A stretch of 64,000 bases of DNA, taken from positions 257,734,001 to 257,798,000 of the forward strand of contig OZ024742.1 in the NCBI GenBank assembly GCA_964016885.1, in the 5' to 3' direction. Shown in pieces: positions 1 to 64,000 of this stretch. The notes below the pieces were generated by a model. It was not told the origin of the DNA, made no database searches, and worked only from the letters and a program-made list of their open reading frames with translations. The stretch's first letter is position 1. Every line of letters starts with the position of its first letter. The translations under genes were made by a program, and so were the position numbers. The stretch comes from Eledone cirrhosa (taxonomy: Eukaryota).

Positions 1-650
1 GGCAAAACATTCAACTCTTTGTTCAATACAGATACGGACCAGAGTTTCTATATCACATTCCTCTTCCTCGGCTCCTTTCTTTGTAGTGACATCATTCCCT
101 GGCCCACACGACATGGGTGCAGAATATTTGCGGCTAGCTGCAGAATGCGACCACCTATACCGTAGCAAACTGCACTGACATATAGAAATATAACTCATAA
201 TAAACACCATCCAATTCCTGTGATCTCACAATTCACACACTGGCTCAGCATGATCACCACATCAGCTGCTGAAATCGATTTTTTTAAGAACTTTGCATCC
301 TTGACTGAGAGACCTGGCAGCCTGGTAAGATAACCATTTATGTCTTACGTCATAAATCAGCGACTCGACATAACAGGTTCGTTAAAGTGCTGCTGGGTAT
401 GGGCCTATATTTGCTTCGGAATTGATTGTACTAACACTTTTCGGTTCGTTAGAGACTGAATTGCAATGTTTTGCCACTGTTTGGTTTCAATATATCGGCC
501 CGTCGAACAACTGCGATGCTTTATATCTTAGTGCATGCAATCTTATATGGACAAATTATACCTCATTTTTCACATCAAACAAATGGTCGAGAGCCATTCA
601 TGCCACTTGATCATCAATTGCAATACATTCTCTGCTTTCTTCTATTTGCT
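1..650 (-). mobile_element. Possible highly decayed RTE-type LINE RT fragment
   Basis: Minus-strand translation gives only faint, frame-broken echoes of RTE RT motifs (FDVKN.., ..DIETLVRI). Weak support. Confidence 0.25.
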
Positions 651-666
651 GAAACTCAGTAATAAT

Positions 667-803
667 GATTTCTAGTATAGGCACAAGGCCAGTAATTTGG
701 GGAGAGGGGAAAGTCGATTAAATCGACCCCAGTGCGTTACTGGTATTTTATTTTACCGACCCCGTAAGGATGAAAGGCAACGTTAACCTCTACGTGATTT
801 GAA
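667..803 (-). mobile_element. tRNA-derived SINE (5'-truncated), main family
   Basis: Reverse complement carries the core gcctttcatccttacggggtcggtaaaataaaataccag and the 3' end ccttgtgcctatactagaaatc(att)n. Matches the full copy at 47712-47895. Confidence 0.85.
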
Positions 804-822
804 CACATACCATAATAATAAT

Positions 823-1000
823 GGTTTCTACTTTTGGCACAAGGCCAGTAATTACCCAGTACATTACTGGTACTTTATTTTATCGACCCCGTAAGGATGA
901 AAGGCAAAGTTAACCTCGGCGGGATTTGAACTCAGACTGTAAAGGGACGTAAATATGTTAGAAAGCATGGCGTTCAACCCTCTACTGATACTGCCAATCC
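823..1000 (-). mobile_element. tRNA-derived SINE, main family
   Basis: Reverse complement shows the head ggattggcagtatcagtagagg, B-box-like gagttcaaatccc, the central core and the 3' end ccttgtgccaaaagtagaaacc(att)n. Confidence 0.9.
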
Positions 1001-1005
1001 AATAA

Positions 1006-1900
1006 TACATTATTTTATTGGCGACAAGGTCCCAAGTTATTAGGAACGATAAAGAGACAGAGTGGAATTCACAAAAAACTAAAGGAGAGTTGAAAGTGCA
1101 GGTTTTAGAATAACAACAATTGTAATATCCATGATAACAATGAAAACAAAAAAAGCATATCATTAAAGACATTATCCCCACTAGCGCCTGTGTTTACGCT
1201 TTAGGTTACTTCGAGAGAGAACACAATACAGCGCACGGATTTTCTGTTGATTTACGTTTTTAGAAAGTGCTGTATTTAGCTTTCTCTCCTGCAGAGTCAA
1301 ATTAGGCCCATTCAGATATGTTAATTTCGCCAAACTTACCCAAGTATTATAGAACTTACTAGACATGACCGCCTGCTTCTCTACCCTCAACCTCCTCCCC
1401 AGTTGCAAATCAAGGAGTTGATGAGAACGCCGTGCAGCTGCTCCCTTCCAAAGGATGTTGGTGGTTTCATTTTCACTAAACCTGGCTTATAGCTATATCT
1501 GTCTTATATTTCATTACAGGTGTTCGATTCCCATAAACACAATTGAGCGGTCAGTGGGTGATACCATGCTTCACAGTACCGTTGCTACTGGGGTATCTCG
1601 ACTTCCGTGCTTGAAGAGCTTATATCGATCCGGTAGTCCCACACACGGAAATGATTTCTGGTCAATTTCCCTCCCAATCTAAACCTCCTGCCCATTAATC
1701 CGTTTAGAATGTTCTAGTCAGTGGCTGGAGCCACTCCCACTCTTTTGTCACACCTACCTTCCGCTAATCACCAAGACAAACCATGCCTTGTTTCCCAGTC
1801 ACCTATGCATTATTCAGCTGTTAAAGTGTTTTGGGCACCTGTTAAACCCCTATTTCAATATATAGCGAAATTACCAAATGAACATTCACATAGAAAAGTA
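1006..1900 (-). mobile_element. Old 3' fragment of a third Tx1-like family (family C)
   Basis: ORF 1181-1408 (QLGRRLRVEKQAVMSSKFYNTWVSLAKLTYLNGPNL) aligns by eye to the Tx1-A ORF2 C-terminus (HLKRKIRVEKEVLSSQHFVERWVREARMARVNGPTL). Upstream GLPDRYKLFKHG resembles ALPVRDKLYRHG. The 3' end ccttgtcgccaataaa resembles ccttgtggttaataaa. The 5' boundary is approximate. Confidence 0.7.
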
Positions 1901-2319
1901 TAAACTCTACATTTTCTAATTGATTCTAACTGTAAATTTGTTTTAGAACAATAAACACTATATTGCCATTGTTGAAATTTCTCATCAGATAACATTTCTT
2001 TATTTGTGCATTATTCATTTAAATTAATGGTGCATAAATACTTCCTTTTATATTACATTAACTATCATTTTTTATATCCTGTATTATGGTCCTCCCGTGC
2101 GCCATTTTTTTCCTTTTCTATTCAATGTATTATATTTATATGGGTGTTTTATATGTTTTTAGTTGATTTATCTTTCACCCCACCGCACAAGACTAAACAT
2201 GTGTACACACACTTCAACATGCATCGTTACTTCTGCTGCGTACGTCTTTGGGTTTTCTTTCGGGTGGCATGTTTCAGATATTTGCTATTTAAACAAAGCT
2301 CAGAGCGAAAAAAAATGAT

Positions 2320-2381
<62 letters not shown>

Positions 2382-2435
2382 CGTGTGTGTATGTGTGTGT
2401 GTGTGTGTAATATATATATATATATATATATATAG

Positions 2436-2614
2436 TAAGTTATTCCGGGTTGAATAAGTAAGGTACTCAATACATAGCAGAGTATAACAGTTTTAATATA
2501 GATGAGATTCTACAGGACTAGAACTGTTTCATTCTTTAGAAATCATCAGGAATCTGATGATTTCTAAAGAATGAAACAGTTCTAGTCTTGTAGAATCTCA
2601 TCTATATTAAAACT
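2436..2614. repeat. Fold-back Penelope-like pseudo-LTR remnant with a hammerhead-like core on both arms
   Basis: Near-perfect palindrome 2489-2614 between (TA)n runs. Each arm reads CTGATGA-tttctaaagaat-GAAAC..GTC outward from the apex (~2551). Confidence 0.65.
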
Positions 2615-2642
2615 ATATATATATATATATATATATATAGAT

Positions 2643-2830
2643 ATTATTATTATGTAATAAACAACATAAGGCAATTATTCCATTTACCAGTGGTTTCTTA
2701 AAGAAACCACTGGTAAAGTGAATAATTGCCTTATGTTGTTTATTACATAATAATAATAATTAAGCTCTGTTGCTTACATAGAGCACTCTTTTTTCCTGGA
2801 CTTTTCCGATGGAATTACTTCATTCACACA
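2643..2830. repeat. Fold-back pseudo-LTR-like remnant in (TA)n
   Basis: Palindrome 2643-2760 with apex at ~2699. The arm begins GAAACCACTGGTA (hammerhead 3' half). A gagcactc motif follows, as in other remnants. Confidence 0.55.
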
Positions 2831-3254
2831 TATATATATAGATAGATAGATATATATATATAATAAATAACTATGAGATTGTTTATTCTAAATTTAGTAA
2901 CAGTGATTTTACGTCAGAAACTGAGAAACGAAGCATGACATGTGTGATTGAAAATGAAATAAATAGAAAGCAATATATGAACGCAGTGCCAAATGCCTAA
3001 TTTGATAATTTACCATTTTTCTTGGTTTTCTTGCTAATATATGCTTTAGGTATAGTTGTTATTTATTTTTTGCTTTCTATATATTTTTTGATATATTTAT
3101 TTATATATTTATATATCTATTAATCTATTAATTTATTTATTATTTCATTATTGTTTTATAATTCTAATTTTTTTCTTCCTGCTATGGCAGTATCCTCCGA
3201 AGCTGGTTGCTTGCTTACATCACTTGTCTAATGATTCCGTGCATATCTCATCTA

Positions 3255-3345
<91 letters not shown>

Positions 3346-3999
3346 CTGTGTGTGTGTGTGTGTGTCAGTCTGTTTTTGATTATATGTGTGCCTCTACGCT
3401 TATGTGTGTAATTGAGCGTAGTTGTATGCGAGTGTAATTATTATCATCGGAGTTTTGTTTATATTTAATATAAATTTGAGTATGTGCATTTGTGTTTATA
3501 TGTGTATATGTATTTTCTATTTAGTTTATTACGCATTCATTTATTTTTTCTAACATCTCAACTTTCCAGTCATTTTTACCTTATACTCTTACATATCGCG
3601 TTTTGATATTTTCCGTCTTGTTTTTTTTTGTTATTTCTTCAACATACTTAATATTTCATAAGAAACTGCCTTGTACCCCTTCCAACACACCCATTCTCTA
3701 TGCAACTCATGTCAATTTATCTGTGTTGCTATCTTTATATTTCTCTCTTTCTTTCTAATTCTTCACCTAATATTCCCTTTCCATTCCACCTTCTTATAGA
3801 CACCCACCCCTTCTCGAATTATCTCTATTTAAATATAAAGAAAACTAAGTATAAACGAAAAGAAAATTCAACCAAATTCTGATGAAATTATCAAGGCATA
3901 TGTGAATAGCTGCGCATAAAAAATATAATTCAAAAGTTATCTTTTTTTTTTTTCAAAAAGACTTAAACATTTCCGATAATCAATGAACTGAAATCAACA

Positions 4000-4021
4000 G
4001 CTGCTGCTGCTACTGCTGTTG

Positions 4022-4113
<92 letters not shown>

Positions 4114-4128
4114 CTGCTACTATTACTA
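4000..4128 (+). repeat. (CTG)n/(CTA)n compound microsatellite
   Basis: Direct reading. Confidence 0.95.
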
Positions 4129-4143
4129 AATCGATAATAATAA

Positions 4144-4330
4144 TGGTTTCTAATTTAGACACAAGACTAGTAATTTAGGGGAAGTTAAAGTCAATTATAT
4201 CGATTCAAGTGCTTGATTGGTATTTTATATTATCGACCCCGTATGGTAGAAAGACTAATAGAGCTCGGCAGGATCTGAAATCAGGATTGAAAGAGACGTA
4301 TCAATCTACCGTAATGTATTGTCTTCCCAA
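4144..4330 (-). mobile_element. Diverged SINE copy, main family
   Basis: tcgaccccgta core and 3' end tcttgtgtctaaattagaaacc(att)n on the reverse strand. Confidence 0.75.
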
Positions 4331-5176
4331 ACTATATATTCTTGTTATCTCACACCCCATTTTATAAGATATGTACGTGGAAATAAATGAAGCAACTGAA
4401 GATATGTTTTAAAATGATTAATATAATTATTAATATAATTATGTAAAGAATTAAGAAAAACAAACATATTTCATCCGTCAAGATGAAATCAGAATATCTC
4501 ACAATACTCACTATTATCTGAAATTATTTCTGTACATCTACATATCAATCCGCTATGTTACTTAGAAAATCCATCTAGTTGTGTAATTTTCGTTTTAGAA
4601 CCTCCCGTTTAATATATTTGTGGTTGTGGGCGATACAGGATCTAGGTGATAACACCTCACATCTTCTATCAAATCTTCATTGATTATGCGAAGAGCAAGC
4701 AGGAAGGTGTAGATTTAACGGTAAGGAAATTAACTACTCACATAAGATTAATTCCTCGTAGATGGTACAAAATATCCATTCACTTATTTCAATCTCCTTT
4801 TGTTGTTATGGTTTAATTTAATTATTTGATTTTTGTAGATACCTCTATTAGTCCCAATGCAACGGTTTCCACGTCCTTCATCCTTCTCTCATCACAAAGT
4901 TACGGAAACGTGCAGTGTATTTACTAAGATCGAAACACTATCCGATTATTCCCCATTATCATATCAAAATATACTCTGGCATGATTAAATTATGGAGTTT
5001 GATTTTCAACTATACTGATCAGGGTTCAGTCCCGCTTACCTGTAGATGTGCAAGTGTCCTCTCTCCTAAAACCATCGGTTGACTAATGCCTTCTGAGCGG
5101 AGTTCCGTAAGGGATATCTACAGAAATGCAACGTATAACTACCTACATACCTACATACATAATATATACATACAAT

Positions 5177-5685
5177 ATGGCTGCCCCCTCGTTATCGAGT
5201 ATGGCCATTGCATTATTAATTAATTCTATCGTGTAATGTCTGTGCCTGAAGATATTTTTTAAAGTGAGGAAAGTCTGTGCACTGAGCCTATCCCACTCTC
5301 TGGGCGACAGTAGATATAAGCCGAAAAGAAGAAAACATCAACATCATCGGTAACTACTGATCCGTAGGTTTATATCTGAGTTATCCCAATTTCCTGAGTT
5401 GCCTTCTCCTAGAAGAATGCCCTGACAAAGACTAGTGGTCGTTCACTCCCAGTGGTTTAACCGCGCAGTACATTTGTATATACATATCTACACACTTTCG
5501 GATGGCCGTTGACTCTTATGAGTTCTTCCGCCCTTTGTCAGGTTTTGTTTTTTGTCTGCAGGTTGTCCAAAATCACCCTCCTCATAAAGTAAACTTTGTG
5601 GGGTTGCCAGTTTAATCACCAACGACCTGACCATGCGACAGTTTGTACTGGGTTACGTGTTACTAGTAGCACTCAAGAGTGACGC
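5177..5685 (-). mobile_element. RTE-derived non-autonomous repeat (5'UTR-like)
   Basis: Repeated at 6165-6510. The reverse strand carries ctaggagaaggcaactc and agagagtggg..cctcactttaaa motifs, recalled as typical of RTE 5' regions. Confidence 0.55.
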
Positions 5686-5717
5686 GACATATACATGCAT
5701 AAATATATACATACATA

Positions 5718-6145
5718 GGGAATATCTATGCAGTACTAATGAGAACACTGCAGACACTCCACACTAATTATACTTTCAGATGTATACCTCTGATTATTGG
5801 GGCACTGGGCTATATTAGTAACTGCCTCAGTATAAATCTTGAGAAGCTGGGCTTCACAGAAACAGAGAGAACACGACTACTTAGAAAATTACAAGTACAA
5901 TCCATTAATGGAACAGTAAAGGTATGTAAAATATTCCAAGACTTTTGCATCTAATATCTCCAAATACACATCCACACATACAATATTAACCATACCTACA
6001 CACAGATGCATGCATTCGGACATAAATACATGTCTACCTAGTTGAGGTTGTATAATTTCCAATGGGTGAGTCTTGTATCTATGTTGGAAACCAACGCTCT
6101 TTCTATTGGTTAAAAAATGGGAAATTATAAAGCAAACAGGACATA
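5718..6145 (+). mobile_element. 5'-truncated RLE-type non-LTR element (3' end) in (CATA)n
   Basis: ORF 5739-5954 (YTFRCIPLIIGALGY..LQVQSINGTVKVCK) is the C-terminal tail of a restriction-like endonuclease domain. The 3'UTR is related to 21750-21880. Flanked by catacata repeats. Confidence 0.7.
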
Positions 6146-6164
6146 CATAGATACACACATACAT

Positions 6165-6510
6165 GATGGCTGTCCCTTCATCATCGAGTATGGCAATTGC
6201 ATGATATAACATTATTAATAATTATCAATTAAGCTATCGTGCAATGCCTGCGCGTGAAGATTTTTGTAAAGTGAGGATAGAGTGAGACCGTGCACTGAGC
6301 AAGACCCACTCTCTGAGCGACAGCAGCTATAACCCGAAAAGAAGAATATCATCGGTAACTATTCAGCCGCATGTTTTATGTTGGAGTTATGCCAGTTTCC
6401 TGAGTTGCCCTCTCCTAAAGAATGCCCTGACAAGTGCTAGCGGTCCTTCACTTTTAGTGGTATAACCACCCGATCGGGCACTTAGCCCGATTATTTCTAT
6501 GTCACCGCGC
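6165..6510 (-). mobile_element. Second copy of the RTE-derived repeat
   Basis: Colinear with 5177-5470 (ggctg.ccc.tc.t.atcgagtatgg..attgca ... gccctgacaa). Confidence 0.7.
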
Positions 6511-6534
6511 ATATATAGACATATGTATACATAC

Positions 6535-6790
6535 ATATGGTAGCAGCAAACTCTGTTAAGAGTATTGCAATCGCTTGTCAGCTTATAGAGTTTGGTGCAC
6601 TTTTAGGCCACCGCTAGCCATACAAATCTGTAGCATATCCTGAACAAGCAATGCCTGTGCTTTGAAGGTTTTTAAGTGGGGAAATGCCTTGCAGTCGACC
6701 AATCCCTCTCTCTGAGCATCGAAAACACTACCCGAAACGGAGAACTAGTCAAAATCATCGGATGCTTACTAAGCCGGAGGATTTTTTTCA
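6535..6790 (-). mobile_element. Related RTE-derived bipartite repeat
   Basis: Shares the tgcctgtgc..gaag..tttaagtg.ggaaa..ctctct block. The reverse strand near 6590-6640 resembles an RTE C-terminal motif (..MASGGLKVH). Confidence 0.4.
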
Positions 6791-6857
6791 GATGCATACA
6801 TTATGGCTGCCCCCTCATTATCGAGTATGGCCATTGCACGAAAGAAAAAAAAAAATT

Positions 6858-7046
6858 GTTTCTACTTTTGGCACAATGCCAGCAATTATAACAGTGTATT
6901 ACTGGTACTTTATTTTATCTCGACCCCGTAAGGATGAAAGGCAAAGTTAACCTTGGCGGGATTTGAACTCAGACCATAAAGGGTTGTAACACTTTGCTGC
7001 AAAGCATGGCGTCAAACCCTCTGCCGATTCTGCCAATCCACCGCCT
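6858..7046 (-). mobile_element. Full-length SINE, main family
   Basis: Reverse complement runs from ggcggtggattggcagaatc to gtagaaac. The head abuts the (AAT)n tract. Confidence 0.9.
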
Positions 7047-7056
7047 TATAATAATA

Positions 7057-7090
<34 letters not shown>

Positions 7091-7120
7091 GACAGTAATA
7101 ATACCAACAATAATAATAAT

Positions 7121-10100
7121 GATTTCTTTATTAACCACAAGGGTTTACATAAAGTAAATATTAAGGACAGTACAAGACAATACAGGACGGTACAAATGGG
7201 CATTTCTGCGACAACACTACGGTGACATCGTCCGCCTATGCTGACGCGGATCTTCCGCATCCTAGTTCGCGCGGGACGCCCCTCAACGTCTCCAGTTCGT
7301 GCAGTAATGGCTCGAGAGTCAATACGTACAAGATGGACGAGAGGGGACATCCTTTGCGGACCAAGCGCATATTGTTGAACGGTTCCGAAAGGTGACCGTT
7401 CACTCTCACCATAGAGAATATGTCGCTGTGCATGGCAGCGATCCAGCCTCTGAAGACGGGCCCAAAGCCAGCCGCCTTTACGACTGCCGCTAGGTAACGA
7501 TGGGCGACCCTATCGAGAGCTTTCGACTGATCTAAACTGATCAAGGACCCACCCGTGCCAAGTTCCCTAGCTAACCTCTCTACGATGTATCGCATGAGGT
7601 GGATGTTGTCGTGGATGAATCTGTCGGGAATGGCGCATGTCTGCGCCTCTCACACCAGTCCACCAACGACAAGCACCAACCTCTTTGCTAGCACCTTGGA
7701 CAAAATCTTGAACTCTGTGTTTATTAGAGTTATGGGCCTGAAATTGTCTATGTTATGCCCCTTGTTCGGATCCTTTCTCAGAAGCGCCACCGCTCCTCGG
7801 CTCACAGAGCTGGGAATTCTCCCGTTCTGTTGCCAGTTGCAGTAGACGTAGGCCAAGAGGCCTCCGAACAAGTTTGGTATCTGTACGTAAAGTTCATAGG
7901 GCAGACCATCCAAACCAGGCGATTTACCCCTTGTGCAGCCTGTCATTGTCTCCCTTACTTCAGGGGCTGTTATCAGCTTTTCGCAACACTCCGCCTCAGT
8001 GGCCGAGAGCCGCGGCAGTCCGTCGAGGTAGACACTAAAGTCCATCCCAGATGCGGCCCGCTGCTGCCCCCGAACAGCTGAGCGCAGTGTCGCTGAAAAG
8101 CTTTATACATTTGCCTGGGATCGAGTAGCATGCGCCCGTCGTGATCCATCAAAGACCTCATCGTGGCTTTGTTGCTACGACGCGCCTCCGCCACTCAGGC
8201 AATTTGAACGGCTTTCGTCCCCCCGTGTCTGAGAGCACGCACCCTAGCTCTGACAACGCAGCCTTCGTCCTTTGCATTGAAGAATTGGTCAAGGGCCAAT
8301 TTCGCCGCAAGTAAGTCGGTCGCGATGCCTTTGCTAAGCGCCTCGTCTAATTTTCTAACTAGTTCTCCCTCTGCTCTATTTTTTCTCTATAGCTAAAGCC
8401 TTACTAAACCTAATGGACTCTATTCTAATCGCTCTTTCCAGAGCAAACCACCAGTTGTTGTTGGCGATGGACCCCGTCAACGCTCGCTTAACTAGTTCGC
8501 TAATCCTGTCTCTGTATGCCATGCGCGCTGGCAAGGACGCGTTTAGCTTCAAGTAGCCGGGTCCTCGTCTATGAAGCCTATCAGGCACACAGAAGCCTAA
8601 GTGAAGCACACAGATCATGAATTTGTGTTCCGTGTAGCTGACTATCTTGAATTGTGGACAGCCTATGCTAGACCTATCTATTTCCCTACAAAGTACTCTA
8701 ACTAGATATGATCTGGATGACCCGATGCGGTTTGTCCAAGTCCACATTGGAACATTCGGGAAATCCAATCGGTACCTGTCAGACAGTTCAAAACGCCTGA
8801 GACTAACACTAAAGAGCGGGACGTTCCTAGAAAGGCCTCCAGACGCCGGAAGAGATCAGGCCGCCCTGCTCCTGTTGGGGCATAGACGGCCACTAGCCTG
8901 AAAGCTTTACCGTCTCCGCTGGTCACGTCCAGCACCACGAACTTACCTTCTGGGTCCAGGAAGAAGACCCGTATGGCGAGATCCAAACCTCTCCGAAAAA
9001 CCATAGCAACTCCTCCCTCCGATCCAAGACGGCTGGGAGATGCGTACACATCGTAGCCGCCGAAGATCGGTTTGAAGGCCGATGCTTCGGAGATTCTGGT
9101 CTCGCTGATAGCCACTACATCTATGTTTAGTGATCTGCGGTCGTTGAGCATGTGGACCTGCTTCCATGACGACCCCAAGCCACGCGCATTTATGCTGCCT
9201 ATTCTGAGTGAGGTCAGGTTGAAATGGAGTGGAAAAGATGGGAAAGACCACTTACCTTACTTCTCGTAGAGGAAGGATGGTTTCTCCATCCTTTTCACTT
9301 GAACGTCTGGTGAAGGGACCGTTGAATCGTCCCTTCGGCTGGGCGTCGGCTCTTCTGTGAGTATATTCGAATATACTCTCCTGTCGAGTGTCCCTCCTAG
9401 GTCTGTGAAATCACCCACTGCGTTGGGGAATTTCATTTTAATGTTTGTGTATTGTTTCTGTGCTATTCTTACCAGTCTTATGTTGGTTGGTGATTTGATT
9501 GATGCTGGTATTATGTAGTCGTGCTGTGAGATGTCTGTGAGTTCAGTTATGTAAGTCATTAGTTTCTTGTGTGTATTTATTGCTGTGCATTTCTTTTTCT
9601 GGGGGTGGGGTGTGTTTCTGCTATTTTCTTGTCGTTGTTGCTGGGTTTGTGGTTTTTGTTGTTGTGTTTGCAATGTTGGTGCTTGTGGTGGTGGTGTTGA
9701 AGGTATTGTTGTTGTTGGCGGTGGGGTTGCCGCCGGTGTTGATGATGGTGTTAGTGTGGGTGGTGATGGAGTTGGTGGTGTTGCTGCTGTAAGTCTCTTT
9801 GCAGGAGCCTTTACCCTTGTTTCATTTCTTCCCTCCCTTTTCGAAGGCGTGTTTTTGTGTTTGTGCTTCTGTGTTTGTGCCTTCTTTCGACCTTTTGCCA
9901 TCCATCATCCCTCTCCATGTACGATTCTGTGAGGTTGGGGTGGGGTACGAGCTCGGCTCTTTCACTTGCTCTTGTTGGTGATGTTTGCAGTGGAGTCTCT
10001 GTTGCAGCTGCAGTTGGTATTACTGTTGTTGTTGTTAATACTTCCTCTGCTGCTGCTGTTCTTGATTTCCGTGGCGTGGGTATGGGTGCCACGAACCTAT

Positions 10101-11513
10101 CCTTCCTGCTTGCCGCCTGTCCTGTTGCTGGTAGCAGTGGAGCCGGTTTCGGAAGGAGGGGGGTTTTCTCCTTTCTCAGGCCCTGAGGTGAGTCTTCGAC
10201 CCACAGCAAAAGTATTTCGGGCGTTTTCCCTCAACACTTATGGGAAGTTGAGTGCCGTTATCGAAGTCTATCACATCTGGGATAGCTTCGATGCACTCCT
10301 GGTTGGTTTGAATTAACATCTCAATGGAGGTGCTGACCCAATCTTCTCTTACTTTTTTCTGTACTTGCAGTACAGTTGTTTTGTCCTCGATTCTGACGAG
10401 GACAGACACGGCCAACCAAGAAAGGGCCATCCCGAGGGGGACGTGGGTCAGTTTGACCCTCACAATTGTTTGCCCGCAGTAGGAGGGCACCAACACCATT
10501 TCCTCGCTCCTTAGGGTCACTAATGATTGTGCCTTTGCCTCGTGTGGTGTGGCAAAAAGCACGTCCACGGTGGCATATTTCCATCGAGTGGTTTGAGTTT
10601 TCCGCTGCCACACAGACCCTAAGAATTTTTGTATTTGAGCCTCTGTGGCTCTTTCAACACTACGTGATTTTGTGCTTACTGTACATTACGTGACCGTACA
10701 GTGCTGTTCGGTTTCGAAAGATGTTTCGGCTGCCTTGCAGATTGCTTGGTGTCCAGTTTTCGTCTCCATCTTCTTTGCTTCCTGTAATTCCTCATTTGTT
10801 ATAACGATGGTATCCATGTTCTTTGCGATACCTGCAAACGAGATTGGTTTTTCTTTCTTGTTGTCGTTGTTGTAGTCAGAGCTGCTGTTACTTTTGTGGT
10901 TGCTGCAGGTACTACGACCGCCGCCGCCGCTGTTGCTGTGGTTGTTGTTGTTGTTGCTGCTGTTGTTGTTGCTGTTGCTGCTGCTGCTGTTATTACGGCT
11001 GCTGCTGCTATTCTTCATGACGTCAGACGAATGAATTGGCTTTCCCTATTTACCGCACACATTTTTCGTCGTTGTCGTCGTCGTGGAGAAATGTTCCACG
11101 GTATGCACGTTATCTTGGTGAAAGCTACCAGAAACTATATTTTTCTTTTTCTTCAATGGCGTCGCTTGCGAAAGAGGCGACACCACATTTAGAGAAGGGA
11201 GGAACAGAGACAATCTTCTCTCTGATGTAATGACGATTGAGGAAGAAGAAGACGGAAAGAGTGGGAGTGACTTGTGAACATTATTTTTTGTAGCCATGTT
11301 TTTTTTACGGTTTACAATGAATATTGGGCACACAACCCCAACAAGCGGTTATTTAACCCCGTAGGGCCAAATAATGGGTAAAAAGACCCCTCTCAAGAGG
11401 AGGAGAGTGTTTTTATCTACAACTTGGTTCAAGTTGTAAACAATTTACAATTGTTATAGCGGTTAAAAATTACTATACCTTACAGAGCCGAGCCTCCGTC
11501 AACCATGGCATTC
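7121..11513 (-). mobile_element. Tx1-clade LINE family A, copy 1 (5'-intact, internally deleted, diverged subfamily)
   Basis: Same termini as copies 2 and 3 (gaatgccatggttgacgg ... ggttaataaagaaatc). ORF1 and APE/RT fragments up to YADD. About 1.5 kb deleted after YADD (junction ~7210) and about 90 bp deleted in APE, removing GDWN (~8801). Flanked by (ATT)n on both sides. Confidence 0.95.
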
Positions 11514-11528
11514 AATAATAATAATAAT

Positions 11529-14500
11529 GTTACTGGCCTTGTAAAACGAAACACCCAAAGGAAAAAAACAATGAAACAAAAAGAGTCAGACATACAAACA
11601 TTACAATGAAACTTATGTTTATTTTTTTAAGTTTTTCTCTATTTATTTGTTTATTTATTTATGTTCGTCTACAGCGTGATGGTGCCACGCTAAAATCACC
11701 GGTGGTGAGGAAATTACTGGGTGTGATGAAATCACCGGTGGTTATGTAACCATATATACACCAATCCTCGATATGAGTGTTTAAATGTCGAACCTAAACA
11801 GTTCGAATAACGGTGAAGTGGAGACTGGAACGTTATGTGACAGACTCTCATTCAGCAAGTGCTCCCTGGCCCAGCAGCAGGGACCTGGCTGTCATCCAAA
11901 TACTGATGGTGTAGGAGGAAGAAGAAGAAGCAAAGGGACCAGAACCAACTGGACGAAAGAATTGAATAGAACTGTTATGCAATGTTACCTGACGAGTAAC
12001 CCCAAGCAGAAAGGCTATAGCAAACGGATGCATAACATCAGGAACGAGATTGGTCTATTTAAATTAGATGAACAAAATTTGGCCGGGCAGGCTCGGGTAA
12101 TAAGAACTAATGGGTGGATAAGCGAGCTGGAACTGGAGGAACTGAGCAGAGAGATTAGGTTGGAAATGGAGAGTGGAGTATGCCAGGCAAACGAGGCAGT
12201 GGGAAATGAAGGTGAAGAGGTTGAGAGAACGGAGCAACCATCCGAAGCAGATAATGATCTGAATGCTGAAATAAATAATACCTGGAACAAAGATACGGCC
12301 ATTGAGGAGATGAATGCTGACGGGCTAGGACAATATTTGGTTGATATCCTAAACTTAGTGGTAGATCAATTGAACAATGATAGTGGGAAACCTATGAACC
12401 TAAGATGTCTAGTCAGGAAAAAGTTAAAAGAAACAACAGCTAAGGTAAACAGAGTCCTCCCATACCTTGAGGCGAGGAGCCTTCACCAGTGCAACAATAT
12501 CCTCAAAGCAACAGCAAATGCGATGAGGAGATTACTTGGCATAAAAGCGAGAGGAAACAGCAAACAAGAAAGATCAGAACCTTTGTGGAAGAAACGAGTG
12601 AATGGACAAATCAGGGAAATGAGAAATGACATTGGAAAGCTTGAGTCCCTACTGAATGGGACACTAAAAAACATAGACACTAAAAATAGACTGGAAATAA
12701 AGTACAAAACTAGGAGGAAAAGCTAAATATTATCATAGAAGAATTGAAGCAACGCATTGTAGCAAAGAGTGCAAAATTTAGGCGATACGAGAGCAGAGTC
12801 AGTCAGTATAGACAGAACCGCATGTTTGAAAACAACCAGAAGATGCTGTTTGGACAGCTTGAAGGGAAAGAAAGAGGCAACGACTTGATCCCTGAGGCGG
12901 AACAAAATAAGACATTCTGGAGAGGAATATGGGAGCAGGATGTTAAACTTAATGGCCAGGCAGTGTGGATTGAGACAGTACAGAAGGAGATTAGTGAACA
13001 GGCACACCAACAAACTGATTTGAGTATCACAATTGAAACTCTTAAGGGGCAGGCCAAAAAACTAACCAACTGGAAATCACCAGGCCCAGATGGTGTGCAA
13101 GGGTATTGGATTAAAAACATAACATCCCTCCACCCGAAACTGACAACCATGTTCAATGACTGCTTGATGTCAGGTGAGGTACCAGATTGGGTGACAAAAG
13201 GTACCACAGTTCTGGTAATGAAAGACCGAATCAAGGGTAATGATGTTACCAACTATAGACCTATAACATGTCTGTCCGTAATGTGGAAACTGTTGACAAG
13301 CATTATGTCTGAGGAAATCTACCATCACCTCCACACAAACAACTTGTTACCAGACGAACAGAAAGGATGCCGAAAGAAGTCCCGTGGTACAAAGGACCAG
13401 TTACTTATTGATAAGATGGTAATGAGGAATTGCAAGAGGAGACACACTGGTCTTGCCATGGGATGGATAGACTACAAAAAGGTATTTGACATGGTGCCTC
13501 ATTCTTGGATCACCAAAAGCCTAGAGATCTTGAAGGTAGCAGATAACATCAGACAGTTGATGGGCAAAAGTATGAAGTCCTGGAAAACAGAGTTAACATC
13601 AGCTGAAGAATCCTTGGGAGGCGTGAAGATCAAGAGAGGTATCTTCCAGTGAGATAGTCTGTCCCCTCTGTTGTTTGTCCTTGCCCTGATGCCCCTGACC
13701 ATTATACTGCGAAAAGTGAGAGCAGGATACATGTTGGGAAAGGGAGGGCTTACCATCAATCACCTCCTCTTCATGAACGAAATTAAGCACTTCGGAAAGA
13801 GTTAGAAGGAGATGGATGTGCTTGTTGACACTGTCCGTATTTTCAGCAATGATATATGTATTCAATTTGGTATTAGTAAGTGTGGAGTCCTTGTGATGAA
13901 GAGTGGTAAATGGAGCAGAAGCAACGGAATCCAGGCACCAACAGGTGAGATGATAAAGGAAATTGACACTGAATTGACACATACAAGTATTTGGGTGTTC
14001 TGGAGGCTGATGACATCAAGAACAAAAAAATGAAGGAATTGATAAGGTCTGAATACATTCGGAGAATAAGGAGCATATTAAAGTCACACATGAACAGTAG
14101 GAATGCCATAAGTGCAGTAAATTCCCGAGCTGTGTCTATTATTACGTACAGTGCGGGAATTCTGAGATGGAATGTTGCTGAACAAAAAGAAATGGATAGG
14201 AAAACTAGGTAGCTATTGACTATCTACAACATGTTCCACAAGAGGAGTGATGTCGATAGACTCTACTTAAGGAGATCTCAAGGTGGAAGAGGGCTTATCA
14301 GCATAGAGGACTGTGTTCAGATGGAGAAAAACAACCTACACAAATACATGACTGATAGTAAGGAGCCAATGCTCAGAATTGTACTGAAGGAGAGGACAAT
14401 AGACCAGGGGATGTCCAAGGAGGAAATAACAAAAAGGAGGAAGAGCAGTCTTCATGAAAAATCCCTTCATAGTTCCTTCTTTGAGAAAACTGAATTCAGA

Positions 14501-15202
14501 GATCCACAGACATGGAACTGGTTGAAAAGAGGAGACCTTCAAAAGGCTAGACAAGGAATGCTAATGGCTGCGCAAGAGCAGGCCCTCAAAACAAAGTGTT
14601 TGAAACATCATATTTACAAAGTGGAGGCTAGCCCACTGTGCAGGATCTGTGGAGAGAGAGAGGAGACTGTGGCTCACATAGTATCCGAGTGTAAACACCT
14701 AGCCCAGACTCACTATAACGGCTGGAGACATGATGTGATGGGCAGGGTGATCCACTGGCACCTATGGAAAGTAAACAATTTACCACATTCTGAGAAGTGG
14801 TATGAGCATAAGCCAGAGTCGGTGATAGAAAACGATCAGGTGAAGGTGCTGTGGGAATTTAGGATACAGACGGACAAGAAACTGGAACACAATAGACCTG
14901 ACCTGGTGGTTTTGGACAAGGAAAAAAGATCGTGTCTGCTTGTGGATGTGGCCTGCCCATTCGACACGAGAGTGCAAAAGAAGAAGAGGGAGAAAATTAA
15001 CCGACACCAGGACTTAAAGTTTCCAGGGATGGTTAAAGAAAATTGGCCCCTTCACGCTTTTTGGAAAGCATCAAAAGGCATGCTTGCTGGGAACAGCAAG
15101 AACTCTCCGATACGTCCTGAATATCTGAGGCTGCAGGTAGTGGCTTGATATTCATTTCAATAAACTTATCAGTTAGCTAACATCAATGAATGAGACTCAA
15201 AG
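11529..15202 (+). mobile_element. Dong/R4-type RLE non-LTR retrotransposon family A (near full length, decayed)
   Basis: Broken single ORF 11785-15148 with NWKSPGPDG, YRPITCL, QKGC, WIDYKK.FD, RGIFQ, decayed FMNE (FMDD), CRIC..ETVAHIVSEC zinc finger, RHD and NRPD..D..K RLE motifs. (AAT)n at both ends. Confidence 0.93.
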
Positions 15203-15215
15203 AATAATAATAATA

Positions 15216-15248
<33 letters not shown>

Positions 15249-15470
15249 GAATGCTATGGTTGACGGAGTCTCAGTTCTGTAAGGTATTGTAAACTTTGAA
15301 CACTATAACAATTGTAAATTGTTTAAAACTTTAACGAACTTGTAGACAAAAACACCCTCCTCCTCGTGAGAGGGGTCTTTCTCCCCGTTATTTGGCCATT
15401 CGGGGTTAAATAACTGCTTATTGGGGTTTTGTACCCAATATTTATTTTAAACAAAAAAAAACAAAACAAT

Positions 15471-17580
15471 ATGGCTACGAAAAAGAAATTTCATAGGTCA
15501 CTCCTACTCATTCCGTCTTCTTCTTCCTCAATTATCACTACAGCAGAGAGAAGATTGTCTCTCTCCTTCCCTTCTTTAAATGTGTCTCTCTCCCTCCCTT
15601 CTCTTTCGCAAGCGACGAAAGAAAAGAAAAGTCTCGTGCAAAGCGTGAAAGGTTTCTCCACGACGACGAACGACAGCGACGAAACAGGTGTGCGGGAAAT
15701 ACGAAAACCCAGTTCATTCGTCTGACGTCAGGAATAATAGCAGTAGCAGCCGTAATAACAACAGCAACAGTGACAATGAAAACAACAGTAGCAGCCGCAA
15801 CAACATCACCAGCAGCATAAACAACAACAGCATTAGCAGCAGCAACACCAACAACAACCACAGCAACAGCGGCGGAGGCAGTAGTCGTAGTACCTGCAGC
15901 AACAACAAAAGTAACAGCAGCTCTGACGACAACAACAACAACAGCGGCAAAGAAAAACCAATCTCATTTGCAGGTATTGCGAAAAACTTGGAAACAATCC
16001 TCATAACAAATGAGGAATTAGAGGAAGCGAAGAAGATGGTGACAGAGCCTGGACACCGAGCAATCTGCAAGGCAGCGGAAAAATTTTTCGAAACCCAACA
16101 GCACTGTACGGTCACGTACCGTACAGTAAGTACACAATCCCGTAGGGTGGAAAGAGCCACAGAGGCTCAAATACAAAACGCCTTGGGGTCTGTGTGACAG
16201 CGGAAAACGCACATCACCCGAGGCAAAACATATGCCACCGTAGACGTACTTTTTGCCACACCCCAGGAGGCAAAGGCCCAATCCGTAATGACCCTAAGGA
16301 GCGAGGAAATGGTGTTGGTGCCCTCCTACTGCGGGCAAAACATTGTGAGGGTCAAACTGACCCAAGTCCCCCCCCCCCCCGGGATGGCCCCTTCTTGGCT
16401 GACCGCGTCTGTCCTCGTCGGAATCGAGGACAAAACAACTGTACTGCAAGTACAGAAAAAAAGTAAGAGAAGATTGGGTCGGCCCCTCTATTGAGATGTT
16501 AATCCAAACCAACCAGGTGTGCATCGAAGCTATCCCGGATGTGATAGACTTCGATAACGGCACTCATCTGCCCATAAGTGTTGAGGGAAAACGCCCGAAA
16601 TGCTTTCGCTGTGGACCGAGACTCGCCTCAGGGCCTTCTGCAACGAGAAGACCCTGAGAAAGGAGACAACCCCCCTCCTTCCGAAACCGGCTCCACGGCT
16701 ACCAGCAACAGGACTAGCGGCAACCAGGAACGATAGGTCCGTGGCACCCATACCCACGCCACGGAAATCAAAAACAGCAGCAGCAGTGGAAATATTAACA
16801 ACAACAATAGCAATACCAAATGCAGCTGCAACAGAGACTCCAGTGCAAACATCACCAACAACAAGAAGTGAAAGAGTGGAGCTGGTACCCCTCCCCGACC
16901 TCACAGAATCAGACATGGAGTGTGAGGTGGGAGAGGGATGGCAAAAGGTCGTAAGAAGGCACAAACGCAGAAGCAGGGCATCGTCGCCTTTGAAAAGGGA
17001 GGAAAGAAATGAGAAAAGGGTAAAGTCTACTGCAAAGAGACCCACAGCAGCAACACCACCAACACCATCACCACCCACACTAGCACCACCATCACAACCG
17101 GCGACAACCCCACCACCAACAACACCTTCAACACCACCACCACAAGCACCAACATCGCAAACACAACAACAAAACACACACACCCAGCAACAACGACAAG
17201 AAAATAGCAGAACCACACCCCACCCCCAGAAAAACAAATGCACGGCAATAAATACACACAACAAGAAACTAATGACTTACATAATTGAACACACAGTGAT
17301 TTCACAACACGACTACATAATACCAGCACCAATCAAAACGCCAACTAACATAAGACTGCTAAAAATAGCACAGAAACAATACACAAACATCAAAACGAAA
17401 TTCCCCAACGCAGTTGGTGATTTCAGGGTTTTAGGAGGAACTATCAATCGAAGAGTATATTCAGACATTCTCATAGAAGAGCCGACGACCAGCCAAAGGG
17501 ACGATTCAACGGTCCCTTCACCAGACGATCAAGTGAAAAGGGATGTAAAAAGCATCCCTCCTCTACGAAAAGTACGGTAA
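15471..17580 (+). pseudogene. Tx1-A ORF1 (gag-like, CCHC knuckle), disrupted
   Basis: MATKKKFHR start; fragments in several frames; ends ..LRKVR*. Confidence 0.88.
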
Positions 17581-17615
17581 GTGGTATTTCCCATCTTTTC
17601 CACTCTATTTTAAAC

Positions 17616-20600
17616 ATGACCTCACTCAGAATAGGCAGCATAATTGCGCGTGGCTTGGGGTCGTCATGGAAGCAGGGTCACCTGCTCAACGACCTCAGGT
17701 CACTAAACATAGATGTAGTGGCCATCAGCGAGACCAGAATCTCCGAAGCACGGGCCTTCGCACCGATCTTCGGCGGCTACGATGTGTACGCATCTCCCAG
17801 CCGTCCTGGATCGGGGGGCGGAGTTGCTGTGCTTTTTCGGAGAGGTTTGGATCTCGCCATATGGGCCATCTTCCTGGACCCAGAGGGTAAGCTGGTGGTG
17901 CTGGACGTGACCAGCGGAGACGGCCAAGCTTTCAGGTTAGTGGCCGTCTATGCCCCGACAGGAGCAGGGCGGCCTGATTTCTTCCGGCGTCTGGACACCT
18001 TTCTTGGAACGTCCCGCTCTTTAGTGTTAGTGGGCGACTGGAACGGGATCTTAGATGCACGCTGGGACTGTGTGGGATTAGCGGATAGTGGTGGAGGGTG
18101 CAAGAGCCTCACCAACCTGCTCAGGCGTTTTGAACTGTCTGACAGGTACCGATTGGATTTCCCGAGTGTGCCAATGTGGACTTGAACAAATCGCATAGGA
18201 TCATCCAGATCATATCTAGATAGAGTATTTTGTTGGGAAATAGATAGGTCTAGAATAGGCTGTCCACAATTCAAGATAGTCAGCTACACGGACCACAAAT
18301 TCGTGATCCGTGTGCTTGACTTAGATAGGCTTTATAGACGAGGACCCAGCTACTGGAAGCTAAACGCGTCCTTATCAGCGAGCAAGGCATACAGAGACCG
18401 GATTAGCGAACTAGGTAAGCAGGCGTTGATGGGGGTCATCGTCAACAACAAGTGGTGGTTTGCTCTGAAAAGAGCGATTAGAATAGAATCGATTAGGTTT
18501 AGTAAGGCTTTAGCAATAGAGAAAAATAGAGCAGAGGGAGAACTAGTTAGAAAATTAGACGAGGCGCTTAGCAAAGGTATTGCGACCGACGTGCTTGCGG
18601 CGAAATTGGCCCTTGACCAATTCTTCAATGCAAAGCACGAAGGCTGCGTTGTCAGAGCAAGGGTGCGTGCTCTCAGACACGAGGGGACGAAAGCCGTTCA
18701 ATGGGACCGAGTGGCGGAGGCGCGTAGTGGCAACAAGGCCACGATCCAGTCTTTGGTGGACCACGACGGGCGCATCCTACTCTATCCCGGGCAAATGTGT
18801 GAAGTTCAGCGACACTTCGCTCAGCTGTTCGGGGGCAGCGGTGGGCCGGGTCTAGGGATGGACTTTAGTGTCTACCTCGACGGACTGCCGCGGCTTTCGG
18901 CCACTGAGGCGAGGTGTTGCGAAAAGCCGATAACAGCCGCTGAAGTAAGGGAGGCAATGACTGGCTGCACAAGGGGTAAATCGCCTGGTTTGGATGGTCT
19001 GCCCTATGAACTTTACGTACAGATGCCAGACTTGTTCGGAGGCGTCTTGGCGGACGTCTACTGCAACTGGCAACAGAACGGGAGAATTCCCAGTTCTATG
19101 TGACGAGGAGCGGTGGCACTGCTGAGAAAGGATCCGAACAAGGGGGATAACATAGATAATTTCCGGCCCATAACTCTGCTAAACAAAGAGTTCAAGATTT
19201 TGGACAGGGTGCTAGCAAAGAGGTTGGCGCTTGTCGTTGGTGGACTGGTGGGAGAGGCGCAGACATGTACCATTCCCGATAGATCCATCCACGACAACCT
19301 CCACCTCATGCGATACATCGTAGAGAGGGTAGCTAAGGAACCTGGCACGGGTGGGTCCTTGATCAATTTAGATCAGTCGAAAGCTTTCGATGGGGTCGAC
19401 CATCGTTACCTAGCGGCAGTCCTGATGGCGGCTGGCTTTGGGCCCGTCTTCAGATGCTGGATCGCTGCCATGCACAGCGACATCTGCTCTGTGGTGAGAG
19501 TGAACGGTCACCTGTCGGAACCGTTCAACATCATGCGCTCGGTCTGCCAAGGATGTCCCCTCTCGTCCATCTTGTACGTATTGACTCTCGAGCCATTACT
19601 GCACAAACTGGAGACGTTGGAGGGGCGTCCCGCGCGAACTAGGATTCGGAAGATCCGTGTCAGCATATGCGGACGATGTCACCGTAATGGTGTCGAACGC
19701 CAAACACATCGAGGCGATCGGCACTACACTAAGAGAATACGAAGCGGTGACAGGAGCAATGATCAACCAGGAAAAGTCAGTGGGCCTGCAGCTCGGCACC
19801 TGCAGAGGCAGGTCCATGCCGTCCAACAGCGTCGTCGGATGCTGGACGGACGGACCGGTTAAATTGCTAGGGGTCTGGTTCGGTCCGGACCTCCAGACGG
19901 ACAAAAACTGGGACGAGGTGACGAGCAGGGTGGCTTCGCTCAGCCAGAAATGGGCGGAGAGGAAGCTATCCCGGAAAGGTCGAGCGGAGGTGGCTAACGC
20001 GTACATTGCGTCTGTCATCTGCTACCGCCTGACCGTCGTACCTTGTCCTAAGCCTCGCCTGACTGCGCTGGAGCGTTTGCTCTTTCGCTTTTTGTGGAAG
20101 GGACGCGCTCCGATGGTCAGGCGGTCCATCTGCTGTCAACACCCGCTACGTGGAGGGCTGGGCATGCCGTGGCTGATGATGCGCAGGCACGCGCTCAGGC
20201 TACGACATCTCCACCTCTTCCTCGACGGTGATCAGGTGTGGTCGCCGTTTGCTAGACGCGTATTTCGCCAGCTCGTTTCCTTGACGGAGCTGCAGTCCTG
20301 GGTCAAACGAAGACCGAGAGGGAGCGCCTGGAGACTGGAATGTCTTCAGGCGCTCACAGCCCTCGACCAATCGGGCAATGTGATCGGTGGAAACTCCACC
20401 TCGGCTTTCTATAGAGGATTAAGGGAGGGGAAGAGCGACGACGTACGTGGGGAAAATCTAGGCGTCGACGAAAATCAACTAGCCAATCTCTTCGGAAGAA
20501 CTTTCGGGCCAGGGCCTATGGACAACTTCCAGAAATCTCTGGCCTGGCAGTGCTACCGAGGAGCCTTGCCAGTTCGGCATAAACTCTACAGGCATGGAGG

Positions 20601-21033
20601 TGCCCTCAACCGGGCATGTCCGAGATGCGCGCAGGGCGACGAAACCGTCCTGCACGCACTCGTCCAGTGTCCGAAAATTGCTGACTTGTGGGTTTATGTC
20701 GAACACCTGCTGTCGCGTTTAGGACGGATCCGGCTATCATCTGAGTCCATCGTGAGGATTGCCCCGCCCTCCTCCTTTAGCCGGGAAGAGCAGGCAGTTT
20801 TTATCTGCCTGGTGGCCATGGCGAAAGAGATAGTATGGTGGACACGTTTGAAAGGGCTGAAGAAGAGCACTTACCTCTTCGGTGATGCTCTGATTGACTT
20901 TTTCAAATTTCATTTGAAAAGGAAAATCAGAGTAGAGAGGGAAGTGCTCTCTTCCCAGCATTTTGTTGAAAGATGGGTGAGAGAAGCAAGAATGGCCCGA
21001 GTGAATGGGCCTACTCTGAGTATATATCTGTAA
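17616..21033 (+). pseudogene. Tx1-A ORF2 (APE + RT + CCHC), disrupted
   Basis: Fragments 17616-18185, 18303-19103, 19113-~19620 and 19657-21033 match the intact ORF2 at 52796-56209. Confidence 0.95.
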
Positions 21034-21281
21034 ATTAAAGGTGGTAAACTAGGAGAGGGCACTTGCCTTGGTGGTCAGGGTCATTGTGGCTTTTTATTGG
21101 GCTTTCTCCACAAATGTCCCTCCGAAGTCTCCCCCCTATTGGGGAATTTTTCATTGTTATTTTTTGTTACATCCTCTGTTTTCGTTTTTTACACGCAGAA
21201 ATGCCCATATGTACCGTCCTGTATTGTCCTGCACTGTCCTTAATGTCTACTTTATGTAAACCCTTGTGGTTAATAAAGAAA

Positions 21282-21322
<41 letters not shown>

Positions 21323-21418
21323 TAATTAATTTATGCAATCGTGCAATGCCTGTGCGTGGAGAATATTTTTACACACATACATACAAAAGAAAATGTTTAC
21401 ATACATACATATTTACAT

Positions 21419-21880
21419 AGGTACAATTCTAACACATTACACATAGCTTCTTTGGGGATGACCTGAAAATGTATGCCAAGAATATAAAGGGTATTTAAAA
21501 AAACCGTTTACCTGGTTACGATAATCACGAATGATAGAGCATTGGTGTTTGACCAGTATAAATGTTACAATATTTGTTTAAATCAAGGAAAATCTACAAG
21601 CCAATCTAGCAACATCTCTATCAATGGCCGAATTCTTTCACCGGTATCCCCTCAGGGAATGTTACAGGGATTTGGGGATAGATACGGCAACACATGCACG
21701 TTTACATACATAACGCATATCATGCAAATCCACACAGGCATTAACACCCATACATACGCATTTACCTAGTTGTTGGTATCTAACTTCCATTGAAAGTTTC
21801 TAAGTCCCTATCTTTGAAACCAGCTTTCTCATTTTATTGGTGTGAATTTATAAAATACAGAATACGAGCAGATCATACAT
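21419..21880 (+). mobile_element. Internally deleted RLE-type non-LTR fragment in (CATA)n
   Basis: ITHSFFGDDLKMYA RT motif joined to a 3'UTR similar to 6030-6145 (tacctagttg...gaaacca). Confidence 0.6.
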
Positions 21881-22367
21881 GAATACAAAAATAATATATG
21901 TATGTAGATATATATATATATGTGTATTTCCCCATTTCCATATTTATGTTTCTGTGTATGCGGCATAACTCAGTGGTTCGACCAAAACGAGAGCAATGCA
22001 GTAGGTTCCATCTTGAGAAAACAACTACTAGTGCAGATATCGGCTATAACAAGGCGATACCCACATAAAGCCATACTATACTAACAGAAACCTATTAAAT
22101 AAATAAGACTCTATCACGTCCATATTTACGCACAAACACAGGGATGGGGACCATTAATTTAAGCAGAAATAATGTGAATGAAATTAATTCAATGTTAAAC
22201 AATTGAAGGTAATCTCTAACACTGTCTGTTTATGAAGTGAAGAATGGATTACTTTCGGGTTTGTATCTGTATACAATATCACACTAAAATTCAGCAAACG
22301 TAGTTATATTACCATTACATTTATCTTTAGTTTCATATACTGAGATACACATAAATACACACTAAAT

Positions 22368-22419
<52 letters not shown>

Positions 22420-23155
22420 TGAGTTTGTGCTAATACGTTGAACTTACCAACTCGCTCGATGCATTCACGGGACTTGCACTTCCGAAGGGTCAGTCCATGA
22501 TTCAGAGCGCACACATTAAGATATGAGTCGTAAGTTCGGGAGTATTTGCGGGTGTAAAGAATTTAGCCCGGACCAAAGTAAATCGCTGGTTTCTACGCCG
22601 TCTCCTGTTTAATGCGGTGAAACAATTGCACCCAGTTCATAGAAGCCACGCATTAAATCTAGTGATGTCGTAGTAGTTCTTACCTGTTACTCTCATCACG
22701 TGGTTTCAAAGGCGTAGGAATATGTATACCTAAGATATAAAACCAATCACATAATTGGGCGGTTATATTTCAAACAGTTTGAAAGTAGTGCCAGAAAAGG
22801 TCTCCACTTCGAATATAGAGAAAATAACAGTCGGAAATGCGTGATACGTTGAATATATAGAATATATGGAATATATAATACATGAATATAAAGAATATAA
22901 GAAATACAGAAACATTCAACTTTCGATCAGAGGTATATCCGTTACAATGGAGAATTAATATAAGTGTATCGAAGTAGATAAACTGAGTTTGTGTTAGTAC
23001 ATTAAACTTTCCCATTCGCTCGGGGACTTGCATTTCTGAAGCACCAGTCCGTGATTCAGAGAGTATACATTTAGTTACTAGTGGTCATTTCGGGATTGTG
23101 CGGGTGTAAACAAGTTACCGCGGATCAAGCGAAATCATTGGTTTCTACTCCGTAT
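22420..23155. repeat. Diverged ~175-bp direct repeat pair between (TA)n tracts
   Basis: 22420-22602 resembles 22985-23153 (gagtttgtg..gggacttgca..cagtcc.tgattcagag..tgcgggtgtaaa..tggtttctac). Confidence 0.7.
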
Positions 23156-23157
23156 GC

Positions 23158-23195
<38 letters not shown>

Positions 23196-24734
23196 GTGTG
23201 TGTGTGTGTGTATGTGTTTGTGTGTGTGTGTGTGTGTGACCGCCCATATTCCTCATCTTTGGATTATTGTAACTTACCTTTACTGACAGGTACACCCATG
23301 CTTCCAACAATATTTTAGTAAAATCATTTAAAGCTGCTTAGTGCACAATATTTTCTTTTTATATTTAATTGAAAATCTTCGTTTCGGTTCGGAAAGATAC
23401 CCTACATATTCCGTAGGGGGGCAAATTGTATCCAAATACCATTGCTTAAACGCCAACATTGTTTTCGAGATAATCTCTTTGGAGACTATCAGAACCTTCG
23501 GATCTCATAATGCTGCCGTTCCCCCCCCCCAAATGACGGGAAGATCATTCCACCTGAAAGAAGACTCCACTTGATAGGAAATAGATGATACAGCTAGTGT
23601 CATCGTCTGTTCTCCGGAGAAATGTTTTCGACAAATAACTGCCGGGCACAGCTGATATATACACCTAAGCCGAACGTGTAGAATGTGAAGCTTTTCAGCT
23701 TCCCTTTTGAAATTATACATATTTTTTCTCCCTCCACTTCTGTTCCTTTCTTATTATTTTAAATTTTTATTTTAAATACTTTTAAGATTATATTCTTCTG
23801 TTCAACTATAGATTTTTTTTTCACGAGAAAAGCATAAAAATAATTACAAAGTTATATTTATGCCAATAAATTTACCATCCATTGTGCTAACACCCCGATC
23901 AAAGAAGCAAAGAATATATACATTAAAAAAAAGATCGAAATATAGGTGACGATTCCATTTTCATTCACACGAACTCCAAAAATGGCATTTTCCCCGAAAT
24001 ATACTTTTGTCGATGAATAATATGTTTGGTTCTTTGATCAGAGTGTGAGTACAGTGAATTGTTCATATAAAAATATCGCACCAGGCGGCTTCTGCATTAG
24101 TGTCTTTATAGGATTGTCTAATGAAACAAAATATATGCGAATTCACGCTTCTACTGAGTGAATACAAATGAAACATAGAGAAAGAGAAAAACAGAATAGA
24201 ATTATCACTAACAAAACAATTAAGCTAGACAGATAAGATTTTAAGGTGGCTTTACCCATCGGTAGATTGGAATGGAAGGATGTCTCTTGCGACGTTGAAT
24301 GTTCGATGAGTGGAACAGACAGCGCGTGAAAATAACGTAGACGTTCTTGAATATTCTATAGAGATCCGTGCCGTTAACATTATTCCCATGGAGTTTCAGC
24401 GTAGCCCAATGCAGATGTAAATCGAGTAATTGACTTCCAAACAGTTTGCAGCTACACAATGTCTCTCTGAAGGTCTCGGTTGACTTGTGACTTAGATAAA
24501 CATATTTGGCAAATAAGCTACCTGATGGGATAGAAATTGCAACCTTTTGTTCATAATGTGATTACACTGGCAGTGTAGAAATCATGTAACAACACTAGAT
24601 ATAGTGGCTGATTTCACCCTTAAGATAACTGATAGATATATCACCGGAGAAAGATATATATAAAAGTTTGCAATTCTAAATGATTTCTTCCTGTGGGAGG
24701 AAGAAGAGAGTAAGAAATAGAGAGACGGAGACAC

Positions 24735-24786
<52 letters not shown>

Positions 24787-24844
24787 GGAAAGAGAGAAGT
24801 CATTAATTTGTATGTATGTATGTATATATAAATATATATATATA

Positions 24845-25005
24845 ACGAAGGAGTTGTGGTAAGGAACTATATGGGCCATAACGCACCAGAGTACTCAATA
24901 CTTAGGGTAGTAGAGGAGGTATTAGACGGCTATAGACGTGGGTAGTAGACGGCTATTTCTGGACGTTAGTCCAGAAATAGCCGTCAAAACAGAGTCATAC
25001 TTTCT
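24845..25005. repeat. Pseudo-LTR-like remnant with terminal hairpin
   Basis: gagtactcaata motif (compare 2462) and palindrome 24948-24985 gacggctatttctggac-gtta-gtccagaaatagccgtc, between (TA)n runs. Confidence 0.55.
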
Positions 25006-25065
<60 letters not shown>

Positions 25066-25071
<6 letters not shown>

Positions 25072-26434
25072 ATCCGTTATCGAGAGAATATTTGTTTAGG
25101 TGCTTAGAGAGGAATCACAGAAGAGTTGTAGACTGGATGAAAAACACGACAAAATTTGACGTTTTGTGCGTGTGCGTAGGGAAAAGGTGTGTGAATATGT
25201 GTATGATATATGTAAGTGTATGCCTGAGTGTAAGTGTGAATGTGTAGTGAGGAACGGCGATTTAATTTGAATGAATGAATGAAAGCGTTAGATTTTAATG
25301 TGGCTATGTGTATGCTATATGTACGTGTTTGTGCGCGTATATGTGTGTATGTGTAGTGAGGAACGTATTATTTAGATTTGTATTTCTTATTCTACACTGC
25401 TTCAAGCAAACTACAACGCTTTGATATATATATATTTATATTCACTCTGTATAATTTCATATTTTCTCATATAACATTAATTCTGCTGCAGATGTCTTCC
25501 AAATTTAACTCTGTTCGATTCAATGGATTGTTTCAACAAACTATGAATATTGCTTTGATAAAACCATACAATTTATATATATATGTATATATATATAATA
25601 TTAATGAGTGTAAAGAAGATGTTTATACTCATTTACTCATGCTATGATATGATTCCAAAATTAAAAGTCTAAGACATTAAATTACTGAAAATAGTTTCCT
25701 CCCATAGGAATGTACCACAAAGTCATTTTATTCAAGACTTTGCTATTAGTTAGCACAAAACATAGGGTTCATCAGAGATAATTAAAATCAGCCATGATAA
25801 ATATAATACCAAGACAAACCATATCATCTCTCTAATTAAATACCAGGCCAAAATACGAGGTTGTCAGATGTATTACAATATTTAAATGTTATTTGGAAGA
25901 GTAGTAACTTTTCAATTAGAATTGAAATTGTATGGTTTTATCAAAGCAATATTCATAGTTTGTTGAAACAATCCATTGAATCGAACAGAGTTAAATTTGG
26001 AAGACATCTGCAGCAGAATTAATGTTATATGAGAAAATATGAAATTATACAGAGTGAATATAAATATATATATATCAAAGCGTTGTAGTTTGCTTGAAGC
26101 AGTGTAGAATAAGAAATACAAATCTAAATAATACGTTCCTCACTACACATACACACTTATACGCGCACAAACACGTACATATAGCATACACATAGCCACA
26201 TTAAAATCTAACGCTTTCATTCATTCATTCAAATTAAATCGCCGTTCCTCACTACACATTCACACTTACACTCAGGCATACACTTACATATATCATACAC
26301 ATATTCACACACCTTATCCCTACGCACACGCACAAAACGTCAAATTTTGTCGTGTTTTTCATCCAGTCTACAACTCTTCTGTGATTGCTCTCTAAGCACC
26401 TAAAGAAAGATTCTCTCGATAACGGATAGTAAAT
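25066..26434. repeat. ~510-bp near-identical inverted repeat, probably a Penelope-like inverted insertion
   Basis: Arms 25066-25574 and 25925-26434 (identical spurious ORFs on opposite strands). Arms are bounded by (TA)n. Confidence 0.9.
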
Positions 26435-26561
26435 CCGAAAATATTTGTGATCAATTAGATTGCAATGACAAAATTCTATCGTTCTCTCTTTCTCAGTCGT
26501 GTTATTCCATTTAACCTCTTTTAACTTGGCATTTTAAATCTCGCATATATACATATATATT

Positions 26562-28230
<1,669 letters not shown>

Positions 28231-28259
28231 CATTATAATTATATATCTATCTATCTATC

Positions 28260-31200
28260 TTGGTAGCTGGACTCACACAATTTTGCTGGTAAGTTTCTGT
28301 CAATTTATTTACAAAAAACAGAAATTCTTGTTTAAAAAAAACACATTGTTTTGTTGATTAACCACTAGGCTGAATTGACAGCTGGGTGGCAATCTCATTT
28401 TTCGACCCCACAGGGGCGAAATTTTAATTTGAAATTAATTTGAAAACTGTTAAAAATATTTAATATTTTGCCATCAACAACGGCAAGCGTACAAAGAACG
28501 TTAGCGAACGTTGAAGAAGGACAAATAAAAGAAGAAATAGACTTTAACGTTGCTAAGAGCTTTGCCTGTATCGATGTAGTTGACAACAAGGTTTTGTGTA
28601 ACGAAAGTGAATTAGACAACACAAGCAAAATTGAACCACAGAGTGTGCAACAGACACCAAAATCAACAGAGAAAACAATTGGCACAACTACAAACGGAAA
28701 AATCGACAACCACCACAAAAACAACAATAACGCCAAAAAAATAACTTTTACAAAAATAGTCACAAATAATAATAACGTTACCTCTAACTCCGCATGTATT
28801 GGCGTCACCATGGAACCCAATATGGACAACAAAAATAAAAACAAGATCGAACCACGCAGTGTACAACAGACACCAAAAATAACAGAAAACATCAGAAATT
28901 AAAACCATTGACACAACAAAAACGGAAAAACCGACAACCACAACAACAATAACAACAACACCAAAAAACCTTTGCGCAAACAGTCATCAAGACACAAGTG
29001 TTCAACGATCTCGATATCTCCAATGCGAAACAGATGCTCTCTGAAGCAAAGGAGTTTATCACTTTCGGTGAAAACGGTGGATTTCAGATAAACTCACCCC
29101 CAGAAATTTGTCTGGAAGCATTTCGAAGGACAATTACCTTCAGAACTGTTTCAAATGAAACAAAACGATCAGCATTCCTCAGTCAAGGGGAAATTGAGGC
29201 AACCTTGAAGGAGATATTGCCAGACATTGACTTTATGCAGAGGGCCAAACACTACGGGACTATTTCGGTACTCCTCAAAAGCGAGGCACAAAGATACTCA
29301 GTAACGCCAATACTGTCAAAAAATACACCTTGTTCCCTACATACCTGGGGAAAAAGGACACAAAAGATCAGAATTACAAACATACCATCAAATATTAATA
29401 TTTGGTAGATATCTCAGGATTTTGGAGGAGAGAAAAGACACCATTCTCCCCATCAAAAAGTCAACCAGACACACGTTGTCTGGTACAAATTTAGAGATTC
29501 TTGTGAAAATGAGCCCGGAAAGAATCTCCAGAATACAAGAAAAAGTGCTAGTGGACAACAACAGCCACATAAGCATTTCAGTTGAGGGATGAAAACCACA
29601 TAGCTTTCGTTGCAATAGCACCACACACCTAAAGGCCTCCTGCCCTTTACAAATACGCTCAATCAAAATAATACAAAAGAAAACACTGTTACCAACACCA
29701 ACGCCAAAACAAATACAACCACAACAACAAAAACACACGAAATAAGCAAACACACCTAAACTAACAGCCACTCAACCAACAGCAACAGAAAAACCACAGG
29801 CAACACCCCTGAAGAACACAAGCCCATCCCATCCCACTCCATCAAACACTACCACAAACACACACACCGAAACACCAGCACCACACAATATACCCCTACC
29901 CCACCCTCCTGACGATGATTATTCACCAACAGATGAGGCTGCTTCTCCTTCTTTAGGTAAATGCAAAACAAAAAAAAAGAGACACCACAAAACCCCCAAA
30001 ATTCCAATCACCAACACCAACACACATCCACAGACACAAACAACAACACAAACAACACCACAATCAAACATCCCCCTACCAGCAAAACCAACACCAACAC
30101 CACCCCAAACACAAGCACCCACCATAAAAAGAAAACTCCCGAACGAGCAACAAACAATAACAACACAACACAAACAACAATACGCATACATCGACACAAA
30201 CAACAAGAGTTTGCAGGAGGTCAACTCCCAAAACTCCAAGTTGGAGACGGAGGGGAAAACTTTCGTCAAAGTAGAATCGTGTCCACACCTTAAACTTATA
30301 AGGGTTTTTATGGAGACCTATAGTGACCTGAAAAATAAATTTTCGCAGGACGTGGGAAACGCTTGCCAGAAACCCATCAACCGCGTTCTTTTAACATGTT
30401 TCCCCTCCCCACCCAACACCCCCTCCAGCACCCAAATGGAGATTGAACAACCCGATCTCCAGGAAACGAAAAGGTAATTGCACCTTTCGTCCCTTTTCTC
30501 CAACTATTCTCCACCAACATGACTCGCCCAGGGATGCCATGGAAAGAGGGCCAACTTTTAAACGACTTTAGGTCACACGGTATGGATGTGATAGCCATCA
30601 CCGAGTCCAGGATTCACAACAGGCAGCAACTAACCCCATATTCAATGACATTGAGAGCTACGCATCTCTCTGTCAGCCAGGAGGTGGAGGGGGGTGGCTG
30701 TCATGTTTCGGAAAAACTTGGACGTCGAAGTACAGCAAGTACACTTGGACTCGGAGGGTAGACTGGAAGTCCTAGACGTGAACAACACGGGGGAGCCTTC
30801 AGACTGGTGGCCGTTTATGCCCCAACCGGGCAATCGCAATCGCGGCCAGACTTCTTTAAGCGTCTAGAGTCTTTTCCGGGAACGTCTGGCTCCTTACTTT
30901 AAGTGGGGGACTGGAATGGTATCCGAGATGCACAATGGGACTATGTGGGAGCATGTCCCAGTACAGGGGGGTGCAACAACCTAAAAATCTAATCGGCCAA
31001 TTCCAACTGGCCGATAGATATCGACTAGATTTCCCGACTGCACCACAGGGGGCGTCAGCAAACCGCAGCGGGACATCTAGATCGTATTTAGATAGGTTAT
31101 TCAATAGAGAGAAGGATAAGAAGATGTTAAGCTGTCCACAAAGCACTTGGTTGCCTATTCAGACCACAAACTAGTCATCTGCATAGTCAACCGTGATACA

Positions 31201-34020
31201 GTACATAAACAAGGACCCGGATACTGGAAGCTGAACGTGTCGCTATCGACACGTAAATCCTACAGTGAATGTATAAGTAGATTAGTTGAGCAACGATTGA
31301 CGGTAAAAATCGTCAACAACAGATGGTGGTACTCCCTCAAGAAAGCAATTAGAGTAGAGTCGATAAGATTTAGCAGAGAGTTAGCCTTAGAGAGAAACAA
31401 AACAGAAAGGGAACTAGTAGCCAAGGTAGGAGAGGCACTTAGGAGTCGCAACGTAACTAGAGTGCTAGCAACGAGAACGCCACTGGACCAGTTCTTCGAC
31501 GCGAAACACGAAAGCTGCGTGGTCAGAAGTAAATCACGTGCTCTGGGAAACGAGGGAGCGAAAGCTATTAGCTGGGCCCGAGTGGCAGAGGCGAACAGTG
31601 GCAACAAGTCCACGATTCGGTCTTTGAAAGACCCAAATGGACGTGTACTTAACCCCAAGCGGATGTGCGCGGCCTTTCAGCGGCACTTTGCACAATTGTT
31701 CGGGCAGAGTGGCAGTGGGTCGAACGGCGCAATGGACATAGGTTCATACCTCAACGGTCTGCTGCGTCTCTCGAGCATGGACACCGAGTTCTGCGAAAGA
31801 CCGATCACAGCCACTGAGATACGGGACGCTCTGGGCCGCTGCAGGAAACGCAAATCACCCGGTATAGATGGTCTACCTTATGAGTTTTTCATAGGCATGA
31901 CGGTTTTGTTCTCTGCCGTCATCGTGGCCGTCTACTGCAACTGGCAGCAGAACGGGAGGATTCCAAGTTCTGCAGTCAGGGGCGTAGTAACGCTGATCAG
32001 GAAAGACGAGAACAAAGGGGACGAACTAAGCAACTTTAGACCCATAAGTCTGCTCAACACAGAGTTAAAGATGTTGGCCAAGGTGCTAGCGACGAGATTG
32101 GCGCTTGTCGTCGAGAACCTCCTAAGGAAAGCACAAACGTGTGCAATCCCGACCAGGTCCATACACGACAACCTCCACCTCATGCGATACATCATAGAGA
32201 GGGTGGGTAGTAAACCCGGCTTCGGTGGGGCTCTGATTAACTTGGATCAGTCTAAGGCATTCGATACGGTCGACCATGATACTTGGAAGCGGTTCTCAAG
32301 GCGGCCGGTTTCGGTCCCGTGTTCAGAGGATGGATCGAGGCGATGTACACCAGCATCCGCTCGAGGGACAAGGTGAACGGCTACCTATCGGAGCCGTTCG
32401 CAATCACGCGTTCCATTCGACAGGGGTGCCCTCTCTCCTTCATTCTGTATGTATTGACTCTAGAGCCACTACTGCAGAAATTGGAGCTGTTGCAGGGCAT
32501 CCCTCTAGAACCGGAACTGCGCAAAGCGGCGTCAGCTTATGCCGACGACGTGACGGTAATGGTGTCGAGCACCTCGGAAATCGGGGTGATCGACAACTTA
32601 CTGAAAGAATACGAAACGCTGACGGGGCAAAACTAAACCCGGACAAGTCTGTCGGTTTGCAACTCGGTACGTGGAGAGACAAACCGATGACGTCTGACAG
32701 CGTCGTTAGACATTGGACAGACGGACCGGTGAAATTGCTCGGGGTCTGGTTCGGTCCAGACATCTAGGTGGAGAAAAACTGGAACGAGGTCACGGCCAAG
32801 GTGTTTGCACTCACCCAGAAGTGGGCAGAGTGCAAACTGTCCTTGACAGATCGAGCGGAGGTGGCGAACACTTTAATAGCGTCCGTCACCTACTACTGCT
32901 TGACTGTCGTGCCTTGTCCCCGTGAACACCTCGCCAAGATGGAACGCATGCTCTTCCAGTTTCTGTGGAAGAAGCAGGCTCCGCTGGTGAGGAGATCCGT
33001 CTGCTGTCAGCACCCTTCCAACGGAGAGCTGGGAATGCCGTGGCTGATGATGCGCAAACATGCGCTGAGTCTGCGGCAAATCAGATATTCCTCACCTACC
33101 CCCAACCGGTGTGGGCACCGTTTGTGAGACAGACTTTCCCACAGCTCGTCTCGCTGACGGAGTCCTGGGTGAAGAAAAGACCGAAAACGATATCGGCCTG
33201 GCACATTGAATGCGCTAAGGCACACACAGTCCTCTGGCAGCGGGCGCGGCAATCAGTGGAGACTCCACTTCGACATTCTATAGAGGGATTGTACGTTACA
33301 AGGGCGACGATGTGCTCAGAGAGACTATGGGCGTCGAAGACGATGAGCTCACCAGTCTGTTTGGTAGGTCTTTCCGCCCGGGACCTATGGACAACTTCCA
33401 GAGGTCCCTGTCCTGGCAGTGCTACCGCGGAGCTCTACCGGTTCGTGACAAGATCTACAAGCACGGAAGCCCCGGCAGAGATCCTTCCAAGAGGACGTGT
33501 CCAAGATGCGCGCAGGACATTGAAACAGTCAAAAATGAAAGAGAGGCGGTTTTCCTCTGTACGGTGGCTATGGTGAAAGAAGTTATATGGTGGACGAGGT
33601 TGAGAGGACTGAGGACAGATGCCGTTCTCTCCGGACAACAATTGATTCCCTTCTTTAAGTATCACTTTAGAACGAGAATCAGGGTGGAGAGAGAGGCACT
33701 ACACCCCAGTAAATTTACTGAAAGGTGTGTGAATGAAGCGAAAATGGCCCGAGTGATTGGGCCTTCTCTGTTTATAAGCCTGTAGGTTGAGGAAGAGAGC
33801 AAAAGGAAGAAAGGAGCACTTGCACAAGACGCTCCTTGTGTTGAGGGTTGTTCTATCGACGGGGTATTAAATAACCCATTTGTGGCGCCTCCCCCCTATT
33901 GGGGATTTCTATTGTTGTAATTGTTTGTTTTTATATTTTTTACACGACTGTATGTAAAATCCCCGGCATGTCTTTGTATTGTCCCCTTTTCTTGTGCGCC
34001 CCTGTGGCTAATAAAGAAAT
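28260..34020 (+). mobile_element. Tx1-clade LINE family B (full length, decayed) in (TA)n
   Basis: ORF1 remnants 28468-30477. ORF2 remnants 30519-33785 with ITESR, GDWN, SYLDRLF, SDHK, GPGYWKLN, LDQSKAFD, QGCPLS and YADD. 3' end cctgtggctaataaagaaat(at)n; 5' flank (tatc/ta)n. Confidence 0.93.
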
Positions 34021-34029
34021 ATATATATA

Positions 34030-34077
<48 letters not shown>

Positions 34078-35099
34078 GAGTCAAAAACTTTCAATATTCC
34101 CCTACAATCAAATAGGCTCATGGAAATATCCCGAGCTCTACATTGTTTTTCATTTGCATGAAAAAAAATATAGAGCTCGGAATATTTCATTTGCATGAAA
34201 CAATTCTAATTGTGTCGAAGTTAATTTTATATATATAGTAAATATGCAAATATGCTTGTACTCTAGCAATATATTGCAGTTACAACTGAGAGAACTCAAG
34301 AATCTACACATCTATCTATTTATATTAAATTGTTCATTTGTAGGTCATTCAAAAAACCAATAAACCAATCATGCCTACACATGGCATGAAATGTCCTTAG
34401 ACTCAACTATAGCTTGCCCAAACTCTTAGAACTATGTTATCTGAACGGACCGGAGATAATCCTCATTCAACGACAATCCACTTTCAACTAAAATTTGACT
34501 CGACCGTTAGCTTAAAGGATAAACAGTTCTTTGTCTTCAAGAATGGAAGAGGCGATCATATCCCTTCTCCTTCATCTTTCAACCCACACTTCCAACAGCA
34601 TGTATTTATCAAACACGGACACGTTCCTTCTCGAAATATTAGGACATATGAATAAATAAGTTAACGCACATCTTGTTTCAACTTAATTTCTTCAAACAAA
34701 TTACAATATTCTTTTACAGACAGATTTATGTTACAAATGTTACGATTACTTTCGTTTTGTGAAATTTCGTACAGTTGATACAGAAGTGTTACACGTGTTA
34801 CGCCTCGAAGCAATCGTAATGTGTACATATCTACATATCTCTATAACAATTATGCACGCCCGTTTATCGAACTCGGAATGTAACACATATCCTCATCTTT
34901 CATCTTAAATGTTTCAAGCAAACAACGATATTCGTTTACTCTCTCTCTCTAAATATATATAAATATCATCAAGACAGCAATTGGAAAGAAATAGAGCAGC
35001 TCAAAAGCGGCTTTAAGAATCTGAAGACCAAACAACTCAAAGTCTCTGTGAACAAAGAGTCAGAACAAACAAATTTACGCTTTTAAAAAGTTGCCGATT

Positions 35100-36090
35100 G
35101 GAACATTGCTGCTTTTATTTACAATCCACATCAAGACTATGCCTCAGAAACTTTAATACAAATAGCACACAAAAGAGCTTTTAAAGTTGTTGACATTGCA
35201 AAATATTCGAAATAATGATTTTTCAATGGGAGAGTGACAGTTGTTCTATCAAGTTATTCCAAAGCTGATGAAATTAGTGCATGCTTTAAATCTCCACACC
35301 TCTGGTATTCCATAAAATTACTGTTTGAAACGAATATTCGAGAATATATCTATGGTGATAGATTATCTGAGAAGTTTGCTGACGACTTATTAATAATGGG
35401 AGTAGGAAGAGTACATGTAGACAATGAAGATGCAATAAATCCACAACCTATTTGCATAATGGTGAACTCTGAGAAACAAATTATTAACAAAGTCTTCCCA
35501 AATCTCTGTGCAAAACATAAGGATCACAAACAGTAGAGTAAAAGTGTAATTCTAGCTCCGAAAAATGTAACAGACAATGCAATAAACGTTGACCTCTTAA
35601 TATACCTTCCTGGAAATTGCCAATTATACAGATCTATTGACACGGTCGTTGAACAATCAGAAATAGTAAATTATCCAGTTGAGTTTTTAAACTCACTAGA
35701 ACCACCAGGTTTACCTCCTCATAAGCTTGACTTGGAACTTGGAGCAACTATAATGATTTTAAGAAATTTCGATCCTCCAACTTTGCGCAATGGCGTAAGA
35801 TTTATTATGTAGAACATGATGTCACATATTATAGAAGCTAATGTACTGTCCGGATGTGAAGCAGGCGATAATGTATTCATTACTAAAATGTTATTAATTC
35901 TACTGATTTACCAGTGCAATTAAAAAGCGTAGTTTCCAATTAGACTATGTTTTGTAGTGTCCATCAAGGAATCACAAAGACAGACAATATCAGCAACTGG
36001 TTTGCAATTAGAGGAGCCTTCCCTCTCACATGGACAATTGTATGTTGGATGCTCACGTGTTGTAAGTTTAAAAATCTTTTCATTTATACT
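35100..36090 (+). mobile_element. Helitron RepHel PIF1-helicase remnant
   Basis: ADEISACFKS..LW, KVFPNL, ILAPKN, YRSIDT, YPVEFLNSLEPPGLPPH, LRNFDPP.L.NG and SHGQLYVGCSRV motifs with stops and frameshifts. Confidence 0.9.
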
Positions 36091-36389
36091 CGGAAAAGCT
36101 CAGAATCTACTTATATATATAACCAGCAATTTCTCTCTCTGTCTGTCCGACAGTGGAAACACGTGGGTAGAGAGAGAGTGAGAGTGAAAAAAAGAGACAG
36201 ACTACGAGAGGGGGATATCGGGAAGGAGAGAGGGAGAGAGAGAGAGAGAGTGAATAGACGCTAAAGCACGTGCTACAGAAATATTACCTTCACCTCTCCA
36301 CTGACTTTGATCACTGAGGCCGAGGGAATCGCTGGTTGCTATAGAGACACCTTGCACAAGCCAGAAGTAACGAGTTCGAGGCGGTGCTG

Positions 36390-36580
36390 ACTTGAAGAAG
36401 GTTGCACTTGAATTTGTGGTTTGAAGAAGGTTGCCATTGAATTTGTGGTTGTTGCTGCTGATAATAAGGACCATTTGAAGAAGGCTGCCATTGAATTTGT
36501 GGTTTGAAGAAGGATGCCATTGAATTTGTGGTTGTTGCTGCTGATAATAAGGACCATTTGAAGAAGGTTGCTGCTGATGA
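36390..36580. repeat. Composite minisatellite (alternating 29- and 54-bp units)
   Basis: aatttgtggtttgaagaaggttgccattg alternates with a longer unit containing gttgctgctgataataaggacc. Confidence 0.85.
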
Positions 36581-37110
36581 GGTAATTTATTAATCAGATT
36601 GCGCAGTTCCATAACCTACGTTTGATTTGTTCAATTTTTTTCTTCAATTTTTTTTTTTTTTTTTCTTATTTCTTATTGAAAAAATATAAATAATAAAATA
36701 AGGTTAAAAATTGAAATACAATTAAATACGATTTAATTTCCATTTCCAGCAGCCAATGTCCAGTGTGTAATTTCATGAAAAAATTGGAAATAATAAAAAA
36801 AATTGAAGTTTAACTTTTGAACATTTGTTTTGACAATAAAAAAATATTTCCTTATTCACACCTAATGGTATGATTAAAATTTCATAGGAATATTTTTTTC
36901 TAACCGCCAGTTATTTATTTTCTCCTTTTTCGTTTTAAGATATATTTATTTCAAAGATTTCACCGTATAGATAACATACATGCATAAAAGACACACCGAG
37001 AGACGGTGAAAATGTGGTGCCGAAAACATTTCTCATCCAAATCTCAACAATATCAGTATACACACTAGATTTGCTAGCAGAAAACCGCCCACCGGGTGGT
37101 TTTCTGCTAG

Positions 37111-37414
37111 TCTATACATATAAAACTGAGGATGTCTGTCTCTGTGTGTGTGAGTTTGAATCCCTAAAACTAGAGAAGCACCCAACCGACTGTTTTCAAA
37201 CATTACACATGTAATACTTATGTTTCAGGGAGTGTTCTGAGCAAAAACAAATTCAGATTATCAAAGCCCTAGGGACCGATTTAGGCGATTTAGCGATCTC
37301 TCTCTATAATTCTTAGTCTTTCTCTTTTTAGATAGATACACATATATAAAGTCGCGCCCTTATATATGTATGTATGTCTGACTGTCTGCATTACGTCACT
37401 TCCCTGTGGATGTC

Positions 37415-37446
<32 letters not shown>

Positions 37447-38031
37447 AGTTTGAATCCCTAAAACTCGAGAAGTACCAAACCGATTTTTTTCAAACTTTAC
37501 ATGTGTATTACTTATGTGTCAGGGAGTGTTATGCACCTGAAAAATTCAATTTTTTATCTATTAGTGCCCGCATTAGGTGAAAAACTGCGTTTTTTAGGCT
37601 TTTTATGTTTTTTTTTAGGCAATATGTCAGACCGATTTCCTTGAAATTGTAACTATGTATTAGTCAGTCTGTTCTTCATACCGTGACCAAAGAAAATCCA
37701 ATTTCTGTATGGCCTAGGGCCCGCATTAGGTGAAAAACTTCATTTTTTCCGCTTTTTAGGGCTTTTAGGAGGTATTACGTCTAGCCGATTTTCCCGAAAA
37801 TTCAAGGCATATTATGCACATAAAAAACATTTATTTTCTTGATCCCCTAGGGGTGAAAACCTGCATTTTGCCTGCATCATCGAGGAAAATCTGAAAGATT
37901 ATCCAGCCTTCAACGTATTCGGTTTATTTTCTTTACATATTGTCCAGGCATGCAGTTATTCCACGATGAGGTCTGTTGGCGGCCCGCGCTCCAAAATTCC
38001 TATTTCGTTCAACGCCGAGTACCACTGCTAG
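37111..38031 (+). mobile_element. Non-autonomous Helitron
   Basis: 5' TCtatacatataaaa, internal (gt)n and tandem subrepeats, 3' caacgccgagtaccactgCTAG|t. A further 3'-end-like motif lies at ~38215-38240. Confidence 0.7.
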
Positions 38032-38309
38032 TGTTGTATATAAAGAAGTTTTGTCATAACTTACTTTGTTGTGTTTTCTACTTCAAGTATATTCTTGTTG
38101 TTGATGGCACAATATTTGTTATAACAGTTATGTTAGAATCACTAATCACACTAAGTATTAAGAAAAAAACTCGTATATCAATTTATGAGTGTGATGTCAT
38201 ATTATAATCAACCAGCGCAACGTCGGATACTTCTGCTGCTATATATATATATAAAATAATTTAGTCAAATATGTAAAATTTGGCTTCGTCTATTATAAAT
38301 TATAGATAT

Positions 38310-38364
38310 ACTGCCATATATATTTCGGTGACAGCCATCAATGGCTGTGACCTCTTCAGGCAGT
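38310..38364 (-). ncRNA. Minimal type I hammerhead ribozyme (cleavage triplet mutated to AUG)
   Basis: Reverse complement: ACTGC-CTGAAGA-ggtcacagccattgatggctgtcacc-GAAA-tatata-TG-GCAGT. Confidence 0.7.
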
Positions 38365-38609
38365 CCGAATTGGTGTGAGAAAAACAGGTACCCAAGTTGT
38401 TGAAGTGTGTTTTACTCCGTCAATACATCGATATGTCCATCTCCAGGTTGTATTGTTATTTCCCTGAGGAACTGGACTCATATATATCATCGATATGATT
38501 CCAGTTCCTCAAGGAAATAACATCACAACCAGGAGCTGGACATATCGATGTATTGACGGAGTAAAACACTTCAACAACATATGTACCTGTCTTTCCCACA
38601 CCAATTCGG

Positions 38610-38664
38610 ACTGCCTGAAGAGGTCACAGCCAATGATGGCTGTCACCGAAATGTATATAGCAGT
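38610..38664 (+). ncRNA. Minimal type I hammerhead ribozyme
   Basis: Stem I ACTGC/GCAGT, core CTGAAGA, 11-bp stem II with one C.C mismatch, GAAA, 2-bp stem III with 4-nt loop, triplet AUA at 38657-38659. Confidence 0.85.
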
Positions 38665-38835
38665 ATATCTAAACATTATAATAAACGAAGCCAAATTTTA
38701 CATATTTGACTTAATTATTTTACGTTACTGCGGAGTAAACAGACCAACCTGCGTAGTCCCTTGAGTGCTCCAATCTGCACACTTGGGTGTCGGTGAAAAA
38801 CCAACATATACTATATATATATATATATATATATA

Positions 38836-38885
38836 TATGTAAGTATGTTTGAAACAGTGACCGACTTTGAAATTAGAAATATAAG

Positions 38886-38924
<39 letters not shown>

Positions 38925-39472
38925 TATAAGCTTTCACCGTATTTTTTACTAAAGACATTTTTTAGCCTGATTGTGGGGTTTAGAACCCTCAGAGAAATGG
39001 GAAGTAAGATGAGTACTGACGTACATGGGAGTCGAACCCACATCTTTGGTTATTCAGACCACTGTGCTACCATTACACCAACCCATCACCCATCTCCTTC
39101 CATTCAGATTAGAAGCTACATTCTTAGCAAGTAAATGACAAGTAAGTATGTTTGAAAGAGTGAGCGAGTTTGAAATTAGAAATATAAGCTTTCACCGTAT
39201 TTTTGACTAAAGAAATTTTTTTTAGCCTGATAGTGGAAAAAAAATGTCTTTAGTCAAACATACGGTGAATGCTTATATTTCTAATTTCAAACTCGCTTAC
39301 TGTTTGAAACATACTTATTTGTCATTTACATGCTAAGAATGTAGCTTCTAATCTGAATGTAAGGAGATGGATGATATTTTGGTGTAATGGCAGCACATTC
39401 GTCTGGATAACCAAAGATGTGCATACGACTCCCATGTATGTCAATACTCATCTTTTTCCATTTATCTAAGGG

Positions 39473-39476
<4 letters not shown>
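38836..39476. repeat. Tandem-plus-inverted repeat containing tRNA-Gln-like segments
   Basis: 38840-38975 is repeated at 39140-39235. 38985-39235 is inverted at 39240-39476. tRNA-like ttggtgtaatggtagcac..tctgaat..ggttcgactcc on minus 39016-39082 and a decayed copy on plus 39378-39445. Confidence 0.8.
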
Positions 39477-39554
<78 letters not shown>

Positions 39555-40075
39555 AATGATCATCTTCACCATCATTTAACGTCCAATTTTCCATGTGAGT
39601 CAAGGCAGTTCAGATGACCTTTCCATGCTCATATAAGAACTGATTTTAACTTGACATCTCTACAACCACTTTATAACATTAACAGGGCTCGTTTATTTGC
39701 GTCACGTACACGAGTACTTTCAGTGTATAATGGATTATTGTTGTTGTGATAGCTACACGACCTAGTTACAATTTGGGCAGGATGCTTTTTGCTATATGAA
39801 CATCATGAAACATTTACAGTGTGGCATGGGCGTTAATTGGTGTGGCGCCATCACAATCAGTCTACAGTGAGGGATTAGGATTTAGGTGTGGGATTTGTGG
39901 GGCAATTCAGGGTGTAAATCTAGATAGGTTTGTGTGGAGCGGAGTGATAGGGCGTGGGTGAAGTGTTATCACATGTGACGAGTGTTAGGATGTGGACGAA
40001 AGGAAGGGGTGTTCGGACGTGGAGATGTACGAAAGGGTAGGTAGTTCATATATACATGTAAGTGTGTGTGTGTAA

Positions 40076-40136
<61 letters not shown>

Positions 40137-40189
40137 TGTGTGTATGTAAATGTAAATATATATATATATATATATATATAATATAAAAA

Positions 40190-41090
40190 ATCAAATTTTT
40201 CTTTATTGCATTTAGTTGCTGACGATCGTTTCTACCAGACAACTGCAAGCTTTCATCGGTGCAAACACAATTTTTTAAACAAGTAATTACATCCCTGTTT
40301 CTTAATGCATGCTTTTATTAACATTCTGTATGTAATATGCTTGATATATTCACTTTCTGGTTTACTGTAATGCATGCTATTATTAACATTCTGTGTGTAA
40401 CGTTGCTGATAATTTCACTTTTACATATACTCTCTTTATGACACCTTTCAATATTTTGATATCTTTTTAATGTAATATTATGTATGAGCTTGCTATCAGT
40501 TTGCATCTGTATTACCTTAATGCATACTATTTGGCAGTATCGGTAGAGGGTCGGACGGCATGCTTTCCAGAATCGTTACGTCCCTTTACGATCTGAGTTA
40601 AATCCCGCCGAGGTTGACTTTGCCTTTCATCCTTACGGGGTTGATAAAATAAAGTACCAGTAATGCACTGAGTAATTGCTGGCCTTGTGCCTAAAGTAGA
40701 AACAATTTTCTTTGTAATATGCTTGATATACTCACGTTTATTAATAGCTTCAAATATTTTGCTATTTTTTCAATGTAATATAATTTTATTACTCTTGTTT
40801 TTCCATATGTTCTCACTGACACTGTTAATAATAATGTATCTTAATGAATGTTCTAAGGACTAGGAATGTAATTAACTGTTTAAACATTGTGTATGCTCCG
40901 ATTAACCCGGACAGACAGTTGTCTGGAAGAAACAATCGTCAGCAATTAAATGCATTAAACAAGAAATTGATTGTTTTATATTTTGTATTTCTGCTCTGTA
41001 ATACATCTAATAATTTACATTCAGCTATTTTTCTTACTGCTAATTGGGTAATACTCTATATTATCCTTTCGTGTTTATAATTGTATATAG
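40190..41090. mobile_element. Older inverted pseudo-LTR pair with hammerhead-like motifs, interrupted by a SINE
   Basis: 40190-40310 is the inverse of 40843-40985. Motifs tgc.-CCGAT(G/T)A-..-GAAAC(G/A)ATCGTC-agca at 40216-40264 (-) and 40894-40944 (+). Confidence 0.7.
40530..40703 (+). mobile_element. SINE, main family
   Basis: Near-identical to 47712-47895. Confidence 0.92.
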
Positions 41091-42219
41091 ATTATATATA
41101 TATATATAAATATTTCATTATTAATAATATATATATGCGTCTGTGTGTGTGTGTGTGTGATTGTGTGTGTCTGTGTCTATGTGTGTATGTATGTTTGTAT
41201 GTATATATACGTTCAAACACATGCACACACATATATATATAAATATATAAACTTTACATATATATTGAGGTATATTTATGAGGGAAGAATCGATATTGAT
41301 ATGTTTTATTTTGCGCACTGTTTTTTATTGACCAGGTTTATATAGATTATAGATAACAATTACTTAATATGGCAACAATTACTTTTAGGACATTCGAAAC
41401 ATTAATGTGAAGCTATTATTGAAAACATGACTAAAATATTTTATAAGAAAAAACAGAAGATATATTCGGAAAATATCGTCAGAATCCTTCATAAATATTG
41501 CAATTCAGGAAAGCCTGCACGCAATTTAATAATCAGGAAACCAATAACTAATATATTAATAAAATATGAATGTCATTCTAATCAAGAAAGTAAAACGTGT
41601 TCTACATCTATGTTTTATAAATTATATTTAAACGCTTTCTTACCGATGTTATCTATATTTCAGTGAACAATGTCGAGCGATTTACTAAAATTATTAATTA
41701 TTTCATTAAGATATGAACGTGTAATATGATACTTATAAAAAAAAATGTTAGAAATTTCCATTTAAATAAGAATATTTTGAATTGTGTTTTTATCCCATAG
41801 AATCAAAGCTGATTTTGACTGACGCTATTAAAATGTTGAAATAGGGTATGGTTCAGTATAGAAATTATCTACAGATTATAAAAATTGCCTCAACTTCAAT
41901 GATTAAACAGAGCCAGCTATAACAGGTTTTGTTTCTCCTGCCAACTGATGAGGGGAATATATATATGGTCGCTCAAACTTCTAAATTAAAGCGCCAATTC
42001 TATTTCAGGTGTACTATTATTAACTTAAATATCGCAATGACGTGTTAGATGAAATTGTTCTACTAAGCCATGCCATGACCCTTAGATTCTGATGGATAAT
42101 TATGGATGTATCACTTCATGACAAAGGTAATTTCTTTCAGATAAGGCGAGTGAAAGCCACGTTAAAGAGGTATAGTAGAAGAAACTACGACAGTATTCAC
42201 CTTTCTCTTTTTTTTTTTA

Positions 42220-42521
42220 GAGAACGAGCTGGTCGATCAGCCTTCCAATTCTCTTCATTTGGGCCCATGTGACTGGTTCTCCACACAAATAAACTCCTGG
42301 CTGGGAACCAGTATCGCAGTGATAATGATGTCGTATCTGTTATTGATGACATTCTGATGAACAGAATGAAATCTTCTTCACGAATGGGATCCAAGCGCTA
42401 TAGAAACGATAGAAGAAATGTGTGGACTGGAAGGAGGACTATGTTGTAAAACAAAACTCATTTGGTCATCTTCCATGAAAGTATCTTGGTCAGTCTATGA
42501 ACTTTTCAGGCGACCATCGTA
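42220..42521 (+). mobile_element. Mariner transposase 3' remnant with TIR-like end
   Basis: Decayed ELVDQP..S.(D)L.P.D, LAGNQYRSDNDV, FFTNGIQAL..KKCVDWKEDYV, then aacttttcaggcgaccatcgTA. Confidence 0.8.
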
Positions 42522-42629
42522 TATTCATATATATACGCGTATACACACGCGCCTCACACGCACGCACATGCACACCCACACAAACACACGTACACACACA
42601 CACACACACTCAAACACACACACACACAT

Positions 42630-42661
<32 letters not shown>

Positions 42662-43039
42662 CACGTATATAAGCAGATACATATCTCAGTTGGACCAATG
42701 TGTGCGTATGAGTGAAACAGATAGTGAGAGAGTGAATGGACAGTTTATGGACTGTGCGTACCTTTGTATGTGTGTGAAAGACTATGTTGATAACTATGAT
42801 AAAAAAAATTCACCACTAAGTAATTTAGTTTTCTTTTTGTTTTTTTTAAATTGTCATACTTAATTTATTTAACAATGTTATATCAGATGAATGGTATTTA
42901 ACTAATGTATTGGTACGAGATGGGGCCCACCCATAGCCCCGGCGGACAGAATGGAGAAGGCGTTTTCCCGGTGGACGGCAAGGGAGACGCGCTCGAAAAG
43001 AGGGATAAATGTGAATGATATAGTAATATCAATGTTTTT

Positions 43040-43235
43040 AAATTTGGTGCAACACCACCAATTTGAAGTGAAGAGGAATGTCGAGTAAATTGATCCCAGC
43101 GTGTTACTGGTGCGATATCTTATCAACGATTAAGGATAAAAGATATATCTAACTTCGGAAGTATTTGAACAAGTGCGTAAAAGACGCCTCAAAAAACCTG
43201 TTTTCCGGCATTCTACCGATACTGTTAACACCCCG
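43040..43235 (-). mobile_element. Highly diverged SINE copy
   Basis: gtcgagtaaattgatcccagcgtgttactggt..aaggataaaag..tttgaac..ctaccgatactg resembles the main family. Confidence 0.55.
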
Positions 43236-43642
43236 CTTCCATCAAATCTTAATATAATGTTAAGTGTTAATGGAGAGTCGTATATGATAATGACATTATA
43301 TTCTAAAAGTATTAAAATAAGAAAGTAAACGTGAGAACAAAAATAAAAAAAGCATGTTATTTTTTGCTCTTTTAGTAGGGGTGGATGCTAATTAATGAAT
43401 GAGTTTGGAGGTAAAACGAACAAAACCTACAATGTTAATTGGCGGAATAAGAGTATTTTCAGAAGTGAACATAATCCATGAGGGTTAGATTGAAATGGTG
43501 CAGTAATTTGGGTGAATATTTTTAATATTTTCTACCGAAAAGTTATCTCTTCTATTCTACCCTTCTTTCATGATCATCATGAACATCATCCTCATCATAT
43601 CTCTCTCTATTTTACTCTCTCTCTCTCTCTAAATATATATAT

Positions 43643-43682
<40 letters not shown>

Positions 43683-43884
43683 AGAGAGAGAGAGAGAGAG
43701 AGAGAGCGATAGAGAGAGAGAGAGAGAGAGAGAGACATATGTCATTAATCGAACAGATGTCCGACGAGCTTTTGATTCCAGATTCGGGACAGATCGAAAC
43801 AGATCAAAACTTGAGCTGATCTATAGCGAAACGCGCGTCACCAATCAATAAACGTAATGGAGGCTAAACAAATCGTCCTTGTAT

Positions 43885-43934
<50 letters not shown>

Positions 43935-44074
43935 TCAAAAACCTTGCCAAACAAATACATCTATGAAAGGAACGATCGAATTTCGTCAAATCGGACCGAA
44001 GAAGCGATGCTTCCGTTGGTCTTTGCAATTGATAATACTATCTATCGGTCGGAACATCAGGTAGAAGGAGCAAC

Positions 44075-44185
44075 GTCAAATAAAGTGTCTTGCTCAAGAA
44101 TATAATGCATTGCCTGGTGCAGGAATCGAACTCACAACCTCACGATTGCGAATCCAATTCTCTAACCACTCAGCCACACACCTTC
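44075..44185 (-). mobile_element. tRNA-derived SINE head, second family
   Basis: Reverse complement: gtgtggctgagtggttagag..gagttcgattcc..cttgagcaagacactt (A and B boxes). Confidence 0.75.
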
Positions 44186-44317
44186 ATTGTTTTGCAATGT
44201 TTTTTTTATATGAAATCGTGTGTCGAAACAAATATTGCTATACTTGGGGAGGGTCATATTGTTGTAATAGCATTGACTGACCAACGGTTAAAAATACAGA
44301 TATAAATATATATAATC

Positions 44318-44750
44318 TATCAAAGATCTTTTGTTGCACATCTGCAACATCATCAGTGGTACTATTCTATTTCTACGCCATTTTTATTTTATTTATTTAT
44401 TTATTTATTCTCGTCTCCGTCTCTGCGCATGCGTTTGCGTATTATTATACCTGTGTATATATATATTTATATGTTTATTTATACATCCCTTAAGGTACGA
44501 TAACAACAAACACATGTAAACACACACTAGTAAACAAAGATAGAATTCAAAAACAAAAACACATACACTTAAACGCAAACACACACACCAAACATTATTC
44601 ACACACGCAAATGCATGCACAGAGACGGAGTCAAGAAGAAATATATAAATAACTAAAAGATAAATGGCGTAGACATACATTACAACATGAGGAAACATAA
44701 TGGTACCACTGATGAAATTGCAGATGGGCAACGAAAGAACTTTGATATAT
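44318..44750. repeat. Diverged fold-back repeat with hammerhead-like motifs at the outer ends
   Basis: 44318-~44470 is the inverse of ~44590-44750. CTGATGA-(g/a)ttgc..gcaac-GAAAG at 44709-44740 and its inverse at 44322-44356. Confidence 0.6.
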
Positions 44751-45399
44751 ATATATACATCAAATAGAAATTGATTGACATATAAATATATCTAAAATAA
44801 ACATATGAAACTATGAAAGAGGATAATTTATAAAAGTGTGTAAGCACACATAGCTATGTAGGTAACTAAATAAAGTTTAACTAGAACTTCAAAAATATAT
44901 ACCTTATAAATTGATTAATCTTCCTTGTATATAATCCATTAAAGAAATATATTTCACCAATAAATCGATTGGTAAACGACAGTAGCCAGATTCTGGATTT
45001 TCAATAAGGAAGAAGACTAACCATCTGTGCTTACGCATCAAAATCAAATCAGCGACTGGCCAGTAACACGTGCTGTATTTATTAAAATACACACATTGTA
45101 CCAGATTCGTTCCGGTGGCGTGACTACGGTTATCGACAACTAGAAATAGCAGTCAAGTCCTTTCAACTGAGTTAGCTCTACAATTAAGGGGCCGTATTTA
45201 TATATATTTATATATAAAGGTTTACATATATATATATATATAAAGTAATAGATATATATGTGTTTTGCAACGGTTAATTATACTAATTATGCTAATTGGG
45301 AGAGGAAACGGTATATATTTTATCTGGTGATTCTATAGACATGTTTTATTATACATATATATATATATGCAGAAGTTATATTGAATTTGTTGAGATTCA

Positions 45400-46950
45400 A
45401 CAAGCTTAAAAGTGTTATAACTGATATAAAGCACTCAACAGCTTACTGGAGTAAATATTCAATATATTAATAAATGGAAACTATATATATAAAACATGAA
45501 TTTATAGATTGGTTCAAGGACATAAAATATAAGCATAAAATAGAAGCATAACAACAAATTTTTTCAATTGGATATTGCAAATTACTACTCATCTATCACT
45601 CCTAATTTACTTAAAGCCCTTATATACGCATTTAAATATACTGATTTATTTAGCGATGAAATGCATATCATTTTAACTGCACGTAAAATCTTAATAAAAT
45701 TTAACAACCATCTTTGGACTAGAGCAGATAGCGATAACAATTTCGATATCACTATGGAGTCGTCGGACTCGGCGCAATTAACGGATCTTGTGGGGCTTTT
45801 TATTAATAATACATTACATAGATAACTACTGGAGATGACCGGTGGTTTATATCATGATGATATACTGTTGTTAATTGAAAATAATAATACTTGAGAAATC
45901 AATAGAAAAAGAAAATCAATATTACAATTTGTTAATAGTTTTTATCTTAAGTTAGAAATAGAGAATAATTATAAAATAGTTAACTTTTTAGATGTAACAT
46001 TAAACCTTAATACTGGGCTATACTATCCATTTCATAAAATCAATGAGAATTTAAATGATGTTAACTTTAACTCTAATCATCCTAGATCTGTTAAGAACAC
46101 CATCGTAAATTCCGTACAGCAACGTATTTCTAGAATATCAGCGAATAAAAATATATTTGAAGATAAGGCACAATATTATAACGAAGCTTTAAGTAGAGCA
46201 GGCTATAATGATGAAATTAAATACATCGAAAATAATGATACGCCAATTAACCATAATTATAATTATAATTATAATAAGAAACCTGGCACAAACTCTAAAA
46301 CTAAAAGAAGAAATAGAACTAGAAACGTAATTTGGTACGCTCCTCCATTCTCACTAAGTATTAAAACACCTTTAGCTAAACTATTTTTTAAAGCTCTTGG
46401 TAATTGTTTCCCTAAGGCACATAGATATTATTCAATCTTTAACAGACATACAATTAAAATATCATACTCTACTACTATGAACTTAGCATAGAATATAAAT
46501 AGAATCAATAATATAAATCTAAACCTTAACCAGAATAGCACTAATACCTCTAGCAATATCCAATATAATAATACCGTTCCTAATAATATAAATTCTGATA
46601 AATGTAATTGTAGAATTAAATCTAACTGTCCTTTAAAAAATAACTGTTTAGTTACAAATGTGTCTATAAATGCAATCTCAATAACCATACATGTTCGTTT
46701 AAGAATATTGGTAAAACATCTTCAACTTCTCTATCCAATTTATTATGGAACTTAAAATCCAAGAATATAAACTATTCTTTATCTTGGAATATTATTTCGC
46801 AGCACCTACACAAACACAGCTTTATCCAAATTTTGCAACTCATGTGCTGAAGAAATGTTCTTTATACTTAAATGTAAGAACTCCATTAATTTGTGTAATA
46901 ATTTATTTAGTTCTTGTAAACATCGTTTAAATTCAACTTTTAGATATATA
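45400..46950 (+). pseudogene. Penelope-like element RT + GIY-YIG ORF remnant (Hydra-clade-like)
   Basis: QLDIANYYSSI, FDITMESSDSAQLTDLVGL, GLYHDD, VNFLDVTLNL, SNHP, RNVIWYAPPFS, IFNRHTIKISYS, CNCRIKSNCPLKNNCL and terminal SCKHR. An AT-rich 3'UTR probably continues to ~48600. Confidence 0.88.
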
Positions 46951-47711
46951 TATGAAATGTAATTACACGCTTCATCTTCCTTCCATATGGTTTACTCTAT
47001 CCAAACACTTATAATCTCATTTCTTAAGTTATATTCATAGTTTCAGAAATTTAATGTATTTCTAATTTTAATATCTTTTACTTCGTAAATATATATAATA
47101 CACTTCTTAAATTTCTAATATACTTCTTAAAACCTTTACTTTCTAATATTTCTATTTCATAATTATCTTTATTTTTGCCTTTATTTTTACCTTTATCTAT
47201 CTTACTTCCAATATATCTCATAATCTTTTTGGAATGATAACTTGACTTTTAAAAAATGTTTTGAACTTTTTTTGAAAATTAAAAAATTTTTTAAGGATTA
47301 AAAAAAAAATTTTTTTTAAATTATAAAAAAATTATTATTTTTGGGTCAACTAATATTTTAATATTTTTTTAATTTTATATTTTTCAATATTTTAAACACT
47401 TTTAAATATTTTTAATATTTTAAATATTTAACTATTTTCAAATATTTCTTAATACTTCTTTATATTTTTGAATAATTTTAGGTTTTAATTATAATTCATG
47501 AATAGTCTTTAAACATTTTAAAAAGATTTTTAAAAAGATTTTTGTGTATCTTTGGAGTCTTTTTGAGATCTTAAAAAAATCTCTTAAAACTTCTTTATGG
47601 TCTTTTATAGTCTTAATTTGTATTGTCTTAATTTTTATAGTCTGAATTTTTATAGTCAGAATTTTAAATGGTTTTAGTATAAACTTTTAATTAATTATTT
47701 ATTCTTTTGTA

Positions 47712-47895
47712 GGGCGGTGGATTGGCAGTATCGGTAGAGGGTCGGACGCCATGCTTTCCAGCATAGTTACGTCCCTTTACGATCTGAGTTCAAATCCCGC
47801 CGAGGTTGACTTTGCCTTTCATCCTTACGGGGTCGATAAAATAAAGTACCAGTAATGCACTGGGTTATTGCTGGCCTTGTGCCTAAAGTAGAAAC
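47712..47895 (+). mobile_element. Full-length SINE with 19-bp target-site duplication
   Basis: aattatttattcttttgta at both 47693-47711 and 47896-47914. Confidence 0.95.
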
Positions 47896-48663
47896 AATTA
47901 TTTATTCTTTTGTAAACTCCCGTAATTTTCGTAACCTTTGTAATTTTTCTAAGTATTTAAAATTTGCCTTACAACCGGTGACAAATTCTGGCTAAATATA
48001 TTTTCGTCAAACATATCTCATAATAACTAACAAATAAACAAAACATGACTTTCAATATTTTTCCAATATAAAACATTATACTTTTAAATCATTTATTGAA
48101 ATATATCTTTACTTTTTAATTTAACATTATTTTTTAATTCATCATTATTTTTTTATTTTTTTATTTATCATTATTTTTAATATGAACAGCATAAAAGCAT
48201 GATATATTTACGATTTACGTACTCATCCTCGGAAAAGCTTATTCTTTCGCTCGTTCCTTCACCTTTTTCCCTATTACTCTGCATATAATTAATTTGTTCT
48301 CTCTTTCTTTCTTTCTCCCCCCCCCTTTTTCTCTCTATTTCTTTCTCTTTTTTTCTATCTCATTTTCTTTCTCTTGTTTCTCTCTCTTCCTCCAACAGTA
48401 TAATTTAAATAACCGGTTGTTCTTTCAATTTTTTGGACACTCATACTCACACATAACATTGAATTACCCTCAATAAAACAATTTTTCCACTATGCAGCGA
48501 ACCATCAACCGTCAAGGTTGTTTTTCTACGGGTATGTCAACATTTATAAAACATATTTTGTATTTTATCTGATGAAAGCACATCAACATTGCCTTCGTTG
48601 CCCTTGAATATATATAATAAAATAATTATGATTTTATACATATAGTTTCCATTTATTAATATT

Positions 48664-48701
<38 letters not shown>

Positions 48702-48819
48702 CTCCTTTAACCATCTTTTGTTCTTATATATTATGTATACACCAGTCCCACAAACTGTAGAGTGCTTCTTATACAATAAAACTCACCTCCTACATTATAT
48801 ATATATATATATATATATA

Positions 48820-49430
48820 GTGGTGGAACATTTGAAGGTAATATCCGTAGTGGTAGACGACTCAGTCCATGGGACGAGTTAGGTAGAAGCGCTTACACGG
48901 CAGTTAGTTCACCATACCGAGAACAATTGTTTCACCTTAGCGGATCCTCAGCTCGGAATGGGCATGGTTATAGGAACAGGAAGGACAACCTACGAACGCG
49001 CATGCGCAGAAACCCGGTCACTTCACACAGGCAATACTAGACTGCATGCGAGAGGTGTAAGGGAGATAACTGCGAAAGTCCAAAAAGTTTTTAGGTTGAA
49101 AATAAAATTACAAATATCAATTCGGAGCCTTGTAGTTTTGCAATAGGTGTTTGGCGACGTGTGGCCAACGTGTGAAAAATTCATTTCTCGTGTTTAGGCA
49201 ATCACTATTGCGTAATCTCTTTACAATAGTTACTCGTTCGTCAGTACATAAGCCACAAGTCGGATTTCCCCTTGCGTATGGCTTGGACTTAGTTATGGAT
49301 TTCCATTCGATGGAATCATACGTGGCTCGTGAGTCTCGTGGATGAACGTCTGTCCGGGTACCTGAAGGTAGACTAGTGTTTCAGGAAACGTTCCTTAAAT
49401 CGGCCCTCCGCCATGCCCACATATGATTTG
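48820..49430 (-). mobile_element. 5'-truncated Penelope-like element (GIY-YIG C-terminus plus pseudo-LTR)
   Basis: Minus strand reads KSYVGMAEGRFKERF ... SIEWKSITKSKPYARGNPTCGLCTDERVTI..LNTRNEFFTRWPH..* (stop at 49117), then a hammerhead, then (TA)n. Confidence 0.85.
48912..48961 (-). ncRNA. Minimal type I hammerhead ribozyme
   Basis: Reverse complement: ccat.CCGAG-CTGAGGA-tccgctaaggt-GAAAC-AATT-GTT-CTCGG.atgg. Stem I CCGAG/CTCGG, palindromic loop III, triplet GUU. Confidence 0.82.
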
Positions 49431-49432
49431 TA

Positions 49433-49850
49433 TAGGAGACAAAGTAAGTGACATAATAACTACTTTAAAACTCATAGCGAATGGTCCTCAAAATGTTTTT
49501 AAATAAACGTACAGTATATTATCAAATAAAATAAACATACATTCATACATACATCCCTATTTCAGATCACTGATAGTAATTTGTAATTTTTGGTGGACCG
49601 GCAACTGCTCTGCTTAATCAGCTCTTAAACAGCACTGGAATTCTATAAGAATCCATCTCCTGTATCGGCAGAAGCGAAGGAATAAGCAATCTTGATAACC
49701 GTTAACAAACGAGAAACAGCCGTCGGTAGCTTCTCTTTATTTTTTCGAGACAAAGTAAGTGACATAGTCACTACTTTAATACTCATAGCGAATGGCCTTC
49801 AAAATGTTTTAAAAGAAACATACAGTATATTATCAGATATAATATACATT
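49433..49850. repeat. ~100-bp diverged direct repeat
   Basis: gagacaaagtaagtgacata..actcatagcgaatgg..cagtatattatca at 49436-49525 and 49747-49837. Confidence 0.8.
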
Positions 49851-50032
49851 CATTCATATATATATATATATATGTATTCTTAAAAGTGCTCAATCAATGA
49901 TAAACGTAGATTGCCAAATACGTTATCGATGGAGATATGAAAGATACACATTAACTCACCCAAACAGATTATAACCTGACATATCTTCTTACACACACAC
50001 ACACAAACATAATAATAATTATATATATGTGT

Positions 50033-50174
<142 letters not shown>

Positions 50175-50344
50175 ATAATTAAATATATATATATATATAT
50201 ATAACTATAAGGGAAAATTGTGTTTTTAACTCAAAATCTACTTTTCATATTACCAGTTTAACGTTCCTAATGATTTGATCGCATATATGCATTATCTGTG
50301 TGTGTCTGTCTTTATTATATATATATACACACAAACATATATAT

Positions 50345-50475
<131 letters not shown>

Positions 50476-52441
50476 CTGAATTAGCATGTAATGCTCTTCT
50501 CGGTTTCGAAGATGAAAGTTCCAATCGTTCGAACAATGAAACACAAACTTAATAAAATGTATGTGTATTTGTATTTATTCCTAGACAATTCTCATAAAAC
50601 TCATAAAACGTCAGAGTGTGTAATACGGATGACATTTTGAATTATAATTACAGCCGATCTCACGTGATTCCAAATGATTGCCGAGGAAACTGCTGAAACA
50701 TGTGGACCCGGTGCACTTATTTGAATCTATACAAATTATATGTTACCCCATATTAATGGTTTTAGTGTTTGAAATATGTTATTAGACTAGCGATTTCGAA
50801 ATTTAACTTTTGATCTGAAATTATTCCAGGTCATGTAGATCGTACAACCAGTATTATCTGCTTTCTATGCTATTTAATTTCTCGATGGCATCAGTAACTC
50901 TTCTAGAAAAGTTAAATAAGTATATGTTTGTGCGTAACATTTTTCGTAAAACAGTGTGTCATACAAAATGCCCGGTGAGCTTTCCGGATAATTGCGCCTT
51001 AAGTCAACCGAAATCAAATTTGCATTTCATCGTCAATAAAAATAATTAAACAGGATGGTGTTGATGTAAATATTCAATCGAATCAGAGAGCTGTTTGTTT
51101 CTGTAAAATGATGATGTTCTCGTGTACGTTGTTCAGCATTCAATTCTGTTACAGAATCAGATATTAAGTGTTAAAAAATGCATAAATATGAAAGGAAATT
51201 AATTAGTCCATTGTTTTTCGATCGTTTGAGAGAAGATGTATCGAGGAGCAGATTAATCAAGAGTACCTATGCAACCCCTTAGTCTATTTTTAGAAACATA
51301 TTTTGCATTTCAACGTGTCATCTTCAACAGGTAACGTAGGTATATAATGGAATATAATGGACGTCAATATGTTTTGATGATGAGTATTGCAATGGTTTGA
51401 TCCACATAACAGCTCATTTATTAATTTAACATTAAGTAGGTAATCATTCTTTCGATGCACGCAACCTTAATGTAATTCTCATGGAGAATCTACGTGAGAC
51501 AATCAGTGAGATGGCTTTCGCTTCGATGTACAAGAACATTTCAGCTTGTATTATAGTGCAAACGGCATTAAAGACCATTAACACCTGTACGTTTAAGGTA
51601 TTATTCAGTGCGATTCGGTGTGACAGAATTAGTACTTTGTACAGGAGGTACAGTCCTTCCGACGGGTTTCCAAACAATTTCCGTCTACACGATTTCACCT
51701 ATATGGCATAGCTTGGCTGAATGAAACTTGCTCAAGATACCTCAAAGAGAAATCGAAATTGGTGCTTAATGCTTGTGCAGCGATATTCTTAACTGTTCGG
51801 TAATATTGCGTTCACAATACGAAATATAATACAAATGAGATATAGCTACCACAGCAGCAACATCATTAATAAAAATAACAACAAATGTACCAACAGCAAA
51901 ATGAACAAGAACAAATACAGCATCAACAAAAATACAATAACCATAACATAAAATATATTAAGAAACATAAAAAACAACAACTATATTAGCAATAACAAAA
52001 ATAAAAAGAACGAGAAGAACAAATACACAAAGTGTGTGAAACAAAAAAAATAATTATGAACTCCAAAATGTTAAAGAACAACAGATGCAAAAATAAATAT
52101 ACAATGAAAGGAGAAAGGAAAGCAAACGTCCAGGGAAAGTAAAGCAGGCCCAATATATCCTATGGTTCCCAACAACCATCATCTCTTTCTTGCCAAGGAT
52201 ATCAAAAAAATGGCGCGCAATGTTGACAGATTATTGGAGTAAACATCGATATTATGATAAATGGACACTGTGACATATCATATTGTTATAAATGAGGAAT
52301 TCAATGAATGTAATTTAATGTCGGCTTCACTGTAGCTCAGCTTTGTTGTTCTATAGCCTGTTTGCTTTGCAAAAGTAGTTATAGTTTGTAAATGCCTAAA
52401 AAGAACAAAACAAAACAGCAACAACAACAACTACACTACTG

Positions 52442-52519
<78 letters not shown>

Positions 52520-52795
52520 GTAATAATAATAATGATTTCTTTATATACCACAAGGGTTTACATAAAGTAGACATTAAGGACAGTGCAGGACAATGCAGGA
52601 CGGTACAAATGGGCATTTCTGCGTGTAAAAAAACAAAAACAGAGGATGTAACAAAAATAACAATGAAAATAACAATGAAAAATTCCCCAATAGGGGGGAG
52701 ACTTCGGAGGGACATTTGTGGAGAAAGCCCAGTAAAAAGCCACAATGACCCTGACCACCAAGGCAAGTGCCCTCTCCCAGTTTTCCACCTTTAGT

Positions 52796-55700
52796 TTACA
52801 GATATATACTCAGAGTCGGCCCATTCACTCGGGCCATTCTTGCTTCTCTCACCCATCTTTCAACAAAATGCTGGGAAGAGAGCACTTCCTTCTCTACTCT
52901 GATTTTCCTTTTCAAATGAAATTTGAAAAAGTCAATCAGAGCATCACCGAAGAGGTAAGTGCTCGTCTTCAGCCCTTTCAAACGTGTCCACCATACTATC
53001 TCTTTCGCCATGGCCACCAGACAGATAAAAACTGCCTGCCCTTCCCGGCTAAAGGAGGAGGGCGGGGCAATCCTCACGATAGACTCAGATGATAGCTGGA
53101 TCCGTCCTAAACGCGACAGCAGGTGTTCGACATAAACCCACAAGTCAGCAATTTTCGGACACTGGACGAGTGCGTGCAGGACGGTTTCGTCGCCCTGCGC
53201 GCATCTCGGACATGCCCGGCTGACGGCACCTCCATGCCTGTAGAGTTTATCCCGAACTGGCAAGGCTCCTCGGTAGCACTGCCAGGCCAGAGATTTCTGG
53301 AAGTTGTCCATAGGCCCTGGCCCGAAAGTTCTTCCGAAGAGATTGGCTAGTTGATTTTCGTCGACGCCTAGAGTTTCCCCAAGTACGTCGTCGCTCTTCC
53401 CCTCCACTAATCCTCTATAGAACGCCGAGTTTCCACCGATCACATTGCCCGATTGGTCGAGGGCTGTGAGCGCCTGAAGACATTCCAGTCTCCAGGCGCT
53501 CCCTCTCGGTCTTCGCTTGACCCAGGACTGCAGCTCCGTCAAGGAAACGAGCTGGGGAAAAACGCGTCTAGCAAACGGCGACCACACCTGATCACCGTCG
53601 AGGAAGAGGTGCAGATGTCGTAGCCTGAGCGCGTGCCTGCGCATCATCAGCCACGGCATGCCCAGCCCTCCACGTAGCGGGTGTTGACAACAGATGGACC
53701 GCCTGACCATCGGAGCACGTCCCTTCCACAAAAAGCGAAAGAGCAAACGCTCCAGCGCAGTCAGGCGAGGCTTAGGACAAGGTACGACGGTTAGGCGGTA
53801 GCAGATGACAGACGCGATGTACGCGTTAGCCACCTCCGCTCGACCTTTCAGGGATAGCTTCCTCTCCGCCCATTTCTGGGTGAGAGAAGCCACCCTGCTC
53901 GTCACCTCGTCCCAGTTTTTGTCCGTCTGGAGGTCCGGACCGAACCAGACCCCTAGCAATTTAACCGGTCCGTCCGTCCAGCGCCCGACGACGCTGTTGG
54001 ACGGCATGGACCTGCCTCTCCAGGTGCCGAGCTGCAGGCCCACTGACTTTTCCTGGTTGATCATTGCTCCTGTCACCGCTTCGTATTCTCTTAGTGTAGT
54101 GCCGATCGCCTCGATGTGTTTGGCGTTCGACACCACTACGGTGACATCGTCCGCATATGCTGACACGGATCTTCCGCATCCTAGTTCGCGCGGGACTCCC
54201 CTCAACGTCTCCAGTTTGTGCAGTAATGGCTCGAGAGTCAATACGTACAAGAGGGACGAGAGGGGACATCCTTGGCGGACCGAGCGCATGATGTTGAACG
54301 GTTCCGACAGGTGACCGTTCACTCTCACCACAGAGCAGATGTCGCTGTGCATGGCAGCGATCCAGCCTCTGAAGACGGGCCCAAAGCCAGCCGCCCTCAG
54401 GACTGCCGCTAGGTAACGATGGTCGACCCTATCGAAAGCTTTCGACTGATCTAAATTGATCAAGGACCCACCCGTGCCAGGTTCCCTAGCTACCCTCTCT
54501 ACGATGTATCGCATGAGGTGGAGGTTGTCGTGGATGGATCTGTCGGGAATGGCGCATGTCTGCGCCTCTCCCACCAGACCACCAACGACAAGCGCCAACC
54601 TCTTTGCTAGCACCTTGGCCAAAATCTTAAACTCTGTGTTTAGCAGAGTTATGGGCCGGAAATTGTCTATGTTATCCCCCTTGTTCGGATCCTTTCTCAG
54701 CAGTGCCACCGCTCCTCGGCTCACAGAACTGGGAATTCTCCCGTTCTGTTGCCAGTTGCAGTAGACGTCCGCCAAGAGGCCTCCGAACAAGTCTGGCATC
54801 TGTACGTAAAGTTCATAGGGCAGACCATCCAAACCAGGCGATTTACCCCTTGTGCAGCCAGTCATTGCCTCCCGTACTTCAGCGGCTGTTATCGGCTTTT
54901 CGCAACACCTCGCCTCAGTGGCCGAGAGCCGCGGCAGCCCGTCGAGGTAGAGACTAAAGTCCATCCCTCTACCCGGCCCCCCGCTGCCCCCGAACAGCTG
55001 AGCGAAGTGTCGCTGAAAAGCTTCACACATTTGCCCGGGATCGAGTAGCATGCGCCCGTCGTGGTCCACCAAAGACCGGATCGTGGCTTTGTTGCCACGA
55101 CGCGCCTCCGCCACTCGGGCCCATTGAACGGCTTTCGTCCCCTCGTGTCTGAGAGCACGCACCCTAGCTCTGACAACGCAGCCTTCGTGCTTTGCATTGA
55201 AGAATTGGTCAAGGGCTAATTTCGCCGCAAGCACGTCGGTCGCAATGCCTTTGCTAAGCGCCTCGTCTAATTTTCTAACTAGTTCTCCCTCTGCTCTATT
55301 TTTCTCTATTGCTAAAGCCTTACTAAACCTAATCGATTCTATTCTAATCGCTCTTTTCAGAGCAAACCACCACTTGTTGTTGACGATGGCCCCCGTCAAC
55401 GCCCGCTTAACTAGTTCGCTAATCCGGTCTCTGTAGGCCTTGCGCGCTGGTAAGGACGCGTTTAGCTTGCAGTAGCCGGGTCCTCGTCTATGAAGCCTAT
55501 CTAAGTCAAGCACACAGGTCACGAATTTGTGGTCCGTGTAGCTGACTATCTTGAATTGTGGACAGCCTATGCTAGACCTATCTATTTCCCTACAAAATAC
55601 TCTATCTAGATATGATCTGGATGACCCTATGCGGTTTGTCCAAGTCCACATTGGCACATTCGGGAAATCCAATCGGTACCTGTCAGACAGTTCAAAACGC

Positions 55701-56209
55701 CTGAGCAGGTTGGTGAGGCTCTTGCACCCTCCACCCCTATCCGCTAATCCCACACAGTCCCAGCGTGCATCTAAGATCCCGTTCCAGTCGCCCACTAACA
55801 CTAAAGAGCGGGACGTTCCAAGAAAGGTCTCCAGACGCCGGAAGAAATCAGGCCGCCCTGCTCCTGTCGGGGCATAGACGGCCACTAGCCTGAAAGATTG
55901 CCCGTCTCCGCTGGTCACGTCCAGCACCACCAGCTTACCCTCTGGGTCCAGGAAGATGGCCCGTATGGCGAGATCCAAACCTCTCCGAAAAAGTACAGCA
56001 ACTCCTCCACCGGATCCAGGACGGCTGGGAGATGCGTACACATCGTAGCCGCCGAAGATCGGTGCGAAGGCCCGTGCTTCGGAGATTCTGGTCTCGCTGA
56101 TGGCCACTACATCTATGTTTAGTGACCTGAGGTCGTTGAGCAGGTGACCCTGCTTCCATGACGACCCCAAGCCACGCGCATTTATGCTGCCTATTCTGAG
56201 TGAGGTCAT
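52796..56209 (-). CDS. Tx1 ORF2 protein: APE endonuclease, reverse transcriptase, C-terminal CCHC finger (1137 aa, open)
   Basis: SINARGL, ISETR, VYAP, GDWN, YLDRVF, TDHK (APE); KSPGLDG, FRPITLLN, LDQSKAFDRV, RQGCPLS, YADD (RT); CPRC..ETVLHALVQC. Confidence 0.97.
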   Translation of the reverse strand: MTSLRIGSINARGLGSSWKQGHLLNDLRSLNIDVVAISETRISEARAFAPIFGGYDVYASPSRPGSGGGVAVLFRRGLDLAIRAIFLDPEGKLVVLDVTSGDGQSFRLVAVYAPTGAGRPDFFRRLETFLGTSRSLVLVGDWNGILDARWDCVGLADRGGGCKSLTNLLRRFELSDRYRLDFPNVPMWTWTNRIGSSRSYLDRVFCREIDRSSIGCPQFKIVSYTDHKFVTCVLDLDRLHRRGPGYCKLNASLPARKAYRDRISELVKRALTGAIVNNKWWFALKRAIRIESIRFSKALAIEKNRAEGELVRKLDEALSKGIATDVLAAKLALDQFFNAKHEGCVVRARVRALRHEGTKAVQWARVAEARRGNKATIRSLVDHDGRMLLDPGQMCEAFQRHFAQLFGGSGGPGRGMDFSLYLDGLPRLSATEARCCEKPITAAEVREAMTGCTRGKSPGLDGLPYELYVQMPDLFGGLLADVYCNWQQNGRIPSSVSRGAVALLRKDPNKGDNIDNFRPITLLNTEFKILAKVLAKRLALVVGGLVGEAQTCAIPDRSIHDNLHLMRYIVERVAREPGTGGSLINLDQSKAFDRVDHRYLAAVLRAAGFGPVFRGWIAAMHSDICSVVRVNGHLSEPFNIMRSVRQGCPLSSLLYVLTLEPLLHKLETLRGVPRELGCGRSVSAYADDVTVVVSNAKHIEAIGTTLREYEAVTGAMINQEKSVGLQLGTWRGRSMPSNSVVGRWTDGPVKLLGVWFGPDLQTDKNWDEVTSRVASLTQKWAERKLSLKGRAEVANAYIASVICYRLTVVPCPKPRLTALERLLFRFLWKGRAPMVRRSICCQHPLRGGLGMPWLMMRRHALRLRHLHLFLDGDQVWSPFARRVFPQLVSLTELQSWVKRRPRGSAWRLECLQALTALDQSGNVIGGNSAFYRGLVEGKSDDVLGETLGVDENQLANLFGRTFGPGPMDNFQKSLAWQCYRGALPVRDKLYRHGGAVSRACPRCAQGDETVLHALVQCPKIADLWVYVEHLLSRLGRIQLSSESIVRIAPPSSFSREGQAVFICLVAMAKEIVWWTRLKGLKTSTYLFGDALIDFFKFHLKRKIRVEKEVLSSQHFVERWVREARMARVNGPTLSIYL

Positions 56210-56244
56210 GTTTAAAATAGAGTGGAAAAGATGGGAAAGACCAC

Positions 56245-58348
56245 TTACCGTATTTTTGGTAGAGGAGGGATGGTTTTTACATCCCTTTTCACTTGATCGT
56301 CTGGTGAAGGGACCGTTGAATCGTCCCTTCGGCTGGTCGTCGGCTCTTCTAAGAGAATGTCTGAATATACTCTTCGATTGATAGTTCCTCCTAGGTCCCT
56401 GAAATCACCAACTGCTTTGGGGAATTTCGTTTTAATGTTTGTGTATTGTTTCTGTGCTATTTTTAGCAGTCTTATGTTAGTTGGCGTTTTGCTTGGTGCT
56501 GGTATTATGTAGTCCTGTTGTGAAATGTCTGTGTGTTCAATTATGTAAGTCATTAGTTTCTTGTTGTGTGCATTTATTGCCGTGCATTTGTTTTTCTGGG
56601 GGTGGCGTGTGGTTCTGCTATTTTCTTGTCGTTGTTGCTGGGTGTGTGTGTTTTGTTGTTGTGTTTGCGATGTTGGTGCTTGTGGTGGTGGTGTTGAAGG
56701 TGTTGTTGGCGGTGGGGTTGTCGCCGGTGGTGATGGTGTTGCTAGTGTGGATGGTGATGGTGTTGGTGGTGTTGCTGCTGTGGGTCTCTTTGCAGTAGAC
56801 TTTACCCTTTTCTCATTTCTTTCCTCGTTTTTCAAAGGCGACGATGCGCTGCTTCTGCGTTTGTGCCTTCTTACGACATGTTGCCATCCCTCTCCCACCT
56901 CACACTCCATGTCTGATTCTGTGAGGTCGGGGAGGGGTACCAGCTCCACTCTTTCACTTGTTGTTGTTGGTGATGTTTGCACTGGAGTCTCTGTTGCAGC
57001 TGCATTTGGTATTGCTATTGTTGTTGTTAATATTTCCACTGCTGCTGCTGTTTTTGATTTCCGTGGCGTGGGTATGGGTGCCACGGACCTATCGTTCCTG
57101 GTTGCCGCTTGTCCTGTTGCTGGTAGCCGTAGAGCCGGTTTCGGAAGGAGGGGTTTTCTCCTTTCTCGGGGTCTTCTCGTTGCAGAAGGCCCTGAGTTGA
57201 GTCTTCGATCCACAGCGAAAGCATTTCGGGCGTTTTCCCTCAACACATATGGGCAGTTGAGTGCCGTTATCGAGGTCTATCATATCCGGGATAGCTTCGA
57301 TGCACTCCTGGTTGGTTTGGATTAGCATCTCAATGGAGGTGCCGACCCAATCTTCTCTTACTTTTTTCTGTACTTGCAGTACAGTTGTTTTGTCCTCGAT
57401 TCCGACGAGTACAGACGCGGCCAGCCAAGAAGGGGCCATTCCGGGGGGGACGTGGGCCAGTTTGACCCTCACAATTTTTTGCCCGCAGTAGGAGGGCACC
57501 AACACCATTTCCTCGCTCCTTAGGGTCACTACGGATTGGGCCTTTGCCTCCTGGGGTGTGGCAAAAAGTACTTCTACGGTGGCATATTTTTTGCCTCGGG
57601 TGATGTGCGTTTTCCGCTGCCACACAGACCCCAAGGCTTTTTGTATTTGGGCCTCTGTGGCTCTTTCCACCCTACGGGATTTTGTACTTACTGTACGGTA
57701 CGTGACCGTACAGTGCTGTTGGGTTTCGAAAAAATTTTCCGCTGCCTTGCAGATTGCTCGGTGTCCATTCTTTGTCACCATCTTCTTCGCTTCCTCTAAT
57801 TCCTCATTTGTTATGAGGATTGTTTCCAAGTTTTTCGCAATACCTGCAAATGAGATTGGTTTTTCTTTGCTGCTGTTGCTGTTGTTGTCGTCGTCAGAGC
57901 TGCTGTTACTTTTGTTGTTGCTGCAGGTACTACGACTACTGCCTTCGCCGCTGTTGCTGTGGTTGTTGTTGGTGTTGCTGCTGCTAATGCTGTTGTTGTT
58001 TATGCTGCTGGTGATGCTGTTGCGGCTGCTACTGTTGTTTTCATTGTCACTGTTGCTGTTGTTATTACGGTTGCTACTGCTATTATTCCTGACGTCAGAC
58101 GAATGAACTGGGTTTTCGTATTTCCCGCACACCTGTTTCGTCGCTGTCGTCGTCGTCGTGGAGAAACCTTGTACGCTTTGCACGAGACTTTTCTTTTCTT
58201 TCGTCGCTTGCGAAAGAGAAGGGAGGGAGAGAGACACATTTAAAGAAGGGAGGGAGAGAGACAATCTTCTCTCTGCTGTAGTGATGATTGAGGAAGAAGA
58301 AGACGGAATGAGTGGGAGTGACCTATGCCAATTCTTTTTCGTAGCCAT
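56245..58348 (-). pseudogene. Tx1 ORF1 with one frameshift
   Basis: ORFs 57089-58348 and 56245-57246 join if the C-run at ~57150 has 6 C as in copies 1 and 2 (it has 4 here). Knuckle CFRCGSKTQLRAFC (H in copy 1). Confidence 0.9.
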
Positions 58349-58584
58349 GTTGTTTTTTTTTGTTTAAAATAAATAGTGGGTACAAAACCCCAATAAGCAG
58401 ATATTTAACCCCGAAGGGCCAAATAACGGGCAGAAAGACCCCTCTCACGAGGAGGAGGGTGTTTTTGTCTACAAGTTGGTCTAAGTTTTAAACAATTTAC
58501 AATTGTTTTAGCGTTCAAAATTTACAGTACCTTACAGAGCCGAGCCTCCGTCAACCATAGCATTCAATAATAATAATAATAATA

Positions 58585-61500
58585 ACAATTTAAAAACAAT
58601 AACAATGATAATAACAATTTAAAAAAACAACAAAAAAAACCCCGTGACCAAGAAATACCGGGATGGCGGCCGGCGGGGAATAGCCGTTTCTCTAGGGGAG
58701 AACGACCCCTCTAGTCTTGGTTGACACTCGTTCTAGAAGTGGTAACACGAAATGATTACCCCTTGGCTGATAAGGATAAAACGCGACAAAATAAAGTAAA
58801 TGTCTAATGATAAAATCTCATACCGGATCGGCCGTCACCCGGGTAAAAAAGGGCCGCGTCCCTCAGAGAGGAACCAGACTGGGGTCGAAAAATCAGCTAA
58901 TGGTTCAAACCTTCCCATCACTTCGGAGCTGGAGACCTCCCATAACCGGAATACTCCTACTGTTGGCCCTCCATGCTCACCACCAAGAAATCCAAAGAAA
59001 AAGAGAGAAAAATGGTCAAGGGAAGATAATAAAGAAGTCCTTGAGGCTTTCTACACTGCCATGTACTACCCATCAAATACATCGAATACAGAACAGACAT
59101 ATATCAACTGGAAAAAGAAACATCCCGAAAACAGAGGCTATACTGACAGTAACAAACTAGCCAATATACGAAGAAATATTGTAAGAAAAAAGTTACTAAC
59201 TGATATAGAAATTGATCAGATCAAGCTATTAGCACAAAGTCAGCGAAGGGAAAATGAAACATGTGTCAGTGAAAACGAGGTAAACTGTAACACTACGAAT
59301 CCCAGGGTTGGGGCGGAATCACTGGCAACAGAAGAAATTAAAGAAAGGATCGAAAAAGTGGAGGGAGTGCATGCCCAGGATGAAACTCCAAATGAAAATA
59401 ATGAGATCGTAAATGATAAAGAAATGAATGAGAATGAACTTGCCAACTTAAAGGATGAAATTATGATCGAATGGATGAAAATGAAAGAATCTGACATGGG
59501 GCAACGAGACACCCTCCCTAAGATCCAGAACTCCAAACAGAGCCAAAAGATAATACACAAGACTAACATAATTTTCAAAAACATTATCATCACAAACAAA
59601 CTAAACATTACTGATTTAAATCATCTCTATTATGCATAGGCTAAAGTCACAACTCACTTATGTGGAGTGAAGATGAAAAAACAAAGGAATTCCCACAAGA
59701 AATCTACTTGGCAAGAGAACATCAATCGCCAAATAAACCTTCTCCGATCTGACATAGAAATTTTAACAAACTATAAAGTAGGTGAACATGTTAAACAAAC
59801 TAAACTTAGAAAATTGAAAAAAAAGTACAGTATAAAATCAACATGTGACATAGACATGCTGATAGAAATAATCAAGCAAAAAGTGTCGGCCAAAGCTGCT
59901 CGTATAAGGCGCTTTGAAAAACGATCTAGATTCTATAAGGACAATAATATGTTCAAAAACAAGCAAAGAAACTTCTACAGAAAAATTGGTAAGTCAACAA
60001 TAACTGCTAAATCAATACCACCCAAGGAGGAAGTGCAAGAATTCTGGGAAAAGATCTGGGCCGAAGAAAAAGTTCATAACATACATGCATGCACCATGGA
60101 TAGACAGACACATGAAAGATACAGCTCACCTTGAGGAACAAACATGGGAAAATATAACAGTTGAACAGTTGCGCTTGGCTCTAAAAAAAAACAGCAAATG
60201 GAAATCCCCAGGAAAAGACAAAATACAAAACTTTTGAATAAATGCCTTCACAGAGTCTCATGAGCTGTTAGCCCAACTTTACAATGAAATAGTTAAGGAG
60301 CCAGAAAAGATACCATCATGGCTAGTTAACGGCATTACATTCCTGCTACCGAAGAATGATGAGACAAACAATCCCGAAAATTTCAGACCGATAACTTGCT
60401 TGACTACAATGTATAACATTTTAACATCAGTCCTAACTGAATACACATATGGCCACCTGATAACAAATGATCTATTTCCCATTGAGCAGAAAGGGTGTAA
60501 ACGAGGCTCATATGGCTGTAAGGATCAGCTTCTGGTTAACAAAATGATACTGGAAGATTGTCATAATAGACACAAAAATCTATCGATTGCTTGGATAGAT
60601 TATAAAAAAGCAGACGATAGTTTGCCACACAGTTGGATTGAAAAATGTTTAGAGATTTTCCAAATATACCCCGTTGTCAGGAGGTTTTTGTCATTCAGTA
60701 TGAAGACATGGAAAACGACACTCCTTTTGAATAGTGAAACAAAATCACTGGAAGCTGGAGAAGTTAATATTAATTGTGGAATTTTTCAGGGTGACTCTTT
60801 ATCACCTCTTTTATTCTGCATCGCACTTATACCATTATGTAAAATGCTCAATGAAACAAAACATGGATATAAAGTCTATGACAAAACCATTAATCACCTG
60901 TTCTACATGGATGACCTGAAACTATTTGCAAAAAATGATGAACAATTGCAAGGGCTATTATCCACTATGGAGCAGTTCAGTGATGACATTAAAATGGAGT
61001 TTGGACTAGATAAATGCGCCAAAGCAACGTTCACCAGAGGAAAGCTGCTGAAGAGTTCAGACATTAATCTTGATCGGGGGAACGTGATGAGAGAACTTAA
61101 TCAAGAAAAAACTTACAAATATCTAGGTGTTTGTGAAGGAGGCGGAATCAAGCACTCGACAATGAGGGAAAGGATAAGGAAGGAATGTTACCGCAGGGTA
61201 AGAGCAATCTTAAGAACGGAATTGAATGCAAGGAATAGGATCGATGCCATAAACACGCTTGCCATACCAGTAGTAACCTACAGTTACAATGTCATCAACT
61301 GGTCAAGCACAGAGATCCGTAGGCTCGATACAAAAATTCGAAAATTCTTAACCATGCACAGAATGCATCACCCTAAGGCAGATATAGATAGAATATATCT
61401 CCCTAGGAAAGAAGGAGGACGTGGGTTAATCCAGTTAGACATTGCGTTGAAAACTGCAACAATTGGATTATCTACATATCTAAGGGAATCACATGATTGG

Positions 61501-62598
61501 ATGATCAAACTCGTTTTGAAACACGAAAGCATCAAAAGATCATATTCCATTACAAAAGATGCACAAAGATACAGTAATGGACTACAAATTTCAGAAGTCC
61601 CATTTAATGCTGAAATGGAAAACACAGAAAAAGCAAAGCAGGTAAAAGTAACTGCAAAGAAAAAACTGCTACAGAAACTGACTAAGAAATGGCAAGAAAA
61701 GCCTCTGTATGGAAAATACCCAGAGCGAGCTAACAATCCTGATGTTGACAAAACTTTAACCCATCAGTGGTTGGCATCCTCTGGACTGAAATCGGAGACT
61801 GAAGGACTGATTATATCAGCACAAGATCAGTGTCTGCCAACAAAAAATTACCAAGCCAACATAATAAAAAATGGGTGCAGCCCATTATACCGTGTATGAA
61901 AAAAAACAACCAGAGACCATTGACCATATAATTTCAACGTGCAGTCCTATAGCTCCAACCGAATACCTAAACAGGCAGGACAGAGCTGCACAATACATAC
62001 ATTGGATAATGTGTAAGCATTTTGACCTGCCCCATCAAAAGAATTGGTGGGAGCATCAACCACCTCCCATACTTGAAAAAGATCACATCTCAATCTTGTG
62101 GAACTTTAGCATCCAAACAGACCGAAAAATAGATGCAAATAGACCTGATATAATATTGAAGGACTTTCAAAAGATGGTATGCCTGCTAATTGATATGTCT
62201 GTTCCAATAGACAAGAATGTATCTATAAAAACATTTGAAAAATTGAGCAAGTATAAGGACCTGGAGATAGAAATTGGAAAAATGTGGAAATTGAGAACTA
62301 AAACAATACCAGTGGTTGTAGGCGCTCTGGGAATGATATCTAAGGGGTCTAATGATTACATATCGCAAATCCCAGGAAACCCGCGTATAGGAGAAATACA
62401 AAAGATAGTACTAATGGGAACTGCCCATATACTAAGGAAGATTCTGTCAATATAAGTACATCACAAGTCTAAACACTAAAGATGCATGTGTGAATATGTA
62501 TGTTCTTTCTTGAACATGGCGGACCTTGTTGTCTCTTGAGGTCACTGGTTGTGACTTGGTGATAACTCGTATGAACATAAAGCAAGATAAATGCAACT
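58585..62598 (+). mobile_element. Dong/R4-type RLE retrotransposon family B (full length, few disablements)
   Basis: ORF pieces 58800-62455 with WKSPG.D, FRPITCL, QKGC, GIFQGDSLSP, FYMDDLKLF, ETIDHIISTC, NRPDII..IDMS..K..KYKDL and PVVVGALG. (AAT)n tail at 62599-62619. Confidence 0.95.
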
Positions 62599-62619
62599 AT
62601 AATAATAATAATAATAATA

Positions 62620-64000
62620 GGATGCCGAAAGAAGTCACGTGGTACAAAGGACCAGTTACTAATTGATAAGATGCTAATGGGGAATTGCAGGAGGAGACAC
62701 ACTGATCTTGCCATGGGATGGATAGACTACAGAAAGGCATTTGACATGGTGCCTCATTCTTGGATCACCAAAAGCCTGGAGATCTTCAAGGTAGCAGATA
62801 ACATCAGACAGTTGTTGGGCAAGAGTATGAGGTCCTGGGAAACAGAGTTGACATCAACTGGAGAATCCTTGTGAAGCGTGAAGATCAAGAGAGGTATCTT
62901 CCAGGGAGATAGCCTGTCCCCTCTGTTGTTTGTTCTTGCCCTGATGCCCCTGACCAGTGTACTGCGAATAGTGAGAGCAGGATACAGGTTGGGAAAGGGA
63001 GGGCTTACCATCAATCACCTCCTCTTCATGGACGATCTTAAGCTCTTCGGGAAGAGTGAGAAAGAGTTGGCTGTGCTTGTAGACACTGTCCGTATTTTCA
63101 GCAGTGATATATGTATGCAGTTTGGTATTAGTAAGTGTAGGGTCATTGTGAAAGGAAGGGTAGGTTGAGCAGAAGTAACGGAATCCAGATACCAACAGGT
63201 GAGATGATAAAGGAAATTGACTCTGAGGAAGGATACAAGTATTTGGGCGTTCTGGAGGCTGATGGCATAAAGAACAAAAAAATGAAGGAATTGTTAAGAA
63301 CTGAATACATTCGGAGAATAAGGAGCGTATTGAAGTCACATCTGAACAGCAGAAATGCCATAAGCGCAGTCAATTCCCGAGCTGTGTCTATTATTAGGTA
63401 CAGTGCGGGAATTCTGAAATGGAATGTTGCTGAACAAAAAGAAATGGATAGGAAAACTAGGAAGCTATTGACTATCTACAACATGTTCCACAAGAGCAGT
63501 GATGTCGATATACTCTAGCTAAGGAGATCTGAGGGTGGAAGAGGTCTTATCAGCATAGAGGACTGTGTTCAGATGGAGAAAAACAACCTACACAAATACG
63601 TGACTGATAGTAAGGAGCCAATGCTCAAAACTGTACTGAAGGAGGGGACAATAGGCCAGGGGATGTCCAAGGAGGAAATAACATCAAAGAGAAAGAGCAG
63701 CCTTCAGGAAAAATCCCTTCATAGTACCTTCTTTGAGAAAACTGAATTTAGAGATCCACAGACATGGAACTGGTTGAGAAGAGGAGACCTTAAAAAGGCT
63801 ACAGAAGGAATGTTAATGGCTGCGCAGGAGCAGGCCCTCAAAACGAAGTGGTTGAAACACCATATTTACAAGGAGGAGGCTAGCCCACTGTGCAGGATCT
63901 GTGGAGAGAGAGAGGAGACTGTGGTTCACATTGTACTATAAGGGCTGGAGACATGATGTGATGGGCAGGGTGATCCACTGGCACCTGTGCAAAGTAAACA
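62620..64000 (+). mobile_element. 5'-truncated Dong/R4 family A copy inserted in the (AAT)n tail of family B
   Basis: Begins ggatgccgaaagaagtc, matching position ~13365 of copy 11529-15202. FMDDLK motif. Runs off the window end. Confidence 0.95.

Follow-up and report, generated by a model that had tools for sequence, protein, structure and literature searches.

An L1/Tx1-type element with a splice-donor-like motif over its ORF1 stop

The window, that is, the whole stretch of 64,000 nucleotides that was analyzed, contains a full-length family-A L1/Tx1-type non-LTR retrotransposon, two further family-A copies, and a family-B junction (Table 1). The full-length copy is flanked at both ends by (ATT)n. 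Its ORF2 contains the Pfam domains PF03372, PF00078, and PF13966, the nearest solved structure to ORF2 is human L1 ORF2p (E 1e-51), and the elements carry AATAAA at their 3′ ends, a 3′ poly(A) signal being a feature of the L1 group. With its APE-RT-CCHC ORF2, upstream ORF1, and 3′ poly(A) signal, the element is an L1-group non-LTR retrotransposon.

Table 1. Positions of the family-A element, its parts, and related copies within the window
Feature	Position	Strand	Remark
Full-length family-A L1/Tx1-type non-LTR retrotransposon	52523..58582	−	98% to intact unit L034 over 6069 nt (blastn)
ORF1	56245..58348	−	Two frames in window copy; intact copies 698 aa with CCHC knuckle
AATAAA, A-rich 3′ part of ORF1	56573..56578	−	Candidate cryptic poly(A) signal; 330 nt upstream of donor
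ATTAAA, A-rich 3′ part of ORF1	56436-56431	−	Candidate cryptic poly(A) signal
5′ splice-site-like motif CG|GTAAGT, conserved	56243..56250	−	G+1 at 56248; ORF1 stop TAA 56247-56245
Inter-ORF spacer, 35 nt	56210..56244	−	74% pyrimidine, without ATG or AG; 3′ end is the ORF2 start context
ORF2 (APE endonuclease, RT, zf-RVT/CCHC)	52796..56209	−	ATG 56209-56207
Proposed acceptor CAG (Leu4-Arg5 codons)	56196..56198	−	53 nt from donor; not conserved across families
Second in-frame YAG|GT at Leu27-Arg28	56127..56129	−	In 16/17 representatives
Second family-A copy	15232..21294	+	Donor G+1 17577; CAG ends 17629
Older, decayed family-A copy	7110..11528	−	Donor 9255; CAG ends 9204; CTG replaces ATG
Family-B junction	30474..30522	+	Donor G+1 30474; ATG 30520; GTAATT and ORF2 5′ deletion

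ORF1 proteins of the Tx1 clade carry RRM-type domains and a CCHC knuckle, and the clade prefers repeat targets such as microsatellites. The ORF1 described here has a knuckle of the form CX2CX4HX4C, and its Atlas matches of 0.90-0.93 to zf-CCHC, RBD_ZCCHC3, and RRM clusters serve as a lead only; a search of ORF1 against Pfam returned no significant match. The (ATT)n repeat also lies between tandem units of family A and of family E, and (CTAT)n was found for family G. The assignment to Tx1 rather than L1 is provisional. The canonical LQETH-type pattern gave two matches and Rfam gave none. Outside this genome, no close relatives with DNA context were found in viral or metagenome contigs, only nine distant loci, and protein searches within the genome with P0024, P0067, and P0047 returned 0 matches at over-strict thresholds.

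The bicistronic layout, in which ORF1 is followed across a short spacer by an APE-RT-CCHC ORF2, is shared with human L1 and with the L1-Tx1 elements of Octopus vulgaris, for which 13 recently active families have been described (PMC13282606). The spacers differ from those of rat, mouse, and human L1, reported as A-rich and about 60 nt long (PMC2241872), in being 21-48 nt long and 73-81% pyrimidine. A second difference from L1-group and Tx1 relatives is the conserved donor motif that covers the ORF1 stop codon. No prior report of a donor at the ORF1 stop of a LINE was found in the open-access literature searched.

The donor motif is conserved over the ORF1 stop codon

The sequence-only reading had proposed that an intron of 52-53 nt spans the ORF1 stop and the ORF2 start and fuses the two frames. 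The sites that it named are present. The donors read CG|GTAAGT at 56248 and 17577 and AG|GTAAGT at 9255, the first AG lies in ORF2 codon 5 and ends 53, 53, and 52 nt past the respective donor, in frame with the phase-2 donor, and the pyrimidine-rich spacer of the family-A junction is free of AG. The segment 56248-56196 begins with a U2-type 5′ splice-site consensus. The GTAATT and the ORF2 5′ deletion described for family B are also there; the GTAATT is specific to that copy, since most other aligned family-B copies have GTAAGT.

The junction was compared among 19 representatives of about 13 sister L1/Tx1 families of this genome, which were hand-chosen and located by a donor-shaped regular expression; some counts are out of 17. 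Across these representatives the donor motif is retained with all three stop codons (TAA, TAG, and TGA), and it is still present in the E lineage, where ORF1 ends GGT AAG TAA and the stop falls 4 nt later. Older E-type copies have GTAAGT in six of eight cases, although their spacers are only 75-81% identical. Parsimony over the 19 representatives assigns no changes to G-1, G+1, T+2, and T+6 and a single change to G+5, with 4-7 changes at the flanking positions -9 to -3 and 3-7 at +7 to +16. The three positions that are free of stop or amino-acid constraint (+1, +5, and +6) have one change in total, versus a mean of 3.1 per 4-fold site (resampling P = 0.010-0.024, from a small reference set of 10-19 sites in which 1 of 10 4-fold sites is likewise invariant).

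By an ad hoc U1-pairing score, the donor ranks first or second among the 277-314 GT sites in each of six near-full-length elements. In a wider tally, 233 distinct junction contexts were scored and 197 had the full motif; of the 36 without it, 9 had been fetched as mutants. The motif is absent from L356 and L358, two divergent single copies. Taken together, these comparisons support a donor that is a real conserved signal beyond chance, and its retention through stop-codon switches and a frame shift suggests that it is more than a by-product of TAA. Such retention suggests that an interaction with the host splicing machinery has been under selection where ORF1 meets ORF2.

The ORF2 start codon is invariant and the proposed acceptor varies

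The ORF2 ATG is invariant in all 19 representatives and stands in a Kozak-like context (C-1 in 19, A-3 in 18, and G+4 in 17). The spacers are conserved in their pyrimidine character, and none of them contains another ATG. Among family-A copies, the ATG is intact in 70 of the 71 scored. The CTG noted in the decayed copy is real but is an isolated copy change rather than a family trait, and the argument that it proves the ATG dispensable is rejected on these counts. The splice signals, which the earlier reading suggested comparing with the start codon, are no better kept in family A (GT in 69 of 71 copies and AG in 70 of 71). Two other candidates were set aside: sequestration of the donor by structure was not supported, and an AG before the ORF2 ATG, to which a donor in the 5′ UTR could be joined, occurs in only 6 of the 19 representatives.

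The families are natural variants in acceptor, phase, and spacer length. They are also young, and their near-identical junction copies number in the hundreds to thousands. The first AG is in frame in 13 of 17 representatives and out of frame in the other 4; five of the 13 are AAG at one inherited Arg codon, and in three the distance from the donor is just 31-37 nt. In 5 of 17 the first AG belongs to a YAG that is in frame and 52-54 nt from the donor, and no 3′ splice site is conserved in a constant frame. Within 100 nt, seven of the 17 lack an in-frame YAG altogether, namely B2, F, H, I, J, K, and M. ORF2 is frameshifted in the copies of B2 (two) and K (one) that were read at length, which thus may be non-autonomous. 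When the first YAG beyond 45 nt is considered, it is in frame at 52-56 nt in 7 of 19 (A1, A2, B1, C, N, E, and E2), where it occupies three different ORF2 codons and, in E, fits the shifted phase. In many sister families, the young F (295 copies) and E (333 copies) among them, the acceptor is missing, is out of frame, or lies just 31-39 nt from the donor. The acceptor and its phase may reflect no more than chance.

Genomic copies and proteins were searched for spliced products

Spliced LINE RNA is expected to leave retrocopies that lack exactly the intron, and none were seen in family A or E: precise loss of the 52-53-nt segment was found in 0 family-A copies versus 3,075 unspliced genomic copies, and 0 family-E copies were precisely spliced versus 333 unspliced. 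The spliced junction of family G likewise had 0 matches, a figure that has no genome-wide unspliced count alongside it. An ORF1 search of long proteins and an ORF1 C-terminal search of short proteins, both weak, found no fused protein. In four runs, which are contigs of an unrecorded kind, the proposed intron was matched by 0 of the 15 joints listed (112 more lay beyond the listing), and this result carries no weight.

Human L1, with its splice sites and SpIREs, is like the present case in having splice signals within an L1-group element, and spliced forms account for about 2% of its full-length copies (PMC5860796). It differs in that its donors are located in the 5′ UTR and give rise to spliced copies, whereas here the donor lies at the end of ORF1 and no such copies were found.

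The donor could serve as a U1 site on unspliced RNA

The production of ORF2p and the integrity of a 6-kb intronless LINE RNA are only partly understood. Because the donor is kept and its partner acceptor is not conserved, translation of ORF2 probably begins at its own ATG on RNA that has not been spliced, and the donor likely recruits U1 for a job other than splicing. The explanation that we favor, with somewhat less than even confidence, is that U1 snRNP would bind the donor without productive short-intron splicing and that the 53-nt segment would be retained. Bound U1 would shield the RNA from early cleavage and polyadenylation, or serve its nuclear handling, and ribosomes would reinitiate at the ORF2 ATG after the short ATG-free spacer. 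Pyrimidine tracts can act as TIA-1-type enhancers of U1 recruitment, and the tract in the spacer may aid such recruitment or pair with the purine-rich end of ORF1. In five of six elements there are poly(A) hexamers upstream of the donor, at distances of 74-345 nt. However, family G has no hexamer within 1.6 kb upstream of its donor and ORF2 is nearly free of hexamers, so that a need for poly(A) protection is not evident. The in-frame YAG at 52-56 nt in seven representatives, including the phase-shifted E, also counts against U1 binding without splicing and favors the sequence-only reading. Further points against it are the hairpin predicted over the stop in many families and the two divergent copies without the motif.

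EVD, a Ty1/Copia retroelement of Arabidopsis, similarly conserves a U1-type donor where its structural gene ends; in EVD the donor also suppresses premature termination of the unspliced RNA, and mutating it leads to premature termination (PMC5580714). EVD differs in that it is an LTR element, has one ORF only, and owes its gag stop to a proven intron (PMC5580714), whereas the element described here is a LINE, known from DNA sequence alone, whose ORF1 has its own stop and whose donor has no conserved acceptor. Escape from HUSH by way of the donor was rejected because, according to PMC8770142, protection by introns was independent of the 5′ splice site.

Of the sequence-only interpretation, the conserved donor is supported, and the joining of ORF1 to ORF2 by a conserved intron of 52-53 nt is not. 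The proposal that ORF2p is made mainly through removal of a 52-54-nt intron, at least in families A, B1, C, N, and E, is distinctly unlikely. The strength and conservation of the donor, the in-frame YAGs at 52-56 nt with the matching phase of E, and the predominance of in-frame first AGs are consistent with such a route, as are the short introns reported in humans (37-65 nt, PMC4463651) and flies (mostly 40-80 nt, bioRxiv 2023.12.29.573658); a minimum length for octopods was not found in the literature consulted. Against it stand the seven representatives with no in-frame YAG within 100 nt, the first AGs that are inherited AAGs or are just 31-37 nt from the donor, and the invariance of the ATG and its context, although both would be intronic in family A. 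In addition, the weak searches found no fused protein, and no spliced copies were found, though spliced RNA would share the same 3′ end. Low-level splicing may occur in families A, B1, C, N, and E. It is unlikely that the clade uses the host spliceosome as a switch at the ORF1 stop, in which bound U1 keeps the RNA full length and these families sometimes lose a 52-56-nt intron, the resulting mRNA encoding an ORF1-ORF2 polyprotein and being translated but excluded from reverse transcription. If true, a LINE would then be making a gag-pol-like fusion by splicing.

The motif could instead reflect a translation signal, which we consider unlikely, in which the purine-rich ORF1 end and the pyrimidine spacer form a hairpin with the stop in or beside its loop that aids termination-reinitiation, the likeness to a donor being secondary. 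Most representatives are predicted to form a local hairpin over the stop (mean z -1.3 versus flank shuffles, 7 of 19 below -1.5), and the structure near the stop-start site of SART1 and the termination-reinitiation of L1 across its spacer (PMC5972666) share with it a likely route to ORF2p from bicistronic RNA. SART1 couples the frames through UAAUG, whereas here there is no stop-start overlap but a strong, conserved CAAC-ATG-G context after the pyrimidine spacer. However, the predicted folds of F, K, and L are less stable than those of their own shuffles, the pairing register varies by family, no compensation accompanies the A-2 to C changes of A1 and L, and the hairpin leaves unexplained the invariant G+5/T+6 and the retention of the motif after the E stop shift. 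Splicing to a distant acceptor, e.g., Leu27-Arg28 at 108-130 nt, could yield an RNA that is dedicated to ORF1 or bound for decay and that would tune the ORF1:ORF2 ratio, for which Copia gag is a precedent (PMC5580714). The CTY AGG of this site is unchanged at the synonymous level in 16 of 17 representatives, and an O. sinensis gene model with ORF2 residues 30-90 as an internal segment fits such sites. We regard this as rather unlikely: other synonymous columns are also invariant, no copies joined at Leu27-Arg28 (122-nt product) were found, nor any joined at other AGs among the 15 and 23 donor-variant copies listed, the 3′ UTRs have no common acceptor, and the outcome would be in frame in most families, though not in E. 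Use of the site would cost the GSxN motif of ORF2 its Asn. The motif is very unlikely to be merely inherited and without current function, with a C-terminal Arg codon and the stop codon giving most of the donor. All three stop codons fit TRR, ORF1 ends in Arg in 15 of 17 representatives, the families form one clade in one genome, and the distant L1 relatives L233 and L234 use a TGATG overlap without a donor. Yet the last ORF1 codon ends in G in 16 of 16 phase-2 representatives, though AGA is at least as common as AGG in three of four ORF1s counted, and the non-coding positions +5 and +6 are fixed apart from the one G+5 change while +8 changes seven times on the tree.

The element and its relatives

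The donor described here lies over the ORF1 stop of a full-length family-A element (see the table), which, like its relatives, is an ordinary L1/Tx1-type LINE. Intact family-A copies encode an ORF1 protein of 698 aa, which has a CCHC knuckle and whose Atlas neighbours are RRM/ZCCHC3-like, and an ORF2 protein of 1139 aa with APE, RT and zf-RVT domains, for which human L1 ORF2p is the nearest solved structure. Among protein homologues of the ORF2 start, the only named one comes from Octopus sinensis, which makes an octopod the probable host. An O. sinensis "tectonic-3-like" model (P0006) carries ORF2 residues 30-90 near its N-terminus at 64% identity, possibly an exonisation or an annotation artefact. 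Within the 3.0-Gb genome, all 40 scored family-A matches are 100% identical over 251 nt and the family is thus very young; several lie in arrays with a period of ~6.06 kb. Head-to-tail arrays of full-length elements reach 10 units, separated by a microsatellite in families A and E and by a ~60-nt short tandem repeat, not a microsatellite, in family F (L364). The listed copies of family F are concentrated close to the ends of contigs C1-C3. In O. vulgaris, 13 L1-Tx1 families are described as recently active in the accessible text of PMC13282606.

Coordinates of the features discussed (window positions unless a contig is named)
Feature	Position	Strand	Remarks
Full-length family-A element	58582-52523	-	98% identity to an intact unit elsewhere; (ATT)n flanks
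Donor over ORF1 stop	56248 (G+1)	-	CG|GTAAGT
Proposed acceptor CAG	56196-56198	-	ORF2 Leu4-Arg5
Candidate second acceptor	56127-56129	-	ORF2 Leu27-Arg28
5' UTR donor-like site	~58520-58535	-	
Older family-A copy	7110-11528	-	CTG for ORF2 ATG
Other decayed RT-bearing retroelement ORFs	11785-15148; 58800-62455; 63141-63941; 45895-46491	+	different type
Array	C2:110322077-110352712		period ~6.06 kb
Array	C1:423365197-423418069		period ~5.84 kb
Array	C1:4225289-4255732		period ~5.9 kb

Conservation of the donor

Relatives were gathered through the ORF2 protein or a motif, not through the donor. From these, 17 and later 19 representatives (A1, A2, B1, B2, C, N, D, E, E2, E3, F, G1, G2, H, I, J, K, L and M), real copies of majority or intact types from ~13 families, were located with a donor-shaped expression. 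Full ORF2 proteins of families A, E, F and G share 69-87% identity. In a wider tally, the full donor motif was present in 197 of 233 distinct junction contexts; nine of the other 36 were fetched as mutants, and most of the rest are single-copy changes. The divergent copies L356 and L358 are without the motif.

On the tree, no change is needed at G-1, G+1, T+2 and T+6 and one at G+5, as compared to three to seven in the flanks. At the three positions where neither a stop codon nor an amino acid sets a constraint, one change occurred in total versus 3.1 per fourfold site (P = 0.010-0.024, by resampling with a small reference set). The motif occurs as GTAAGT, GTAGGT, GTGAGT and GTAATT, so that all three stop codons are represented. 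In family E, an open frame of 642 codons terminates in GGT AAG TAA, which shifts the stop by 4 nt and places the donor in phase 1; GTAAGT is retained in 6/8 older E-type copies with spacers down to 75-81% identity. In six of six elements, an ad hoc U1-pairing score puts the donor in first or second place out of 277-314 GT sites. Because it is kept with all three stops and with the shifted E stop, and given the tree constraint and U1-score rank, the sequence comparisons indicate that the donor is more than a by-product of TAA. The conserved donor is real.

Both distant L1 relatives with a readable junction have a TGATG overlap without a donor, in contrast to the donor and pyrimidine spacer of the families here. 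Rat L1 has an A-rich spacer, unlike the 73-81% pyrimidine spacers here, and according to the available part of PMC2241872 yields no fusion product. The word "splice" does not occur in the available text of PMC11203168, and searches of an open-access library, Repbase reports apart, turned up no account of a LINE whose ORF1 stop carries a conserved donor. The conserved donor is directly testable.

Acceptor, ORF2 start codon and genomic copies

The sequence-only reading had proposed that a 52-53-nt intron fuses ORF1 and ORF2 in frame. Its literal statements on donors, spacers, AGs and the ORF2 start were all correct on re-reading the window. Its claim of conserved splice signals holds for the donor, kept across stops and frames, but not for the acceptor: in only 5/17 representatives (A1, A2, B1, C, N) does the first AG belong to an in-frame YAG, at 52-54 nt. 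Elsewhere the first AG is an in-frame CAG merely 31-37 nt away (G1, G2, L), an in-frame AAG at an inherited Arg codon (F, at 39 nt, M, K, J, H) or out of frame (B2, D, E, I), and 7/17 have no in-frame YAG within 100 nt of the donor. Two of the families involved are young, F with 295 junction copies and an intact ORF2, and E with 333 copies and intact ORFs; B2 and K count less owing to ORF2 frameshifts in the copies read at length. Judged from these junctions, the proposed acceptor is not conserved across families.

The ORF2 ATG, on the other hand, is present in 19/19 representatives, with C-1 in 19, A-3 in 18 and G+4 in 17, downstream of spacers of 21-48 nt that contain no other ATG. Such constraint would be unexpected were the ATG intronic. 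The expectation that GT/AG would outlast the ATG was not borne out among the family-A copies scored (GT 69/71, AG 70/71, ATG 70/71), and, since the ATG is intact in 70 of these, the CTG of the older copy is an isolated change rather than a sign of dispensability.

At ORF2 Leu27-Arg28, CTY AGG shows synonymous-level conservation in 16/17 representatives and is a possible second acceptor. Its use would delete the Asn of the GSxN motif, which L1 work has shown to be required for endonuclease activity. A textbook branch-point-like TTTTAAC, a T-tract and a CAG stand 7 nt ahead of the ORF2 ATG in family G (L253, L298), at a distance of just 34-37 nt from the donor.

Retroposed copies lacking exactly the proposed intron were also anticipated. 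When one pair of anchors was used for both, the unspliced gap was seen in 3,075 family-A copies and a short gap in three, none of them by precise loss. This limits spliced templates in A to < ~0.1% (rule of three, which assumes independent copies and is weakened by the tandem arrays). Of the 15 family-A copies with non-T at +2, two have long deletions that show microhomology and lack an AG; the others carry point or small changes. A genome search found no copies joined to the second YAG|GT, no spliced family-E copies were found versus 333 unspliced, and none were found in G, where unspliced copies were not counted. In human L1, whose proteins prefer their own RNA, spliced forms make up ~2% of full-length copies (PMC5860796, accessible part); spliced RNA here would retain the 3' end of the unspliced form and would be expected to be copied as well. 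That no spliced copies were found weighs most heavily against splicing as the principal route to ORF2p, but is compatible with spliced RNA being kept away from reverse transcription.

Fusion by this intron as a general mechanism is therefore unproven and quite unlikely. In favour of the fusion, 7/19 representatives have their first YAG beyond 45 nt in frame, at 52-56 nt and at three different codons, and this site also fits the shifted phase of family E; however, three lineages of about ten is, by rough estimate, close to chance, and the variable acceptor, invariant ATG and lack of precisely spliced copies found in A, E or G argue against the fusion. The short length need not count against the proposed intron, as introns of 37-65 nt exist in humans (PMC4463651) and most of those in the fly measure 40-80 nt (bioRxiv 10.1101/2023.12.29.573658); the available parts of PMC6279123 and PMC7931591 gave no minimum for octopods.

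Possible roles of the donor

We favor a model in which translation of ORF2 would start by reinitiation at the ORF2 ATG, a route also put forward for L1 and SART1 (PMC5972666), and the donor would recruit U1 snRNP without productive short-intron splicing. In Arabidopsis EVD, U1 at a conserved donor at the gag end suppresses premature termination of the unspliced RNA (PMC5580714, available part). This is the closest precedent for the model. Retroviral donors have similar roles, and TIA-1 acts through U-rich enhancers. In 5/6 elements, G being the exception, the stretch 74-345 nt upstream of the donor holds poly(A) hexamers; few are present in ORF2. Donor-like sites (GTGAGT or GTAAGG) also occur in the 5' UTRs of A, E, G and K (L034, L220, L366, L367), 149-183 nt before the ORF1 ATG; they may represent a further U1 site close to the promoter, or else a promoter element.

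The main rival to U1 recruitment, or an added layer, is a hairpin, predicted in many families, that would pair the end of ORF1 with the spacer. Its fold z-score is below -1.5 in 7/19 representatives, whereas F, K and L speak against it. In family C (L282, L182, L147), the entire donor can pair with part of the spacer through a perfect 9-bp inverted repeat (z -4.0).
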